Shown here in pieces: positions 1 through 55,813 of a stretch of DNA of 55,813 bases. Origin of the DNA: a virus (lineage: Duplodnaviria > Caudoviricetes); IMG/VR virus record IMGVR_UViG_3300002460_000038, positions 1 to 55,813 of that record. The stretch is one strand, 5' to 3'. The translations under genes and the position numbers were made by a program. The notes under the pieces were generated by a model. The model searched no databases, was not told the DNA's origin, and saw nothing but the letters and a program-made list of their open reading frames with translations. The stretch's first letter is position 1. Each line of letters opens with the position of its first letter.

Positions 1-12
1 GCGGCCCGCCTC
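1..12. repeat. 12-bp terminal direct repeat (also 55802-55813); circular/permuted contig
   Basis: gcggcccgcctc at both ends; endolysin frame continues across the junction. Confidence 0.85.
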
Positions 13-129
13 TACATGGTCGACCGTTGGAGCGATGCGGACAAGCGCCAGAAGGTCTTCGAGGAAGGCGTCGAGAGTCGGGCGTTGGAATTCTTTCTGA
101 GCCGGCCACTCGAGGGCGGTGTCCAGTGA
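1..129 (+). CDS. 3' end of GH108 endolysin (begins at 55397)
   Basis: Frame 1 reads AARLYMVDRWSDADKRQKVFEEG...VQ* and is in frame with 55397-55813. Confidence 0.8.
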   Translation, partial: AARLYMVDRWSDADKRQKVFEEGVESRALEFFLSRPLEGGVQ

Positions 130-539
130 CCGACGTCCTCGCCCCTGGCACGTTTCTCACGCCCTTGGTCCTGCGGCACGTCGGCGGCCGACGGTATCGC
201 GTCGAGCAGGACTTTACCTACATCACGCGCGCTGGTCGGCGCCTCGATGTCCCCGCGGGTTTCGTGACCGATGGCGGGTCGGTGCCACGCCTACTATGGC
301 CGCTCTACCCGCCGTTTGGCTCCGACTGCGACGAGGCGTACGTGCTCCACGACTACGGGTACGCCAACGCCGAACTGCTGAAGATGACGCGCGGCGAGGC
401 CGACGCGTTGATGCGCGAAGTCATGGACGTGAAGGGCTTCCGCGCGAGCGGTCGCGGCGCGGTCTTGGCTGGCGTGCGTCTCGGCGGGTGGCTCTCGTGG
501 CGGAAACATCGAAGGGCGGCTCGCAAGGAGAAGCCATGA
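126..539 (+). CDS. DUF1353-like protein
   Basis: VPAGFVTDGGSVPRLLW...AYVLHDYGY...RGEADALMRE motif; GTGA overlap with endolysin stop. Confidence 0.85.
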   Translation: MTDVLAPGTFLTPLVLRHVGGRRYRVEQDFTYITRAGRRLDVPAGFVTDGGSVPRLLWPLYPPFGSDCDEAYVLHDYGYANAELLKMTRGEADALMREVMDVKGFRASGRGAVLAGVRLGGWLSWRKHRRAARKEKP

Positions 540-887
540 AGGGTGATCGTCTTCCTGATGGCTGGCATCAGACGATGCCACCAGGGTCGTACGGCAAAGA
601 CGACTACGGCTCACATTCGCTGGACGATCGACGGCGATGCACCGGTGGTGGGGGTCGGCTTCGAGGTCGGGGCGCTGTGGGTGTTCGGCTATCCGTTTGT
701 CGGCCGACCCGGGGTCATCGTCTATGAGCGGGACGGCGAGACGTTGAAAGGCCGCTGGACGGTCGGCGGAGCTGAGACCACGTGGTCAGAGACGCTCACG
801 CGCGCGCCGGCGAATCATCCGCCGCCTCCGCCGACGCCGCAACGCGACACGCCGAAGCCCTCCGCCGGCACCGTGCGGCAGCTCTAA
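536..887 (+). CDS. hypothetical protein, possibly frameshifted near its start
   Basis: ATG at 536 with RBS is out of frame with ORF 543-887; removing one G from aagggtg gives MKVIVFLMAG. Confidence 0.45.
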
Positions 888-893
888 CGGGTT

Positions 894-967
894 GGCTCGT
901 CGGCCCGGGACCGCCGCTGGGAGCGCAGACTACCCCGGTTTGCGAGGCGGTGCCCGGGCCACGGGCC
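894..967. terminator. long GC stem-loop between convergent genes
   Basis: ggctcgt-ggcccggg-accgcc pairs with ggcggt-cccgggcc-acgggcc. Confidence 0.45.
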
Positions 968-985
968 ACGCGGCACGACAAGGCC

Positions 986-1585
986 CTACGCCCTGGCTAG
1001 AGCAGCACTTGGGATACCTGCCGTCCTACACCGAGCACGCCATCGTTCGAGCCGTTCTTCGTCCAACCATAGGCACGCGACAGGATTCAGCCCGTCCTGC
1101 AGCCGACCAATGAACAGTGCCAGTTCGTCGGTGAGTTCAAACCACTCCTGATTGATGCGGAGATGCGCAAACCGTTCGTGAACGGCAGCCTCAAGCGCGG
1201 CATGGCACGGTGTGGCGACGAGCAGTTCGAGGGGTTCCGAAGATGACGTCTGGAGCTTTGACCGTCGTTCCTCCGGGTCGACTGAACGGCCAATCTTCAC
1301 CTTCGTTCCAGCCCTCAAGGCGTACAGGTAGCACCATCCGTCGGGGCTGCGTGGCAAGAGCGGTTCGCGCTCCGGAAGTCTCGACAAAAAATCCCAATGT
1401 CCCCGCGCCCGCTCGTCAGTGCGCCAGCGGTCGATGACTTCCAGTGGCGTGGTCAACGGAAATCGCTTGTACGTCTCACGGCCACCGGCATGCTTAACCC
1501 GTGCCTCATATCCGTTCTTCTTGATGCGAATGCCTCTTGAAATACGAGTCGTCGTCGGCATGGCTGGCCGCTTTAGCGACGGCAT
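986..1585 (-). CDS. GIY-YIG (T5orf172/Mug113-like) nuclease with an N-terminal DNA-binding-like region
   Basis: YLYALRAGTKVKIGRS.DPEERRSKLQT...E.AVHERFAHLRINQEWF. Confidence 0.85.
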   Translation of the reverse strand: MPSLKRPAMPTTTRISRGIRIKKNGYEARVKHAGGRETYKRFPLTTPLEVIDRWRTDERARGHWDFLSRLPEREPLLPRSPDGWCYLYALRAGTKVKIGRSVDPEERRSKLQTSSSEPLELLVATPCHAALEAAVHERFAHLRINQEWFELTDELALFIGRLQDGLNPVACLWLDEERLERWRARCRTAGIPSAALARA

Positions 1586-1707
1586 CTCTCTGCTTCCGTT
1601 TCATGCGCGTTCGCACCACTCGCCGGACACTATTTTCGATGCTGTCCATTTAGCTCGCCCAGAAGCATAGCCGGTAAACCATTTAGAATCAGCATCTTGT
1701 AGGACAT

Positions 1708-1753
1708 AAACTTTTTGTTGACAAAAGTTTAGAATCGACACGATACTCTAGCC
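1708..1753 (+). promoter_or_regulatory. sigma70-type early promoter with an overlapping imperfect palindrome (operator); leaderless
   Basis: TTGACA 1718-1723, GATACT 1742-1747, ATG 6 nt later; palindrome aaactttttgt-tg-acaaaagttt. Confidence 0.65.
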
Positions 1754-1993
1754 ATGAAGCTGGGGCGGCGAGAGACGATCAAGAGAACGCTGAAGGCGCT
1801 CAGGGCAACGGCCGACCTCTCACAGATGGCCGTCGCCGAGCGAATTGGCGTGACGGGAAGACGCTACTGGCTCATTGAGAACGGGTATGAGCAGCCCACC
1901 GCCACCGAGTGCAATCGGTTGGCGAAGGTGCTCAAGGTCAAGGTTGACGAACTCGGGTTTCCCTCCTGTCAGGTCGAGGCACGGGCGTCATGA
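1754..1993 (+). CDS. Cro-like XRE HTH regulator
   Basis: LKALRATADLSQMAVAERIGVTGRRYWLIENG. Confidence 0.9.
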   Translation: MKLGRRETIKRTLKALRATADLSQMAVAERIGVTGRRYWLIENGYEQPTATECNRLAKVLKVKVDELGFPSCQVEARAS

Positions 1994-2721
1994 AGCCGGC
2001 GCCGAAGTACCTCACGGTTAAAGAAGCCGAGCAGCACCTGCGAGCCACCTACGGGCGCTCGTTCAAGCGGCATCTGCCTGCCGTGCGTCGGATGCCGGTG
2101 CGGGTGCAGTTGCGCACGTTGCGACTCGCCATCGGGAATCCCTCCCAGATCGAAGTCGAGCAGCTCGCACAGTTGCCGCGCGGTAAGTACTGGCGCATCG
2201 AGAACGGGTACGACGAACCCACACCAGAGGAACGCACGCGACTGGCCTTTGTGTTTCGCGTGAAACTTGCCGGCTTTGACAGTGACAAGGAACTCGGTGT
2301 GGCGATTGGCGACGAGGGACGGCCGATCAGCGCGTCGCAGCTCTCCGCGTGGTTCAGCCGCCAACCGAGGCACCGAGAACCCGCAGACCTGGCGCTTCGA
2401 ACAGCATCCCCGTTTAGGGCCAGCGCTCTTGCTCGCGCGGGCGGAAGTCACCGACGGAGCCGTCGTCAGGGTCTCGATCGAGTTGAACAGGAGGGTCGGA
2501 TGAATCGCATGGCCGTGGATTCGTCTCTGATCGCGAGCGCCGGACACGACGGGGACGCGATGGAAGTGGAACTCGCGAGCGGGCAGGTCTATCGGTACGA
2601 GGGGATCTCGCGCGAGCAGTACGACGCCTTTATGGCCTCGGACTCGAAGGGGAAGTACTTCAACGGCGTCATCAAGGGCGCGTGCGCGTCGTGCACGCGC
2701 GTGGATCGGCACGAGCACTAA
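1990..2721 (+). CDS. XRE HTH protein in frame with a C-terminal KTSC domain (KTSC probably has its own start at 2500)
   Basis: YWRIENGYDEPT HTH; VDSSLIASAGHD..MEVELASGQVYRY..SKGKYFN; RBS ggaggg before 2500. Confidence 0.75.
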   Translation: MKPAPKYLTVKEAEQHLRATYGRSFKRHLPAVRRMPVRVQLRTLRLAIGNPSQIEVEQLAQLPRGKYWRIENGYDEPTPEERTRLAFVFRVKLAGFDSDKELGVAIGDEGRPISASQLSAWFSRQPRHREPADLALRTASPFRASALARAGGSHRRSRRQGLDRVEQEGRMNRMAVDSSLIASAGHDGDAMEVELASGQVYRYEGISREQYDAFMASDSKGKYFNGVIKGACASCTRVDRHEH

Positions 2722-2770
2722 CAACGAAACGCCCGTAACGGCTGCCTGGAAGCTCCCCGTCACGGGCGTC

Positions 2771-4054
2771 ATGGAGAAAACGATGAGCAGTGTAGCACCC
2801 AATCTCATGAACGACAACGACGACCTGACCGACGTCATCGTCGACCCGAACCAACTGACGGCGAAGATTGCCGCCTGGAAAGCCGCGGGCTTCCACGTGC
2901 TCTCTCCGGCCATCAAGTTCACCAGCTTCGCCGTCAACTTCGGCGCGAACGTGGGCGCCCTGGTCATCAGCACCGACCCGGCGATGGGCGAGTGCTACTA
3001 CGACAAGGCGGCCATGAAGGAGGACGAGCGGGCGATTGCGCGCGTCGGCCTCGACAAATTCACGCAGCTCGCCGGCATCTCGTGGTTGCCGTCCAGCCGG
3101 CGCACCGACCCGCGCACGGTAATGAACCTGTGGGAATACCACGTCGATGGCGCCTTCGTCAGCTACGACGGCACGCCGCAAATCATCACCGGGACGTCGG
3201 AAGTCGACCTCCGTGACGGCGGCGCGCAGATTGGCGGTTGGACGCCGCAAGGCTGGAAGGACCTCCTGGCGGCGAACGTGGGGAAGCCCAAGGACCAATG
3301 CACCTGGAATATCGGCGGCTGGAGTGAGCAGCGCGTGATGAATGCGCGCCGGTTCGGGCTGCGGCTGGCGGAAACGAAGGCGAAGAACGCCGCCATTCGC
3401 ACGCTCGGCCTGAAGGGCAAGTACACGCTCGACGAGCTGGCGCGGCCGTTCATCATCCTGCGCTTCCAGTACATCCCGGACATGACCGACGCGAGCGTGC
3501 GGCACATGGTCGCCGCCGCGCACATGCGCGGTATCTCGGCGCTCTACGCCGGCACGGCACACCGGGAGCTGCCGGAACACACAGGCGGGGCCGACATCAT
3601 CGACATTTCGTCGGTGCGCCGGCCAGATCCGGTGCCGGTGTCCGTGGCGCCGCCGCCGGTGGCCGAGACACCACGGGCTGATAGTGCAGCGGCCAGCATC
3701 CAGGTCTCCAAAACCGAAGACGCCGGTTCGAGTCCGGCTCAGCCCGCCACGCCACCCGCCGCGCCCGACGTCTCCCCAGCGAACGTCATCAAGGAAGTGT
3801 CGCGGGAGACGAAGGCGTACGGGGCGAAGCACGCGAAGGCGGGCCAGACGTTTGTCAAGTTCCACATCATCGACGGGAACGGCGTCGACCACGTGACCAT
3901 CCGGGAGAACGTCGGTACGAAGGCGGAGAAGTACTGGCGCGAGCGCATTCCGGTGCGTATTAAGTCCGCGCTGAACGACTTCCGCGAGCAGGAGTTGTCG
4001 GCGATTGACCCGTTGCAGACGGCGCCCGTGGCGGCGGCGGAGATCCGGCTGTGA
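2771..4054 (+). CDS. phage recombination-module protein (putative ssDNA-annealing protein)
   Basis: Long ORF coupled to sbcD; LAETKAKNAAIR..Y..DEL.RPF motif; Pro/Ala linker. Function inferred from context. Confidence 0.55.
   Translation: MEKTMSSVAPNLMNDNDDLTDVIVDPNQLTAKIAAWKAAGFHVLSPAIKFTSFAVNFGANVGALVISTDPAMGECYYDKAAMKEDERAIARVGLDKFTQLAGISWLPSSRRTDPRTVMNLWEYHVDGAFVSYDGTPQIITGTSEVDLRDGGAQIGGWTPQGWKDLLAANVGKPKDQCTWNIGGWSEQRVMNARRFGLRLAETKAKNAAIRTLGLKGKYTLDELARPFIILRFQYIPDMTDASVRHMVAAAHMRGISALYAGTAHRELPEHTGGADIIDISSVRRPDPVPVSVAPPPVAETPRADSAAASIQVSKTEDAGSSPAQPATPPAAPDVSPANVIKEVSRETKAYGAKHAKAGQTFVKFHIIDGNGVDHVTIRENVGTKAEKYWRERIPVRIKSALNDFREQELSAIDPLQTAPVAAAEIRL
3675..3749 (+). tRNA. tRNA-Trp(CCA)-like sequence nested inside a CDS
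   Basis: Cloverleaf gggctga/tcagccc, gtgc/gcat, loop ctCCAaa, gccgg-ttcgagt-ccggc, discriminator G plus CCA; 2 mismatches in anticodon stem. Confidence 0.75.
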
Positions 4055-5337
4055 GCGACGCCGTCACCTTCGTCCAGGTCGGCGACACGCACCTGCACCC
4101 GGGCCCGCGCCAGGCGGACCGGCTCAAGGCGCTCGACCAGATCATCGCGGAGAACGTCACGGTGCCGAACCTTGGCGCGTGGCTCTGGCCGGGCGACCTC
4201 TTCCACCAGCGCAGCACGATCGAGGACCGCAACGCGCTGGCCGCGCGCCTGACGGCGATGGCGAATCGAGCGCCCGTGGTCATTTGCTACGGGAATCACG
4301 ATCTGCCCGGTGACCTCGATGTGTTCGGGAAGCTCGCCACGACCTGGTCGATTCACGTCGTCTCGACGCCGACGGTACTCCAGCTCCCGCTGGCCAGTGG
4401 CGACGTGGCCGCAGTGTTCGTGCTGCCGTACCCGACAGAGGCCGGGTTGGTGTCCCGCGGCGTCGCTCCGGGCGCACTCATCCCGACGGCGCGAGAAGCG
4501 CTGGACGTCATCTTCATGGACGCCGCAGCCAAGCTCGACACCGCGCGCGGCTATGGCTGGCCGACGCTGATGGTTGGTCACGTCAACGTGGCCGGGTCCA
4601 TTACGTCTGCCGGGCAGCCTAACATCGGCGCCGAAATCGAACTGGACGAGGCGCTGCTCGCACGCCTCGGCCCCGGCTGCTACAAGGGCCTGAATCATAT
4701 CCACAAGGCGCAGGCGATTGCCGGCGCGCATTACCCAGGCTCCATCTGTCGGCTCGACTTCGGCGAGATCGAGCCCAAGGGCTACCTCCGCATCGACTAC
4801 CGCCACATGTCCGATGGCCGTCAGTCGGCATGGGTGCCGGTTGAAGTCGAGACCTGCCCGCTGGACGTGCCGCCCCTGTACCACGTCGAGGGCTGGCTGT
4901 CGCGCGAGGGATTCACCTTCGACGTGAAGAAGGGACCTGACGGCGCCGTGCTGGAGAAGCCCGCGTCGTGGCGCGGCTGTCAGGTGCGCGCCCGTATCAA
5001 GTTCCACGAGAGCGAAAAGGGCCTGCTCGAAATGGCGAAGGCCCACGTCATTGCCGAGTTCGCCGAAGCGATGCAGCCGGCGACCTACGAATACCAAGTC
5101 GTCCCCAATGGCGCAGTGCGAGCACCTGAAGTCGCCGCAGCGCGCACGCTGCCCGAGAAGGTGATGGCCTGGGCGGTCGAGACCAAGACCAGCCTCCCCG
5201 CGGACGTGCTGGAACTGTTGCCGGCGCTGGAACACGGCGATGCGGACGCAGTGGCAGTGGAGGAACGTCAGCGGATGGCGGCCTTGCTCGACCCGCCCAC
5301 GGCCGTTGCCGAGGAAAGGCAGGAGGCGGTCGCATGA
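4051..5337 (+). CDS. sbcD: SbcD/Mre11-like metallophosphoesterase nuclease
   Basis: GDTHL, GDLFH, GNHD, GH, NHIHK, YPGS..RLDFGE motifs. Confidence 0.92.
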   Translation: MSDAVTFVQVGDTHLHPGPRQADRLKALDQIIAENVTVPNLGAWLWPGDLFHQRSTIEDRNALAARLTAMANRAPVVICYGNHDLPGDLDVFGKLATTWSIHVVSTPTVLQLPLASGDVAAVFVLPYPTEAGLVSRGVAPGALIPTAREALDVIFMDAAAKLDTARGYGWPTLMVGHVNVAGSITSAGQPNIGAEIELDEALLARLGPGCYKGLNHIHKAQAIAGAHYPGSICRLDFGEIEPKGYLRIDYRHMSDGRQSAWVPVEVETCPLDVPPLYHVEGWLSREGFTFDVKKGPDGAVLEKPASWRGCQVRARIKFHESEKGLLEMAKAHVIAEFAEAMQPATYEYQVVPNGAVRAPEVAAARTLPEKVMAWAVETKTSLPADVLELLPALEHGDADAVAVEERQRMAALLDPPTAVAEERQEAVA

Positions 5338-5570
5338 GGAAGTTCTACCGTCGCCTTCGCGCCCTGCTGTCGCTGTGGTGGGAATGTCGCACGCGGCGGT
5401 GCTCGTACTTCGAGCATTACCTCGCATATGGCCCGCCTGAGCTGAGCCACATCGGCTATCACACCGCGGAGCGCTTGGCCATTCGCCACTTTAACAACTG
5501 CTCTCGGTCGTTTCGCGGCGACGGCCCGTGCCCGTCGTGCCTCGCGTGGGAGCGGAGGGTGCGCGCATGA
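5334..5570 (+). CDS. hypothetical Cys-rich protein
   Basis: ATGA overlaps at both ends; RBS aggagg. Confidence 0.6.
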   Translation: MRKFYRRLRALLSLWWECRTRRCSYFEHYLAYGPPELSHIGYHTAERLAIRHFNNCSRSFRGDGPCPSCLAWERRVRA

Positions 5571-8020
5571 AGCTCGAACGCCTCGAGATCAAGGGTTTCA
5601 TGAACTTCCGCGAGCCGGCGACGCTGGACCTGCGGGACATCCCGTCCGGGCTCGTCTCCATCACCGGCGTCAACGGCCACGGCAAGACGCGGTTGCTCGA
5701 CGCCGGCCCTGGCGCGCTCTACGGGGAGTTCTTCTCCCGCGACGGCAACATGGCCGAGTACGCCACGGAGCCGGACGCCTACATCGACGCGCTGTACCAC
5801 GTCGAAGGCCGCGGGTCCTACCGGGCCCGCATGAACGTGGATGGCGTGAAGGGCAACCGGGACGCCGTCCTCGAGCTGGTGCAGCCGGACGGCTCGAAGG
5901 TGCCCTTGAACGACGGCAAGGTCAGCACGTTCAAGGAGTCGGTCGGCCAGATCTTCCCGCCCAAGGAATTGCTGTTGGCGTCGGCGTTCGCCGCGCAGAA
6001 CCGGGCGGGCTCGTTCGTGTCCCTCGACCGCAGCAAGCGGAAGGACCTGTTCGGGAAGCTGCTCGGGCTGGAGCACTACGCTCGGATGGCGGCCACCGCC
6101 AAGGCGTGCGCCGACATCGTCGAGAGCACCCGGGCCCGGCTCCAGGAGCGTCGTGATTTCCTCCTGCGGGAAACGTCGCCAGCCATCTTCGACGAGCAGC
6201 AGGCTCGGGCGAACGTGCTGCAGGCGGAGCTCGGTAACGCGGGACTGGCGCGCGCCGACCTCCAGACGCAGATTGAAGGGCTGACCGCGGAACGCGCCGA
6301 CCTCACCGAGCAGGCGATGGCGCACCTGAAGTCGCTGGAGCGCATCGAGACCCTGAAGGCGACGATCGCCACGCGTACCGCCGAGCGGGAGCAGGTCGAC
6401 GTCGACCGGCGCGCCGCGCAGGACGGCGCCGTGGTGGAACGGACGCGCGCGGACATTCAGCGCACGACCACGCTGGGCAGCCTGGACGAGCGGGAGCAGG
6501 CCGAGCGTGACCGGCACGCGGCCACGGTGGCAGACCTCCGCGAGCGGATTGCCGGGAATCAGACCCTCAACAGCAAGGCGGACGAGATTCGGGCAGCGTG
6601 CATCGCGAAGGCGGACGCCACGGCGCAGCGCGAGGGGTTGCAGGAGAAAGAGCGGCGTCTCCGCGAGGACCTCGACCAGTTCCGGGACCAGGTCCGCGGC
6701 CGGGAAGGGAAGCTGCGCGAGCTGGCCACCGTCGAGCGGGACCTGACGGCCGCGCGTGAGAGCGCCCGGACGCTGACCGTTGTGAAGTTCGGCGAGCAGT
6801 GCGGCGGTGAGAATCCGTGCCAGTTCGTCGCCAAGGCGGCGGCCGACAAGGGCTCGATTCCTGACCTCGAAGTGCAGGTGCAGCACGTCGCCACGTTGCG
6901 CGAAGGCGTGGCGCTCTGGACCGACAAGGTCACCGCGGCGCAGACCGACATCAAAGCCGTCCTCATCGCCATCGCGCAGGTCGACGCCAGGCTGAAGGGG
7001 CTCGAACCGCTGGCGAAATACGAGCCGGAGCTGGCCGCCACGGAAGCGCGCATCACCGAATACCAGCGCGTGCTCGACAACGAGGATGCGGCGCTCGTCG
7101 GTCGCCTCGCGGACATCGAGGCGCAGCGGAAGGCCGTCGACCTCCAGCACGGTGAGACCTTTGCCGACATCGAACGCCGCTTCGAGGCCCGGTGTGCGGA
7201 GCTGGCGGTCCGGCGCGAGACGCTGCTGGAGGCGTCGTCGCAGGCGCACCAGGCGCTCACCCTGGCCGAGCAGGAGGCCGACACCCTGGCGCCGGCAGCG
7301 CTCCGGCTGAAGGTGCTCGACGAGGAACTGGGGTCCGCGCGTGTCGCCTGGACCACGAATGAAGCCACGCTGGCCGGGCTCGCGGTCCGCAAGGACCAGT
7401 TGACCCGTGAACGGACCGCGCTGGCGGCGAAGCGAGCGGAACTGCAGTCGGTCCTGGACCGGCTGCGCCAGGTCGAGGACCGGTTGCTCTGCTGGAACGT
7501 GTTCGTCAAAGCGTTCGGCCGGGACGGGCTGCCGACGCTGGAGATCGCGGCGGCCGGGCCGACCGTCTCGAACCTGACCAACGACCTGCTCACGGCGTGC
7601 TTCGGCCCGCGGTTCTCCGTGGAGCTCGTCACCCAGGAAGAGCGCGCGGACAAGAAGGGGCTCAAGGAGTGCTTCGAGCTTCGCATTTTTGACAATGAGC
7701 ACGGCGGCGACAGCCGCGATCTGGCGGACCTCTCCGGCGGCGAGAGAGTAATTGTCGACGAGGCGCTACGGGCCGCGCTGGCCTTGTATGTGAACAGCCG
7801 CAACGTCGCCCCAATCCGCACGTGTTGGAGAGACGAAACCTTGGGGGCGCTCGATCCTGACAACGCGACGCGTTATGTCGCGATGCTCCGGCGTCTCCTC
7901 GACCTCGGCGGCTTTCACCACATTCTTTACGTTTCCCACAACCTCGACGCAGCGGCGCTGGCCGACACGCAAATCGTCGTGCGCGACGGCCAGCCCGAAG
8001 TCCTTCGGAGGGTCGCGTGA
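5567..8020 (+). CDS. sbcC: SbcC/Rad50-like SMC ATPase
   Basis: MKLERLEIKGF; Walker A GVNGHGKT; coiled coil; LSGGE signature; DETLGALD; VSH. Confidence 0.93.
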   Translation: MKLERLEIKGFMNFREPATLDLRDIPSGLVSITGVNGHGKTRLLDAGPGALYGEFFSRDGNMAEYATEPDAYIDALYHVEGRGSYRARMNVDGVKGNRDAVLELVQPDGSKVPLNDGKVSTFKESVGQIFPPKELLLASAFAAQNRAGSFVSLDRSKRKDLFGKLLGLEHYARMAATAKACADIVESTRARLQERRDFLLRETSPAIFDEQQARANVLQAELGNAGLARADLQTQIEGLTAERADLTEQAMAHLKSLERIETLKATIATRTAEREQVDVDRRAAQDGAVVERTRADIQRTTTLGSLDEREQAERDRHAATVADLRERIAGNQTLNSKADEIRAACIAKADATAQREGLQEKERRLREDLDQFRDQVRGREGKLRELATVERDLTAARESARTLTVVKFGEQCGGENPCQFVAKAAADKGSIPDLEVQVQHVATLREGVALWTDKVTAAQTDIKAVLIAIAQVDARLKGLEPLAKYEPELAATEARITEYQRVLDNEDAALVGRLADIEAQRKAVDLQHGETFADIERRFEARCAELAVRRETLLEASSQAHQALTLAEQEADTLAPAALRLKVLDEELGSARVAWTTNEATLAGLAVRKDQLTRERTALAAKRAELQSVLDRLRQVEDRLLCWNVFVKAFGRDGLPTLEIAAAGPTVSNLTNDLLTACFGPRFSVELVTQEERADKKGLKECFELRIFDNEHGGDSRDLADLSGGERVIVDEALRAALALYVNSRNVAPIRTCWRDETLGALDPDNATRYVAMLRRLLDLGGFHHILYVSHNLDAAALADTQIVVRDGQPEVLRRVA

Positions 8021-8553
8021 TCAGCCCGACAGGCTTGTGCTGCTGCGGCTGTGGTCAGTCGACGAGGATTGCCGAGTGCGCGAATTCTCGCACTGGTGAT
8101 GTCAAGGGAGAGCCGCGACGTTTCCTGAAGGGGCATCAGACGCGCCGCCCGAGTCCACCTGGAAGGCGGTTGTCCACTGGCGGGTACGTGTTGCTCTTCG
8201 CGCCTGAGCATCCACGCGCTACGACCAACGGTTCTGTCTTTGAGCACATCGTCGTCGCTGAAAAGGCGCTCGGGCGTCTGTTACCACTTGGCGCTGTCGT
8301 GCATCACGTGAACGACGAGAAGGCGGAGAACCGCAACGACAACCTTGTGATTTTGGAAAACAACTCGGAGCACAAGTCCCTCCACCGGCGAAGGCGCGTG
8401 CTGCGTGCCGGCGGGAACCCCTGGACGCAGTGGCTGTGCTCAACGTGCAAGCTCCCGAAGGATTTGACCGAGTTTTATCGCCGGAAGAACGGCTGGGTGA
8501 ACTCGGAGTGCAAGACCTGCGAGCGAAAGCGACGCGGGACGGCGGCGGCGTGA
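8017..8553 (+). CDS. HNH endonuclease
   Basis: CCCGCG; EHIVVAEKALGR.L...VVHHVNDEKAENRNDNL; C-terminal CxxC pairs. Confidence 0.9.
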   Translation: MISPTGLCCCGCGQSTRIAECANSRTGDVKGEPRRFLKGHQTRRPSPPGRRLSTGGYVLLFAPEHPRATTNGSVFEHIVVAEKALGRLLPLGAVVHHVNDEKAENRNDNLVILENNSEHKSLHRRRRVLRAGGNPWTQWLCSTCKLPKDLTEFYRRKNGWVNSECKTCERKRRGTAAA

Positions 8554-8554
8554 C

Positions 8555-8626
8555 CGCAGGCGGGCCGGTGCCCTGTTGGGTCTCATAAGCCCGACGTGCC
8601 GAGTTCGACTCTCGGGCCTGCAACCA
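8555..8626 (+). tRNA. tRNA-Met(CAT), initiator-like with reduced D-arm
   Basis: cgcaggc/gcctgca with C1:A72 mismatch; ggg/ccc anticodon stem; ctCATaa; ccgag-ttcgact-ctcgg; ACCA end. Confidence 0.8.
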
Positions 8627-8840
8627 AGTTTCGGAGGCTTCATCGTCGGCAGAGACAACGGCCAGCCACGCGTCACGCAGAAAGGCTGAGAGCCGGCGCC
8701 GAATGGGGCGTGACCCTCCGAATTGATTTGACGGTGCAAGGCCGCGCTGGCTGTGCGCGGCAAATCGCAGCCGACCCGGGAACTGGCTCGTTCCCAAAGA
8801 CAACTGAATTCTGGCTGGACCTTCTGAACGGGAGAGATCC

Positions 8841-9254
8841 ATGCGCGAAACGGTCGAGATAGTGAGGCAGTGGTTCGCCGCGTATGAACCGACCGCCTTT
8901 GTGCTCGTGGGCCTGTACATCGCGCTCTGCGCCACCGCGCTGCAGCTCTTTCGGCGCGTCGACGCGAGCCTACGCGAAGGAGAGACCGATGGGTATGCCG
9001 ATCCTGCGCGCCCGCGTCAGCTCGTTGAGAACGCGCCTGCGACAGGCGTGCTGCGGGCTGACGAACGGACACGACGCACTCCTGCACTTCGAGACCGGCC
9101 GTCTGTGCATGCGGTGCACGAGCTGCGGCCACGAGACGCCGGGATGGGATCTCGTCGGCTCTCGTTCCGAGGCGGTGACGACAGCGGCTACACCGGCACA
9201 CGGCTGGTCGCTGCGCCGGAGCGCGTGACATCACGGCCGCCAGGGGCGGCCTAA
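8841..9254 (+). CDS. hypothetical membrane protein (C-terminal part doubtful)
   Basis: RBS ggaga; hydrophobic AFVLVGLYIALCATALQLF; overlaps the next gene. Confidence 0.45.
   Translation: MRETVEIVRQWFAAYEPTAFVLVGLYIALCATALQLFRRVDASLREGETDGYADPARPRQLVENAPATGVLRADERTRRTPALRDRPSVHAVHELRPRDAGMGSRRLSFRGGDDSGYTGTRLVAAPERVTSRPPGAA
8989..9228 (+). CDS. small Zn-binding hypothetical protein
   Basis: RBS aggag; CCGLTNGHD...CMRCTSCGHETPGW. Confidence 0.65.
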   Translation: MGMPILRARVSSLRTRLRQACCGLTNGHDALLHFETGRLCMRCTSCGHETPGWDLVGSRSEAVTTAATPAHGWSLRRSA

Positions 9255-9303
9255 CGAGGCCGGGCGCATGTCGCGCCCAATGGCAGAAGCGAGGAAGCGG
9301 CAC

Positions 9304-9444
9304 ATGAACGAGGAACAGCAGAACGCGGCAGCAGAGGAAAGCCTGAACACGCCGGTCGGCGAACCGACGGTTGAACCGAATCCTGGAACGACGGAGCCAG
9401 CCGAGGATCAGGCGGGCGAGACATTGCCCACCGAAGGCGACTAG
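9304..9444 (+). CDS. 46-aa highly acidic peptide
   Basis: MNEEQQNAAAEESL...TEGD*; gagg upstream; below the ORF-track cut-off. Confidence 0.55.
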   Translation: MNEEQQNAAAEESLNTPVGEPTVEPNPGTTEPAEDQAGETLPTEGD

Positions 9445-9567
9445 CGATTTACCACACGCGACACGCTGCGGCGCGAAGGGCTGATGTCGAGCACGACCCC
9501 TTCGTGAAAGTGAGTGTGACAGCCGGGAGAGACCGGCACTTTAGATCGAACCGCTACAGAAGGAACG

Positions 9568-9945
9568 GTGACCGACATGCAGCAGGGTGTAACGCTCGAC
9601 ACGCTTGGCGGGGGCGCGCTCTCCGAACTGTTTACAGCGGAGTTGAACCGCGTGCTGGCCAACATCGCGGACCCGAACACGGACGAGAAGGCCAAACGGT
9701 CCATTTCCATCAACGTCACGTTGAAACCGAATCGTGACCGCGACATCGCCGATGTCGAGCTGACGTGCACGTCGAAGCTCGCCGGCATCGTGAAGGTCTC
9801 CACGCAGCTCTTTATGTGGCGGCAGGGAGGCAAGTTGATTGCCGTCGAGAACGACCCGCGGCAATCGAATCTCTTCGACCCGCCGAAACCGGCTGCTGCG
9901 ACCGGCACCGTCTCGGCCTTTCCGACGAAAGACGGTGAGCAGTGA
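9568..9945 (+). CDS. conserved phage protein (often annotated 'replication terminator protein')
   Basis: LDTLGGGALSELF..EL.RVLANIADPNT..KAKRSI. Confidence 0.75.
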   Translation: MTDMQQGVTLDTLGGGALSELFTAELNRVLANIADPNTDEKAKRSISINVTLKPNRDRDIADVELTCTSKLAGIVKVSTQLFMWRQGGKLIAVENDPRQSNLFDPPKPAAATGTVSAFPTKDGEQ

Positions 9946-10691
9946 TGGACGGTGAGGCAGTTCGAGAACTGCGGGACGGCTTTCGGAGCCCGCAAACAAT
10001 ACAGCCCGGTGACGACGGGTTCATCGCGCGTCCTGATGATTGGGCGCTCGTTGATCCGAAGTCACTTATCGCCCCCGGGCCAACCGCTGAGGCGCTGAAG
10101 GTCTATACCCTCGCCGCCGTCCGCGACTACGTCGTGGCCAACCGCGACGGCGTGGCGCTCGAGAAGACCGTCATTCACGTCGTCAGCCCGCAGATCGTGC
10201 GCCTCAGTGGGCCGCTCCAGGAGCGGGCCCGTAACCGAGAGACGTACGTCGAGGCGACCGCTCAGAACCTCACCGACGGATTCCTCGGCAAGTTCATGGC
10301 GCTCGACGAGTTCATCGTCGGGCTGATGACGCGGTTCGTGAACACCGACGAGCTCAAAGCTGTCCTGCGGCTGTTCGGTACCGTCAAGCACGAAGGCGTG
10401 AAAACGCTCGCCGACGATGGAATCACCCAGACCGTCACGGCAAAGGCGGGCATCGCGCTCGTCAGTGAGGCGCAGGTTCCAAATCCCGTCACGCTGAGGC
10501 CCTTCCGCACCTTCCGTGAAGTCGAGCAGCCAGCGTCGCTCTTTGTGCTTCGCGTCAATGGCGCGAGCACGGGGACCGTGACGGCTGGCCTGTTCGAGGC
10601 GGACGGCGTCGCGTGGCGCATCGACGCAGTCGAGCGCATCGCCCGCTGGTTGCGCGTCGAGGCGCTGTCGACAGTCGCCATCCTGGCGTAA
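9942..10691 (+). CDS. conserved phage protein, usual partner of the upstream gene
   Basis: PNPVTLRPFRTFREVEQPASLFVLR..LFEADG.AW. Confidence 0.75.
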   Translation: MMDGEAVRELRDGFRSPQTIQPGDDGFIARPDDWALVDPKSLIAPGPTAEALKVYTLAAVRDYVVANRDGVALEKTVIHVVSPQIVRLSGPLQERARNRETYVEATAQNLTDGFLGKFMALDEFIVGLMTRFVNTDELKAVLRLFGTVKHEGVKTLADDGITQTVTAKAGIALVSEAQVPNPVTLRPFRTFREVEQPASLFVLRVNGASTGTVTAGLFEADGVAWRIDAVERIARWLRVEALSTVAILA

Positions 10692-10757
10692 CGGGGTTTC
10701 ATCGAGATGCGGGTCCGTAGCGGCGCGTTCGGAACAGAGGCCGGTCGTGGGGGTCGT

Positions 10758-11744
10758 GTGTCACGGCCCCGCCCGCACCGCATTCCAGAGAGCGCCGTGC
10801 AGCGGCACATCGTCGCCCTGATCAGGAACGTCGGCGGCGAAGTGTGGGAAGCCGGCACCAAGCGTTCACGGAAGGACCACCACATGGGCACGCGGCAGAC
10901 GCCCGGCATTCCCGACGTGATGGCGTTCCTGCCGCCACGTACGCGCCAGCGGTGGGTGCTGCTGTTCGTCGAGGCGAAGGCCAGTGGTGGCCGTCTGCGG
11001 CCGGAACAGGCGCGGTTCCGCGAGCTGTGTCAGTGGGCGGACGTCGCGCACGTCGTAGGGGACCTCGACGCGGTCATCGCGTGGATGCTCGACGAGGGAT
11101 ATCTCAAGCGCGACCAGGTCGCGCACTACCGTCTCGACGGCGTCGACCCCACCGCGCGCCATAAGGATGACTTCTATCGCACGCCCGCGTGGATGACACG
11201 TGCGCTCCTGCGCCGTCGGCCGCTGGAGGATTGGGGCGGCCGCCACGTCGAACCGTGTGCCGGCGACGGCGCCATTGTCAGCGCGCTGGATCCTCGGCTC
11301 GACATCCTGACGAACGACATTGTCGAGCGCGGGACATTCGTGCCCGAGTTCCTGCTCGACGCCACGCAGCCCGAGACGTGGCGCGCATTCGCGCGCACCG
11401 GACGACTCGACGTCGTGCTGACGAACCCTCCGTTCGACGTCACGTTCGAGATCGCGCAGCTCGCCCTGGAGGCCGCCAGCATCGGCCTGGTGCTGTTGCA
11501 GCGCATCACGTGGATTGAGCCGACCGACGACCGCGGTCCGTGGCTGGCCGAGCATCCGCCGACGCGCATCATCGTGCTCCCGCGCTGGAACTTTCGCAGT
11601 CTCGACGGGAAGGGCCAGCAGGACTCGGCGCCGCCGGCGTGGTTCCTGTGGGCGAAGGAACCGTGGTTCTGCGAGCCTGGGAATGAGGTTGTCACCAAGG
11701 CGGAGCGCGACGAGCTGGTCGCCCTGGACCGGAGGCACAGATGA
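10758..11744 (+). CDS. VRR-NUC-type nuclease fused to an amino-(N6A/N4C) DNA methyltransferase
   Basis: PGIPDV..FVEAK..GRLRPEQ; DDFYRTP, EPCAGDG, TNPPF. Confidence 0.8.
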   Translation: MSRPRPHRIPESAVQRHIVALIRNVGGEVWEAGTKRSRKDHHMGTRQTPGIPDVMAFLPPRTRQRWVLLFVEAKASGGRLRPEQARFRELCQWADVAHVVGDLDAVIAWMLDEGYLKRDQVAHYRLDGVDPTARHKDDFYRTPAWMTRALLRRRPLEDWGGRHVEPCAGDGAIVSALDPRLDILTNDIVERGTFVPEFLLDATQPETWRAFARTGRLDVVLTNPPFDVTFEIAQLALEAASIGLVLLQRITWIEPTDDRGPWLAEHPPTRIIVLPRWNFRSLDGKGQQDSAPPAWFLWAKEPWFCEPGNEVVTKAERDELVALDRRHR

Positions 11745-12562
11745 ACGTCGAACCGCTCCCCCCTGGTGAGACCGGCACCGAGCTCCACGGCGCCGACGCG
11801 ATCGCGGCGCTCGATGACGCGCTGCAGGCCATCACGCATCCCCTGACGAAGCGGGCGGTGCGGATGCGCGGCTATTGCCAGAAATTCGGCGGTGATTACA
11901 CGCTACCCGGGCCATCTGGAGAACACCTTGTTGGGATGGCACCGCTGTCAAACGTGTGGCTCGGCGTCTCCGTGGAGGACCAGAAGCACGCGGACGAGCG
12001 GATCCCGCTGCTGCTGCAGACACCGGCGGCGGTGCGGTTCATCAGCGCGGAGCCGTTGCTGGGGGCGCTAGACCTTTCCAATTTTCTGATTGCCGGTGAC
12101 TCCGACAACCCCAGAAGGGCTCTGAACACTCACGGACAGACGGGGACGTGCCTTGAGCACGGGTCGCAGCTCTCAAGCGGCAAAGGCCACGCCGGTATAA
12201 GTCCACAGGCCTCCGGGCAACGCGACCAGGGAGCGGAACGGCCGGCAGTCAGAAAACTCGATTGGGTGATCCACGCCGGCAAGTCTCGCGAATGGCTCGA
12301 CCCTGACGACGTGCGCGAATACCCTGGCATGGCGTTCGGCGCCGTTATCGCCGTGGCGCAGCTCGTCGGCTGCGTGAATGTGGAGAACCTGCCTGAACGC
12401 TTTCGAGGCCACGAGCACGCGCTCGGGCCGTTCTGCTGGTTGCTGGCAAATATCCGTCGGTTGCCGCATCCCATCACTGTCAACGGCGCTCAAGGGTTGT
12501 GGTCTCCGGCGCCAAGCCTTCTACGCGACGTGCAGGCACAACTGGAGGTCGTCGGTGCGTGA
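11741..12562 (+). CDS. chimeric DUF5131 (Gp37/Gp68) C-terminal part plus ASCH/PUA-like C-terminal part
   Basis: NVWLGVSVEDQ..DERIPLL..RFISAEPLLG..LDWVI joined to IHAGK..FGAVIAVAQL..GPFCW..GAQGLW. Confidence 0.7.
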   Translation: MNVEPLPPGETGTELHGADAIAALDDALQAITHPLTKRAVRMRGYCQKFGGDYTLPGPSGEHLVGMAPLSNVWLGVSVEDQKHADERIPLLLQTPAAVRFISAEPLLGALDLSNFLIAGDSDNPRRALNTHGQTGTCLEHGSQLSSGKGHAGISPQASGQRDQGAERPAVRKLDWVIHAGKSREWLDPDDVREYPGMAFGAVIAVAQLVGCVNVENLPERFRGHEHALGPFCWLLANIRRLPHPITVNGAQGLWSPAPSLLRDVQAQLEVVGA

Positions 12563-13394
12563 ACAGTATGGCGTGCTGTTCCCGCGCTTCTGGGAAGGCA
12601 CCACCGGCCGTCAGTTGCAGGAGAAGGGCCGCGATGCGGTCATCCTCGCCGCGTACCTCGCGAGCTGCCGGCACGCAAACATGATCGGCCTCTATGAATT
12701 GCCGCTCGTGTTCCTCGAGCGCGAGCTGTCAGTGCTTCGGTCGCGGGCTCACATCCTGAAGGCATTCCACGCGCTGCAGGAGGTCTCCTACGCGACGTAC
12801 GACATGGGGACCGAGCACGTGTGGGTCCGGGAGATGGCTCGCATCAGGCTCGGCCTGGAGCCGGCGGAGACCATCAACCAGGGCGACAACAAGCACAAGG
12901 CGGTGGTGAAGCTCTACGTGTCCGCGAAGAGCAACCCGTTCCTGGCGCCGTTCTTCGATCGCTATCACGCGACGTTGCGGCTCGCGGATGGCAGAATCGG
13001 GCCGCCACTTCAACAGGTTATTCACAGCTTGCAAGGGACTCAGAAGGGGCTTAGTAGCGGCTCGAAAGGGGCTCGTAAGCCAGTACAGGTACAAGTACAT
13101 CAATCAGTACAAGTTCAAGGATCAGGTACCCAGAAACATCAACAAGAAAAAGCTGCGGCTGCGCCGCCGCTCGCGTCCGTTGAGCACGAGAACCCTGATG
13201 CGAACGTGGAAGTCATCACGGCGATCGTCGCGAAGGACCTGATCCCGCTCGGCGTCCCCGAAGACGACCTTATTGAAGCCACGAAAAGCCGGTGCGCGAC
13301 GATGCACGTCGCCTACGACAGCAGCACCGTTCGCAAGGCCGTGGACTCCGCACTGTTTCGGGCGGGACTACGACGCCGTCAGGAGACCGCGTGA
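12555..13394 (+). CDS. phage replication initiator-like protein
   Basis: RBS ggagg; FW.G.TGR.L..YLASCRHANMIGLY.LP N-terminal domain; Q-rich linker. Confidence 0.7.
   Translation: MREQYGVLFPRFWEGTTGRQLQEKGRDAVILAAYLASCRHANMIGLYELPLVFLERELSVLRSRAHILKAFHALQEVSYATYDMGTEHVWVREMARIRLGLEPAETINQGDNKHKAVVKLYVSAKSNPFLAPFFDRYHATLRLADGRIGPPLQQVIHSLQGTQKGLSSGSKGARKPVQVQVHQSVQVQGSGTQKHQQEKAAAAPPLASVEHENPDANVEVITAIVAKDLIPLGVPEDDLIEATKSRCATMHVAYDSSTVRKAVDSALFRAGLRRRQETA
13010..13150. other. candidate replication origin inside the initiator gene
   Basis: Locally A-rich; repeated (a/g)gtaca and aaggggct units; position like lambda ori within O. Confidence 0.45.
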
Positions 13395-13651
13395 CGGCGC
13401 GGCGCCATTCGCGCTCGTCGGTGTCGCGGAAGTGGTCGCAGGTCCGCGTCGGGCTGGTGTGCGATGAAGGCGGCCATCAGATTGAGGCTGGCGCCTGGGC
13501 GATGTTCACGCGAGCGAGCTGGCGTCAGACCGTGCTGTGCGAGACACACGCGTTGGAGCATGGCGGGTTCAAGCCGCCCAATTCGTCGTTCGGGTTCCAC
13601 GCGGAGCCAGGTGAGGACGTGCGCGCGCGTCAGGTGGGAGGCGACGAGTGA
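13391..13651 (+). CDS. hypothetical protein
   Basis: RBS aggag; GTGA overlaps at both ends. Confidence 0.6.
   Translation: MTARRHSRSSVSRKWSQVRVGLVCDEGGHQIEAGAWAMFTRASWRQTVLCETHALEHGGFKPPNSSFGFHAEPGEDVRARQVGGDE
13474..13530. repeat. 57-bp segment duplicated at 16284-16340
   Basis: ccatcagattgaggctggcgcctgggcgatgttcacgcgagcgagctggcgtcagac identical at both sites. Confidence 0.95.
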
Positions 13652-13875
13652 TGGAGCACACGAGCGTCATCTGCCGGGCCTGCCCGAAGGCCCTTACACG
13701 CGAGCAGGTGCGGCGGGGCTGTCGGGCGTGCTCCCGCGCCTGTGGGGGCAAGCGGTTTCGACCGTTCGCGCCGCGCCGGTGCAAGGTGTGCCCGCACCAG
13801 CTCGAAGAGCGGAACTATCTCGGCGGCAAATTGAAGGGAATTATATACTTGACTCCCGTGGCTGATTTGACGTAG
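13648..13875 (+). pseudogene. Zn-finger gene truncated by the 36-bp copy and the IS end
   Basis: CxxC repeats, then LEERNYLGGKLK (copied from 52366) and TIR-derived residues. Confidence 0.6.
13800..13835. repeat. 36-bp segment duplicated from 52366-52401
   Basis: gctcgaagagcggaactatctcggcggcaaattgaa identical at both sites. Confidence 0.95.
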
Positions 13876-13884
13876 AATCGTCTC

Positions 13885-14814
13885 ATGTCCAAGAGCACCA
13901 TATCGACATTTCAACTATTCGAGCGGTTCCCGAATGCCGAGTCGGCGCGGGTCTACCTCGAAAAGCGCCTGTGGCCCGCTGGTGTCGTCTGCCCGGTCTG
14001 TAAGGCTGGTGAGCGCATCACGACGCGGAAGGGCGGGTACTACCGCTGCAACGCCTGTAACGAGGACTTCACGGTCAGGACGGGGACCATCTTCGAGCGG
14101 TCGCACGTTCCGCTGCACAAGTGGCTGTACGCGATGTATCTGCTCGTCACAGCGCGCAAGGGCATCAGCAGCTTGCAGCTTGCCAAGGAAATCGGCGTGA
14201 CGCAAAAGACGGCATGGTTCCTGCTCCATCGGCTGCGCGAAGCCTGCGGCGGGCGCAACCTGAAGAAGCTGCGCGGCATCGTGGAGATTGACGAGTGCTT
14301 CGTCGGCGGGCTCGAAGGGAACAAGCACGCGCACAAGAAGCTGCACGCTGGACGCGGGCCAGTCGGCAAAACGGCCGTGCTCGGGATGCGGGAACGCGGC
14401 GGGCGCACGGTTGCCAAGCCGTCGCAGCAGATGACCTTCGACGAACTGCACGGCGAGATTCACGCGAACGTCGAGCCCGGTTCCACGCTCTACACGGACG
14501 ACCACGCGATTTTCGAGGGGTTGGACGGCCTGTTCTTCCAGCACGACACCATCAACCACACCATCGGCGAGTACGCGCGCGGGCCGGTCAGCACGAACAG
14601 TATCGAAAGCGTCTGGGCCGTCCTGAAGCGCGGGATTCTCGGCGTCTATCACCACACCAGCCCGAAGCATTTGGCCCGCTACGTGGATGAATTTACGTTC
14701 CGGCTGAACGAAGGGAACGTCAAGGTTCACACGCTGGACCGGCTGGATTCGTTCGTGGATGGCGTCGTCGGCAAGCGCCTGACCTATGCGGGGTTGACCG
14801 AATGCCAAAACTGA
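13885..14814 (+). CDS. IS1595-family DDE transposase
   Basis: Zn ribbon CPVC..CNAC; FTVRTGTIFE.SH; VEIDE, YTDD, NSIESVW, YVDEFTFR. Confidence 0.95.
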   Translation: MSKSTISTFQLFERFPNAESARVYLEKRLWPAGVVCPVCKAGERITTRKGGYYRCNACNEDFTVRTGTIFERSHVPLHKWLYAMYLLVTARKGISSLQLAKEIGVTQKTAWFLLHRLREACGGRNLKKLRGIVEIDECFVGGLEGNKHAHKKLHAGRGPVGKTAVLGMRERGGRTVAKPSQQMTFDELHGEIHANVEPGSTLYTDDHAIFEGLDGLFFQHDTINHTIGEYARGPVSTNSIESVWAVLKRGILGVYHHTSPKHLARYVDEFTFRLNEGNVKVHTLDRLDSFVDGVVGKRLTYAGLTECQN

Positions 14815-14933
14815 AGCAACTGAAGGCGCTGGACGCCGTGGCAGACATCGTGCTTGCGTATCGACCGAAAGCGAAATCGAAACCCGCACGACGACGGAAA
14901 CGGCGAGCCGCGAAGATTGCGAAAGTGAAATGA
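14802..14933 (+). CDS. 43-aa basic peptide within the IS
   Basis: MPKLKQLKALDAVADIVLAYRPKAKSKPARRRKRR...; fills the gap between transposase and MTase. Confidence 0.6.
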   Translation: MPKLKQLKALDAVADIVLAYRPKAKSKPARRRKRRAAKIAKVK

Positions 14934-14934
14934 C

Positions 14935-16242
14935 ATGCTGACCGTTGGCAGCTTGTTCGCTGGAATTGGCGGGTTTGACTTGGGCTTCGAGCGCAACGGT
15001 TTCGAGGTTCGATGGCAAGCCGAGCAGGACAAGAAGGCCCAGGCCGTGCTCTCTGCTCGGTTCCCAACAGCGCGCCTGTATGACGACGTGCGAACTGTCG
15101 GAGCGGCGACCGTTGAACGGGTAGACGTGATCTGCGGCGGGTTTCCGTGTCAGGACGTGAGCGTGGCCGGTCAGCGCAAAGGACTCGGCGGCGAGCGAAC
15201 GGGGTTGTTCTGGGAAGCAGTCAGGATTATCGATGAACTCAAACCGACATGGGCAGTCCTCGAAAACGTACCAGGGCTCCTTAGTTCTCACGGCGGGCGA
15301 GACTTTCACACCGTCCTGTCGGCACTGGCCGACCTCGGGTTTCGACGGGCCTACCGGATTTTGGACAGCCGATATTTCGGAGTCGCCCAACGTCGGCGCC
15401 GCGTGTTCATTGTCCTCTGTGCTCGAAGACTCGGTGATGGTGCCGAAACGGTTCTTTTTGAGTCCGAGAGCGGCGGCGGGGATTCTCAGACGGGCGCAGA
15501 AACGCGGGCGCGTGTTGCCGCCACACTTAGAGGCCGCTCTCACGGCATTGGCGTCAACATGGAAGACCCCTACATCACGTACGCGATCGGCTCCCACGCG
15601 GGCGCGGCGGACGGCGACCAAACGAACCGGAGCCATGCCAGCGGCGGGCCTGTCGGAATGAACATCAGCGAGGAAGTCGGCTATTCGTTGCGGGCAGGGC
15701 GAACGCAGAGCATTGCCTACACGCTCCGAGACAACGGCCGGAACACCAGCCAAGGGCCGGGTAACTACGTGAGCGCACTCTGCCCGGTTGGTGGCGGACC
15801 TGATGATAACGACGCTCAGGCGGGCCATTTGATCGTCCCAGAGAGAGAGCGCGCGCTTGTCGGCTCGATGCACAAACGGCACGACGACGACACGGACACG
15901 CTGATTCCGACCCTGAGCGCCAGTCTGGGGCATCACGGCCATAGCTCCCCGCGCGGCGACGGCAATGATCCGCTGGTCGCATTCGCGCTCAGGGCGGACC
16001 CCGGAGGCACAGGGCAGGCCCACAACACGACATATCCCGGCGGCGTGCGTCGGTTGACCCCGCTCGAATGCGAACGGCTACAGGGCTTCCCGGACGGTTG
16101 GACGTGCCTGTGTGGCGAAGGGTATCGAGGGTCGAGTTTCTGCACTTGTTCAGACTCCCCGCGGTATCGGCAGTTAGGAAACGCGGTTACGGTCAACGTC
16201 GCCGAGTGGATCGCGCAGCGCGTCCTCGAAGCGGACAGGTGA
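14935..16242 (+). CDS. DNA (cytosine-5) methyltransferase
   Basis: SLFAGIGG, GGFPCQD, ENVPG, QRRRRVF, RRLTPLECERLQGF, YRQLGNAV. Confidence 0.95.
   Translation: MLTVGSLFAGIGGFDLGFERNGFEVRWQAEQDKKAQAVLSARFPTARLYDDVRTVGAATVERVDVICGGFPCQDVSVAGQRKGLGGERTGLFWEAVRIIDELKPTWAVLENVPGLLSSHGGRDFHTVLSALADLGFRRAYRILDSRYFGVAQRRRRVFIVLCARRLGDGAETVLFESESGGGDSQTGAETRARVAATLRGRSHGIGVNMEDPYITYAIGSHAGAADGDQTNRSHASGGPVGMNISEEVGYSLRAGRTQSIAYTLRDNGRNTSQGPGNYVSALCPVGGGPDDNDAQAGHLIVPERERALVGSMHKRHDDDTDTLIPTLSASLGHHGHSSPRGDGNDPLVAFALRADPGGTGQAHNTTYPGGVRRLTPLECERLQGFPDGWTCLCGEGYRGSSFCTCSDSPRYRQLGNAVTVNVAEWIAQRVLEADR
15233..15661 (+). CDS. overlapping alternative-frame ORF within the MTase (M.EcoHK31I beta-like)
   Basis: SESPNVGAACSLSSVLE...KRFFLSPRAAAGILRRAQKRGRVLP..LEAAL. 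Confidence 0.6.
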   Translation: MNSNRHGQSSKTYQGSLVLTAGETFTPSCRHWPTSGFDGPTGFWTADISESPNVGAACSLSSVLEDSVMVPKRFFLSPRAAAGILRRAQKRGRVLPPHLEAALTALASTWKTPTSRTRSAPTRARRTATKRTGAMPAAGLSE

Positions 16243-16407
16243 ATATGTGCCATACTACGCGAGGGAGTCATGTATATAATTCCCCATCAGATTGAGGCTG
16301 GCGCCTGGGCGATGTTCACGCGAGCGAGCTGGCGTCAGACTGGCAACCGCCGAGCGGCAGCGACAGTCGAGCCGCCGGCTCCGCCTTCAACCCGACCGAG
16401 ATCCTGC

Positions 16408-18120
16408 ATGAGTTCAGCACGCGGTATTTTTCTGCAATGGGAAGGAAGGCGCGCATACCGCCAACGCATTCCGACGCCCCGCATTCTTGAACCCGTCGCG
16501 AAGCTGTCGGTCGGCAAGATCGACGACAACCTGATCATCGAAGGCGACAGCGTGCAAGCGATGGCGTCTCTCAAGAGCCGCTACGCCGGAGCCGTCGATG
16601 TGGTCTACATCGATCCGCCTTACAACCTCGGGAAAGACGACTTCCGCTACAGCGACAAGCGATTTCACGATCCCGACGCCGACGACAGCGATGCCGTCTA
16701 CGTGACGAATGAAGACGGCGGCCGACACACGAAATGGCTCAACGTCATGGCCCCCTGTCTGTACATGCTGTGGGAGATGCTTCGCGCTGATCGCGGCGTG
16801 ATCTTCGTCAGCATCAACGATGTCGAGCTATTTCGACTCGGGCTGTTGCTCAACGAGATTTTCGGCGAGGAAAATTGGGTTGGCACCATCGTCTGGAAAA
16901 GCGCAACCGATAACAATCCGACGAACGTCGCAATCGAGCACGAATATATTCTGTGCTACGCGAAGTCGAAGGCGACACTTCCGAGTGAATGGAAGAACCC
17001 GGACACCGAAGCCAAACGGCTGATGCTTGAAACGTATGCACAGATCAAAAAAGATGCGCCGACTCCGAAGGCGCTACAAAAGAGCTTCAGCGCATTCGTC
17101 AAAGAACACGCCGATTTTCTCGGCGATCTGGCTCGCTATCGACACGTAGACAAGCACGGCCCCTTCGTCTCTCGCCGCAATCTGGACAACCCCGGCAAGC
17201 CCGGACACAAGTTCGACGTGATCCACCCGGTCACGAAGAAGCCGTGCGCGAAACCGTATTGGGGTTGGCGGTTTACCGAAGCCCGGTTCAAAGAATTGAT
17301 GCGTGACGGTCGGATTCTCTTCGGGAAAGACGAAAAGCGCATTCCCCAACTCAAGGTTTACCTTGACGAAGTGGATTTCCCGTTGCGAAGCGTCATCCAA
17401 CTGGACGCACGAGCGGGATCAAACGACCTTGAACGGCTCTTCGGATCACGAGACGTGTTCAAGAACCCGAAGCCCGTTGATCTGATCGAGAGGTTGATCG
17501 GCTTTGCTTCAGAGCGCGACAGCATTATTTTGGACGCTTTCGCCGGCAGCGGAACGACCGGCGAAGCCGTCCTTCGCCTCAACAACCGAGATGGCGGGAA
17601 ACGCCGCTTTATTTTGATCGAGGAAGGTCGCGGCAAGAACGGGAAGGATCGGTTCTGCCGGACGTTGACCGCCGAACGTGTCAAGCGTGCGATCAAGGCG
17701 GATGGCTACGACGACGGCTTCATGTTCTACCAGACCGGCCGCAAGCTGGATCGTGGTGCGATCATTGGCTTGGAACGTGACGCGCTCGCGAATCTGATCT
17801 GCCAATCCGACGAGACCGGACGCGGGAAATCCATTACGCGCTTGACGGGCCATACGTACGTCATCGGGAAGAATCCGCGCGGCGAAGCCATTTGTCTCGT
17901 CTGGAAAGGTGCGGATAAGAGCGAAGTCACACGCGCCGATCTCGAAGGCGCAGCTTCCGAAGTGACCGCGTCGTCGCTAAAGCGGCCGTTCCGTATTTAT
18001 GGCACGTCCTGCAAAATTGCCGACGTGCCGACGAGCTTCCGCTTCTGCCAGATTCCTGATGAGATTATGACGCAGATGCACATCAACGACATTCTCGAAC
18101 CGGAACTAGAACAGGTTTAG
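16408..18120 (+). CDS. mod: type III R-M Mod-like adenine DNA methyltransferase
   Basis: NLIIEGD, YIDPPYN, H.KWL, FKNPKPVDLI, ILDAFAGSGTT; more A/T-ending codons than neighbouring genes. Confidence 0.88.
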   Translation: MSSARGIFLQWEGRRAYRQRIPTPRILEPVAKLSVGKIDDNLIIEGDSVQAMASLKSRYAGAVDVVYIDPPYNLGKDDFRYSDKRFHDPDADDSDAVYVTNEDGGRHTKWLNVMAPCLYMLWEMLRADRGVIFVSINDVELFRLGLLLNEIFGEENWVGTIVWKSATDNNPTNVAIEHEYILCYAKSKATLPSEWKNPDTEAKRLMLETYAQIKKDAPTPKALQKSFSAFVKEHADFLGDLARYRHVDKHGPFVSRRNLDNPGKPGHKFDVIHPVTKKPCAKPYWGWRFTEARFKELMRDGRILFGKDEKRIPQLKVYLDEVDFPLRSVIQLDARAGSNDLERLFGSRDVFKNPKPVDLIERLIGFASERDSIILDAFAGSGTTGEAVLRLNNRDGGKRRFILIEEGRGKNGKDRFCRTLTAERVKRAIKADGYDDGFMFYQTGRKLDRGAIIGLERDALANLICQSDETGRGKSITRLTGHTYVIGKNPRGEAICLVWKGADKSEVTRADLEGAASEVTASSLKRPFRIYGTSCKIADVPTSFRFCQIPDEIMTQMHINDILEPELEQV

Positions 18121-18127
18121 CCGGCTC

Positions 18128-18181
18128 GTGGCCCGTCTCGAACTCTTAGACTTCCAGCAAGCCGCCGTCGATGTTGCCTGA
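18128..18181 (+). pseudogene. stub resembling the N-terminus of a Res/helicase subunit
   Basis: MARLELLDFQQAAVDVA* (Q-motif-like) directly after mod. Confidence 0.5.
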
Positions 18182-18221
18182 GGGCTGGGAGGCGATGCCA
18201 TGACGAGGGGAGTCGTAGACG

Positions 18222-18380
18222 ATGCCACGAGAATTGAACTTTCGATTAGGGCGAGGATTCATCCGTGAGCGTAGGTTGGCGCTCTCTGCGACTGGCTACA
18301 CGGCGCTTGAAGCCTTCCTCTACGGGTGGGACACGTCGTTCTACCGGCACTCGCAGGCCATGGCCGCACGAACGCTGTAA
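18222..18380 (+). CDS. 52-aa hypothetical protein between 20-bp direct repeats
   Basis: gaggggag(t/c)cgtagacgATG at 18205-18224 and 18384-18403. Confidence 0.5.
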   Translation: MPRELNFRLGRGFIRERRLALSATGYTALEAFLYGWDTSFYRHSQAMAARTL

Positions 18381-18400
18381 GGGGAGGGGAGCCGTAGACG

Positions 18401-18754
18401 ATGAGCCTGTTTCAGATTGAGGGACCGGCGGTGATCTCGTTCAGCGGTGGCCGCACGAGCGGCTACATGCTGCGCCGGATTCTCGACGAAGGGCTCCAGC
18501 CTCACGTCTACGTGCTGTTCGCGGACACGGGCAAGGAGCGACCGGAAACGTATCAATTCGTGCGAGATGTCGAACGGCACTGGAAAGTCAACGTCGTCTG
18601 TGTCGCCAGGCCGGGACAGTTTACGCAGTTGATTACCGACCGGAAGTTTCTCCCGAATCCCGTGTCTCGGTTCTGCACGCAGGAATTGAAGATTCGACCT
18701 CGGTCGTGCCTCAATATGCAATCGCTGCTCACCGACATTGGGGAGGCGAGATGA
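18401..18754 (+). pseudogene. PAPS-reductase-family protein, N-terminal part only
   Basis: VISFSGGRTS, FADTGKE, RFCTQELKI.P, then ends. Confidence 0.7.
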
Positions 18755-18933
18755 AGCCGGAGAACGTGCGCTGTCCAGAGTGCGGCGGCGAGATGGTGTC
18801 TCGCCTGAATCGCGAGAAGAACCAGCGGTTCTGGGGGTGCAAGGACTTCCCGAAGTGCAGGGGCACGCGCGACACCGACGGCCGGTCGAAGGCGGAGCGT
18901 CAGGCGCAGCGTGGAGATGGCGATGAGTCTTGA
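18751..18933 (+). CDS. topoisomerase-type C4 Zn-ribbon protein
   Basis: CPECGGEMV.R..FWGCKDFPKCRGT. Confidence 0.85.
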   Translation: MKPENVRCPECGGEMVSRLNREKNQRFWGCKDFPKCRGTRDTDGRSKAERQAQRGDGDES

Positions 18934-19204
18934 GGACCGCGCTCGCGACATCGTTCGAACCTCGGTCCGCGAAGAACGGAAGTCTCGCAAGCGTCGGCCG
19001 GAGCCACGTATCACCAACCCGGACACGCACCCGCGGCAATTCGTGAACCTCACCGTGGCCGCTGACTTCCTCGGCTTGGATGAGCGGACGGTGAAGGCCC
19101 GCATCGAGCAGGGCGACCTCGAAGCCACGCAGGACGGCAAGGTCTACCGCATTGCGGTGAGCGCGCTGGTCGCGTATCAGGCACGTCGACGGCTCGCCTC
19201 GTAG
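18923..19204 (+). CDS. excisionase-like (HTH_17) DNA-binding protein
   Basis: NLTVAADFLGLDERTVKARIEQGDLEA..GKVYRI. Confidence 0.8.
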   Translation: MSLEDRARDIVRTSVREERKSRKRRPEPRITNPDTHPRQFVNLTVAADFLGLDERTVKARIEQGDLEATQDGKVYRIAVSALVAYQARRRLAS

Positions 19205-19343
19205 CGTTTCACGTTCCACATGGAACACGCATCATCGACATCATCAACATAATCGGTAACACCTTCCTGATCTGAGCCGTATTCTCGGCTCACGTAGGTT
19301 TTGCGGCTCGTAAACCTTACGAAAACCTAGAAACCTAAATCAC

Positions 19344-20135
19344 GTGCCTGGCAAAGCCTCACGCGAAAACGGGAAGAAGGGCGGACGTCCCCGGAAACAT
19401 CCGCGCGCCAATCCGCCCGAAACGCCAGCGAAACCACTCGGAAAGTGGGCGCTCACGCGCCGTGAAGAACTCTTCGTCCATCAAATCGTTACCTTCCCTG
19501 AGAAAACCCAAGGCGAGTGCTACCGCGACGCTGGGTTCCGCGTGAAGACCGCGGACACCGCGTCGACGAATGCGGCGCGGTTGCTCGGAAAGGATCGAGT
19601 CGCCCGGGCGCTCGCGGCGGCGCGCCAGGCGTTGGCCGAGCGGCACCAGATTACGCAGGACCGCGTGCTGAAGGAACTCGGGCGCATTGGGTTTGCGGAC
19701 TTGCGGAAGCTGTTCGAGGAACGGCAGGGCCGCGGCGAGATGACGGCCGAGCAGATGTACGCGTCGGCCAATGCGGACTCCGCGACGAAGGCGCCGACGT
19801 TCGCCGAGTTGCCGGCGGCGGTGCAGGCCGCCTGGAAGGCCGCGGCGGCGATCGCGGGCTCGAAGGTCAGCGGCGGGTATTTCCTGAAGTCGCCCGACCA
19901 GCTCGACGACGACACGGCGGCGTGCCTCGCCGGCATCGAGGTCGTGACGAAGAACATCGGCGACGGCGAGGTTGAGTACGTCCACAAGGTGAAGACCGTG
20001 GACAAGTTGGGGGCGCTGACGACGATCGCGAAGCACCTCGGCATGTTGAAGGACAAGGGGGAGACCCCGAACGTGGTTCCGCTGTTCGCGCTGCCAGCGG
20101 ATGCCCGGCCTGATGTGAGCGGCGCAGGAACGTAG
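19344..20135 (+). CDS. terS: terminase small subunit
   Basis: ASRENGKKGGRP; AGF..TASTNAARLL; ITQDRVLKELGRIGFADLR; DKLGAL..IAKHLGM. Confidence 0.9.
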   Translation: MPGKASRENGKKGGRPRKHPRANPPETPAKPLGKWALTRREELFVHQIVTFPEKTQGECYRDAGFRVKTADTASTNAARLLGKDRVARALAAARQALAERHQITQDRVLKELGRIGFADLRKLFEERQGRGEMTAEQMYASANADSATKAPTFAELPAAVQAAWKAAAAIAGSKVSGGYFLKSPDQLDDDTAACLAGIEVVTKNIGDGEVEYVHKVKTVDKLGALTTIAKHLGMLKDKGETPNVVPLFALPADARPDVSGAGT

Positions 20136-20141
20136 CGGCAC

Positions 20142-20492
20142 ATGGCAGACGAGAAAGATCCGACGAAGATGACCGCGACCGAGGCGAACGCGGCGGCTGC
20201 GAGCAGCGGCAATAGCGCGCCCGCGAAGGCGGCCAAGCGCACGCTGCTCGACGCGCTGAAGAATGGCGAATCGCTCTACACCCTCCGTTTCAAGGGCATC
20301 CGCGGGATGCAGGAAGTCAACATCCTGGCGTCCAGCGCGGAGAAGGCGGAACAGGTCGGGCGCGCGTGGGTGAACCTGCAGCCCGGGCGGCTCTACATCT
20401 CGGTCCATCCGGCACTCGTCGCGGACGAGTCGATTCTGGCGCAGGTGAATCAGCCCGACGCGGTCGGCGCCGGCGCGGTCGGCAAGCGGTGA
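20142..20492 (+). CDS. hypothetical protein
   Basis: RBS agga; coding-like codon usage. Confidence 0.65.
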   Translation: MADEKDPTKMTATEANAAAASSGNSAPAKAAKRTLLDALKNGESLYTLRFKGIRGMQEVNILASSAEKAEQVGRAWVNLQPGRLYISVHPALVADESILAQVNQPDAVGAGAVGKR

Positions 20493-20611
20493 ACGAGGAC
20501 GACATGAAGCGCGCGGACCGGGCGGTGATGTTCGCGGCCGCGGGGATTCTGGTGCTTGGGCTGGTGCTCTGGTCTGGCCTGGCGCTGCTCGTCGCGGCGG
20601 TGCTCCAGTGA
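20489..20611 (+). CDS. small membrane protein
   Basis: GTGA overlaps; one hydrophobic helix. Confidence 0.5.
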   Translation: MNEDDMKRADRAVMFAAAGILVLGLVLWSGLALLVAAVLQ

Positions 20612-20976
20612 TCGACGCTCGCGCGGCGTCGACCGCCCCTGATCGACCGCAGGCCCCAGATGCTGGCTTCCGGTCGGTCGGGGCGCTCATTCAGGACATC
20701 ACCGCTGCCCACGGGCGGATGTCTGCGAACAATCCCCATCGCGCCATCCTCGAGCAGTGCGGCATCGCGCTCGGCGAACTCGCCGTGCAGCTCCACAACG
20801 AGCGGTCGAAGCACCGCGCTGCGGTCAAGGCGGTCCTGGACGCGGTCGTCGACATGCGGAATGTCGTTGCAGAACATCGGAAGTGGGCAGACGGTCTGAA
20901 CTTGCCGCAAGAGTCGTTGCTGTCGGCGATTGACGGGTGGGAAGAGGCGCTGTCCGGCATCGAGGGAGTCGTGTGA
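20608..20976 (+). CDS. hypothetical protein
   Basis: Coupled start and stop overlaps. Confidence 0.6.
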   Translation: MIDARAASTAPDRPQAPDAGFRSVGALIQDITAAHGRMSANNPHRAILEQCGIALGELAVQLHNERSKHRAAVKAVLDAVVDMRNVVAEHRKWADGLNLPQESLLSAIDGWEEALSGIEGVV

Positions 20977-21194
20977 TGCCGAAGGTGCTCTGTCAGGCGG
21001 AGACGGTCAACGGCTGCTTCCGTGTCGTCACCGGGAGCCCGAAGGCGGGCAGCGCGCCCGTCGTCGAGCGGCGCTCGACACCGGACGCGATGGGGATCGA
21101 CGTCTGGCAGCCGGTGACGGCCGACTGTGCGCTGCACGCGCTCGAGGCCGTGGTCGGGTATTTCGCCGCGGCCGACGCGGGAGGCGACGCGTGA
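20976..21194 (+). CDS. hypothetical protein
   Basis: RBS gggag; TGATG overlap. Confidence 0.55.
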   Translation: MPKVLCQAETVNGCFRVVTGSPKAGSAPVVERRSTPDAMGIDVWQPVTADCALHALEAVVGYFAAADAGGDA

Positions 21195-24100
21195 ATGTTG
21201 TCCTCCTGGTCCTGCTGATGGCGACCACCGCAGTCCCTTCGCAGCGACGGTTGGGCGCGGCCGGCGTCGTCGAGACCCAGACGATTGATTGGGCCTCGCC
21301 CGTTCAGCACGCCGCGTTCAAGTACGGCCCGTTCCCGCAGCTCGCGTCCGGGGGCTTCGGCTGCGTGGCCGGTGATACGCGGATCTTCGATGCGGAGACG
21401 GCACGGGAGTGGACGTTTGCGCAACTCGCCGCCACTGGTCGTCAGCCGATCGTGTTGGCGTGGACGGGCGACGGGTTCGCGTGGGTGCGCGCGAGTGCAC
21501 CTGTTCGGAAGGGCGTGGCGCGGCTCTATCGGATTCGAACGCGGTCTGGGAAGTCCATCGTGGTTACTTCCGCCCACCGGTTTTTGACCGACTCAGGTTG
21601 GTCAAGTGCTGGCGATATGACCCGTTCCGATGCCCGCGCCGGACGCCTTCGAGTGTCCGACGTCGACCCTCTGGCGTCCACTCTGGGCATTTCCCTTTCA
21701 GTGTCTCAGCGAGATGTTGACTGTTTCCTGAATACAGGCGCAGGTTCTCAATCGCGTTGTGCTGGTGATCGTCGTCAACGTGATGGACGACCTCGGTCGG
21801 CTCGAGAAATCGTCCGATGGCCGCTTCCATCACCAGTCGGTGCTCGCGCACATAGCCTGCGGCGTTTGCGTGCGGATGTTGCGGACATTGCACCAGCACG
21901 TAGCCGTCCTTATCGATTGTCCGGCCGCCCTTCCAGTCTCGATGCTTCGCTCCAGGCTGCGCGCCTCGGTTCTGCACCGGGAAGCCATGACGATGACAGA
22001 AGCGGCGCACTTGCTCAGGCTCGACTGGGAGCCGGAGGCGCTCCTGAATCTCTGGACACGTCAAGCCTTGTTCTGCGAGATGGCGGATTTGGACAAGGAA
22101 CGGCACTAGCTGGCCACGCTCTTTCATGCCTTGATTATATCGTGGAAGTGGTGGATTTGGGTGAGGGTGAATTCTATGACGTGCACGTGCCCGTCTGGAA
22201 TAACTACCTCGCGCACGGCTTCATCAATCACAACTCCGGCAAGACCTACGAAGGCTGCCTGAAGGGCCTCTGGCTCTCGGATGTGTTCCCGCGTAACCGC
22301 GGGCTCATCTTCCGGTCCGTCGCCAAGGACCTCCGCGCGACGACGATGGCCACGTTCAAGAAAATCTGCCCGCCGTCGGCGTACAGCGCGCCGGATGCCG
22401 GATGGAACCGCATGGAGGGCCTGACCCGGTTGAACAACGGATCAGAGATTCTCTGGCTCGGGCTCGACAATCCGGAGCTCGAAGACATCCTGAAGGGGCT
22501 CGAAATCAACTGGTTCCTCGGCGACCAGGCGGAAGACACTGCCGAGGAAATCTTCGACACGCTCATGGGGCGCCTTGGCCGGTGGGACCAGGCGGAGGTG
22601 CCGCAATGGCTGCTCGATGAGGAAGATGCCGCCGGTCGCCCGTGGCGCTGGCGGCATCCTGTCTCCGGCAAGCCGACGCCGCCGACCTACCCGATGCTGA
22701 CGTGCAACCCGGACACCGAGCTGCACTGGCTGTATCGGCGCTTCCATCCCGAAAGCCCTGAGCATTACGACCGCCGCCTGCCGGACCTTGACCTGACGAC
22801 GGGCCAACCGACCGGCAAGCTCGTGAGCTATCACGACCTCGGGTACCGGCTGTTTCACATGCCGTCGCTCGAGAACAAGTTCCTGCCGGCGCAGAACCGC
22901 GCGCATCTGCTTGCGCAGGATGATGCGTTCCGCCGACGGTACGTCGAGGGCATCTGGGGCCTCCCGGAAGGCGCTATCCACGTCGTCGACAAGCGGTCGC
23001 TCATCACCTTGGAGGACCAGGCGCAGGCCGACGCGTTTCTCACGTTGCTGCGGGAGACGTGCACGCTGCACCGGTTCCTTGACCACGGCGACTCCGCGCC
23101 GACCTGCTGCCTGTGGCTGGCGATCGACCGCCAGGGCAACATGTTCTGGTTCCGCGAGTACTACGTTCCGAATCAGCTCATCTCGTATCACCGCCGCGAG
23201 ATCACGACCTTGTCGCAGGGTGAGCGGTACACCTTCAATCAGGCCGACCCGAGCATCTTCAACAAGACGATGCAGAAGCACGGCGGTCGCTGGTCGGTGG
23301 CCGACGAGTACGAGGACAAGCGCGAGAGCCCGGCTGAGACCGCCATCTTCTGGGAGCCAGCCGACAACAACGAGCTCGGCACCCGCAACCGCATCAACGA
23401 ATACCTCCGCATCGATCCGGAGCGCATCCACCCCTACACGAAGGAGCGCGGCGCGCCGCGGATGTTCTTCATCGTGCGGACGGACGCGTACCCGCAGGGC
23501 GTCATGCACGCGCTTCGTGAGACCAGGGCGCAGCGGCGCCAGAAGCTCGGGACCGAGATGGGGCGCCCGGTGTTCAGCGACGAGCGCGACGAGAACATTG
23601 CCGACCACGGGTATGACTGCCTCGCTGGCGACACGACTGTGCTCACGCGCGACGGGTGGCAGCCGATTGCGTCGCTGGTTGGAACCGAGAGCGACATCTG
23701 GACGCTGGCAGGGTGGCAGCCGTATACGGACTGCCGCCGTTACCGGAGTGGGAGCGCAATGGTTCGCGTTGAGACGCGCGAAGGCGCGTTCCGCTGCACG
23801 CCGGATCATTTGATTCTGACAAGCGATGGCTGGAAACGTGCCGACGCGCTCACGAGTCGTGATACCATAGCGCAATGCAACCAGTGGTCATATCTCGGAC
23901 CATTCAATCCTTCAAGGGACTCAGGTACTACCTCTGCGGCTTCTATTTTCAGCGCGATGGGAAGCGGCTTCATCGCGCAGTGTGGGAGCATCATCACGGC
24001 CCTGTGCCAGTTGGCCACCATGTCCATCACGTCGATGGCGACAGGGCCAATAATGGGGATGGCAACCTCGTGCTTCTCGCCGAATTCACGCACCTCAGCG

Positions 24101-24589
24101 GACACTCGAAACGATCAAAGCATGAGCGCGCCGTTGCCGCAATGCAGGCCGCTGCTAAGCGATGGCACGGCAGCGACGCCGGGAAGCAGTGGCACCGCGA
24201 ACACGTTGCCGACTCCCTCGGTGCGACGTGGATCCGCGACGTGGAGCGGGAATGCAGCGAGTGCGGCCGAACATATATGGCGGCTCGTGGCGCCGCGTCT
24301 CGAAGTTACGTCTGCAGCAACGCTTGCAAGAGCGTTCGGTTTCGGCGGCTCAACCCAGGTTACGACCGTCGTTTTAAGCGAACCCGCCGATAGCTACTGC
24401 CTGAGTGTTCCAGCCCCGCACGCGTTCGCGATTGCGGGTGGCTTCCTTGTCCATAACTGCCTCCGCTACGGCACGGCCAGCCGGGCGCCAGTTGCGCGGC
24501 AGCCACCGCCGAATGCCGACCCGCGGACGTTTGCCGGCCAGTCGCGGCTGTTGAAGCAGGCGTCGCGCCAAGTGCGGGGGGCGCGATGA
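21191..24589 (+). CDS. terL: terminase large subunit with two inteins
   Basis: Spliced Walker A GGFG|SGKT; TCNP; RRYVEGIW; FLDHG..PT; DPS; spliced DHGYD|CLRY. Confidence 0.93.
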   Translation: MNVVLLVLLMATTAVPSQRRLGAAGVVETQTIDWASPVQHAAFKYGPFPQLASGGFGCVAGDTRIFDAETAREWTFAQLAATGRQPIVLAWTGDGFAWVRASAPVRKGVARLYRIRTRSGKSIVVTSAHRFLTDSGWSSAGDMTRSDARAGRLRVSDVDPLASTLGISLSVSQRDVDCFLNTGAGSQSRCAGDRRQRDGRPRSAREIVRWPLPSPVGARAHSLRRLRADVADIAPARSRPYRLSGRPSSLDASLQAARLGSAPGSHDDDRSGALAQARLGAGGAPESLDTSSLVLRDGGFGQGTALAGHALSCLDYIVEVVDLGEGEFYDVHVPVWNNYLAHGFINHNSGKTYEGCLKGLWLSDVFPRNRGLIFRSVAKDLRATTMATFKKICPPSAYSAPDAGWNRMEGLTRLNNGSEILWLGLDNPELEDILKGLEINWFLGDQAEDTAEEIFDTLMGRLGRWDQAEVPQWLLDEEDAAGRPWRWRHPVSGKPTPPTYPMLTCNPDTELHWLYRRFHPESPEHYDRRLPDLDLTTGQPTGKLVSYHDLGYRLFHMPSLENKFLPAQNRAHLLAQDDAFRRRYVEGIWGLPEGAIHVVDKRSLITLEDQAQADAFLTLLRETCTLHRFLDHGDSAPTCCLWLAIDRQGNMFWFREYYVPNQLISYHRREITTLSQGERYTFNQADPSIFNKTMQKHGGRWSVADEYEDKRESPAETAIFWEPADNNELGTRNRINEYLRIDPERIHPYTKERGAPRMFFIVRTDAYPQGVMHALRETRAQRRQKLGTEMGRPVFSDERDENIADHGYDCLAGDTTVLTRDGWQPIASLVGTESDIWTLAGWQPYTDCRRYRSGSAMVRVETREGAFRCTPDHLILTSDGWKRADALTSRDTIAQCNQWSYLGPFNPSRDSGTTSAASIFSAMGSGFIAQCGSIITALCQLATMSITSMATGPIMGMATSCFSPNSRTSADTRNDQSMSAPLPQCRPLLSDGTAATPGSSGTANTLPTPSVRRGSATWSGNAASAAEHIWRLVAPRLEVTSAATLARAFGFGGSTQVTTVVLSEPADSYCLSVPAPHAFAIAGGFLVHNCLRYGTASRAPVARQPPPNADPRTFAGQSRLLKQASRQVRGAR
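21362..22234 (+). mobile_element. intein 1 (291 aa) in the TerL Walker A motif
   Basis: N-terminal CVAGDT; block B TSAHRF; FYDVHV..NNY..GFINHN followed by +1 Ser. Confidence 0.93.
21564..22127 (-). CDS. HNH homing endonuclease antisense within intein 1
   Basis: WKGGRTIDKDGYV..P.HP..GYVREHRLVME..IGRFL...EVVHHVDDD..HN.IENL; TATAAT 6 nt upstream. Confidence 0.88.
   Translation of the reverse strand: MKERGQLVPFLVQIRHLAEQGLTCPEIQERLRLPVEPEQVRRFCHRHGFPVQNRGAQPGAKHRDWKGGRTIDKDGYVLVQCPQHPHANAAGYVREHRLVMEAAIGRFLEPTEVVHHVDDDHQHNAIENLRLYSGNSQHLAETLKGKCPEWTPEGRRRTLEGVRRGHRNGSYRQHLTNLSRSKTGGRK
23618..24457 (+). mobile_element. intein 2 (280 aa) in the TerL nuclease domain
   Basis: CLAGDTTVLTRDG; CTPDHLILT; YCLSV..HAF..GFLVHN followed by +1 Cys. 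Confidence 0.93.
23875..24393 (+). CDS. HNH homing endonuclease in an alternative frame within intein 2
   Basis: RLHRAVWEHHHGPVP.GHHVHHVDGDRANN..GNL; C-terminal CSECG..CSNAC; TGnTACCAT 6 nt upstream. Confidence 0.88.
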   Translation: MQPVVISRTIQSFKGLRYYLCGFYFQRDGKRLHRAVWEHHHGPVPVGHHVHHVDGDRANNGDGNLVLLAEFTHLSGHSKRSKHERAVAAMQAAAKRWHGSDAGKQWHREHVADSLGATWIRDVERECSECGRTYMAARGAASRSYVCSNACKSVRFRRLNPGYDRRFKRTRR

Positions 24590-24765
24590 AGACATGGACT
24601 GTCCTCGTCGGTCCCGCAGCGATTCGCATCGGGAAGTATTGGCGTCCTGTGCTGTCAGGAGACGTGTGGCTTCCGCGGCGGTTCATGACACCAGAAGCGG
24701 CCCTGCGTTATGCGGCGCAGCAGGAAGCAAAACTCGCGCGGCCGGAGACGACGACACATGGCTAA
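24586..24765 (+). CDS. 59-aa hypothetical protein
   Basis: ATGA overlap with terL; overlaps the portal start. Confidence 0.45.
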   Translation: MKTWTVLVGPAAIRIGKYWRPVLSGDVWLPRRFMTPEAALRYAAQQEAKLARPETTTHG

Positions 24766-26737
24766 GAAGCCCGCGCCGAAGAAGGCCGCCTCGAAGGGCT
24801 CGGCCGTGCGCCGTGCCACTGCGCCACCGAAGGACGAGCGCGAAGAGGACCGCGTTAAGGATTGGTTCGGCAAGATCCGCGGCGCCGACAAGGCGTACGA
24901 GGAATGGGAGAAGCGCTTTTCCGTCAAACGCGGCGAGGACTATTACGAGGGGCGCCAGTGGTACGGGCTGCCCGAGGCCGACGCCGACAAGCGGTATGTC
25001 ATCAACATCACCGCCGCGGCCGTCGAGACGCAGAAGCCGTCCCTGCTCTTCGACAATCCACAAATCCGGATCGAGCCGCGTCCGTCGCGCAAGGACGAAC
25101 TGAGCCGCCAGACGCTCGACGATGAAGCCAAGCTGGCCACGCAGGCCGTGCAGACGTTCATCGACGACCCGGACGTCAAGTTCATACTCGAAACAGGGCT
25201 GGGCGTGCACGAGGCGCACTTCCGGTTCGGGCTCGTCGAGGTCGGCTACACCGCCGACTTCCTCGACAACCCGCACGCGGGCAAGCCGCTGATTCCGTCG
25301 GACCCGACCAAGGCGGGCGAGCTGCCGGAAGGCGCGGGCGAGAACACCGTCGACACGGAGGCAGAGGACGCGGCCACCGAGGCCGGCGCCGACGGCGAGG
25401 CGGAGGCTGGCCCGCTGCAGCCTGACAAGGTCGTCCAGCCTGGCACCGAGCGCATCTACGTGAAGCGCGTGCCCGCCGAGTCGTTCCGGGTGTCGCTGTC
25501 AGGCAAGAACGACCTCAGCGCCAACGATTGGGTCGGCTACTTCGAATGGGTGTACGTCAGCGACCTGAAGGCCAACGCCAAGTACAAGAACACCGATGAT
25601 CTGAAATCCACCGGCACCATTGACCAGAAATACCGCCCGAGTGCCAACAGTCAGGACCTCGAAGCGAAGCACGGCATGGTCAAGGTCTGGAAGCTCTGGG
25701 ACCTCCGTGGGAAGGTCAAGCACGTGCTGGCCGATGGGCATCAGAAGTTCCTGCTCGAAGGCGAGCCGTGGAAGATTGTCCCGTTCGCCGACCTGAAGTT
25801 CCTCGAGCGCCCGAACCACTACTACCCGAAGCCGGTGGTGTTCGACTGGCTCAGCCCGCAGGACGAGCTGAACGAGCAGCGCGAGCAGGCGCGGAACCAC
25901 CGCCGCCGGTTCGAGCGCAAGTACACGTACCGCGACGGGTCGATCGAGGACACCGAACTGCAGAAGCTTCAGGACGGCGGCGACGGCACCTTTGCGAAGT
26001 CGCTGAAGGAGCACCCCATCGAGCCGGTGCCGGACGCGCCGCTCGGCGCGCAGAACCTGCAGTCTGGCGCGATGGCCGAGCAGGACTTCACGATGGTCTC
26101 CGGGGTCAGCGGGGAGCAGCGCCAGGTGGCCACCGCCGACACCGCGACCCAAGCCAGCATCATGGACTCGCGGGCTAGGCTGCGCGAATCGGCTGCCCGC
26201 ATAAAGGTGCGGAATTGGCTCGGGCAGATCGGGCGCCTGATGCTCCTGCACATGCGCGAGCACATGACGCTGCCGTTCATCATCAAGCAGCAACTCGACC
26301 TCCAGACCGCCACGCCCGAGGAAGTCCTCATGACCGCGCTGCGGTGGCAGGCCATCACGGCGAAGGACCTCGGCGAAGTCGACATGGAAGTGTCGGTGTC
26401 CCTTGACTCGCTGTCGCCCATTGTCCAGGAGACGGAGCGCGCCTCGTGGAACCAGGTGCTGGCGCTCATCGCGAATCCCGGCATCCGCCTGATGCTCTCG
26501 TTCAGTGATGCGCTGCTCCGGAAGACGCTGGACCTCTACGGCGTCACCAGCGAGCGCGACATCGTCGAGCTGAAAGGCGTCATGCAGAAGATGACGGAGT
26601 TGGAGCAGCTTGCGGCTGGCGCAGCGATGGAGGGTGGCAGTGCTGGCGTGACGGCTACGGCCGGGCCGCAGAAGCAGCCGCCAATGCTGCCTGGTCACGC
26701 TGGCGCGTTGCCTCCGCCAGCAACGGTGGTGCAGTGA
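24758..26737 (+). CDS. portal protein (P22-like)
   Basis: Follows terL; DYYEGRQW, PQDELN, TATQA; ~660 aa. Confidence 0.85.
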   Translation: MAKKPAPKKAASKGSAVRRATAPPKDEREEDRVKDWFGKIRGADKAYEEWEKRFSVKRGEDYYEGRQWYGLPEADADKRYVINITAAAVETQKPSLLFDNPQIRIEPRPSRKDELSRQTLDDEAKLATQAVQTFIDDPDVKFILETGLGVHEAHFRFGLVEVGYTADFLDNPHAGKPLIPSDPTKAGELPEGAGENTVDTEAEDAATEAGADGEAEAGPLQPDKVVQPGTERIYVKRVPAESFRVSLSGKNDLSANDWVGYFEWVYVSDLKANAKYKNTDDLKSTGTIDQKYRPSANSQDLEAKHGMVKVWKLWDLRGKVKHVLADGHQKFLLEGEPWKIVPFADLKFLERPNHYYPKPVVFDWLSPQDELNEQREQARNHRRRFERKYTYRDGSIEDTELQKLQDGGDGTFAKSLKEHPIEPVPDAPLGAQNLQSGAMAEQDFTMVSGVSGEQRQVATADTATQASIMDSRARLRESAARIKVRNWLGQIGRLMLLHMREHMTLPFIIKQQLDLQTATPEEVLMTALRWQAITAKDLGEVDMEVSVSLDSLSPIVQETERASWNQVLALIANPGIRLMLSFSDALLRKTLDLYGVTSERDIVELKGVMQKMTELEQLAAGAAMEGGSAGVTATAGPQKQPPMLPGHAGALPPPATVVQ

Positions 26738-26952
26738 TGGCTGCGCTGGTGAGTCCGGCGCCCGGAGACGAGACCGTGTTCAAGGGCGGCGCGCTGTCGT
26801 CGGCGTTCTTCACCGGTCAGATTCAGGCGTGGCGCCGCGAGCCGGCGACGACGGCCGGCTTTGAGTGGGTGTGTTTGGAATTCGAGGGGGGCGGCTCCGT
26901 GCAGATTCTCACGGGCAATCCGCTGGTGTGGATCGAGCCCGAACGGCACTGA
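26734..26952 (+). CDS. hypothetical protein
   Basis: Overlaps the portal stop. Confidence 0.55.
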   Translation: MMAALVSPAPGDETVFKGGALSSAFFTGQIQAWRREPATTAGFEWVCLEFEGGGSVQILTGNPLVWIEPERH

Positions 26953-26954
26953 CG

Positions 26955-27167
26955 ATGGCCTACCACAAGATTTCGCACCCGACGCGCGAAATGGCAGACG
27001 CCCACCGACGAGGCATGTTGGCAATCACGACGGAGCATCCGAAACGTCAGGCGGCCCTCGAAACGTACTGGTGCACGGTCTGCGACGCGTTTCATGTCGG
27101 CCACCGACGGTCACCGATCGCGCTGGCGCGCGTCCGGGCGCGCGGCGCACGGCTGAAGAGGCACTGA
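26955..27167 (+). CDS. small Zn-binding hypothetical protein
   Basis: YWCTVCDAFHVGH motif. Confidence 0.6.
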   Translation: MAYHKISHPTREMADAHRRGMLAITTEHPKRQAALETYWCTVCDAFHVGHRRSPIALARVRARGARLKRH

Positions 27168-27169
27168 AT

Positions 27170-27577
27170 ATGGGAGCAAAACGCCAATACGTGCAGATTG
27201 TCGAGCGCGTACTCGGGCGCCCTTTACCACCTGGCGCCATCGTCCATCACGTGGACCAGGACCGAGAGAACGAGCGGAACGACAACTTGTGCGTCCTTCA
27301 AGATTCAGCCGAACACGTCAGGCTGCATCGCAGGCTCAGAATTCTGCAGGCCGGTGGGAATCCTTGGACGCAGCAGATTTGCTGCACGTGCCAGCAGGTG
27401 AAAGACATCGACCAGTTCCCGCCATCCCGCCGAACGAGTAGCGGCGAATGTCATCCGTGCCTTGCTCGTCGAAGAACGCCTTCACCCGAAACGTACGACC
27501 AACGCCGAGAGCGGAATCGCCGCGCTGCCCAATCGCGCTGGCGAAAAGAACGGGAGGTGTGCCACGCCTCTTTATGA
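27170..27577 (+). CDS. HNH endonuclease (paralogue of 8017-8553)
   Basis: VERVLGRPLPPGAIVHHVDQDRENERNDNL..GGNPWTQ..CCTC. Confidence 0.85.
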   Translation: MGAKRQYVQIVERVLGRPLPPGAIVHHVDQDRENERNDNLCVLQDSAEHVRLHRRLRILQAGGNPWTQQICCTCQQVKDIDQFPPSRRTSSGECHPCLARRRTPSPETYDQRRERNRRAAQSRWRKEREVCHASL

Positions 27578-27884
27578 CTATCAATGCCAGCGCTGCGAGA
27601 CCGAAGAGGAAATCTTCGCCCCGATGGCCGAGCGCCACGCCCAGAGCTGCGAGCGGTGCGGGGAGCCGTTGCGGCTCATCCTGCGTCCGACGCCGCACTA
27701 CGACCCGACGCAGCAGGACACCTACTACGACGAAGGGCTCGGGGTGGAAATTACCGGCCGCGACCATCGGCGGCGCGTCATGCGGGACCTGAAGTGCGAC
27801 CACCGCGAGCGGCCGCGGCCGGGCGACATGTCGGCCCGGGCGGACCGCTGCAACGAGTTGCGGAAGGAGCGGGCGCGTGCCTGA
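27564..27884 (+). CDS. FmdB-like Zn-ribbon protein (apparent ACG start)
   Basis: (M)PLYDYQCQRC...CERCG; ggagg 6 nt before ACG. Confidence 0.75.
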   Translation, partial: TPLYDYQCQRCETEEEIFAPMAERHAQSCERCGEPLRLILRPTPHYDPTQQDTYYDEGLGVEITGRDHRRRVMRDLKCDHRERPRPGDMSARADRCNELRKERARA

Positions 27885-28050
27885 TCTGACCTACAAGGGG
27901 CGTTGTATTGAATCGCTGACCCGCGATGAACTACTCAAGGCACTCGTGTGGGCGTATGGCGAAATCGAGCGAATGCGCCAGGCGCGTGCCGACGACATCG
28001 AGATGGAGCGTGAGTTCGAAGCCGCGCGAATGGCGATGGGTCGTCTCTAA
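27877..28050 (+). CDS. 57-aa hypothetical protein
   Basis: RBS aggag; TAATG overlap with the next gene. Confidence 0.55.
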   Translation: MPDLTYKGRCIESLTRDELLKALVWAYGEIERMRQARADDIEMEREFEAARMAMGRL

Positions 28051-28475
28051 TGCCTGACGGTCTCTTCCACCAGCGCCCGAGCAACCCGCCGCCCGTCGAC
28101 CTCGACGCCGTCGTGCGCGATGTCGTTGAGTTCGAGCGGAAGGACGACACGACCGGTGAAGTCGAGCGCAACGTGACCGTGCCCGTTCGGTGGGAGCTGT
28201 TGAGTCGTGACGAGCCGTGGGCGTTACTCGCGCTGAAGGGCACGTCCTTCGAGCCTGACGGCCTCGCGGTGCCGTTCACCGTCGCACGCCGCATTCCGGC
28301 GCAGCGGGCGCTCGAGCACGAAGTTAGGGATCACGTTGAGCGTACCTGCTTGGCGCTCGCGCAACTCGTCGAGGAACGCCGCCGCGTGGGCCATTCGTTC
28401 GAGGCGGCGCCGGCCGCAGTCAGCGCGCCGGCAGCCTCGCCGAAGCGCGACCGGCGACGGAGGGCGCGTGCCTGA
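28050..28475 (+). CDS. hypothetical protein
   Basis: Coupled ORF. Confidence 0.6.
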   Translation: MPDGLFHQRPSNPPPVDLDAVVRDVVEFERKDDTTGEVERNVTVPVRWELLSRDEPWALLALKGTSFEPDGLAVPFTVARRIPAQRALEHEVRDHVERTCLALAQLVEERRRVGHSFEAAPAAVSAPAASPKRDRRRRARA

Positions 28476-28677
28476 CGTGCGCCCGCTCATCGTCGTGTCC
28501 GGCGCGCCGGAGCTGCGCAACGTCCCGCCCGAATTCTGGGCGAAGCTGTGCGAGTACGTGCGCGGTCAGAAAACCGGGACCGTGAAGTGGAACTTCAACA
28601 AGGGGCGGTTGCTTAGTCTCGGGGCGGAAGAACACCTGCACGCGCCTGGGAAGCACGAGGTAGAATCACGCGGATGA
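28468..28677 (+). CDS. hypothetical protein
   Basis: RBS ggagg; coupled ORF. Confidence 0.55.
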   Translation: MPDVRPLIVVSGAPELRNVPPEFWAKLCEYVRGQKTGTVKWNFNKGRLLSLGAEEHLHAPGKHEVESRG

Positions 28678-28874
28678 ACGTCATTGAGGCAATGGAGCGA
28701 ATGTTGGAGGACGGGCCTCCGATGTCTCAGGAGCCGCAGCGCATCGTCATGTCCGGCGCAGAGATGGCCGCGTTTACAGTGGCGTGCCAGCGCGTGGGCG
28801 TTCCTCCGACGTCCGATTACTATTGGGCGTGGAAATTGAACGACCCACTCTTTGGTGGGCAGTTTTCGGCTTGA
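28674..28874 (+). CDS. hypothetical protein
   Basis: ATGA overlap; TAGAAT 7 nt upstream. Confidence 0.5.
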   Translation: MNVIEAMERMLEDGPPMSQEPQRIVMSGAEMAAFTVACQRVGVPPTSDYYWAWKLNDPLFGGQFSA

Positions 28875-28988
28875 CACCCTGATCGTCGAGGCGTAATCTC
28901 GGCGGTAACAATTCAGATTCGCGGGCGACCGCACCAAGCGAGCCCGGTTCCAGGAATGACCTTCCTGGGGCCGGGCTCTTTTGCGTTT
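28871..28988 (+). promoter_or_regulatory. late promoter, ~80-nt leader and intrinsic terminator (copy 1)
   Basis: TTGACA-17-TAATCT; hairpin gagcccggttccaggaa/ttcctggggccgggctc followed by tttt; repeated at 54986-55100. Confidence 0.8.
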
Positions 28989-29498
28989 ATGGGCACATTT
29001 CAGATTCCTCTCTACGACAAGCACGACAACGTCGTGGCCCACGCCACGGTCGATGAGCAGGACTTCGCCCGCCTGAGCCACCTTCGATTCACGGCGCTCA
29101 GGACGAAGAGCGGCATCTATGGTGTTCAGTTCCGCGCGGTCAATGGGTCCACCGAGGCCACCCTGCTTCATCGACTCGTGCTTGGTGACCCTCCGTTCGA
29201 TGGTGCCGAGGTAGACCACCGAAACCGGAACACCCTCGATACCCGCCGCGAAAACCTGCGTTGGGTGACGCACGCCCAGAACCTTCAGAACCGACCATCC
29301 CAGAAGAACGCCACGTCGGCGCATCGCGGTGTCCATTGGGACCGCTGCGAACAGCGATGGGTTGGTGAGATTCGTCGCGAGGGTCGTCGTGTATGGCGAC
29401 GGTACTTTCGCGACCAGCTCGAAGCGGCGGTGGCAGTGTCTGCCGCGCGACGAGTGTTCCTGCCGTTCTCTGTTGAGAACGGCGTATTGGCGTCCTGA
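28989..29498 (+). CDS. HNH-AP2 homing endonuclease
   Basis: LHRLVLG..EVDHRNRNTLD.RRENLR.VT..QN..S.HRGVHW..RW. Confidence 0.9.
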   Translation: MGTFQIPLYDKHDNVVAHATVDEQDFARLSHLRFTALRTKSGIYGVQFRAVNGSTEATLLHRLVLGDPPFDGAEVDHRNRNTLDTRRENLRWVTHAQNLQNRPSQKNATSAHRGVHWDRCEQRWVGEIRREGRRVWRRYFRDQLEAAVAVSAARRVFLPFSVENGVLAS

Positions 29499-29500
29499 CG

Positions 29501-29626
29501 ATGGCCAAACGACTGCCCTACGTGAAACCGAGCGGCAAAAAGCAGACGCAGGAGTCCATGCAGGACGTGATGGCAACGCACGCCAAGCGCGGCACCTTCA
29601 AGGCGAAGGGCAAGAAAGGCAGATAG
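29501..29626 (+). CDS. 41-aa basic peptide
   Basis: MAKRLPYVKPSGKK...KGKKGR*; fills the gap before the scaffold gene. Confidence 0.45.
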   Translation: MAKRLPYVKPSGKKQTQESMQDVMATHAKRGTFKAKGKKGR

Positions 29627-29630
29627 CGGC

Positions 29631-30587
29631 ATGCCTCCAGGTTCTTCGGCAGTGCTCGACGACGCAGCGGCCACCGGCACCACCGGCAGTCAGGCAACTG
29701 ACGACACCGGCACCGGGGACGCGGCAGTCGATACCGCCACGCAAACGTCGCAGCAGACCGACGGGACGGCGGGTGCGACGGATGACACCGACCCAGAAGA
29801 AGTCTCGGCTGGACTGATCTCACGCGAAGACTACGACCGGACGAAAGACGACCCGGCCGCGTTTCGCAAGGCGATTCTCAAAGGCTTCACCCAAGCGACC
29901 CAGAAAACTTCCGCCGAGCGGAAGAACCTGGCGGCCTGGTCTGACATCCGAGACGCCTTCAATGAGGATGCGCCAACGGCCCTCAAGCAGTTGGCGGAAC
30001 AGTTCGGATTCGAGATCCGTGACCCGAAGGCGGACGACACGTCGACCACGTCGACGACTGCCGCGACGAATGCGGGCGATGAAGCCGTCGCCGAGCTCAA
30101 GGAGGCGCTCTCGGGCGTCGGCCTTGACGAGCTCGCCGACAAGCTCGCCCCGGTCATTCGGAAGATTGCTGACAAGGCCGCGGGCGCCGCGACCGAGCCG
30201 CTCCGGACCCACCAGGAGAAGTTGATCGAGGAAAGCACCCAGCGGGAGACCAAAGCCACGCTGGATGCCTTCGGGAAATCGCACCCGGACTACAAGCCGG
30301 GCAACGCCATCGATAAGGCGATGGCGAAACTCTCGAAGTCGCTCTTGCCCGCCGAGGGCATGAACGAGCTGGAATACCTCGACAACCTCTACGTCCTGGC
30401 GACGAAGGACGACATGGTCAAGAAGGCCGCGCAAGAGGCGATCGACCGCATGACGAAGAACGCGCAGACGACCGACGGGAAGAAGGCGTCCACGGTCACG
30501 GGGGACAAGGTTTCGACGGGCAGACCGGCAGGCGCCGGCTTCCGTCAGGCCGCAGAAGCCGCGAGACGCGGCGAGCGCTGGGACTAA
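29631..30587 (+). CDS. capsid scaffolding protein
   Basis: Acidic low-complexity N-terminus; FTQATQK; directly upstream of the major capsid gene. Confidence 0.75.
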   Translation: MPPGSSAVLDDAAATGTTGSQATDDTGTGDAAVDTATQTSQQTDGTAGATDDTDPEEVSAGLISREDYDRTKDDPAAFRKAILKGFTQATQKTSAERKNLAAWSDIRDAFNEDAPTALKQLAEQFGFEIRDPKADDTSTTSTTAATNAGDEAVAELKEALSGVGLDELADKLAPVIRKIADKAAGAATEPLRTHQEKLIEESTQRETKATLDAFGKSHPDYKPGNAIDKAMAKLSKSLLPAEGMNELEYLDNLYVLATKDDMVKKAAQEAIDRMTKNAQTTDGKKASTVTGDKVSTGRPAGAGFRQAAEAARRGERWD

Positions 30588-30615
30588 AGGCCCCGCGCGA
30601 AGGGAGTAGGCCACC

Positions 30616-31671
30616 ATGCCTCCGTCCTCACTGACACTCGGATACGACGCAGTACTTGCGACCACGTTTTTCAACTGGTCGAAGACGCTGTTCGACACCA
30701 TCAGCAAGTCCAATTACTTCCTCTTCCACCTGATGAAGGAGGTCGAGAGTGGTTGGGATCTGATCGATGACATCGGGGATCGCGCCGCGATGCCGCTCAT
30801 GTATGAAATCGGCACGGCCGACTCGTACAGCGGCTACGACATCCTCGACGTGACGCCGACCGACGGCATCACGGCGGCGTTCTACGACTGGCGCCAGGCG
30901 TCGGTCCCCATCTCCATCAGCGGGCTCGAAGAGCAGAAGAACAAAGGCGAAAGCCGGATGCTCAATCTGCTCGAGGCCAAGACCAAGCAGGCCGAACTCG
31001 GCATGCAGGACTTCTTCAACAAGTCGCTGCTGCAGGGCAACGGCGGCTCGGCCATCACGACGGCGTACACGTCGGCGATGAACGGGTCGCAGTTCCTCGA
31101 CCCGCTGCCGCTGCTGGTGAAGTACGACCCGACGACCTCGACCACGGTGGGCAACATCCCGCAGGGGACGCACACCTGGTGGCGGAACCAGACCCTCAAC
31201 AGCACGTCGAGCACGTACAAGGCGTTCCTCAAGGACCTCCGGAAGTTGTTCAACGACAGCTCGAAGGGGCCCGGCGGCAAGCCGAACCTGCACCTCACCG
31301 ACCAGGGCGTCTACGAACTCTACGAGGCGGCGCTGGCCGACCAGCACCGGAACACCTCGTATCAGCGCGCCGACATCCCGTTCGACAACATCCTGTTCCG
31401 CGGGAAGCCGGTCACGTGGGACGAGTACGTGCCGGACGTGCAAGGCGGCTCGGCGACGCAGTCCACGACGTCCGGGACGTGGTGGATGCTCAATACCGAA
31501 TTCTGGAAGGTGAAGGTCGACAAGGACCGGAACTTCAAGGCGACCCCGTTCCAAAAGCCGGAAAACGGTGATTCCCGCGTGGGGCACATCCTGTTCCTCG
31601 GCGCCGCGGTGTGCGGCAACCGACGCAAGCAGGGCGTGGCCGGCGGGGTCGACACGACCATCGCGTCGTAA
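30616..31671 (+). CDS. major capsid protein
   Basis: SYSGYDILD..ITAA.YDWRQASVPISISGLEE.KN; WWRNQ; FDNILFRG. Confidence 0.9.
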   Translation: MPPSSLTLGYDAVLATTFFNWSKTLFDTISKSNYFLFHLMKEVESGWDLIDDIGDRAAMPLMYEIGTADSYSGYDILDVTPTDGITAAFYDWRQASVPISISGLEEQKNKGESRMLNLLEAKTKQAELGMQDFFNKSLLQGNGGSAITTAYTSAMNGSQFLDPLPLLVKYDPTTSTTVGNIPQGTHTWWRNQTLNSTSSTYKAFLKDLRKLFNDSSKGPGGKPNLHLTDQGVYELYEAALADQHRNTSYQRADIPFDNILFRGKPVTWDEYVPDVQGGSATQSTTSGTWWMLNTEFWKVKVDKDRNFKATPFQKPENGDSRVGHILFLGAAVCGNRRKQGVAGGVDTTIAS

Positions 31672-31792
31672 ATCGCTCCGAAACGGCGGCGGCCTGGAAT
31701 GAGCCGGGCCGCCGTTAACTCAACGCGGAAAGACAGAGCGGAGCGCGGCCCGCTCTCTCGAGTCCGGTCAGTGACTCAGGAGGGCAGACATC

Positions 31793-32221
31793 ATGTTGTT
31801 GCAGCGAATCAACCGCGAGGACGCCGAGAAGGTGTTCGCAATTTTCTACAACGTCGCTGGGGCCACGATCACGGCGAATTACCCCGCGGTGTTCGACATC
31901 TCGACGGCGGACGGTGTCCGCGTGTCGAAGCCGGCGACGGCGACGCTCTCGCTCTTCGTCGGGCTGGCGAACCGCGACATCGCGGATTCCGCCTACGGCT
32001 TGTTCCAGCAGTTCGGCTACCGGGCGTCCGGGTACATGACGAACGACACGTCGCAGGCGATCGCGGCCGGCGACATCCTGATTCCGGTGAACGCGCAGTG
32101 GTACCTCGCGCGGTCGGCGGCGTCGGACGGCAAGAGCGGCTTTATTTATGCAGGAGAGGCCTTTGCCACGGCCACCACGCCTGCAGCCGCGAACAAAAAG
32201 GTTTTTGTCCGCGCCCTCTAG
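31793..32221 (+). CDS. capsid decoration/cement protein (putative)
   Basis: Follows the capsid gene; RBS aggagg; beta-rich 142 aa. Confidence 0.6.
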   Translation: MLLQRINREDAEKVFAIFYNVAGATITANYPAVFDISTADGVRVSKPATATLSLFVGLANRDIADSAYGLFQQFGYRASGYMTNDTSQAIAAGDILIPVNAQWYLARSAASDGKSGFIYAGEAFATATTPAAANKKVFVRAL

Positions 32222-32268
32222 TAATTAGCGCGATTCAGAAACCGGGTTAGTTTACGACGAAGTTGTAG

Positions 32269-32310
32269 TAGAATACCTCCCGCTGGCAGTAGGGCTGGCG
32301 GGAGGTATTC
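32269..32310 (+). promoter_or_regulatory. -10 box overlapping an RBS-sequestering hairpin
   Basis: TAGAAT 32269-32274; gaatacctcccgc / gcgggaggtattc perfect 13-bp inverted repeat. Confidence 0.7.
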
Positions 32311-32311
32311 G

Positions 32312-32929
32312 ATGGACGCGAAGAGGTGCACGCGTTGTGGTGAGACGAAGCCGGTCAGCGAGTTCTTTCGGCGTTCTGATCGCCCTATCGGCGTGCAGGC
32401 GGAGTGCAAAGCGTGTCGACTCGTTCGATTCAAGCGGGATGTCAAACGCAAAGTTGCTGAGGGTCGATGCGCGTGTGGTCGCCGTCGATTGCCAGGCCGA
32501 AGTCGCTGCAAAGAATGCGCAGCAGCACAGCGTCGAACCGATGCGACACGCCGATCGGAGCGCAGACGTCTCGGGCTCTGTCACTCCTGCGGTAAGCCAG
32601 CCGGCGGCTATTGGGCCTGTGAAGAGTGCTCGGCGAAGAACGCAGCCCGCGCGCACGGCGCTCGCATCGCTGATCGTGAACGGCTGTTTCAAGAGCAGAA
32701 CGGCACTTGTCCGATTTGCCTTCAGCCGCTCGAAGGGTTTGTTCGAAAGAAGCATGCCGTCGTGGACCACTGCCATCAATCGCAGCAGGTTCGCGGGCTG
32801 CTTCACAGCAAGTGCAATCTGCTGGTCAGCGATTTCGATCTCGCGACAGCGGAACGGCTGGTCGCTTACCTGAAACGGTACGCACCAGCACAAGGCGGCG
32901 CGGCGGCGAGCGACGTGCTCGTCACATAG
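32312..32929 (+). CDS. endonuclease VII-domain homing endonuclease
   Basis: KRCTRCGETKP.SEF; QNGTCPIC..VVDHCH..VRGLLH.KCN. Confidence 0.9.
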   Translation: MDAKRCTRCGETKPVSEFFRRSDRPIGVQAECKACRLVRFKRDVKRKVAEGRCACGRRRLPGRSRCKECAAAQRRTDATRRSERRRLGLCHSCGKPAGGYWACEECSAKNAARAHGARIADRERLFQEQNGTCPICLQPLEGFVRKKHAVVDHCHQSQQVRGLLHSKCNLLVSDFDLATAERLVAYLKRYAPAQGGAAASDVLVT

Positions 32930-33029
32930 GTTCACCGGGTCACGCGATCTGCCGCGCTCGCGCCCTGGTGATACGGGCTGAACCGGCGGGCCTTCGGGCT
33001 CGCCGGGGAGGTCTCGAAAGGCGACAACG

Positions 33030-33266
33030 ATGGCCGGCACGATTTACGGCACGGCAACGCCCGTCACGCCCAGCGACACCGAGAACCTGCCGCGGCTGTG
33101 TACCGGCATCTACGTGGGCGGCGCCGGCGCCGTCACGGTCGTCATGGCGAACGGCGACACGGTGACCTTTGCGGGGGCCCTCGCAGGAAGCACGCTGCCG
33201 ATTCAGGCGCGGCGCATCAAGGCCAGCGGTACGACCGCGACGCTGCTCGTCGCGTTGGAGAACTGA
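33030..33266 (+). CDS. head spike base protein-like (RcGTA Rcc01079 type)
   Basis: VTPSD..L....GIYVGGAG.V.V....VTF....G..LPI..RRIKASGTTA. Confidence 0.7.
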   Translation: MAGTIYGTATPVTPSDTENLPRLCTGIYVGGAGAVTVVMANGDTVTFAGALAGSTLPIQARRIKASGTTATLLVALEN

Positions 33267-33270
33267 CCCC

Positions 33271-34083
33271 CTGCAGCTTCAACTCGAAACAACGAGCACG
33301 TGCAACGCGGCCTGCGTGTTTTGTCCTTACCCGAAGATGAAGCGCGCGCACGGCACGATGTCGATGCCGCTCTTCAAGAAGATCATCGACGAAGCGACCA
33401 CGATTCCACTGGTCGACCACGTGACGTTGACGGGCCTCGGCGAGCCGCTGCTCGACCGGTTCGTCATCGAGCGTCTGAAATACGTGCGCGCGAAGATGCC
33501 TGCGGTGCTGCTCGACCTCTACACCAACGGCACGTTCCTGCGGCCGCCGATGGTCGACGCGCTGCACGCGTCCGGGTTGTCCGTGCTGTACGTGAGTCTG
33601 AATGCCGTGACGGCCGACAAGCGCCTGCGCGTGATGAAGGTCGACGACTTCGACCAGGTCATCGCGGGCATCGAGTACGCCCGGGCGAAGCCGGGCTGGA
33701 AGGTCATCGTCAAAGGCATTGTGACGAAGGACCTGATGGAGCAGGGCGACAACGAAGCCTTCGCGCAGCGCTGGGGCGGGTCCTTCAACGGCGGTGGGAA
33801 CGCCTTCCTCCATCTCGAAGGGAATTGGGCCGGGGCGATGTGGCCGATGCGACTGACGCCGCACGAGCCGTGCGGGCGCGCGCTCGGGCAACTCATGGTC
33901 CTGCAGGATGGACGGATGTCGCTCTGCTGCTTCGACAGCGAGGGGGACTGCATCCTCGGGGACCTCAATACCCAGACGTTGCGCGAGGTCTTCAACGGCC
34001 AGCCGGCGCTGGGGATTCGGGAAGCCCACGTGCAGGGGCGGCGCGCGGAGATTCCCCTCTGCGCCAACTGCACCGGGATCTAA
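33271..34083 (+). CDS. radical SAM/SPASM protein (apparent CTG start)
   Basis: CNAACVFC, GEPLL, TNG; C..DG..SLCCFD..LGD..C.NC. Confidence 0.88.
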   Translation: MQLQLETTSTCNAACVFCPYPKMKRAHGTMSMPLFKKIIDEATTIPLVDHVTLTGLGEPLLDRFVIERLKYVRAKMPAVLLDLYTNGTFLRPPMVDALHASGLSVLYVSLNAVTADKRLRVMKVDDFDQVIAGIEYARAKPGWKVIVKGIVTKDLMEQGDNEAFAQRWGGSFNGGGNAFLHLEGNWAGAMWPMRLTPHEPCGRALGQLMVLQDGRMSLCCFDSEGDCILGDLNTQTLREVFNGQPALGIREAHVQGRRAEIPLCANCTGI

Positions 34084-34094
34084 AGGAGCGCGGC

Positions 34095-34784
34095 ATGGGA
34101 GCACTCGCAAGTATCAACGGGCACCGGGTGAAGTCGGGCGTCGACCTCTCGCGGTTTTCGACGAAGGTGCAGGACTTGTTCGGCGAGTACGTCGGCGACG
34201 TCAACCTCAATCTGGGCGCTGGGCGGAACATCGAACCGGGCTTCCTTAACCTGGATCGCAAGCCCGGTCCGGGTATCGACTTGGTGATGGACCTGGAGCA
34301 CTGCGCGCTGAACCCGGGCATGTTGCCGGGCTGGACGAAAGACGAATACGCGTGGATGGCGCGCGACAGCGTCGATTGCGTGCTGGCCTCCCAGGTGCTC
34401 GAGCACATCGTGCACATCATTCCGCTCATGCGGGAGATTCACCGGGTGCTCAAGCCGGGCGGCTATCTCTGCGCCTCTGTCCCCTACGCGAGCTCTGACG
34501 CCGCCGTCGAAGACCCGACGCACGTCCGGTACTTTACCGAACGGAGCTGGCACTACTTCGACCGTCGACTGTACGAGCGTCCTGGGCACGCTGGGCATTA
34601 CGACTCGGACGTTGACTTCTGCTTCGACATCGTGGCGGTGCATCTGATCCCGTATCCGAACGTCCAGCAGGCCGCGGCCGTCGCGGCGCAGCGTGGTGAC
34701 TTCAGTGCACTCGACAAATGGAAGCAGGACCGGCGCAACGTCATCCAGGAGATGATCGCGATTCTCCAGAAGGTCGAGGCCTAA
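34095..34784 (+). CDS. class I SAM-dependent methyltransferase
   Basis: LNLGAG..GFLNLD; VLEHI; EIHRVLKPGG; DPTH. Confidence 0.9.
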   Translation: MGALASINGHRVKSGVDLSRFSTKVQDLFGEYVGDVNLNLGAGRNIEPGFLNLDRKPGPGIDLVMDLEHCALNPGMLPGWTKDEYAWMARDSVDCVLASQVLEHIVHIIPLMREIHRVLKPGGYLCASVPYASSDAAVEDPTHVRYFTERSWHYFDRRLYERPGHAGHYDSDVDFCFDIVAVHLIPYPNVQQAAAVAAQRGDFSALDKWKQDRRNVIQEMIAILQKVEA

Positions 34785-35288
34785 ATGGAGACGTCCGAAC
34801 TGCTTGAGATGGCGCGGCGCGAACCCGGGCGGCCGCTGGGGACGCCGGTCACGTCTGCGCCTCCGCCGGTACGACCGTTGACCGACCGTGCGGCCTTTGA
34901 GGCGCTCTGCATGTACGACTTTATGAAATGCCAGAAGTGCGGACGCCTCTGCACGAAACCGGAGATGGAGCGCGGTCTCGGGCGGCACGGGACCGGCAGC
35001 GTCTGCCCGTGCGGGTCAATGAAGTACGCGCCGGTCAACCCGCCGGCATGGGCGTTTCTGCTGCCTCGCGTGTTGGCCTTTGCGGGGCGGCGATTCTGGA
35101 GCGGGCTGCGTGGCTGGCGGACCGTCCGTGTGCGGTGTCAGGCGGAGGCGTGCAGCTATGTCTGGCAGGCGGTGTTTCGTCGCGGGACCGATGTCGCCAC
35201 GCTGGAGTGCCCCAGGTGCCACGCTCACGAGAGTGCGCCGGTCTCGGCGATGTCCTTCGCGGATGCGCCGTCGGAGCGCTGGGCATGA
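34785..35288 (+). CDS. Cys-rich hypothetical protein
   Basis: CQKC, CPCG, CPRC motifs; coupled ORF. Confidence 0.6.
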   Translation: METSELLEMARREPGRPLGTPVTSAPPPVRPLTDRAAFEALCMYDFMKCQKCGRLCTKPEMERGLGRHGTGSVCPCGSMKYAPVNPPAWAFLLPRVLAFAGRRFWSGLRGWRTVRVRCQAEACSYVWQAVFRRGTDVATLECPRCHAHESAPVSAMSFADAPSERWA

Positions 35289-35959
35289 AGCTCGTGTTCG
35301 CGACGCCCTCGTACGGCCCGATGGACCCGCAGGCGGTGATCAGCCAGCGGAACGCCATCATGCACGCTGCGGCGAACGGCGTCACGTGGCTGGGCGACGC
35401 CTCGCCGGACCGCATGAAGTTCGACGCCGCCCGCAATGCCGTCGTGCATGCGGTGCTTTATAGCCCGGACTCGGCGGATGCGGACGGCATTTTCTGGTGC
35501 GACAGCGATGTCGTGTTGCCGTCGCACGCGATTACGTCGCTGGTCCAGACCGGGCACGACTTCATCACCGGCATGTACTTCCAGCGCCGGGCTCCGCACT
35601 GGCCACTCGTGGCGCAGTTTGACCCGAAGGGGGGTCCAGATAAGACCGGCTCGTTTCGGTGGCTGACCCACTGGCCTGAGGATGTCGTTGGCCCGGTGGA
35701 AGGCTGCGGGTTCGGTTGCGTGCTGACGTCCACGCGCCTGCTGCGGGCGATGGGCGACGGCCCGTGGTTCACGTTCGAGAAGTACTCCGAGGACTTCGAC
35801 TTCTGCCTGCGCGCGGCCAGAGCAGGGTTTCAGCTCCACGTCCACACAGGGGTGCTGTGTGGGCACCTGGCGGATCCCGTCCCGGTGACCGTCCAGGATT
35901 TTCAACGGGTCTGGGAGCAGGAGCACAGCGATGGCGCAATTCGACAAATCCCTGCGTAG
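35285..35959 (+). CDS. GT-A fold glycosyltransferase
   Basis: AARN; FWCDSDV; GFGCVL; SEDFDFC.RA..GF..H. Confidence 0.85.
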   Translation: MKLVFATPSYGPMDPQAVISQRNAIMHAAANGVTWLGDASPDRMKFDAARNAVVHAVLYSPDSADADGIFWCDSDVVLPSHAITSLVQTGHDFITGMYFQRRAPHWPLVAQFDPKGGPDKTGSFRWLTHWPEDVVGPVEGCGFGCVLTSTRLLRAMGDGPWFTFEKYSEDFDFCLRAARAGFQLHVHTGVLCGHLADPVPVTVQDFQRVWEQEHSDGAIRQIPA

Positions 35960-36218
35960 GGAAACGCACGTCTTTCAGGAAATCGCGCGCGAGAACGGCC
36001 GATCGCTCTGGCGCCGGATGCAGTTCAACCTCGTCCAGTACGACGGCGAGCCTGACCTGTACATCGAGCCGCGCATCCCATCGGACTTCTTGGATGTCGT
36101 CTCCGTGGAACCGGACACCCTGACGAAGAGCGACGGCGTCGGCGTGATTGCCGACATGCAGTTCTTCCAGGCGCGCCCGTACGAAGTCCACTCGTTCAAC
36201 GACAACGTCGACGTCTAG
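35931..36218 (+). CDS. hypothetical protein
   Basis: RBS aggag. Confidence 0.6.
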   Translation: MAQFDKSLRRETHVFQEIARENGRSLWRRMQFNLVQYDGEPDLYIEPRIPSDFLDVVSVEPDTLTKSDGVGVIADMQFFQARPYEVHSFNDNVDV

Positions 36219-36230
36219 TCACGGCTGGCG

Positions 36231-36887
36231 ATGACGCGGTCGGAGTTGCGGACGGAGCTCGCCCGGCGTCTGGAGGAATCCAGCAGTAGCCCGGTCTTTT
36301 TCAGCGTCGCCGACCTGAACGATGCGCTGGACGAGGGCTACATGGAGATCTCGGACGCCACCGAGTGGTACGAGGTCTGGCGGACGCTGGACCTCCTGTA
36401 CACGCGGCCGTACTACGACCTCCGCACGGTCATCAGCGATGTGGAAGTGCTGACGCCTGGCGCCGCGTTCCACGAGGACAGCAATCGGTGGCTCATCCCC
36501 TCGAGCGCGTCGGACTTGGATCGGGGCTATGTGCGCTGGGAGCGCGTTCGCTCGATTCCCGAGCGCCTCATCGTCCGCGGGCTCTGGTGGCTTGGCTACT
36601 GGCCCATCATCGGCAGCGCGACCGGCACCGTCAAGCAATACGCGACGGCGCTGCCGCCAGCGATGGAGGACGACGATACGCCCGGCTTCCCAGAGGCGTT
36701 TCATCTCGGCCTCGTGGAGTTTGGGCTGTCGGAGCTGTTGCCGCAGATCGGCGAAGTGCAGAAAGCGCTGGAGGCGTGGGACGCCTACGTCGGCTACGAA
36801 GCCGGGTTGCAGGCGTATGTCGGGGGCCGCGGCGCCGTGCCGCTGATGCAGGGATATGGCGAAAACGCTGGCAGTCGTACGCGGTGA
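36231..36887 (+). CDS. head-tail adaptor protein (putative)
   Basis: MTRSELRTELARRL..F....LNDALDEG; DTPGFPEAFH. Confidence 0.7.
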   Translation: MTRSELRTELARRLEESSSSPVFFSVADLNDALDEGYMEISDATEWYEVWRTLDLLYTRPYYDLRTVISDVEVLTPGAAFHEDSNRWLIPSSASDLDRGYVRWERVRSIPERLIVRGLWWLGYWPIIGSATGTVKQYATALPPAMEDDDTPGFPEAFHLGLVEFGLSELLPQIGEVQKALEAWDAYVGYEAGLQAYVGGRGAVPLMQGYGENAGSRTR

Positions 36888-37926
36888 CGTGCTCCGGCGC
36901 CTGAATGATGAGGCGCAGGCGTTCTGGACCGCGTCCGAGGTGGACCGTTATCTCGTGCAGGCGTACCGCGAGCTCACGCGGACGACCCGGTGTCTGTGGG
37001 ACATCCGGTATGCCGAAAACCTGCCGGCCGGTTTCAGCTACACGGCGCCGTGGGAACAGCCGTATCTTGCGACCCTGCTCGACGCCGGCTTCGACTACGG
37101 GTGCGCGAACTACACGCTCGACGACGAACGGCGGCTGCTCACCGAAACCGACCGCATCGGGCCGGCGAACCACACGTCGCCGTTCGAAGCGACGGATGAA
37201 TGGTTGAACGGCACGAACGGCTGCGGCGCGAGCGCCGCGATCCCCGCGACGAGCACGCTGCCCAACAGCGTCCATACGCTCGATCGGCCGACCTGGGATG
37301 ACAAGGCCATTGGCGTCATGCGCCCGACCGAGGCCGCTCGGCTCGACAGCCGCTTTCAGTTGACCGAGGGCGAAGTCGAAGCCCTGGTGGTGAAGAACGA
37401 CGGCCTGCAGACCATCCGCAAGGTCCGCGTCCCAGCCACACAGGCGGACACGTACCAAATCACGGGGAAGTGGGGGGTGCTGCGCAGCCCGACAGACATC
37501 AGCGGCGCCACGGTGATCGGGACGTGGGGCATTCCGCGTCAGCTTCCAGGCATGCACCCCAGCGGGGCTGAGTCGTTTGGGCTCCCGCGTCGCCCGTACC
37601 GCGACGGAAAGAACGTGCGGCTTGAGCACTGGCGCGAGGGACGCCCCGTCTCGACGAGCAGCGATGCGTTCGAAGTTCCGGACCGCATGACGGTCTATCT
37701 CCGCGACTGCGCCATCAGCCGGTGCTACGGCCGGTCAGGTCCCGCGCAGGACCTCCGTTTGGCGAAACATTACGACGCGCGCTATCGACGCGGCGTCGCG
37801 CGCGTTGACCGTCGCATGAAAGCACAGTCGCGTATGCGCGTTGGACAGATGGGCGGGGCGACGCCGGTGCCGCGCACGCCGCCCAGACCTAAGTTGCCCT
37901 GGCAGTTCGGGCAGGAGTTGCGCTGA
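36856..37926 (+). CDS. second adaptor-like virion protein
   Basis: MAKTL..VR..VLRRLND..FWT..EVDRYL..A.REL. Confidence 0.6.
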   Translation: MAKTLAVVRGDVLRRLNDEAQAFWTASEVDRYLVQAYRELTRTTRCLWDIRYAENLPAGFSYTAPWEQPYLATLLDAGFDYGCANYTLDDERRLLTETDRIGPANHTSPFEATDEWLNGTNGCGASAAIPATSTLPNSVHTLDRPTWDDKAIGVMRPTEAARLDSRFQLTEGEVEALVVKNDGLQTIRKVRVPATQADTYQITGKWGVLRSPTDISGATVIGTWGIPRQLPGMHPSGAESFGLPRRPYRDGKNVRLEHWREGRPVSTSSDAFEVPDRMTVYLRDCAISRCYGRSGPAQDLRLAKHYDARYRRGVARVDRRMKAQSRMRVGQMGGATPVPRTPPRPKLPWQFGQELR

Positions 37927-40406
37927 TGTCGATTCCTTACGAAAAAGCGGTCACCGAGGACCTCAATCTCGGCTATGGCGCCGTCGACGTCACGATGCCC
38001 GGTGGTGGTACGGCGAGCGGGGCCAAGGTCGGCATCCATACGTTCCTGCGGAACGTCATCGACGCCGTCGATGCGGGTGCCCTTGGTGATGGAATTGCGG
38101 ATGATCGCGCCGCCCTGAACACGTTGGCCAACACGACGTTGCCGGCGGCAGGAGGCACCATCTATTTCGAGGCCGGCAAAACGTACAAGATCGCCAGCAG
38201 TCTGACGTTTCCGTCGAAGGTCATGCTCTGGTTTGCGCCAGGCGCCAAATTGAGCGTGTCGAGTGGCGCCACCGTGACGGTCAACGGCTACATCGTGGCC
38301 CCAGGCCACCAAACGATTTTTGATGGGGCGGGAACGGTCGTCACCAGTAGCGGCCTCACGCCCCAGGTGTCCCCCAACTGGTTTTCCTCGACCGTGCTTG
38401 GCGAATGGGGTCCGCTGACGCGCGTCGGCACCTTCACCCTGTCTACGGCGGGCGGCGGGAGCATGGCCGCGAACACGTACTATTGCAACGTCGTTCCGGT
38501 CAATGGCCGCGGACTGGAGGGATTGTTTCCGATCGATGACGGCGTGACCTTTGAGAAATCCATTGTGGTCGGCGCCAACGGCAAGATGAATCTGTCCTGG
38601 AACGCGATTCCTGGTGCCGCCTCCTACCACGTGTACGTCGGCACCGCCAGCGGGCAGTACAAGCAGTATTACAGCACGGCCACGACGTCGATTGAAATTA
38701 CGACGACACCGAAGACGGCGCCGACGGGTCTCGCGGGATCGAAGGTGGCCGAGGTCACGTCGATTAAATCGGACGATTACCATTTCAAGGTCACCGCCAT
38801 CGATGCGAATGGCGAGACGTTTCAAGGGGATCACAACGCGATCTGTGTGTCGTTGACCGCGGCCGAGGATAAGGCGGTCCGCATCGACCTCTCGTGGGAC
38901 GCCGTCTCAGGGGCGACGGCCTATCGGGTCTACATTTCCTCGTCCGTCTGGGGCGGGTTCCGGCAATTCATCCGCTACATTCAGACCGCCTCGACGAGTC
39001 TCAGTTACACGGGTCAAGCGGTCACCGCCGGCGCGATCTTCGGCAACGGCGACTACAACCCCTCGGGGGAATTCGTCGTCGGCGCCATTCGCGCCTTGTC
39101 GGAAGGCCGGTCGTCCTTCGGGGGCGACATCATCATCGCTCCGCGGAAACGCGTGGAGGCGCAGATCGTCTTCGAGCGGTGGGACCTGAACAACCAGTAC
39201 GCCGGGTACAGCATCCGGCACCGCGGCACGGTGCATTTCGAGGTGGGCCAGCAGGGGATGTACGCGGACGGATCGACGTTCTGGGTCAGCGGCGCGTCAG
39301 GGTCGATCACCGGCGCGACCAACGCCACGCCGATCGTGATCACGAGTGTTGGGCACGGGCGGACGTCACGCGATGCGGTGAATATTTCTGGGGTCGGCGG
39401 CAACACCGCCGCGAATGCCAAGTGGACCATCACGGTGTTGTCGGCGGACACCTTTAGTCTGGACAACTCTGCGGGGAACGGGGCGTACACGAGTGGCGGC
39501 ACCTGGACGCACGACACCGGGGATCACTGGTGCGTGCGCAGCTACCGCACCCCCATCACCGACGTCCTCGCCCTCGATCGCACGCTGAACCGGCTGTGGA
39601 CGCCCCTGGAGACGCAGATCGGGAGCGTCCTCTACGGCGGCGAGTCGGCCGGGTCCGTGCTGTCGTTGCGATCGACGCGCCATGCGTCTCCCTCGGCGGA
39701 TTACGTCAACGTCTACACGGGCGGCTCCGAACGGCATCGGTTCACGTTGCACGGGGCGGCCTATTGTCTCGTCGTCGGAGGCACCGCGCCGTCGAACTCG
39801 AACTCCAATACGAGCTTCAGCGCGCAACGATCGGCGTCAGCGGATCTCGCCATTGGCGAAATCTATAATTCGGCAACCGGCGCCGCCAATAACCGATCCG
39901 CGCTAATTTTTGCTGGCAAGGATACGAGCGGGACGGCGCGCGACATCTACGCCATCATCGCGCGCGAAGTCGCCCCTGGCGCGGCGACGACGGACGGACA
40001 ACTGGAGTTTCGCGATTCTGCCGGCGACATCCAAGTCACGCTCAAGGCCGGATTTCAAATCGGCACACCGACCGGGGGCGACAAAGGCGCCGGCACGATC
40101 AACGCACAGGGCGACATCTATAAGCAGAATTCCGCTTATACCAATCCTGACTTCGTGTTTGAACAGTGGGCGACGGGCAGGATCGAGAAGTACTCCGGTC
40201 GCGACGGCGCGAAGGCCTACCAGCCGATGACGCTCGCCGACGTCGAGCAGTTTGCCCGCACGCACTGGCGCCTGCCGGGCATCTCCGATGACCCGATGGG
40301 CATGTTCGAGCGTGGCGACAAGGCCCTGGAGCTGATCGAACGCGTCTATCTCTACCTGTTCGACCACGAAGCGCGACTGCGCGCGATGGAGAAAGCAGCG
40401 GCATGA
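37926..40406 (+). CDS. tailspike/tail fibre with C-terminal intramolecular chaperone-like domain
   Basis: GALGDGIADDRAAL; two LSW.A..GA..Y.VY repeats; PDFVFE..Y....L..VEQF....RLPG C-terminus. Confidence 0.8.
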   Translation: MSIPYEKAVTEDLNLGYGAVDVTMPGGGTASGAKVGIHTFLRNVIDAVDAGALGDGIADDRAALNTLANTTLPAAGGTIYFEAGKTYKIASSLTFPSKVMLWFAPGAKLSVSSGATVTVNGYIVAPGHQTIFDGAGTVVTSSGLTPQVSPNWFSSTVLGEWGPLTRVGTFTLSTAGGGSMAANTYYCNVVPVNGRGLEGLFPIDDGVTFEKSIVVGANGKMNLSWNAIPGAASYHVYVGTASGQYKQYYSTATTSIEITTTPKTAPTGLAGSKVAEVTSIKSDDYHFKVTAIDANGETFQGDHNAICVSLTAAEDKAVRIDLSWDAVSGATAYRVYISSSVWGGFRQFIRYIQTASTSLSYTGQAVTAGAIFGNGDYNPSGEFVVGAIRALSEGRSSFGGDIIIAPRKRVEAQIVFERWDLNNQYAGYSIRHRGTVHFEVGQQGMYADGSTFWVSGASGSITGATNATPIVITSVGHGRTSRDAVNISGVGGNTAANAKWTITVLSADTFSLDNSAGNGAYTSGGTWTHDTGDHWCVRSYRTPITDVLALDRTLNRLWTPLETQIGSVLYGGESAGSVLSLRSTRHASPSADYVNVYTGGSERHRFTLHGAAYCLVVGGTAPSNSNSNTSFSAQRSASADLAIGEIYNSATGAANNRSALIFAGKDTSGTARDIYAIIAREVAPGAATTDGQLEFRDSAGDIQVTLKAGFQIGTPTGGDKGAGTINAQGDIYKQNSAYTNPDFVFEQWATGRIEKYSGRDGAKAYQPMTLADVEQFARTHWRLPGISDDPMGMFERGDKALELIERVYLYLFDHEARLRAMEKAAA

Positions 40407-40597
40407 CGACGACTGATAACGACCCACGACAGGTGGGGCTGACGCTCGCGGACATCAAAGCGGTGATCGGGGACGAGGTCCTTGAGCAGCATCGGTTGCG
40501 GAAGGAGCTCGCGCAGCGAGACGCGCAGATCGAGGCGCTGTTGCAGGAGCTCGCGCGCCGCGATGCGAACAAGGACCGTCCCCCGGACCAGGGATAA
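40403..40597 (+). CDS. small coiled-coil protein
   Basis: ATGA overlap. Confidence 0.6.
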   Translation: MTTTDNDPRQVGLTLADIKAVIGDEVLEQHRLRKELAQRDAQIEALLQELARRDANKDRPPDQG

Positions 40598-40609
40598 ATG
40601 AGCCAGTTG

Positions 40610-41260
40610 TTACGTCCGCGAACGCAGTTGGAGGGCGGCTTCGACCGGATGCTGTCCGTGTGTCTTCACGCGCCTGTACAGCGTGCTCCACGGCACATTC
40701 ATGCGGCGGCTGAATTCGAGCAGCGACATCCGCTCGCCTTCGTACTCGACCGCGATGCTCTTGCGCGTGTTCACGCCCTGCTCCTTCATCGTGGCCCAGC
40801 GACAGTTGTCAGGCGAATAGGGGCCGTCGTTGTTGCATCGCTCAATGGTGTGTCGCCGCGTGGGTCGGCGACCCATGTCAGCGATGAACGCCGAGAAGTT
40901 GTGACGCCAGCGCTCGCACACTCGAATGCCGCGTCCACCGTAGCTCTCGTAGGCGACGTTGGATTGTGTGTAACACCGGTTCAGCATCGCTTGCCACGAT
41001 CGGTACTCTGGCGTCAGATACGCGCCGTGCTTTCGCGTGCGTGCCATGAGGACTTCGTCCTTCAGGCAGCCGCAACTCCGAGTGGGACGCGCGCCGTACA
41101 GATTTGCTCCGCGCACGATTGTTTCTCGTCCGCACGTGCAGCGACATCTCCAGAGATGGCGAGCGCTTGGAGACGGCACGCGTTCGACGACCGTCAGCCG
41201 CCCGAAGCTCTGCCCGCTGATGTCTGGTGCGCGATAGGAGGCGGGTAGACCCTTGGGCAT
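40610..41260 (-). CDS. HNH-type homing endonuclease antisense to the late operon
   Basis: GQSFGRLTV..WRCRCTCG..SCGC..Y.SW.AM..RC..YGGRGIRVCERW..TIER.NN.G.Y.PDNCRWAT. Confidence 0.9.
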   Translation of the reverse strand: MPKGLPASYRAPDISGQSFGRLTVVERVPSPSARHLWRCRCTCGRETIVRGANLYGARPTRSCGCLKDEVLMARTRKHGAYLTPEYRSWQAMLNRCYTQSNVAYESYGGRGIRVCERWRHNFSAFIADMGRRPTRRHTIERCNNDGPYSPDNCRWATMKEQGVNTRKSIAVEYEGERMSLLEFSRRMNVPWSTLYRRVKTHGQHPVEAALQLRSRT

Positions 41261-44200
41261 CCTTGAACGCTCCGATTTCAGCCGCGGATGGTGCCCGAGT
41301 TACGACGCTGTTCATGCGCCGTCGAACGGGTTGCTCCGTGCGGACAATACGATTTTAGACGAAAAAGGGGTTTTGGCCATCCGCCGCGGCTCGGCGAAGA
41401 TCAACGGCTCCGCACTCGCGGATCTCGATGTGCATTCGTTGTTTACGGCGGTCCTCAGCGGCACGCGGTACCGCATGGCTGGCGCCGGCGCCGCCGTGTA
41501 CGCGAACAGCACGAGCATTGCGACCGGTACCGCCGGCTCTGGCGACATCAGCTTCGGGTCGTATCTCGGCAACATCCTGTGGGCGCGGTCGACGACGAAG
41601 AAGAAATACGACGGCACGACCGTGCGCAATTGGGGGATTGCCGCGCCGAACGCGGCCCCGACGTCGGTGGCGATCGCGGCCGATGGGAAGACGTTCGCCT
41701 CGTTCGACTCGGTGGAAGCCCCGGCCTTCGTCGTCAATGAAGACGATGGCACGGGCGCGGCGTTCGGCGCGGGCTATGACGGGACCGCCAATGGCGCGCT
41801 GATTATCAATCCGAACACGACCACCGGCCGGCTGCGTGTCACGAAGACGTTTGCGGCCGCGACGGACTTCACGACGTACGATGCCGCGCAAACCGGGCTC
41901 GACACCGACCTGATTGGGTTCTACGTCTACATCACCGAGCCGCAGTACGTCTCGTCGGTGACGCTCCAGATCGACTTCGACACCGGGACCTTTCAGAACA
42001 ATCAGTATTACTACATCTGGTGGTTCAACCAGCGCGACGAGCAAGGCAATCTGCTGACGGCCACGCCGTCGGTCGGCTGGAATTTCCTGCAGGTGAAGCG
42101 GTCCGAGATGAACCGCTACGACGGCGCGACCGCTGGGCTGAACTGGAGCACGGTCCGGGCCGTGCGCGTGGACGTGCTCCAGACGGCCGGGGGCTCTGGC
42201 GCGCAGATTCGGTTTGACCGCCTGCGCATTGTGGGCGGCTCGTCCAGCCCGCTGACCGGGCTGCAGCGCTACAAGCTGGTCGCCGTCTATAACTCCGGCT
42301 CGCAGTTCGGGAAGAGCGCGCCGACCGCCGCAAGCAGTGACATTGAGGTCACCGCGCAGGGGGTACAGCTCACCGTGGCGGCCGGCGTCATCAGTGCGCT
42401 CGATGCGCAGGTCAACGAGTTGTGGGTGTACCGGTACAACGAAACGCTCGGCGAGTACTACCGGTCCAAGGTCCACACCGGCGGCCCGTGGGGCGGGGCG
42501 CAGACCATCAATGACACGGCGAGCAATGACAGCGTCCTGACGACGAACCTGAAGATCGAAGCCACCAACACGACGCCGCCCGACACCATCGTCGGCATCG
42601 TCGGGCCCCACTATGACCGCGTGCTGTGCCTGACCGCGACGCACGTCTACCCGTCCCAGCCGCGCAACGTCGATAGTTTCGATAGCGAACAGGCGATTCG
42701 TGTCGGGGATGCCAGTGAAACGGCGTACTGGATTGCGAAGGTGCGCGAGGAACTCTACGTCGGGACCTCGAAAGACGTGTACCGGCTCGCGGGGGACTGG
42801 ACGCAGCGGCCGGACGGCCTGGTCAACGTCGCCAAGGTCCCGATGGGGCTCGGGTCGCCGCCGATCTCGGCCGCGATTGCCCAGGACGGCGACACGCTCA
42901 TTTACCTGGCCTCTGACGGCTGGCGACAGCTCGGGACGCAGGTCCCTCTCACGAGTGGGGACGTGGATCTGCTCTACCGCGGATACACCCGGCACGGCGT
43001 GTCGCCGGTTAATCTGTCGACCGGGCGTCTGAAGGCGGCCATTACCAAAGGGTGGTTCACGGCGCTCACGCCCGAAGGGGCGTCGACGACCTCGAGCACG
43101 GTGCTGCACCGCTACGTACCTGCGCTGCAGCGCTGGTATCGGCACACCTATGCGCGGAACTGGCGGTGCGTCTATCGGGAGCCGGACGGCACGCTCGTGG
43201 CCAGCGACGACGCGGGGTTCGTCTGGACCCTCGACACCGGGACGCAGGATGACGGGTCGGATGTCGCGGTTGTGCTCTGGACGCCCATCGAGGACAACGG
43301 CCAACCGAATCACCGGAAGGATGCCTGGGAGATTCGCGTCCGGGCGAACAGCGGCGGGGCCACCGCCACCGTCGCCGTGCATCTGGACGGATCCGGGTCG
43401 TCGAGCACGTCGTTTAGTGTGGCCAGCTCGGGATTGACGCCGGTCTCGTCGGCGCTCGACAGTCTGAGCCCCTATCGGCAGAGCCAACTGCGGGTCACGG
43501 GGTCGTTTGGGACGTTCCTCTGGTACGACTACACGTTGAGCTACCGCGAGCGCGCGCCCATCGTCGTGTTCGCCGAACCGAAACCGGAGGTCCGCGGCAC
43601 CCGTCGACGCCGCTTCGCTGGGCTCACGCTGGTGATGGATACGCTGGGCGGCGCGGCCTCCGTGACGCCGGTCATTGACGACGTCGCCCAGGCCGCGCAG
43701 AACGTGACGACCTCGGATGCCGTGTCGACGCCCATCACCTTCGCCAACGTGGTCGGTCGAGACCTCTGGGCAAAGATTAGCAAGAGCGACGGGTTCGAGT
43801 ACTACGCGCAGGAACCGATTGTCGTGGCGGAGTTTCCGCCCGTGGTCCGTGGCCGCCTGCCGGACAACGACGACGGCTATCCCTTCCGGAAGCGCCTGAT
43901 TGGCCTTCGGATTCGCGCCTGCACGTTGGGCGCGGCGCGCACCTTCACGCCGATTGTGGACGGGGTGAGCCTCGACACGTTCGCGCACACGTCGAGTGCG
44001 GACGACCCGGACGACATCCTGCATTACTTCACCACGCAGCAGATCGGGACGGAGGTCGCGTTCTCGGTCGATGGCAACCTCGAAGTCTACTCGTGGGGCC
44101 CCATCACGCAGCAGCGCTTCCCGCAGCCGGTCCGCGGACGCATCGCGGACAGCAATGCGGGACGGCCCGGGCCCAAGCAGATCACCGGCTTACGCATTCG

Positions 44201-44741
44201 GGCGTGCACGCTGGGCGAGGCGCGGGCCTTCACGCCGATTGTCGACGGCACGAGCTTGGACGCGTCCTCGTTCACCACGCACGCCAACGAGCCAGATGAA
44301 CTGATTCTGTCGTTCTCGACGCCGAAGTTGGCCACCGACATCGCGTTTTCGGTGGACGGTAACATCGAGCTGTACGAGTGGGCACCGCTGGTGGATGCAG
44401 CGCTGCCGGTGGGGCGCACGCTCTGGGATTCCGGGCCTGTCGACCTCGGAACGCGCGCGGCGTGGGTGCCCTTCATCACGCTCAAGGCGAAGCTGACAGG
44501 CACCCTCACCATCACGCCGTACGTGGACGACGTGGCGCAGACGGCCATCACCGTGGCCGCCCAGAGCGGCAATCCCATCACCACGTATGACGCCTATCTC
44601 ACGCGACCGGTGCGAGGGCGGCAGGTGCGCTTCGTCCTGTCGGCGAGCAGCGCCTTCTATCTTTATTGGCTGGAACCGCGGTACCGGTTGACCGGCAATG
44701 ACACTGATTTGCGCCGGACGCGACTGACGGTGGCGGCCTAA
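41253..44741 (+). CDS. tail nozzle/stabilisation protein with extra repeated domains
   Basis: DFSRG...ADN..D..G....R.G N-terminus; position before ejection genes; 1162 aa beta-rich. Confidence 0.65.
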   Translation: MGILERSDFSRGWCPSYDAVHAPSNGLLRADNTILDEKGVLAIRRGSAKINGSALADLDVHSLFTAVLSGTRYRMAGAGAAVYANSTSIATGTAGSGDISFGSYLGNILWARSTTKKKYDGTTVRNWGIAAPNAAPTSVAIAADGKTFASFDSVEAPAFVVNEDDGTGAAFGAGYDGTANGALIINPNTTTGRLRVTKTFAAATDFTTYDAAQTGLDTDLIGFYVYITEPQYVSSVTLQIDFDTGTFQNNQYYYIWWFNQRDEQGNLLTATPSVGWNFLQVKRSEMNRYDGATAGLNWSTVRAVRVDVLQTAGGSGAQIRFDRLRIVGGSSSPLTGLQRYKLVAVYNSGSQFGKSAPTAASSDIEVTAQGVQLTVAAGVISALDAQVNELWVYRYNETLGEYYRSKVHTGGPWGGAQTINDTASNDSVLTTNLKIEATNTTPPDTIVGIVGPHYDRVLCLTATHVYPSQPRNVDSFDSEQAIRVGDASETAYWIAKVREELYVGTSKDVYRLAGDWTQRPDGLVNVAKVPMGLGSPPISAAIAQDGDTLIYLASDGWRQLGTQVPLTSGDVDLLYRGYTRHGVSPVNLSTGRLKAAITKGWFTALTPEGASTTSSTVLHRYVPALQRWYRHTYARNWRCVYREPDGTLVASDDAGFVWTLDTGTQDDGSDVAVVLWTPIEDNGQPNHRKDAWEIRVRANSGGATATVAVHLDGSGSSSTSFSVASSGLTPVSSALDSLSPYRQSQLRVTGSFGTFLWYDYTLSYRERAPIVVFAEPKPEVRGTRRRRFAGLTLVMDTLGGAASVTPVIDDVAQAAQNVTTSDAVSTPITFANVVGRDLWAKISKSDGFEYYAQEPIVVAEFPPVVRGRLPDNDDGYPFRKRLIGLRIRACTLGAARTFTPIVDGVSLDTFAHTSSADDPDDILHYFTTQQIGTEVAFSVDGNLEVYSWGPITQQRFPQPVRGRIADSNAGRPGPKQITGLRIRACTLGEARAFTPIVDGTSLDASSFTTHANEPDELILSFSTPKLATDIAFSVDGNIELYEWAPLVDAALPVGRTLWDSGPVDLGTRAAWVPFITLKAKLTGTLTITPYVDDVAQTAITVAAQSGNPITTYDAYLTRPVRGRQVRFVLSASSAFYLYWLEPRYRLTGNDTDLRRTRLTVAA

Positions 44742-45719
44742 ATGGCGAGAATCCCCTTCTCGGTTGCCATCGGTGAGATTCAGCAGTCTTTCCGCGACGT
44801 CTGGTCGACGCTCGCGCCGCTGGCCGAGGCGACTCCGTTCGATTGGAAGAAACGCCGCCTGATCAATCTGGCTGACGCCGTCAGTAAGACGGACGCCGTC
44901 ACCAAACAGCAACTCGACGCGGTGCGGGCGCTCGTCACGGGCATCAACGAAGAAGACCAGCCGACAACCGGCGCGCTCTCTGTCGGGTCCGGGAAGGTGC
45001 GCCGCGGCGCGTTCAGCACGCGCGGTGCCGCCTCGTCGCACGCGGGGGAATGGTTCCTTGCGTCCGACCACAACAACGTGACCTGGTACAGCACCGGCGC
45101 GGCCTGGGTCTACGTGGCGGGCGTGATGTACGGGACGCTCTCGCCCGACCTGAAGCCGACGGGACTTGGCACGAACGACGCGAACTACCGATTTCGCTCG
45201 ACGGACTTCCTGCGGGAGTACCGCTGGACCGGCTCGGCGTGGGAAGACGCACCAGGGCAACCGGCGCGCGGCACCATCGCCTATTTCACCGACGGGCTGC
45301 TGCCTGGCACGGGCTGGTCGCTGTGCAACGCGACGGCAGGTGTGACGCGGTCGACGCCGACGGGCGGCACGACGACCTTTACGACGCCGGACCTGACTGC
45401 GAGCAATCGGTTCATTCGGTCCGTGGCCACGACGACGGGCGGCACCGGCGGGGCGGCGATGACGCACACGCATCAAGTGGACCCGCCGAGCACGACCAGC
45501 GGCGCGCCGAACATCAACACCACGAGCGGTGCGGGCGCAACGACGGAAGTGCAGGCTGGCTCTGGCACGGTTGTGGCGAGTTCGACCCATACGCACCTGA
45601 TGGAGAGCCATACGCACGCGACCGACATCGCGGCGTTTGCGAGCGCTGGCCCTTCTGGCACTGGCGGCGACGACGCGTTGCCGCCATACCTCAACCTTAG
45701 ACCGTATATTAGATTGTGA
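44742..45719 (+). CDS. tail fibre protein with collar-like C-terminus
   Basis: GTIAYF....PGTGWSLCN..TPDL...RFIR; HTH/HSH-type His repeats; LPPY. Confidence 0.75.
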   Translation: MARIPFSVAIGEIQQSFRDVWSTLAPLAEATPFDWKKRRLINLADAVSKTDAVTKQQLDAVRALVTGINEEDQPTTGALSVGSGKVRRGAFSTRGAASSHAGEWFLASDHNNVTWYSTGAAWVYVAGVMYGTLSPDLKPTGLGTNDANYRFRSTDFLREYRWTGSAWEDAPGQPARGTIAYFTDGLLPGTGWSLCNATAGVTRSTPTGGTTTFTTPDLTASNRFIRSVATTTGGTGGAAMTHTHQVDPPSTTSGAPNINTTSGAGATTEVQAGSGTVVASSTHTHLMESHTHATDIAAFASAGPSGTGGDDALPPYLNLRPYIRL

Positions 45720-45721
45720 CC

Positions 45722-46396
45722 TTATAAATGGTCGTCAAATCGCACGACGGACGGCGGACGGCAATGCAGCAACCGAATGGGAATGCCCAGATTCTGCAGA
45801 TCGCGCCTGAGCATCAAGCGCACCGGCGCATCTGGGAACTCGCTCGCCATCATGCGCAGCTTGTCGTCTGTGTCTTGGCGACGTTGGCCCTTGACCTCCA
45901 CGTAGGTTTGCCAGCCGTCGACCCAGAAATCTGGCGTGAACCGGCGACCATCCGACAGCAGGAAGGACCTTGGTTCGTAGCTCCAGCGAAGGCAGTTGTC
46001 ATCAAGCCATCTGGCGAAATGAACCTCGAATCCTCCCCTGAGGCGACAGACATCGCCATTCCTGCGGCGATACTCGATAGGCGCCCGCAGTGGCTTCCTG
46101 GTGCCAGCGCTGTACGTCGCTTGGAGCTTGCGTCTAAAACGTCGTCGGTAACGCGCGTCGGTGGTGAGTCGGCGGTGATGGTGCTCATGAAGATTCGCAG
46201 GTCCGGTGACTCGATTCTTCGCGTCCTTTGGAAGCGTCCAGGTGTGCCGGCCTGGAATAGCGCTGTCGGCCAGTCGCCGCCGAATGACTCTGTCGGAACA
46301 GCCGAACCGCGCAGCGATGGCGCGCATCGACAGCCGGTCTTCGGTGTAGAGCCGTCTAATCTCTGCGTCGTCGACTGGCGTGCGGGGTCTAGGCAT
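45722..46396 (-). CDS. HTH plus PD-(D/E)XK endonuclease, antisense
   Basis: LSMRAIAARFGCS; FE..FA.WLD....W.YEP....FTPDF....YVEVKG. Confidence 0.8.
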   Translation of the reverse strand: MPRPRTPVDDAEIRRLYTEDRLSMRAIAARFGCSDRVIRRRLADSAIPGRHTWTLPKDAKNRVTGPANLHEHHHRRLTTDARYRRRFRRKLQATYSAGTRKPLRAPIEYRRRNGDVCRLRGGFEVHFARWLDDNCLRWSYEPRSFLLSDGRRFTPDFWVDGWQTYVEVKGQRRQDTDDKLRMMASEFPDAPVRLMLRRDLQNLGIPIRLLHCRPPSVVRFDDHL

Positions 46397-46447
46397 CTAC
46401 GTAACTCTACAATAATTGGCGTCCTTTCGATAGTGAGGGTATAGCTC

Positions 46448-47050
46448 ATGCCTCTTCCCCTTCTTCCCTTGGCGATTGCTGGTGCGAGCGGCTTGGTCGG
46501 CGCCCTCAGCAACCGTGGCCGGACATCCAAGTCGTCCCAGACGACGACGCAATCGACCACGCCTGAAGCGGACGGCCTCAATAGTGTGCTGATGAACCTG
46601 ATTCGCTCGCGCCTGCAGGGCAGCACGGACCTGAGCGGCTACAGCGCCGAGGGCATCAAGGGCATCAACGCGACGTACGACGACGCGAACACGGGCCTGA
46701 GCGCCGAGCTGACCGCGCGGGGACTGTCTGATTCGCCGGCTGCGGCGGCGCCGTTGTCGCGCATGGCTGCGGGGCGCGCCGGGACCATCTCGCAGTTCCG
46801 GAACAGCCTGCCGCTCGTGCAGCGACAACTGCAGGAGGACGACATGGGCATGGCGTCGCGGCTCTACGCGCTCCAGCCACGGACCGTGACGAGCACGGGA
46901 ACCCACACGACGCCTGGCAACATGCTGGGCGGTGGCCTGAGCGACATGGCGTCGATGCTCGCGTTCCTGTATGGGTCAGGTGCGTTCGGTGGTGCCGGCG
47001 GCGGCTCGCCATCCACCGGCCTCAACTTGTTCCAGATTCCGCGCATCTAG
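46448..47050 (+). CDS. DNA ejection/pilot protein (putative)
   Basis: Hydrophobic Gly/Ala N-terminus; ARGLSDS; position. Confidence 0.6.
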   Translation: MPLPLLPLAIAGASGLVGALSNRGRTSKSSQTTTQSTTPEADGLNSVLMNLIRSRLQGSTDLSGYSAEGIKGINATYDDANTGLSAELTARGLSDSPAAAAPLSRMAAGRAGTISQFRNSLPLVQRQLQEDDMGMASRLYALQPRTVTSTGTHTTPGNMLGGGLSDMASMLAFLYGSGAFGGAGGGSPSTGLNLFQIPRI

Positions 47051-47059
47051 GAGGCCCTG

Positions 47060-48649
47060 ATGGCGGTCGACCAGATCATCAACGCATTCGTGGCGGGTCG
47101 GCAGATCCGCGACGCGCAGCTCCGGAAGCAGCAGGAAGCCGAGGACCGGAAGCTCGAGCAGGAAGGGCTTGCGCTGCGCCTGAAGCATCTGAAGCTCGAA
47201 GAGAAGCTCCAGGCGCGCACCCTGGCGAAGCAGAACCTCGATTTGATGCAGGGCTTGCCCGAGGCGCAGTTGACCGAAGGTGGCGTGTTGCCGGCGAGCG
47301 GTCCTGGGCTCGTGACCCAGCGAAAGAAGGTGACGATTCCAGGCGTCGAAGAGCTCGGCGTCGAGGGCCTGACCGTGCAACCGCAGAGCATGGAAGAGGT
47401 GCTCGCGGCGCGCGCCGCCGAGGACCGCCGGAAGATTCTCGAGATTCTCGGCACGCCGCGGGAGGTGGGCGGGCGTCTCGTGACGCCAGCCGGGCCAGAC
47501 GGGAAACCCGTCGTGCACTACGAGCCACCGAAGGAAGCCAAGGCGGTCACGTTCCGCAATGAAGTCCGTCTCGTGGACGGCCGTCGTCGTGACGTCCTGC
47601 TCGGCTCTGACGGGAACTGGTACATGCCCGGTGCCGGCACACCGTTCACCGGAAAAGTGGAACCGGTCCCAGAGAAGACTGGCGACGGTGATGGCACGTC
47701 AAAGATCACGGCCGCACAGAGGAATCAGGCGGAGCGGTGGAAGTTCACGCAACTTGACAATCTGGAGCAGGAGTACCGCGACTCTCACGCGCCAGCTGGC
47801 GCGAGCGGCACCACGATTCAGAACGCTGACGGGTCGGTGATTTCGCTCGGCGGCGGCTCTGGGCGTTCGAAGCGGTCGCCGATGCCGCCGGAAGAACTGG
47901 ACACGCGCAAGCTCCAGATCGAGAACGCGTACCGCCTGCAGGTCGGTTTGCAGCCTCACACGTCGGCTGCCGCCACGTCTACGCCCGCACTGACGACCAC
48001 GCCTGATTCCGCATCGCGCCGTACGCCTGTGGCCGCGCGTGGGACTGGGTACCAGCCACCCGCGTCGAGGGCGTCAGCGCCAGTAGCCGCCGAGCCGGTG
48101 TCCAAAGCGGCCGGCATCACGGTCATGGCGCAGGGACAGCCTTACGTGTTCGACACCCAGGAACAGGCTGACGCGTTCTTGCGGGACGTCGAGTCGGTAT
48201 CTTCTGCCCCAGTGGCTTCGGCACCAGCACCTGCGACCTCGCGTGCGGCCGCCGTGCGGCCTGCGCCTGTGGCGGCGCGGCTGGTACCCCGTCCCGCGCC
48301 CAGGTCAAAAGCGTCGGCGACATCGCCAGCGCTGGCCAAGGCAAAGACGACCAGCGCACCCGCACGGACGCCACGCGAGCCTGTGCGGCTCGTAAAAGGC
48401 ACGACATCGACGCCAGCGGATTCGTTCCGCAGCGTCGCCGAGGCCGCGCGCCGAGTCTGGGGTGAAGTCGCCTCCAGGGCCACCGGCACGCATCGCCTCA
48501 TTGCCAAGATCAACGAGGACGCGAAGAAGCACGGCGGGTTGAAGGGGCTGCTCGCGTACGTGGATGCCAACGCGGACAAGCTGCGGAACAACGGTTTTCG
48601 GGTGGAGCAGTATCGAAAAGCCATCGTGGCGAGGATGCGGGACGAGTAG
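47060..48649 (+). CDS. internal virion/ejection protein (putative)
   Basis: RBS aggagg; coiled-coil N-terminus; position. Confidence 0.6.
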   Translation: MAVDQIINAFVAGRQIRDAQLRKQQEAEDRKLEQEGLALRLKHLKLEEKLQARTLAKQNLDLMQGLPEAQLTEGGVLPASGPGLVTQRKKVTIPGVEELGVEGLTVQPQSMEEVLAARAAEDRRKILEILGTPREVGGRLVTPAGPDGKPVVHYEPPKEAKAVTFRNEVRLVDGRRRDVLLGSDGNWYMPGAGTPFTGKVEPVPEKTGDGDGTSKITAAQRNQAERWKFTQLDNLEQEYRDSHAPAGASGTTIQNADGSVISLGGGSGRSKRSPMPPEELDTRKLQIENAYRLQVGLQPHTSAAATSTPALTTTPDSASRRTPVAARGTGYQPPASRASAPVAAEPVSKAAGITVMAQGQPYVFDTQEQADAFLRDVESVSSAPVASAPAPATSRAAAVRPAPVAARLVPRPAPRSKASATSPALAKAKTTSAPARTPREPVRLVKGTTSTPADSFRSVAEAARRVWGEVASRATGTHRLIAKINEDAKKHGGLKGLLAYVDANADKLRNNGFRVEQYRKAIVARMRDE

Positions 48650-51600
48650 ATGCCGCAGGCCCTCGACATCGAGGCGCTCGTCCGCAAGCACGGTGGCCGA
48701 CCGGCGCCGGCTGCACCGCCGATGGACCTTGCCGCGATTGCTCGCAAGCACGGCGGCCGGTCGGCCACGTCGGCGCCAGACGACGAACCGGCGTTCCGCC
48801 GGTGGTACGCCGACATGGCGGACCAACACGACCTGAATCCTGACCCGGACTCTACGGAGCAGTTTTACGACTATCGTGCGGCGTTCAGGGCCGACGCGAC
48901 GCCAGATGCGTCAGGACACTGGCCGTCCGATTTCAAGCGCGAGGGCCACCCGAACCTTGTCGTCGGTGGCTTCCACGTGCAGACCGGTGAACGCGTGCCT
49001 GGCACGCCGCGCGTGAGCGAGCCGGAGTTAGTGCAACTCGGATGGGACACTGAGACCGCGAAGCGGCTGGCGGCGCTCCCAGAGCCCGCAGACGCTCCGC
49101 CAGCGACGTTCCTCGAACGACTGACTGACCTCGGCATCTCCGCGCTGAAGGGTGCCATCGGCGTACCTGAGGCGGCGCTCGGGCTCGCAGACATTCCCAC
49201 GGGGGGTCGCGCTGGCAAAGTGCTTGAATCCGTCGGCTTTAACCCAAAGCTCGCGAAGAGCATCCTCGACAGCTTCTACTCGCAGCAGCAGCAGCAGGCG
49301 AACCGCTCGCTTGCGGAGGCGAAGGGGCTCGTCGACACCGCTGTCACGGCCATGAAGAACCCCTCGACGATCGTGCAGGCGGTCGTCGAATCGCTGCCGA
49401 CGATGCTGTTAGGCGCAGGCGTGGCGCGTGGCCTCGTGCGCGTTGGCGCGCCTGTCCTCGGTGCGGCGGCAGCCGGCGAAGGCGCCGTGTCGGCCGGGCT
49501 CGCGGCCGAAGGGATGCGTGGGGAGAGCGACACGGGGACGCTGACGCCGAAACAGGCCGCGCTTGCCGTGGCGTCCGGCGTCGGCACGGGTGCACTCGGC
49601 TTCCTCGGTGGGCGCATCGCGGAACGACTCGGTATTGCCGACATCGACACGCTCCTCGCTGGTGCGGTGAAAGATCGGACAGCCCGCACCAATCTCGTCA
49701 AGGGCGTCGTCTTCGGCGCCGTGCAGGAAGGCTTCCTCGAGGAACTGCCGCAGTCGGTGCAGGAGCAGGTCCTGCAGAACATTGCGCAGAACCGCCCGTG
49801 GGAGGACGGCATCGACCAGGCCGCGGTGCTCGGCGCCATCGCCGGCGCCGTGATGGGCGGCGGCGGTCAGGTGGTCAATGCTGCACGGCCCACTGCGCGA
49901 CCGAGTAGCCCGCCTGCAGACACTCCAGCGCCAATACCGACGCCGGCGCCGGCGGTTACTGCGCCAGTCGCCGCGACGCCTGGACCGACGCCTATCGAGC
50001 AGATGGCCGCGAAACACGGCGGTCGGCCCGCAGGCACGCCGTTGCCGATTCCAGGTCCTCTGCCAGGATCGACGCAGACGACGGCACAAGCTCCGGTGGC
50101 CGCGAGCGCGCCGCCCACGACCGTGGAAGCGCCGCAGGCGGCATCGCCTCAGCCCGCGGCCGCTCCGGTCGCTCCGCCCACGGTGGTCGCCGGAGAACCA
50201 CCCCGCGCGCAGCTCGAGGCGCGTGTCATCGCCGCGCGTGCGGAAGGCCGCGAGGACTACGACGCGATTGAGAAGCTGCAAGCGCTTGAGCCATCGCAGC
50301 AGTCAGATATTGCCGCCATCGCTGAGAAGCATGGCGGGCGGTTGGTCGGAGAGGGCGAGGCGGCGTCGCGCACTGCACCTACTCTGCCGTTGTCCGTTGC
50401 AGAGTTGCAGCAGCAGGCCGTCATCGCTACCCGTCAGGAGGATTGGGGTACTGGGCGCGGAGGGGGCAAGCGCATTGGCGCCGGCATGGTGGTTGGCGCG
50501 ATGGGCGATCCGCCACGCGGCATCAAGACCTACCCTGATTTCGAACACTCGCCTGGTGTGACGTCTGACATATGGGACGAGCTTCGAGTGCTCGAAGACG
50601 AGGACAAGCGGATTGCCATCGGGGCGCTGCAGGCAGGAGTGGCGCCGGACGACGCATTCCGCCTGGTGTATACGCCCGCAGAACAGCGTGACGCTGCTCT
50701 CGTTGAATTGCGTGATGCCGCACGAGTGGTTGACAGATCGTCGACGTCGACGCCGGCCACGTCAGGGAATCCCTTCACGGCCAAGGCGATCCGTGCCCGC
50801 CGAGAGTATGAGCATCTCGTCCAGCCGACGGCGCGTGATAAATCGATGGCGACGGCGTTCCCTCTTGGTACTGGCTACGGACGCAAGGGCGGTGAACGAC
50901 GGCTCGACGCGACGATCGATAAGGCGGTCAAGGCTGAAGAAGCGCGAAAGACGGCGGAGTACCTGGAAGCGCAGTCGGCTGCATTCGATCGTGGTGAGAT
51001 CAACGCGCAAGGCCGGCGCATCACGGTCGCCTCGGTGGCGCGCAGTGAGAAGCGGCAGTCCAGCCAGCAGGGCCGGGAGGCGCGCATTGCCTCCGCCCGT
51101 GAGACGAGAGGCGACAAGCCCGCGTGGGCCGTGCCGGTGGCGATCTATGCCGACGCATCTGGACAGCTCGCTGGCAGCGGTCGGAAGCTCGTCGAGTCCG
51201 ATCATCGTGCATCAGTCGAGCAGGCGCTGTCGGAGGGCCATCCTGTACCAGATAACGTCCTGGCGGATTACTCTGACCTCAAGGTCGACACGATCGACAC
51301 CGGTGAACAGCAGCCCCGCCTGCCAGAAGCCGGCGCTGTCAGGGAACAGGCCGTGCCGACGCCACAACTGGAGGCGCCGTTCTCCCTCGCCGGCGAGGCC
51401 GACACGCCTCGCGACTTCGAACAGGGCGGAGGCGGAGGCGGCGAGTCGAACGTCGGCATGTTCGCTGAGCCAGAACCCACGACGGCGCAACTGCCGCAGA
51501 CCCAGACCGACAGTCGCCTATTCCCACCGCCTGGCGCACCAGCCGTGACAGGCACCATCCGTCCGGCGGAGTTCCCGGAGCTCGTCGAGCTGGCGAAGCG

Positions 51601-54600
51601 GCTTCAGGACACCCCTGACGTCGTCAAGGCATTCCGCAAGGTCGGCAAGATGGGCGAGTTCCGCCCCGGCGGCATTCGACTCGCCGCCGAACTCTTCAAG
51701 AAAGGGAACGAGTATCAGCTCGCCGGCGCACTCGCCCACGAAATCGGACATCTGGTCGATTGGCTCCCCGACAAGACGCTGAAGCGGGGCAACCTGATCG
51801 GCCGTCTGCTCACGCTGCAGTCGTTCTTGAAGCACACGTTTACGGCGCTTGACGGCACGACGGTGAAGAATGCCGACGTACGGAAGGAGTTGATGGCCCT
51901 GTCCGACGCCTGGCGCCCGTGGAACCGTGCCACGGCGTCCGCGTCCTTCCGGGCCTACCGGCACAGCGGGAAGGAACTCTACGCCGACGCGATCTCGGTT
52001 CTGCTGAACAACCCAGGGATGTTGGAGGCGCAGGCGCCGATCTTCTATCGCGAGTTCTTTGCGGCCCTCGACCGGAAGCCGGACGTGGAGCGCGCGTACT
52101 TCGACCTGCAGGAGGTGCTCTCCGGCACGCGCGACGAACTGGTGTGGCGACGGAGGTCCGGCGTCCGCCGCATGTTCGAGGAAGGCGACGCGAAGGCGCT
52201 CGACCTCGAACGTCGGCGCGTGGAGACACTCAAGCAGCGCGGCAAGGATTTGTGGTTCCGGCTGAAAACACAGCTCGTCGACAAGAACTACGCCGTCATC
52301 GACCGCGTGCGGTCGCTGCAGAAGCAGGGTGTCCGCATCGCGGACGACGACAACCCGCTGTACCTGCTCGAAGAGCGGAACTATCTCGGCGGCAAATTGA
52401 AAGCGTTCACCGAGCGCCACTTCGCGCCGATCTTCAAGACGCTGACCGAGGCTGACGTGTCGTGGCACGCCTTCAGCGAAGCACTCTTCTACGAACGTAT
52501 CATCGCGGGCGACCGCTCCGAGCTGGCGAACCCGCGCGGACTCAGCCCGAAGGCCGCTGCGGAGTTATACGACAGCCTCAAGACCGAGTTGGGCGGTGAG
52601 CGCTCGCGCATCCTCAGCCAGTCCATTCCCGCGTTTCGAGCGGTCGTCAAAGGCGTGGCCGAGGATGCCCACGACGCAGGGCTCTACACGGATGAACTCT
52701 ATGCGCAGATGCAGGCGAATCCGGCGTACGTCTCGTTCCAGGTCCTCGACCACATGGAAGACGGTGTCACGTCGCGGGTGCACAGGCAGATCGGCACGCT
52801 CAAGGACATCGCCAACGTCGCCGACGCGTCGATCCTGAAAACACTGGTCACGTTGCGCGCGATCGAGCACCAGAAGGTGAAGCGGGCGACGTTTACGTTT
52901 CTCAAACAGCAGTACGCGGGGGACATTCATCCCGCCAAGACGGTGTGGAGTGGCAAGGGCCATCGCCCGATCGAGTCGAAGGACCCCGACCAGAAGCTGA
53001 TTACCTACTTTGAGAAGGGCAAACTCGCCGGCTACTACGTCGACCCGTACGTCGCGGCGGCACTTGAGAACGAATCGGTCGGTCAGAATTGGGCGGTCCT
53101 GCAGCTCCTGCGTGTGCCGAACAAGGTGTTCCGTCCGCTCTTCACGTCGCTGAACCTCGGATTCCAAGGGTTCAACGTCATGCGGGACTTCTGGCGCTTC
53201 TGGAAGAACGTCCCGACGATGACGCTGCCGCGCGCCATGAAGCGGTATCTCGAGGCTGTCCCTGTGGCCAAGCTGAGAGCGTTTGGTACGCCGGACCGTG
53301 CCATGACGCCGAAGGAGCTCGCCGCCTACAAGGACCTTCTCGATGCCGAAGAGGCACAGATCCTCTCGGTCACGTTTAATGATCTGATTCTCGGTCGTCA
53401 GGTCGAGGACACGCAGGTCGAGGACATCCTGGCGCGCACCGGTGTTGGTGGGTTCCGCGTGACGCCGCGGCATCCGTTCACGCGTCCATTTCTCACGGTG
53501 CTCGAGTGGATCAAGGAGACGGGGGACTTCATTGAAACGCTGCCGAAGGCGGCTGGCCTCTACGAGTTCAAGGGAAAAGGCCCCATTGCCGGCATCACGG
53601 CGGCGCAGCGGAGTTTCATCCGTCGCAAGGTCGGCAGCCCGGATTACCTCGCGGGTGGCACCCTCAAGCCGGTCAGCAATGAATTGTTTCTGTTCTCCAA
53701 CGCCATCACCCAGGCGATGCGCTCGGATCTCGAAGTCGCGACCGAATCAAAGACGCGCAGCGGATTCTGGTGGAAGACGGCGAAGCTGAATCTCTTGCCA
53801 AAGGTACTGCTGTGGGGCGCGCTGTCCGGCCTACTCGGTGACACCTTGCGACGGCTCCTGCAACGCACCAGCGAGTACGACCGGACGAACTACCTCATTC
53901 TGCCGCTGGGAGAAGACGAGCGAGGAAACACCGTGTACGTCCGGTTGCCGCAGGATGACAGCGGGCGCCTGATTGGCGGGCTGTTCTGGAAGCTCCTACA
54001 AATCGCGCGGGGAGAACCGGACGTGGTGAAAACGCTGGCGCAGGTGGTCGACTACACGGCCGGTCAGGTCCCCAGCGTGACGCCAGCGATCACGGCCGGC
54101 AAGGATGTCGTCTCGTTCGCCGCCGGCCAGAACCCCTACGATGATTTCCGGGGCCGGAATCTCTTTACCGACGACGAGTTGAAGGCACGGGACTGGCGAT
54201 CCCTGAAGAAGTTTGTCGGCTACGAATTCCAGAATTTGGGCGGCGGCATCGTCTGGAAATTCTATCCAGGCGAGCAGCGCCCTCGCGATCTGTCGCGCGG
54301 CCAGCGCATTCTCGATCTACCGGTCCTCTCGAACGTCATCGGCCGGTTCATTCGTGTGACGAACTTCGGCGAGGTCGAATCGCTCCGCGGGGCAAAGGCG
54401 ACGACAGAACGTGACGAAGCCCGGCGTCGTCTCCGAGAACGCGAGGCGGTCTACGACACCGTGCGGGCGCTTGGGGCGGCGCCGAAGCCTGGTGCGGTGA
54501 TCGTGGCAGCCGCCAAAATCGCCGGCGAGCTGTACCCAGATGACCCAAAAGAAGCCGGGCGCAGGATGCCAGAGCTCCGGCAGGCCATCAGCCTTGGCCT

Positions 54601-54718
54601 GCTGCGTGGCAAGAACAACGCGCTGCTCGACGCGCTGCTATCGGCCGGCTCAAACCGGCAGAAGGTGGCCATCATTCAGCAGGCGATCAAGGACGGTCAA
54701 GCGGCAGTCGGCCAATAA
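48650..54718 (+). CDS. large polyvalent ejection protein (zincin HExxH; LPD38-like C-terminus)
   Basis: 2022 aa; Gly/Ala membrane-like helices; LAHEIGH; EYDRTNYLILPLG...VYVRLP. Confidence 0.7.
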   Translation: MPQALDIEALVRKHGGRPAPAAPPMDLAAIARKHGGRSATSAPDDEPAFRRWYADMADQHDLNPDPDSTEQFYDYRAAFRADATPDASGHWPSDFKREGHPNLVVGGFHVQTGERVPGTPRVSEPELVQLGWDTETAKRLAALPEPADAPPATFLERLTDLGISALKGAIGVPEAALGLADIPTGGRAGKVLESVGFNPKLAKSILDSFYSQQQQQANRSLAEAKGLVDTAVTAMKNPSTIVQAVVESLPTMLLGAGVARGLVRVGAPVLGAAAAGEGAVSAGLAAEGMRGESDTGTLTPKQAALAVASGVGTGALGFLGGRIAERLGIADIDTLLAGAVKDRTARTNLVKGVVFGAVQEGFLEELPQSVQEQVLQNIAQNRPWEDGIDQAAVLGAIAGAVMGGGGQVVNAARPTARPSSPPADTPAPIPTPAPAVTAPVAATPGPTPIEQMAAKHGGRPAGTPLPIPGPLPGSTQTTAQAPVAASAPPTTVEAPQAASPQPAAAPVAPPTVVAGEPPRAQLEARVIAARAEGREDYDAIEKLQALEPSQQSDIAAIAEKHGGRLVGEGEAASRTAPTLPLSVAELQQQAVIATRQEDWGTGRGGGKRIGAGMVVGAMGDPPRGIKTYPDFEHSPGVTSDIWDELRVLEDEDKRIAIGALQAGVAPDDAFRLVYTPAEQRDAALVELRDAARVVDRSSTSTPATSGNPFTAKAIRARREYEHLVQPTARDKSMATAFPLGTGYGRKGGERRLDATIDKAVKAEEARKTAEYLEAQSAAFDRGEINAQGRRITVASVARSEKRQSSQQGREARIASARETRGDKPAWAVPVAIYADASGQLAGSGRKLVESDHRASVEQALSEGHPVPDNVLADYSDLKVDTIDTGEQQPRLPEAGAVREQAVPTPQLEAPFSLAGEADTPRDFEQGGGGGGESNVGMFAEPEPTTAQLPQTQTDSRLFPPPGAPAVTGTIRPAEFPELVELAKRLQDTPDVVKAFRKVGKMGEFRPGGIRLAAELFKKGNEYQLAGALAHEIGHLVDWLPDKTLKRGNLIGRLLTLQSFLKHTFTALDGTTVKNADVRKELMALSDAWRPWNRATASASFRAYRHSGKELYADAISVLLNNPGMLEAQAPIFYREFFAALDRKPDVERAYFDLQEVLSGTRDELVWRRRSGVRRMFEEGDAKALDLERRRVETLKQRGKDLWFRLKTQLVDKNYAVIDRVRSLQKQGVRIADDDNPLYLLEERNYLGGKLKAFTERHFAPIFKTLTEADVSWHAFSEALFYERIIAGDRSELANPRGLSPKAAAELYDSLKTELGGERSRILSQSIPAFRAVVKGVAEDAHDAGLYTDELYAQMQANPAYVSFQVLDHMEDGVTSRVHRQIGTLKDIANVADASILKTLVTLRAIEHQKVKRATFTFLKQQYAGDIHPAKTVWSGKGHRPIESKDPDQKLITYFEKGKLAGYYVDPYVAAALENESVGQNWAVLQLLRVPNKVFRPLFTSLNLGFQGFNVMRDFWRFWKNVPTMTLPRAMKRYLEAVPVAKLRAFGTPDRAMTPKELAAYKDLLDAEEAQILSVTFNDLILGRQVEDTQVEDILARTGVGGFRVTPRHPFTRPFLTVLEWIKETGDFIETLPKAAGLYEFKGKGPIAGITAAQRSFIRRKVGSPDYLAGGTLKPVSNELFLFSNAITQAMRSDLEVATESKTRSGFWWKTAKLNLLPKVLLWGALSGLLGDTLRRLLQRTSEYDRTNYLILPLGEDERGNTVYVRLPQDDSGRLIGGLFWKLLQIARGEPDVVKTLAQVVDYTAGQVPSVTPAITAGKDVVSFAAGQNPYDDFRGRNLFTDDELKARDWRSLKKFVGYEFQNLGGGIVWKFYPGEQRPRDLSRGQRILDLPVLSNVIGRFIRVTNFGEVESLRGAKATTERDEARRRLREREAVYDTVRALGAAPKPGAVIVAAAKIAGELYPDDPKEAGRRMPELRQAISLGLLRGKNNALLDALLSAGSNRQKVAIIQQAIKDGQAAVGQ

Positions 54719-54740
54719 CCGAAAGATGCGAGGTCACGTC

Positions 54741-54974
54741 ATGGCAGATGGTAAACACGAGTGTTCCAAGATTGAGATTGAGCCAGCCGAAAACGGCGGC
54801 TTCAGCGTTCGCAAGTTCTATTGGCAGAAAGAGAGCACGGGCAAGCTCGGTGGAGTCATGCCATACATGGAGCCGAAGACGTACGCATTCAGCACGTTGG
54901 AGGAACTGTCCTCTTTTCTGCATAGCTCGTTTTCGTCAGGCGACAAGAAGGGCCGCGTCGTTCAACGGCAGTAA
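54741..54974 (+). CDS. hypothetical protein
   Basis: RBS gagg; KIEIEPAENGGF. Confidence 0.6.
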   Translation: MADGKHECSKIEIEPAENGGFSVRKFYWQKESTGKLGGVMPYMEPKTYAFSTLEELSSFLHSSFSSGDKKGRVVQRQ

Positions 54975-54985
54975 CGCTTTCGACC

Positions 54986-55100
54986 TTGTAAGTCGGCGAT
55001 CGGCAGCGTAGAATCGGCGCACAATTCAATTTCGCGGGCGACCGAATACCACGAGCCCGGTTCCAGGAATGACCTTCCTGGGGCCGGGCTCTTTTGCTTT
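54986..55100 (+). promoter_or_regulatory. late promoter, leader and terminator (copy 2), upstream of the lysis genes
   Basis: TTGTAA-17-TAGAAT; 46 bp identical to 28939-28984. Confidence 0.8.
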
Positions 55101-55133
55101 CTGGCCCACTGCGCGGCACGCAGGGACCCGGAC

Positions 55134-55400
55134 ATGGTTGATCACCCCGACGCCGTCGAGACGATTCCAGTGACCGCCACGCCAACCGATTGGGCACGTA
55201 TCGTTGCGACCGTCGGCGTGCCTTCGCTGATCTCGCTGCTGCTCGTGTGGTTTTTGGTGTCCGGCATCGTGAGTGATGTCCAGGCGATGCGCACGGAGCA
55301 CCAGGAGTTGAGGTTTTACCTTCGCGCCATCTGTGTCAACACCGCCAAGACCGAAGCCGAACGCGCGGCTTGTGTCCTTCCGCCACCCCACCAGCCATGA
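55134..55400 (+). CDS. holin-like membrane protein
   Basis: One TM helix (VGVPSLISLLLVWFL); ATGA overlap with the endolysin. Confidence 0.65.
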   Translation: MVDHPDAVETIPVTATPTDWARIVATVGVPSLISLLLVWFLVSGIVSDVQAMRTEHQELRFYLRAICVNTAKTEAERAACVLPPPHQP

Positions 55401-55813
55401 CGGTCGACCAGATCATCGACGGCATCCTCGAGCGCGAGGGCGGCTACGACGACCATCCCTCCGACAAGGGCGGCCCTACGAACATGGGTGTCACGGCCGT
55501 CGTGCTCGGCGAATGGCGCCATCTCGGCCGAGCGGCCACGCGTGAGGAAGTCAAGAATCTCCAGCCTGCCGAAGCGCGAGCCATCTGCCGAGCACGGTAC
55601 ATCGCCGGGCCTGGCTTCGAGCGGATTCCCTTCGAACCGCTCCGCGCGCAGCTCTGTGACTTTGGGTACAACTCCGGACCCGCGCGGGCGATCCGCTGGC
55701 TGCAGCGCGTGCTGCAGGCTCCAGAGACCGGCGTGCTCGACGCACTGACGCTCGCCGAGCTCGGGCGACATGACGCGCACCTTGTGAACGATGCGCTCGT
55801 GGCGGCCCGCCTC
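55397..55813 (+). CDS. GH108 endolysin (continues at 1-129)
   Basis: ILEREGGYDDHPSDKGGPTNMGVT..DFGYNSGP..AIRWLQR. Confidence 0.92.
   Translation, partial: MTVDQIIDGILEREGGYDDHPSDKGGPTNMGVTAVVLGEWRHLGRAATREEVKNLQPAEARAICRARYIAGPGFERIPFEPLRAQLCDFGYNSGPARAIRWLQRVLQAPETGVLDALTLAELGRHDAHLVNDALVAARL

Follow-up and report, generated by a model that had tools for sequence, protein, structure and literature searches.

A tRNA-Trp-derived element most likely read as protein in the disordered linker of a phage Rad52-like gene product

A 75-nt element at positions 3675..3749 (+) of the phage contig analyzed here (55,813 nt or 55.8 kb, hereafter called the window) is most likely a recent tRNA copy that is read as protein, and we regard it as a rare curiosity. 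Its derivation from a tRNA gene, to judge from its sequence, is beyond doubt: the element comprises a 72-nt body plus an encoded CCA and has the features of a tRNA-Trp with anticodon CCA. It lies on the sense strand of a gene at 2771..4054 (+), the product of which has 427 amino acids, and is translated in frame as RADSAAASIQVSKTEDAGSSPAQPA, corresponding to residues 302-326 (25 amino acids). Since the 75 nt amount to 25 codons in a frame without stops, the reading frame of the gene has survived; on the sense strand, the element is open in two of its three frames.

ARAGORN assigned exactly positions 3675-3749 (+) to a tRNA-Trp with anticodon CCA, and cmscan aligned positions 3675-3746 to the complete Rfam model RF00005 (model positions 1-71 of 71) with 52.5 bits, against a gathering score of 29, and an E value of 1.8e-8; this was the sole match to any of 4227 Rfam families at E <= 1 in the contig. 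The element is paired at seven of seven positions in the acceptor stem (all Watson-Crick), at four of four in the D stem (including one G-U) and at five of five in the T stem, giving 16 of 16 pairs in the three stems outside the anticodon stem. The latter retains three of its five pairs, and the two non-pairs, C27.A43 and A28.G42, are adjacent and lie at the top of the stem. The conserved bases of the tertiary fold of tRNA are U8, A14, G18-G19, U33, the T-loop UUCRA and C61, while the identity elements recognized by TrpRS are the anticodon CCA and discriminator G73. Reading of the sequence and of the cmscan alignment showed all conserved loop bases and all conserved tertiary positions to be present (D-loop GG, U8, A14, U33, T-loop UUCGAGU), together with CCA at positions 34-36 and a G between the acceptor stem and the encoded CCA. 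The preliminary description, which had proposed a tRNA-Trp cloverleaf of 75 nt on the sense strand with only the top two anticodon-stem pairs mismatched, was therefore confirmed in every element by ARAGORN, by the covariance model and by our pair-by-pair check. Searching GenBank phages with the element by blastn matched 42 records, and the annotation of the 40 matches listed was tRNA-Trp in 27, tRNA-Cys in 6, tRNA-Arg in 2, tRNA-OTHER in 2 and nothing in the remaining 3; we judge these matches to annotated tRNA genes to lie far above chance. ARAGORN reported a second tRNA in the window, a tRNA-Met at 8555-8626 that has no Rfam match at E <= 10. The element at 3675-3749 appears to be the only credible tRNA in the 55.8 kb.

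We then compared the element with 27 natural tRNA-Trp genes, which had been picked by a T-arm pattern and do not constitute a random sample. A single mismatch at position 28-42 or 27-43 is present in 12 of these 27 genes, six at each position, whereas none carries both mismatches together. The covariance score of the element exceeds those of 13 of the 20 natural genes that were scored in the same way, which range from below 29 to 68.5 bits. Avoidance of stop codons was considered as the reason for the two mismatches and rejected on codon reading, the paired alternatives at these positions creating no stops.

The gene that contains the element is one real and continuous gene, because its homologues cover 91-99% of it and conserved domains flank the linker on both sides. 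With a threshold of E <= 1e-3, 101 homologous proteins were retrieved, and the matches of many of them span 86-99% of the query. Among them, P0001, P0002 and P0003 are 59-66% identical to the protein over 91-99% of its length. Full-length homologues share a Rad52-like N-terminal domain, a Pro/Ala-rich linker that varies in length and sequence in the alignment, and a conserved C-terminal OB fold. The N-terminal domain (residues 20-256, 2828..3538, +) was modelled alone with a pLDDT of 93.6, and its six best fold matches among 48,161 PDB representatives were all single-strand annealing proteins: RAD52 twice (Z 6.2 and 6.1, rmsd 8.4-8.5, 142-143 residues aligned), Mgm101 (5.1), Red-beta (4.6) and Sak twice (4.6 and 4.5), Z values that all lie below the noise guide of the tool (about 8). 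RecT follows at rank 31, and Foldseek gives an E value of about 0.1 against RAD52. The protein matches no Pfam family at E <= 0.01 and a single PHROG, 13782, of function unknown; its profile finds nothing below E 1 among PDB sequences. On the basis of the structural model, the N-terminal domain is probably Rad52-like and a probable single-strand annealing module. The C-terminal domain (residues 335-415, 3773..4015, +; pLDDT about 81-90) matches many OB-fold chains, SSB proteins included, with VIA-align Z values of 8.8-7.0 over model residues 335-419, which stand at the noise guide of the tool yet are consistent and span the domain. A separate C-terminal gene following the tRNA was considered and rejected: the sole in-frame GTG, near 3797, has AAGGAAG directly abutting it, and the conservation among homologues (VSPAN...) starts upstream of that GTG. 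Reading of the sequence found no usable internal start downstream of the element.

The two domains are joined by a Pro/Ala-rich linker (residues 255-333, 3533..3769, +) that includes the element and is predicted to be disordered, with AlphaFold2 pLDDT values below 50 for residues 255-294, 297-300 and 302-333. The tRNA-coded residues 302-326 are thus placed by the model within a disordered linker. Between shared anchors the linker measures 46 residues in this protein, 25 of which are supplied by the element, as compared with 54, 63 and 52 residues in P0001, P0002 and P0003, respectively; 21 residues would be left without the element. Since over half of the linker consists of these 25 residues, and the linkers of relatives are much longer than the remainder, the protein probably depends on the 25 residues as a spacer.

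The artefactual explanations, a chimeric metagenome assembly or a random GC-rich lookalike of a tRNA, have a negligible probability. It is true that the contig is metagenomic and has no close relative in the collections searched, but the stretch occurs in 20 runs of 17 studies, none of them registered as RNA and seven flagged as possible sources, and contigs from runs that are not so flagged show 0 differences across both junctions. The matching contigs are X8 record 17 over 3645-4100, X15 record 7 over 3525-3726 and X14 record 1 over 3323-3701. The comparison of four runs, which used DNA contigs only and at low coverage, detected no other letters, indels or joints in the contigs of the phage. 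Moreover, the insert keeps the frame and has linker-type sequence on both sides, while the E value reported above excludes a chance resemblance. The independent contigs leave the artefact or chance reading all but refuted.

The element appears to be private to this phage among the relatives compared. ARAGORN found no tRNA inside the homologous gene at any of 37 loci, and only L004 has a tRNA at all, a tRNA-Ser that lies downstream of the match. The two closest loci, L010 and L011, contain no tRNA by cmscan at E <= 10, and the element is absent from the DNA of the closest relative, L010. Neither blastn nor tblastn of the gene against GenBank phages retrieved a relative with the element, and none emerged from profile and single-protein scans of IMG/VR or when metagenome contigs were scanned with the profile. 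The pattern on which the two profile scans rely fails to match the sequence of the window itself; the single-protein scan of IMG/VR, added for this reason, found no close relative either. The peptide derived from the T-loop is absent, by a crude screen, from the linkers of the 101 homologous proteins. The closest relatives remain those 59-66% identical in protein, P0001 and P0002 being compared as proteins, and a pre-insertion allele was not found. Because the element is absent from all relatives, it bears no sign of selection.

The codons of the element do not share the bias of the gene. Their GC3 is 0.64 over 25 codons versus 0.89 in the rest of the gene (binomial P 0.001), and the 25-codon segments with the lowest GC3 in the gene all sit on the element; a low GC3 is equally expected from a constraint at the RNA level. 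With respect to folding, the canonical cloverleaf has a predicted energy of -26.5 kcal/mol, 2.1 kcal/mol worse than an alternative fold that pairs the anticodon arm with the variable region, and the predicted pair probability of the canonical anticodon stem is 0.03. This thermodynamic argument is weak, because three natural tRNA-Trp genes also show near-zero predicted probabilities for their anticodon stems. Compared with shuffled sequences, the stability of the fold gives z values of -1.74 for the element alone and -0.52 in context, and the acceptor and T stems stay paired in the fold predicted with 175 nt of context.

The gene with the element belongs to a row of genes on the same strand, opened by an HTH protein (1754-1993, +; Pfam HTH_31/HTH_3) and continued by a KTSC-domain protein (1990-2721, +; Pfam KTSC); L010 likewise has a KTSC gene ahead of its homologue. 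A sigma-70-like promoter match, TTGACA-18-GATACT, lies upstream of the HTH gene at 1718..1747 (+); it is a consensus match only and the single one in the region 1500-5500 (1 found versus 0.4 expected). In the same region, no promoter-like site immediately precedes the tRNA, and the + strand lacks terminator-like sites. An SbcD-like nuclease (4051-5337, +), the start of which overlaps the stop of the element-bearing gene, and an SbcC-like ATPase (5528-8020, +) follow downstream; this pair is recognized by Pfam Metallophos, SMC_N (36.3 bits, below the cut-off of 40) and AAA_23, and by PHROG 100 and PHROG 77. The term recombination operon, used in the preliminary description, is a reasonable label considering these genes directly downstream and the annealing proteins among the fold matches, modest as their Z values are. 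No direct repeat of at least 8 nt brackets the element and no target-site duplication is present; CCAC at 3671-3674 and 3747-3750 was considered as a duplication and rejected, being too short and, at a spacing of 76 nt, out of frame with an insert of 75 nt.

Overall, we somewhat favour a recently captured copy of a tRNA-Trp that is tolerated and now forms part of the linker. Either a duplicate of a tRNA-Trp gene or the corresponding cDNA would have entered the disordered inter-domain linker of the Rad52-like protein once this lineage had separated from the nearest relatives known, and the insert would simply be translated. The suggestion that a captured tRNA has been recycled as linker fits the results: absence from homologous loci and proteins, a disordered and variable linker of which the element provides more than half, the missing codon bias and a double mismatch that no natural gene shows. 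The insertion event, its recency and the loss of tRNA function are what we infer; the first two rest on the absence from relatives of 59-66% identity, given that neither a pre-insertion allele nor a donor was found. The element is probably being lost as an RNA, because the two adjacent non-pairs weaken the anticodon arm. Only two pairs are damaged, however, and a long-neutral relic is expected to look worse, so the element would be either very young or partly maintained.

A working tRNA or an RNase P site, considered jointly, is an unlikely alternative to which we nevertheless give appreciable weight. It is doubtful that the same 75 nt are doubly used, as protein spacer and as a tRNA-Trp or tRNA-shaped decoy released by RNase P; in the decoy version, the altered anticodon stem would let the molecule escape host defences that cut tRNA. 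A working, dual-coding tRNA, for which the linker would have been a harmless landing place, is in itself rather improbable. Some polycistronic early transcripts would be cut by RNase P and trimmed at the 3' end to yield a functional tRNA-Trp, which could supplement that of the host or replace one depleted by anticodon nucleases, while transcripts reached first by ribosomes would give the full-length protein. Resistance to the tRNA nucleases of hosts has been put forward for tRNAs carried by phages (PMC10264068, PMC11555353). The full-length covariance-model match in the mid-range of natural tRNA-Trp genes, the intact tertiary bases, anticodon, discriminator and encoded CCA, the lack of any other credible tRNA in the window and the low GC3 are all in line with this possibility, as is the presence of tRNA-Trp genes in many phages. 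Yet the double mismatch found in none of the 27 natural genes, the predicted misfolding of the anticodon arm, the missing sign of selection and the missing promoter-like site of its own speak against it, and each excision would destroy the mRNA of a conserved protein, leaving a 5' fragment without stop. Our full-text literature search found no phage or bacterium described as having a tRNA gene nested, in frame, within a gene for a protein. More improbable still is an element for RNA processing, or a decoy, without decoding function. The acceptor stem and T stem are the parts of a tRNA that RNase P recognizes. Both are perfect in the element (12 of 12 pairs) and stay paired in the fold predicted in context, so that this minihelix might suffice for a cut of the operon mRNA at 3675, which would uncouple expression of the annealing protein from that of the downstream SbcCD-like genes; alternatively, the excised tRNA-like RNA might soak up a host nuclease that targets tRNA. 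Such a role would suit the sense orientation of the element within a row of genes that has one promoter-like site, located upstream. Against it, no relative conserves the element, its fold is not more stable than shuffled sequences in context (z values above), and translation should keep the region unfolded much of the time.

The search for a donor of the sequence also bears on a last alternative, in which the tRNA sequence would serve as attP within the gene, and the recombination gene would be cut in two when the phage integrates into a host tRNA-Trp gene. The 3' part of the element, 25 bases from T-arm to discriminator, has no exact match in the genome_contigs species genomes or in IMG/VR, although the host is possibly unsampled. 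A degenerate pattern of anticodon loop and T-arm recovered 24 loci, all tRNA-Trp, and the best full-length identity of the element to any collected tRNA-Trp is about 0.71. Among 401 Acidobacteriota genomes, perfect stretches do not exceed 19 bases, and the best match has 92% identity across 36 bases; only one of these genomes contains the protein family of the gene, weakly, and none of the five genomes carrying the most similar tRNA-Trp genes does so. No donor tRNA was found in any of these collections. The attachment site that the preliminary description had considered, with the host tRNA-Trp as counterpart, consequently receives no support from the genomes searched, nor from the window, where no integrase family was found among the 42 ORFs scanned (36 plus 6) of a contig estimated to be 57% complete. 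A precedent does exist in tRNA-derived attP cores inside a phage coding gene (excerpt of PMC9262239), and in L010 an ORF that runs off the contig, some 2 kb upstream of the homologue, encodes a probable fragment of a tyrosine integrase (Phage_integrase with 21.9 bits, under its cut-off of 27.1). However, L010 with its integrase fragment has no tRNA, and the whole cloverleaf, 5' half included, exceeds the 35-bp 3' core in the excerpted account of PMC9262239. We consider an attachment site very improbable. The interpretation offered in the preliminary description is partly supported: a captured tRNA acting as linker fits the observations, and the dual-use element keeps a lower probability.

If the element is only a captured copy, it illustrates cleanly, in nature, that disordered linkers can take up foreign DNA, and that a non-coding RNA gene can be turned into phage protein in the manner of tRNA-derived repeats in animals. 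If it is still processed, it would be a new means by which a phage genome accommodates a tRNA or a cleavage site for mRNA, and a recombination operon would be linked to the phage-host conflict over tRNAs (PMC10264068, PMC11555353). In practical terms, annotation pipelines with a rule of no overlap between tRNAs and coding genes would delete or split a real gene.

The closest known counterparts are the free-standing tRNA-Trp genes of other phages, such as gene 2 of Curtobacterium phage CliffHanger, gene 3 of Streptomyces phage Celia and the tRNA cluster of Streptomyces phage Shaeky. These belong to the same RNA family and isotype, have anticodon arm and T-arm sequence in common with the element, and are 80-85% identical to it over 55-69% of its length; in CliffHanger, the 3' strand of the anticodon stem and the variable region are identical to those of the element. 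In contrast to it, they lie between protein genes and have fully paired anticodon stems, whereas the element is in frame with a surrounding coding sequence and two positions of its anticodon stem are unpaired. Phages with integration-dependent immunity, namely mycobacteriophages of clusters G, N and P, carry the attP common core within their repressor gene (Broussard et al. 2013, as cited in an excerpt of PMC9262239). According to the same excerpt, this core reproduces the 3' end of a host tRNA over 35 bp and matches attB, and the integrase gene is adjacent and co-transcribed. The element resembles the core so described in being a tRNA-derived sequence also read as phage protein, but comprises an entire cloverleaf, and neither an integrase nor a matching host tRNA was found for it.

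Comparable situations occur outside these phages. Exonized SINEs derived from tRNA are translated in animal genes as tolerated, often disordered segments, and the element likewise is tRNA-derived DNA that probably landed in a gene and is translated; SINEs, however, are retroposed, highly degenerate and spread by dedicated eukaryotic machinery, whereas the element is a single, almost intact phage tRNA without flanking repeats or target-site duplication. tRNAs serve as RNase P processing signals within longer transcripts in the tRNA cluster of phage T4 and in mitochondrial 'tRNA punctuation', and the element, if cut, would similarly separate upstream from downstream messages. In those systems the tRNAs lie between coding regions, while the element is in frame inside one and its processing is putative. 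Like inteins, finally, the element would be foreign DNA that survives in a gene by preserving the frame, but inteins remove themselves from the protein whereas the element stays in it and has no machinery of its own. As a separate observation, the phage also has an intein-bearing ORF and several homing-endonuclease genes.

The element at 3675-3749 (+), in frame within ORF 2771-4054, was identified by ARAGORN at exactly these positions as tRNA-Trp with anticodon CCA, and it matches the Rfam tRNA model over its full length (3675-3746; 52.5 bits, gathering score 29, E 1.8e-8); with the threshold relaxed to E <= 1, Rfam matched nothing else in the 55,813 bases of the window. Pair-by-pair reading shows that the acceptor stem has 7/7 Watson-Crick pairs, the D stem 4/4 (one G-U) and the T stem 5/5, whereas the anticodon stem has three pairs and two mismatches, C27.A43 and A28.G42. 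The conserved U8, A14, D-loop GG, U33 and T-loop UUCGAGU are present, as is a G discriminator followed by an encoded CCA. The 75-nt cloverleaf of the preliminary description, with only two mismatched pairs, both in the anticodon stem, is thereby confirmed. Blastn against 50,697 GenBank phage records matched 42 of them; among the 40 listed, 27 matches lie on annotated tRNA-Trp, six on tRNA-Cys, two on tRNA-Arg, two on "tRNA-OTHER" and three on unannotated DNA. Judged by its sequence, the element descends from a tRNA-Trp, and chance resemblance is ruled out.

An artefactual or chance origin has next to no probability, given that contigs from unflagged runs cross both junctions without a single difference. 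Positions 3300-4100 are present in 20 public runs from 17 studies, seven flagged as possible sources. Contigs of the unflagged runs cover 3645-4100 (run X8, record 17), 3525-3726 (X15, record 7) and 3323-3701 (X14, record 1), each with 0 differences to the window, and the arrangement of element and gene is not an assembly artefact. No variants of the element region were seen among the contigs of the four runs compared, none of which was flagged, and the population is therefore uninformative on constraint. The same four runs also contain tRNA-Trp fragments of other organisms that align to 3703-3739 with 3-5 differences each.

The element sits inside one genuine gene. For the 427-residue product of ORF 2771-4054, 101 homologues were found at E <= 1e-3, many of them spanning 86-99% of it. 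In their alignment the N-terminal domain and a C-terminal domain of about 80 residues are conserved, whereas the Pro/Ala-rich stretch between them varies in both length and sequence. AlphaFold2 folds residues 20-255 and 335-415 with confidence and gives pLDDT below 50 to residues 255-294, 297-300 and 302-333; the peptide encoded by the element, residues 302-326, is thus predicted to lie entirely within the disordered part, in agreement with the Pro/Ala linker proposed earlier. The N-domain modeled alone (pLDDT 93.6) retrieved from 48,161 PDB representatives human RAD52 in the top two positions (Z 6.2 and 6.1), followed by Mgm101 (5.1), lambda Red-beta (4.6) and phage 80-alpha Sak (4.6 and 4.5), while the C-domain matched OB folds, SSB proteins included (Z 8.8-7.0). 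Because the N-domain Z scores are modest and Pfam and PDB sequence searches yielded no family name, we regard the protein as a probable, not proven, Rad52-like annealing protein. Directly downstream lie SbcD-like and SbcC-like genes, and upstream a KTSC-domain gene and an HTH gene, the latter preceded by the single promoter-like site within 1500-5500. With such neighbors and a probable annealing protein, the earlier label of recombination operon is a fair one.

Among the relatives examined, the element is private to this phage. In L010, the closest relative with available DNA, which has the same KTSC-then-gene order and a protein 64-70% identical depending on the measure, no tRNA was detected by ARAGORN or by cmscan at E <= 10. 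A tRNA lies within the homologous gene in 0/37 loci scanned whole with ARAGORN, the sole tRNA reported being a tRNA-Ser downstream of the gene in L004. A crude screen of the 101 homologous proteins for T-loop-encoded peptides in all frames, a stand-in for the DNA of the close homologues P0001 and P0002, gave none in the linkers; its eight matches all fall in folded domains or otherwise beyond the linker. Nor did a single-protein scan of IMG/VR find any close relative. Upstream of its homologous gene by about 2 kb, L010 also carries a probable tyrosine-integrase fragment (1-765 and 986-1510, both minus strand; Phage_integrase 21.9 bits, which is below cut-off, in an ORF extending off the contig), and relatives may therefore be temperate, whereas the window showed no integrase.

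The composition of the element departs from that of its gene: GC3 is 0.64 in its 25 codons versus 0.89 in the remainder (binomial P 0.001; window G+C about 65%, estimated completeness 57%), and the ten lowest-GC3 windows of 25 codons all overlap it. These are signs of either a foreign and young sequence or constraint as RNA. The linker between shared anchor motifs measures 46 residues, versus 54, 63 and 52 in the homologues P0001-P0003, and only 21 with the element subtracted. Most of the spacer thus comes from the element, so that selection would have cause to preserve an open frame through it. Since no direct repeats of at least 8 nt flank it and Pro/Ala codons resume immediately on both sides, the foreign piece would be about the size of a tRNA.

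We then compared the element with 27 natural tRNA-Trp genes, a pattern-selected rather than random sample comprising three from annotated phages, located between genes, and 24 from bacterial genomes, which were retrieved with an anticodon-loop-plus-T-arm pattern and which ARAGORN confirmed in every case. The Rfam score does not separate the element from working genes: it exceeds 13 of the 20 scored, which range from unlisted (< 29 bits, L051) to 68.5 bits. The anticodon stem apparently does, for mismatches at 28-42 and at 27-43 each occur in 6/27 genes but together in 0/27. The tRNA-Trp of CliffHanger has an identical 3' anticodon-stem strand and variable region (ACCGAAGAC) but, unlike the element, a matching 5' strand and a paired stem. 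The two unpaired bases of the element adjoin each other on the 5' strand, as expected after a single small mutational event in a formerly paired stem. An energy model prefers an alternative fold (-28.6 kcal/mol), in which anticodon-arm GUCU pairs with variable-region AGAC, over the canonical cloverleaf (-26.5), and gives the canonical anticodon-stem pairs a probability of 0.03; this thermodynamic argument carries little weight, since near-zero values were also obtained for three natural genes and the comparison set was not drawn at random.

We therefore favor, with somewhat better than even confidence, a recently captured copy of tRNA-Trp that is translated as linker; its frame would be kept open by the need of the protein for a spacer, while its function as RNA would be waning. 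The otherwise flawless structure and the low GC3 could also reflect a dual-coding tRNA that still works, which we consider unlikely, or an RNase P site or decoy devoid of decoding function, which we consider improbable; both would accord with the role proposed for phage tRNAs in countering tRNA nucleases of the host (PMC10264068; see also PMC11555353 and PMC13096335). For the att site suggested in the preliminary description there is a precedent in integration-dependent immunity phages, in which a 35-bp tRNA-derived attP core lies inside the repressor gene (PMC9262239; see also PMC10865867). However, this suggestion was not borne out: no matching host tRNA was found in the species genomes of genome_contigs or in 401 Acidobacteriota genomes, nor an integrase in the window, and an attP is very improbable. 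Full-text literature searches, in a collection with few subscription journals, turned up no published case of a whole tRNA embedded in frame in a protein gene of a phage or bacterium. The nearest kin of the element would be phage tRNA genes, in-gene tRNA-derived attP cores and exonized tRNA-derived repeats; as it stands, the element is a lone curiosity, albeit well verified.

Its donor was not found in IMG/VR, the genome_contigs species genomes, the 27 tRNA-Trp genes (best full-length identity about 0.71) or the Acidobacteriota genomes (best match 92% over 36 bases), the latter searched because two homologues are named as proteins of Vicinamibacterales MAGs. The exact 25-base stretch from T arm to discriminator is likewise absent from IMG/VR and the genome_contigs species genomes. 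The phage is unusually rich in mobile DNA, with a heavy load of five homing-type nuclease genes (986-1585 (-); 8017-8553, 26861-27577, 28956-29498 and 32312-32929 (+); one T5orf172/MUG113, GIY-YIG-like, three HNH_3 and one endonuclease VII) and an IS1595-family transposase (13885-14814 (+); DDE_Tnp_IS1595 135.8 bits plus zinc ribbon), followed by C-5 cytosine and N6/N4 DNA methylase genes (14935-16242, 16270-18120). Moreover, a 1219-residue ORF (20930-24589 (+)) shortly downstream of the small terminase gene (19344-20135) contains two stretches of intein splicing domain (PF14890) and is probably an intein-invaded large terminase. Such abundance makes it plausible that the element arrived when DNA breaks were repaired with stray templates; it may have come in as DNA or as cDNA of a mature, CCA-ended tRNA.

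Elsewhere in the window (24710-26737, 36231-37926 and 48650-54718, all (+)), the structural genes resemble those of phage SU10, with a portal (29.7 bits, slightly below the 30-bit cut-off) and two adaptor-like proteins; a 2022-residue ORF has no Pfam match whatever. ARAGORN additionally reports a tRNA-Met at 8555-8626 (+), directly 3' of the stop of the HNH endonuclease gene 8017-8553; Rfam has no match there even at E <= 10, and the call is probably spurious or marks a tRNA in advanced decay. Among the bacterial loci, six from Streptomyces (L042, L043, L050, L060, L061 and L065) carry tRNA-Trp genes called at 78 nt by ARAGORN, all with a C.A mismatch at 28-42 (Rfam 43.6 and 43.7 bits for L042 and L043, the only two scored), and these may be a second, possibly prophage-borne, type of tRNA-Trp. 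Five Streptomyces loci show Rfam ASdes sRNA matches of 64-70 bits about 0.6-1.6 kb downstream of tRNA-Trp (L042 5322-5389, L044 1729-1796, L047 2271-2338, L054 4372-4439 and L055 6991-7058), a conserved neighborhood with no bearing on the element.

Follow-up and report, generated by a model that had tools for sequence, protein, structure and literature searches.

A terminase mini-intein that probably forms a composite homing element with an HNH endonuclease gene nested in another frame

The window analysed here, the whole 55,813 nt stretch of viral DNA IMGVR_UViG_3300002460_000038:1-55813, encodes a terminase large subunit (TerL) precursor interrupted by two inteins (Table 1). The second of these, intein 2, is probably a composite selfish or homing element that combines a mini-intein with an HNH homing-endonuclease gene (HNH2) in the +2 frame. 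Another HNH gene (HNH1) is nested antisense in intein 1.

Table 1. Features of the terL region, in order along the window; a slash within a motif marks the intein insertion point.
Feature	Position	Strand	Remarks
TerL precursor ORF, two inteins	20930..24589	+	True start somewhere downstream of 20930
Intein 1, 291 aa	21362..22234	+	CVAGDT...GFINHN then S; in Walker A motif GGFG/SGKT
HNH1 antisense nested ORF, 187 aa	21564..22127	-	HNH_3, PF13392 E 4e-8
TerL middle extein, between both inteins	22235..23617	+	
Intein 2, 280 aa	23618..24457	+	CLAGDT...FLVHN then Cys; in nuclease motif DHGYD/CLRY
Extended -10-like motif TGaTACCAT (putative)	23860..23868	+	Contains the TGA closing the HNH frame upstream
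HNH2 nested ORF, 172 aa + stop	23875..24393	+	Phase +2 vs TerL
TerL-frame read-through of HNH gene	23900..24352	+	About intein residues 95-245; Ser/Thr/Ala/Gly-rich linker, no predicted fold
TerL C-extein	24458..24589	+	CLRYGTASR... + stop codon

Terminase Gene and Intein Splicing Domains

The TerL precursor matches the Pfam Intein_splicing profile (PF14890) with 57.4 bits over two stretches; the segment 21395-22240, representing intein 1, scores 38.0 bits, and intein 2 by itself scores 28.1 bits against a cut-off of 35.8. The middle extein matches annotated terminase large subunits, and nine relatives of TerL with 53-80% identity were identified in IMG/VR. An intein is absent at site 2 in all nine of these nearest relatives and at site 1 in all eight that cover it (8/8). 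In relatives that are intein-less at site 2, the motif reads DH(G/A)YD, next C, P or V, and then xRY.

Intein 2 retains the hallmarks of a splicing domain, including both nucleophiles (Cys1 at 23618-23620 and the +1 Cys at 24458-24460), block B (Thr61-x-x-His64) and the C-terminal His279-Asn280 (...LVHN), with C1, T61, H64 and N280 invariant across 34 aligned inteins. The AF2 model is confident at residues 1-90 and 241-280 (pLDDT about 86-98), and these N- and C-terminal parts together have the Hint fold according to Foldseek, with matches to the Ssp DnaB, Npu DnaB and gp41-1 mini-inteins (E 2e-5 to 1e-3, target TM up to 0.84) as well as to split-intein fusions. The modelled fold suggests that intein 2 is most likely the class-1 mini-intein (Hint splicing domain) part of the composite element, and we infer that it splices because TerL is essential and the host frame has been kept open.

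The Nested HNH2 Gene and Its Read-Through

HNH2 is uninterrupted and lies entirely within intein 2. A TGA in its own frame (23860-23862) precedes the ATG by four codons, and the frame closes with a TAG ahead of intein block F. The product matches Pfam HNH_3 (PF13392) with an E value of 5.5e-12 and 45.6 bits (cut-off 24.8), and full-length homologues among phage HNH genes share 42-44% identity over about 90% of HNH2; this match and these homologues are not chance. In a family alignment of 14 sequences, HNH2 agrees with each of the 16 invariant columns, among them the four Cys that form a zinc ribbon. Within the HNH motif, the invariant residues H51, N60 and N64 are kept, as are H52, H73 and H77, which are conserved in at least 90% of rows. 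In the predicted architecture, an HNH_3 domain resembling I-HmuI is accompanied by a helical region containing two WH motifs and by a C4 zinc ribbon. I-HmuI (PDB 1u3e), an HNH nicking endonuclease encoded by an intron in Bacillus phage SPO1, is found by the HNH2 family profile with an E value of 9e-4. Residues 1-78 of the HNH2 model (pLDDT 88.8) align to I-HmuI in VIA-align with a Z score of 7.8 and an rmsd of 2.5 Å over 71 residues, the next row having a Z score of 4.8; a Foldseek search with the whole model gives a weak match (E 0.08). HNH2 is accordingly annotated as a predicted endonuclease of the I-HmuI-like HNH_3 type that carries a C4 zinc ribbon.

These results bear out the main features of an earlier note on this DNA, which had proposed an intein with Ser/Thr-rich in-frame filler enclosing an HNH and zinc-finger ORF in a shifted sense frame: the coordinates of both hold, and Ser and Thr make up 27% of intein residues 95-245, compared with 10% of the middle extein. 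This read-through region has pLDDT values below 50 at intein residues 95-122, 124-177 and 188-210. Within the nested stretch, G+C content by codon position is coding-like in the HNH frame only; in the TerL frame it is 0.49/0.66/0.66 for the read-through versus 0.64/0.44/0.88 for the exteins. The third-position G+C of HNH2 is 0.67, compared with 0.88 for the phage's own genes. When HNH2 was shuffled synonymously, the TerL frame stayed open in 973 of 2000 cases, and an open TerL frame through this G+C-rich ORF is therefore unsurprising and carries no weight alone. Pieces of contigs from four other public DNA runs cover 23250-24371 and are letter-identical to the window, and the frame relation is therefore not one assembly's error; no intein-less allele of the window's phage was seen in these four runs, and the sequence was found in no RNA run.

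The presence of two dissimilar HNHs in two orientations within one terminase, also put forward earlier, is likewise upheld, as HNH1 and HNH2 have only the core motif in common, a match of 20 residues. Synonymous shuffles of HNH1 left the TerL frame open in 53 of 2000 cases. The antisense layout recurs in the single IMG/VR relative of HNH1 (L035), which likewise lies antisense within the intein of a terminase. A third HNH_3 ORF of the window is located directly after the portal gene.

Recurrence of the Layout and Constraint on Both Frames

Relatives of HNH2 lie out of frame inside terminase inteins at 15 of 21 loci in one IMG/VR scan and 68 of 80 in another, proportions that are not population frequencies, both sets having been retrieved by patterns from nested copies and containing near-duplicates. 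The same layout is found at 2/2 MAG loci and in the GenBank phage OP947163, and in none of the loci from these sources is the HNH in frame with the host ORF. In the IMG/VR scans, the inteins lie at the nuclease motif of diverse terminases, with the frame offset of the window at 60 independent loci and the other offset at 8. The intein shell with an out-of-frame nuclease was thus rightly anticipated as a recurrent architecture, and the scans for relatives of HNH2 show it to be present and common in uncultured phages. The expectation that gene callers would miss the nested gene is borne out by the OP947163 record, which annotates the terminase CDS alone over it.

At 40 of 66 nested loci, fewer than 5% of 300 synonymous shuffles leave the host frame open (median 2.7%), and at all eight loci with the other phase none of the 300 do. 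Since few synonymous shuffles preserve an open host frame, both frames are constrained, and these relatives actively maintain the open host frame. The HNH frame is itself under purifying selection in relatives, as seen in family conservation and in the close pair L017/L019, in which substitutions in the nested stretch number 28/21/58 by codon position in the HNH frame; outside this stretch, they peak at position 3 of the TerL frame. In the window's lineage, where HNH2 stands without a close relative, selection is suggested by the intact ORF and the conserved residues. In one relative (L068), the HNH is interrupted by a stop while the host frame remains open. Other family members are free-standing copies between terL and the portal gene (L026, L027 and phages PAE1, SN1, Shemara and Poludnitsa) or are associated with split inteins (L040, L050, L051, L073, L081, L084 and L110).

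Start Signals of the Nested Genes

The extended -10-like motif that had been reported 6 nt before the HNH2 ATG is present, followed by the six-base spacer agcgca (23869-23874). HNH1 has a perfect TATAAT (22139-22134, minus strand), also 6 nt upstream of its ATG, and its relative L035 has TTGACA, 16 nt and TAATGT ahead of the ATG. TAnnnT at -12 to -7 precedes 6 of the 1221 ATG triplets on both strands of the window, two of which are the starts of HNH1 and HNH2, and HNH2 is the sole ATG that also has the TG at that spacing (1/1221). The HNH2 motif uses ATA for Ile, a codon that nine large genes use for 4 of their 303 Ile residues. TGaTAnnAT followed by 6 nt and ATG also occurs in L047, L089 and L095; part of this conservation may come from the intein frame, because the TGATA shares bases with codons for a motif that inteins conserve (..D-T/I..). 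No Shine-Dalgarno motif was found upstream of the HNH2 ATG, and no sigma-70 site was found in a simple two-hexamer scan of 20500-25000; a transcript starting at the promoter-like motif would be leaderless.

Among HNH2 relatives, a Shine-Dalgarno 4-mer is located ahead of the first ATG in 39 of 79, versus 10% at control positions. Of the 41 genes that have no Shine-Dalgarno, 8 show TAnnnT 5-8 nt upstream of the ATG (control rate 5.4%); of the 37 that have one, none does (control rate 3.6%). The earlier description of the nested nucleases as self-promoted therefore stands in part: a -10-like hexamer is positioned exactly 6 nt upstream of both nested ATGs in the window, but this promoter-like layout is not general among the relatives, many of which appear to use a Shine-Dalgarno instead.

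These start signals bear on the possibility that HNH2 is a silent passenger, recently invaded or inactivated and unexpressed, in a mini-intein with a long junk loop that spreads only vertically. The missing Shine-Dalgarno and two-hexamer promoter would fit such a passenger, as would a third-position G+C that makes HNH2 look foreign and un-ameliorated, the decay evident in L068 and the four other runs in which the intein-less allele did not appear. This explanation is nevertheless unlikely, given that the 172 codons are intact, every family-invariant residue is kept and the model is confident, that a -10-like motif at this leaderless spacing, very rare in the window, also precedes the independent antisense HNH1, and that the HNH frame is under purifying selection in relatives.

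Mobility and Proposed Mechanism

The extein and intein sequences of L017 and L019 differ in divergence, with 39% of N-extein bases differing versus about 17% of intein and HNH bases. This comparison, together with the sporadic distribution of the intein, weighs against a second possibility, in which HNH2 is a terminase helper of the cos cleavage type that came to lie inside terL through the clustering of packaging genes. The terminase-associated packaging HNH is of the HK97 gp74 type, and in HK97-like phages HNH proteins reportedly help in cos cleavage, as described by Kala and co-workers in 2014. Many phages are described as encoding an HNH beside cos and the terminase genes in the available text of PMC3592412, and free-standing homologues of HNH2 adjoin terL in cultured phages; the position of the window's third HNH_3 ORF would also agree with a packaging role. 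However, the absence of the site-2 intein and its nested gene from 9/9 nearest TerL relatives is a poor fit for a conserved, essential partner, the low divergence of intein and HNH relative to the exteins in L017/L019 points to horizontal movement, the fold and profile of HNH2 match a homing endonuclease, I-HmuI, and HNH2 occupies the endonuclease loop of the intein, making a helper role quite improbable. Least probable of all is that HNH2 belongs to the intein as its endonuclease domain, with programmed ribosomal frameshifting giving access to it, or that the frame offset is an error of sequencing or assembly: the ORF does lie exactly at the in-frame endonuclease position on the same strand, and some inteins contain an HNH in frame (cited in the available part of 10.1101/2025.01.02.630785), but the upstream TGA and the terminal TAG before block F would require two compensating shifts, one offset recurs at 60 independent loci with the other at 8, many nested genes have their own Shine-Dalgarno site, and the contigs of four other runs are identical here.

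In the composite element favoured here, HNH2 would be a gene of the free-standing type occupying the loop in which canonical inteins hold an in-frame endonuclease domain, so that two proteins, the TerL precursor and HNH2, could be produced from one DNA. Ribosomes translating terL would read through the nuclease gene to produce a linker of about 150 residues without a fold, and the N- and C-terminal splicing halves would nonetheless come together, cut the intein out and rejoin the TerL nuclease motif. The sequence suggests that HNH2 is started independently at its own ATG, probably from a leaderless transcript of a -10-only promoter inside the intein in the window's phage, with roughly half of the relatives using an internal Shine-Dalgarno site instead. 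HNH2 would most likely nick or cut the intein-less terL of co-infecting relatives near the DHGYD/C(V/L)RY codons, after which repair would copy the intein and the nuclease gene together; the insertion would destroy the target and confer immunity. This homing step is proposed because of the sporadic distribution and the family's habits. As the family is also found free-standing between terL and portal genes and between split-intein halves, the element may have originated when a homing nuclease gene located next to terL entered a mini-intein lying at the target of that nuclease, with insertions that left the terL frame open giving rise to nested genes and others to split inteins.

Comparison with Known Systems

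The novelty implied in the earlier note was too high, since inteins with an out-of-frame or antisense endonuclease are described in the available text of both 10.1101/2025.01.02.630785 and 10.64898/2026.09.14.751524, where the first such case is credited to Gorbalenya 1998. Like these, intein 2 has an endonuclease ORF between the splicing blocks in another frame and a stop-free host frame, with pLDDT below 50 in the read-through versus 88.8 for HNH2. In the part of the text at hand, Gosselin, Arsenault and Gogarten (bioRxiv 10.1101/2025.01.02.630785) describe non-canonical inteins of actinobacteriophages in which the endonuclease gene is out of frame or antisense between the splicing blocks, hosts include the terminase large subunit, no recognisable structure is present in the in-frame region, and the proposed origin is a free-standing endonuclease gene invading an intein, all of which resemble the present case. 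The nested nucleases there are endonuclease VII-like (frame 3) or LAGLIDADG and VSR-like (antisense), with HNH in frame only, whereas the window has an HNH_3, I-HmuI-like nuclease in a non-actinophage from groundwater or soil, with two such elements in one terL. The present analysis also differs in its large metagenomic family, host-frame stop avoidance and start signals; the terms promoter, Shine-Dalgarno and ribosom- have no matches in the available text of that preprint.

Among sense-strand cases, the cyanobacterial dnaX intein of Phillips, DeSimone and Gogarten (bioRxiv 10.64898/2026.09.14.751524) is similar in having a +2 endonuclease ORF over a disordered in-frame stretch, purifying selection on the endonuclease frame and a proposed secondary invasion of a mini-intein. 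It differs in that the endonuclease is LAGLIDADG, with no mention of HNH in the text available, and the host is a cellular replication gene rather than a phage terminase. The ShiLan insertion (Arsenault et al., Genes 2025, PMC11855218) is described, in the portion of the article available, as an out-of-frame HNH hidden in a mycobacteriophage DNA methylase gene; it shares with HNH2 the shifted sense frame and the stop-free host frame, and leaderless initiation was proposed there for want of a ribosome-binding site. Unlike intein 2, it is without a splicing domain and is thought to remain as a protein loop, whereas modelling places HNH2 in a bona fide intein that should be able to remove the read-through peptide. 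The fractured genes of Dassa et al. 2009 (PMC2677866), as far as the accessible text describes them, have a split intein whose two halves flank a free-standing endonuclease gene, located at the endonuclease position of the intein and with a phage terminase among the hosts. The split-intein relatives of HNH2 listed above are divided likewise, and in L040, L050, L051, L073, L081 and L084 the host gene is in two ORFs that each include one intein half. By contrast, terL of the window is one continuous ORF, and the endonucleases of the fractured genes are GIY-YIG or Vsr-like, HNH gene fracture being merely suggested there.

The N-terminal 78 residues of HNH2 have the predicted fold of I-HmuI, which resides in a group I intron and has different C-terminal DNA-binding modules from the helices and C4 zinc ribbon of HNH2. 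Free-standing homologues of HNH2 follow a terL without an intein, each as a gene of its own, in Pseudomonas phage PAE1 (YP_009215694), Sphaerotilus phage SN1, Brevundimonas phage Poludnitsa (unannotated) and Salmonella phage Shemara. The general kind of element is already in print for other nuclease families and the HNH_3 case adds to it; the layout is not an oddity, as out-of-frame HNHs in terminase inteins are common in uncultured phages.

Organization of the terminase gene and its inteins

The record is linear, with an estimated completeness of about 57%, and encodes the large terminase subunit (TerL) between a small-subunit gene (Terminase_2) and a portal-sized ORF. Coordinates of TerL, its two inteins, the nuclease ORFs nested within them (HNH1 and HNH2) and related features are listed in the table. 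Excision of intein 2 would leave a spliced TerL reading ...DHGYD-CLRY.... Among loci with HNH relatives, 34 with canonical intein ends were taken forward and 33 (all but L079) were aligned with intein 2, which keeps the invariant columns Cys1, Thr61, His64 (block B) and Asn280. The AlphaFold2 model from this alignment has confident blocks (means 86-98) over residues 1-90 and about 241-280, with pLDDT below 50 at residues 95-122, 124-177 and 188-210, and its Foldseek matches, NrdJ-1, Ssp DnaB, Npu DnaB and gp41-1 (E 2e-5 to 1e-3), are mini-inteins and split-intein fusions. The Pfam Intein_splicing profile scores 57.4 bits for the whole TerL and 28.1 bits for intein 2 alone, the latter below the cut-off of 35.8. 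The TerL-frame stretch across the HNH2 DNA is composed of 27% Ser and Thr, compared to 10% in the extein, and its G+C content by codon position is 0.49/0.66/0.66, compared to 0.64/0.44/0.88 in the exteins.

Features of the terminase region, of the locus in GenBank OP947163 and of additional ORFs
Feature	Source	Coordinates	Strand	Remarks
TerL ORF	window	20930-24589	+	single ORF, two inteins in frame
Intein 1	window	21362-22234	+	CVAGDT...GFINHN, +1 S; inserted at the Walker A motif of TerL
HNH1	window	21564-22127	-	187 aa, antisense within intein 1
HNH1 -10-like hexamer	window	22139-22134	-
Intein 2	window	23618-24457	+	CLAGDT...FLVHN, +1 C; inserted at the C-terminal nuclease motif of TerL
-10-like motif TGaTACCAT	window	23860-23868	+	followed by six bases, then the HNH2 ATG
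HNH2	window	23875-24393	+	172 codons, wholly within intein 2, two bases ahead of the TerL frame
IS1595-family transposase gene	window	13885-14814	+
Third HNH_3 ORF	window	about 27170-27577	+	within ORF 26861-27577
Nuclease-like ORF	window	45725-46396	-	224 aa
terL CDS	L001 (OP947163)	1391-3667		spans intein EDH|CFAAG...VSN|SYDSLRY
Nested HNH ORF	L001 (OP947163)	2989-3474		161 aa, same relative phase as in the window, unannotated; ATG preceded by GGCGGAGGGAATCAC
Nested HNH ORF	L068	1930-2436
Tandem HNH-like modules	L031	879-1715

A nuclease gene nested in intein 2

HNH2 matches Pfam HNH_3 (E 5.5e-12) and shares 42-44% identity, over about 90% of its length, with HNH genes of cultured phages. 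All 16 invariant residues of a 14-member alignment are retained, including His51, Asn60, Asn64, two Trp-His pairs and the four Cys of a zinc ribbon. The family profile matches the homing endonuclease I-HmuI (1u3e; E 9e-4), and in a wide VIA-align search residues 1-78 of the HNH2 structure model (mean pLDDT 88.8) superpose on I-HmuI with a Z of 7.8 and an rmsd of 2.5 Å over 71 residues, the next row having a Z of 4.8. A Foldseek search of the whole model against the PDB returned nothing at E <= 0.001, the best match being I-HmuI at E 0.08. The G+C content of the HNH2 frame by codon position is coding-like (0.65/0.49/0.67); a TGA lies in this frame four codons 5′ of the ATG, and the ORF ends with a TAG about 21 codons short of the intein 2 C-terminus.

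The offset between the two frames could reflect an in-frame endonuclease domain displaced by a frameshift or by an assembly error, however this is rejected on the basis of the stop before the ATG, the recurrence of the offset in related loci and contigs from four other DNA runs (soil, sediment and groundwater metagenomes) that are identical to the window over 23250-24371, the last of which excludes a private assembly error. The covered pieces of these contigs contained no joints and no intein-less or HNH-less alleles. A chance ORF is rejected given the Pfam match and the full-length homologues.

Recurrence of the nested layout

A pattern scan of IMG/VR with HNH2 identified 21 loci, in 15 of which an ORF of 711-865 aa in another sense frame encloses the HNH match. 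One further locus (L020) is truncated by the contig end with the intein C-terminus visible, three are free-standing (L026, L027 and L028), and L031 and L034 were assigned to neither form. A profile scan gave at least 591 pattern matches, with 217 loci confirmed among the matches listed. Within the best 80 of these 217, 68 are nested in a spanning sense ORF of at least 350 aa, the host frame being +1 relative to the HNH in 60, as in the window, and +2 in eight; no HNH in the best 80 is antisense to, or in frame with, its host ORF. These counts are of loci rather than lineages, as L072 and L025 are one contig and several loci are near-duplicates. Both matches to a single-protein query in prokaryotic MAGs, one from a Gammaproteobacteria MAG and one from a Ca. 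Peribacteria MAG, are nested, one in each phase. The host TerL families are diverse, and the point at which the intein interrupts their conserved His/Asp nuclease motif varies (..DH|C, ..HDDx|C and ..NH|C, then C.DA.RY).

The layout is also present in the complete genome of Rhodobacteraceae phage LS06-2018-MD07 (GenBank OP947163), where the terminase CDS is the sole annotation at the locus, exemplifying how nested genes escape gene callers and databases; among deposited phage genomes it is the one nested copy that was found. The earlier note had described an HNH plus zinc-finger protein in a shifted sense frame within Ser/Thr-rich in-frame filler and two dissimilar HNHs in one terminase, and had suggested a recurrent architecture with nested genes that gene callers would miss; each of these points is borne out by the composition, homology and survey data.

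Two loci differ in detail. In L068, a stop interrupts the HNH match and the host terminase-intein frame is open, a pattern suggestive of decay of the nested nuclease gene. L031 carries two tandem HNH-like modules, copies of the motif ...AVWE..YGP.P.G..(I/V)HHKD..., in one 279-aa open stretch with no long ORF around it.

Constraint on both reading frames

Selection on the two frames can be followed in the close pair of nested loci L017 and L019. Counted by TerL-frame codon position, their substitutions are distributed 124/108/202 in the N-extein, 10/7/26 in the N-terminal splicing part and 5/3/24 in the C-terminal part; in the nested stretch they are distributed 28/21/58 by HNH-frame position, equivalent to 21/58/28 in the TerL frame. 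The position-3 peak moves to the HNH frame, indicating that protein-level selection switches frame exactly at the nested ORF.

The openness of the TerL frame through HNH2 is unremarkable alone, since the ORF is G+C-rich and 973 of 2000 synonymous-codon shuffles leave that frame open; for HNH1, also an HNH_3 protein, 53 of 2000 do so. In the wider set, where the test is conditional because openness is part of the definition of a nested locus, fewer than 5% of 300 synonymous shuffles keep the host frame open in 40 of 66 nested loci (median 2.7%), and in all eight loci of the other phase none of the 300 does, with 7-13 stops expected. Nested HNH genes are depleted of host-frame stops, and the open frame in 68 of the best 80 of 217 loci, against an expectation of a few per cent, implies that read-through is required.

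Putative start signals of the nested genes

In 39 of 79 nested relatives, a Shine-Dalgarno word (GGAG, GAGG or AGGA) lies 4-16 nt before the first in-frame ATG, compared to 10% at control positions, and 5-mers gave 31 of 79 compared to 5%. No such word precedes the HNH2 ATG. The motif, spacing and ATG found there are arranged as in an extended -10 promoter from which a leaderless mRNA would start, and the HNH1 ATG is preceded by a perfect TATAAT and six bases. The pattern TAnnnT at -12 to -7 precedes six of the 1221 ATGs in the window, two of which are the HNH1 and HNH2 starts and a third that of the IS1595-family transposase gene. Among relatives, the ATG is preceded at 5-8 nt by TAnnnT in 8 of 41 genes lacking a Shine-Dalgarno word and in none of the 37 that have one (controls 5.4% and 3.6%), and the exact arrangement TGaTAnnAT, 6 nt, ATG is common to L047, L089 and L095. 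The HNH1 relative L035 has TTGACA, 16 nt, TAATGT, 9 nt and ATG. The -10-like motif of the window contains the codon ATA, which encodes 4 of the 303 Ile residues of nine large genes, and partly coincides with codons of a conserved intein residue pattern. A two-hexamer sigma-70 scan of 20500-25000, which is blind to -10-only promoters, found no sites where 0.5 were expected.

The motif reported in the earlier note is present six bases before the HNH2 ATG, and a -10-like hexamer stands at both nested starts; the proposed self-promotion of HNH2 through a leaderless promoter has about even odds on this sequence evidence. That the nested gene is initiated independently in one way or another is much more probable than a leaderless promoter specifically.

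The transposase gene (DDE_Tnp_IS1595, E 1.6e-39, plus a zinc ribbon) is preceded by TTGACT, 18 nt, TAGAAT, 6 nt and ATG, the leaderless geometry of both nested HNH genes. The minus-strand ORF at 45725-46396, with weak sub-threshold matches to Phage_endo_I and HTH_38, has TAGAGT, 7 nt and then its ATG, and is a further candidate for a self-promoted nuclease-like gene.

Other forms of the nuclease family and mobility

Twelve of the best 80 of 217 loci are not nested, and 11 of these were inspected, L082 being identical to L081. An ORF comprising the TerL N-part and an intein N-fragment ends just before the HNH gene in L040, L050, L051, L073, L081 and L084, and an intein C-fragment with the TerL C-end lies just after it in L084 and L110; these seven loci look like terminase genes split by a split intein with the HNH gene between the halves. 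The HNH gene follows an intact terL in L060 and L086, and L087 and L101 were assigned to neither form. A separate homologue is found between terL and the portal gene in phages PAE1, SN1, Shemara and Poludnitsa and in L026 and L027; that of Brevundimonas phage Poludnitsa is unannotated. A quick HNH tree of 93 rows, from which L068 and the duplicate L072 were left out, resolves poorly, with 49 of its 89 inner branches open; the free, +1 and +2 states are clustered but interleaved, and the well-supported branches require two or more switches between the free and nested states, with the order of events not read from the tree. Also in the window is a third HNH_3 ORF (E 2.4e-7), free-standing just downstream of the portal-sized gene, with weak similarity to HNH2 over the core motif (E 2e-4).

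No intein is present at site 2, the nuclease motif, in 9 of 9 nearest IMG/VR TerL relatives (53-80% identity), in which the empty site reads DH(G/A)YD followed by C (five), P (two) or V (two), nor at site 1, the Walker A motif, in 8 of 8 nearest relatives covering it. Since HNH1 and HNH2 have only a 20-residue core in common and the two inteins are weakly alike (segment compared for intein 1, 21395-22240), the two elements are independent acquisitions. The N-exteins of L017 and L019 differ at 39% of positions and their intein and HNH at about 17%, a pattern that transfer of the composite between diverged terL genes would be expected to leave. The sole IMG/VR relative of HNH1, in L035, has the same antisense nesting, in another terminase but again at Walker A.

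Implications for intein evolution

In the textbook picture, the endonuclease becomes a domain of the intein. We tentatively propose, with the balance leaning slightly against, that a large I-HmuI-like HNH clade, specialised on the nuclease motif of phage terminases, has out-of-frame nesting as its stable and preferred state and not as a fleeting accident. The intein may then serve the nuclease as both safe harbour and immunity device, and the nuclease may keep its own start, through either an internal Shine-Dalgarno sequence or a leaderless mRNA transcribed from a compact -10 promoter, so that the late expression of terL would not set its timing and dose. Selection would disfavour fusion in frame, as none of about 100 loci is in frame, and the element would cycle between free beside terL, nested in a contiguous intein and placed between split-intein halves. 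If stable nesting holds, an entire layer of nuclease genes in phages goes unseen in standard gene calling, and the endonuclease as intein domain is just one of several outcomes.

Counted as loci, the hidden layout is the rule rather than a curiosity for the HNH2 family in metagenomic phages. The series of free, nested and split forms makes the long-standing model of a mini-intein invaded by a free-standing homing gene directly testable, with the DHGYD|C site and the free-standing homologues of cultured phages such as PAE1 and Shemara as concrete targets. The read-through linkers reveal the tolerance of the splicing domain for foreign sequence, which is relevant to intein engineering.

Comparison with published systems

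The preprint text of Gosselin et al. (bioRxiv 10.1101/2025.01.02.630785) describes inteins of actinophages, some of them in TerL, that carry an endonuclease VII-like gene in frame 3 or, on the antisense strand, LAGLIDADG or VSR-like genes; HNH domains appear there in frame only, whereas HNH2 is out of frame. In cyanobacterial dnaX inteins, a +2 LAGLIDADG ORF with selection on that frame is reported in the preprint of Phillips et al. (bioRxiv 10.64898/2026.09.14.751524), and Arsenault et al. (Genes 2025, PMC11855218) describe an out-of-frame HNH in a methylase insertion without splicing domains. GIY-YIG or Vsr-like genes between split-intein halves were found by Dassa et al. (NAR 2009, PMC2677866), who suggested that genes could also be fractured by HNH; the split terminase loci described here have the same fractured-gene layout, in this case with an HNH. 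Among the papers listed by full-text searches, none was found to describe an out-of-frame HNH inside an intein in its main text. The general kind, an out-of-frame or antisense nuclease within an intein, is thus already described, and the HNH_3/I-HmuI-like family is new to it, joining a short list of endonuclease families so placed. Added here are the frequency of the layout in metagenomic phages, the dual-frame constraint, two alternative start signals, a single terL that is doubly occupied, and a series of nested, split and free-standing forms within one nuclease family.
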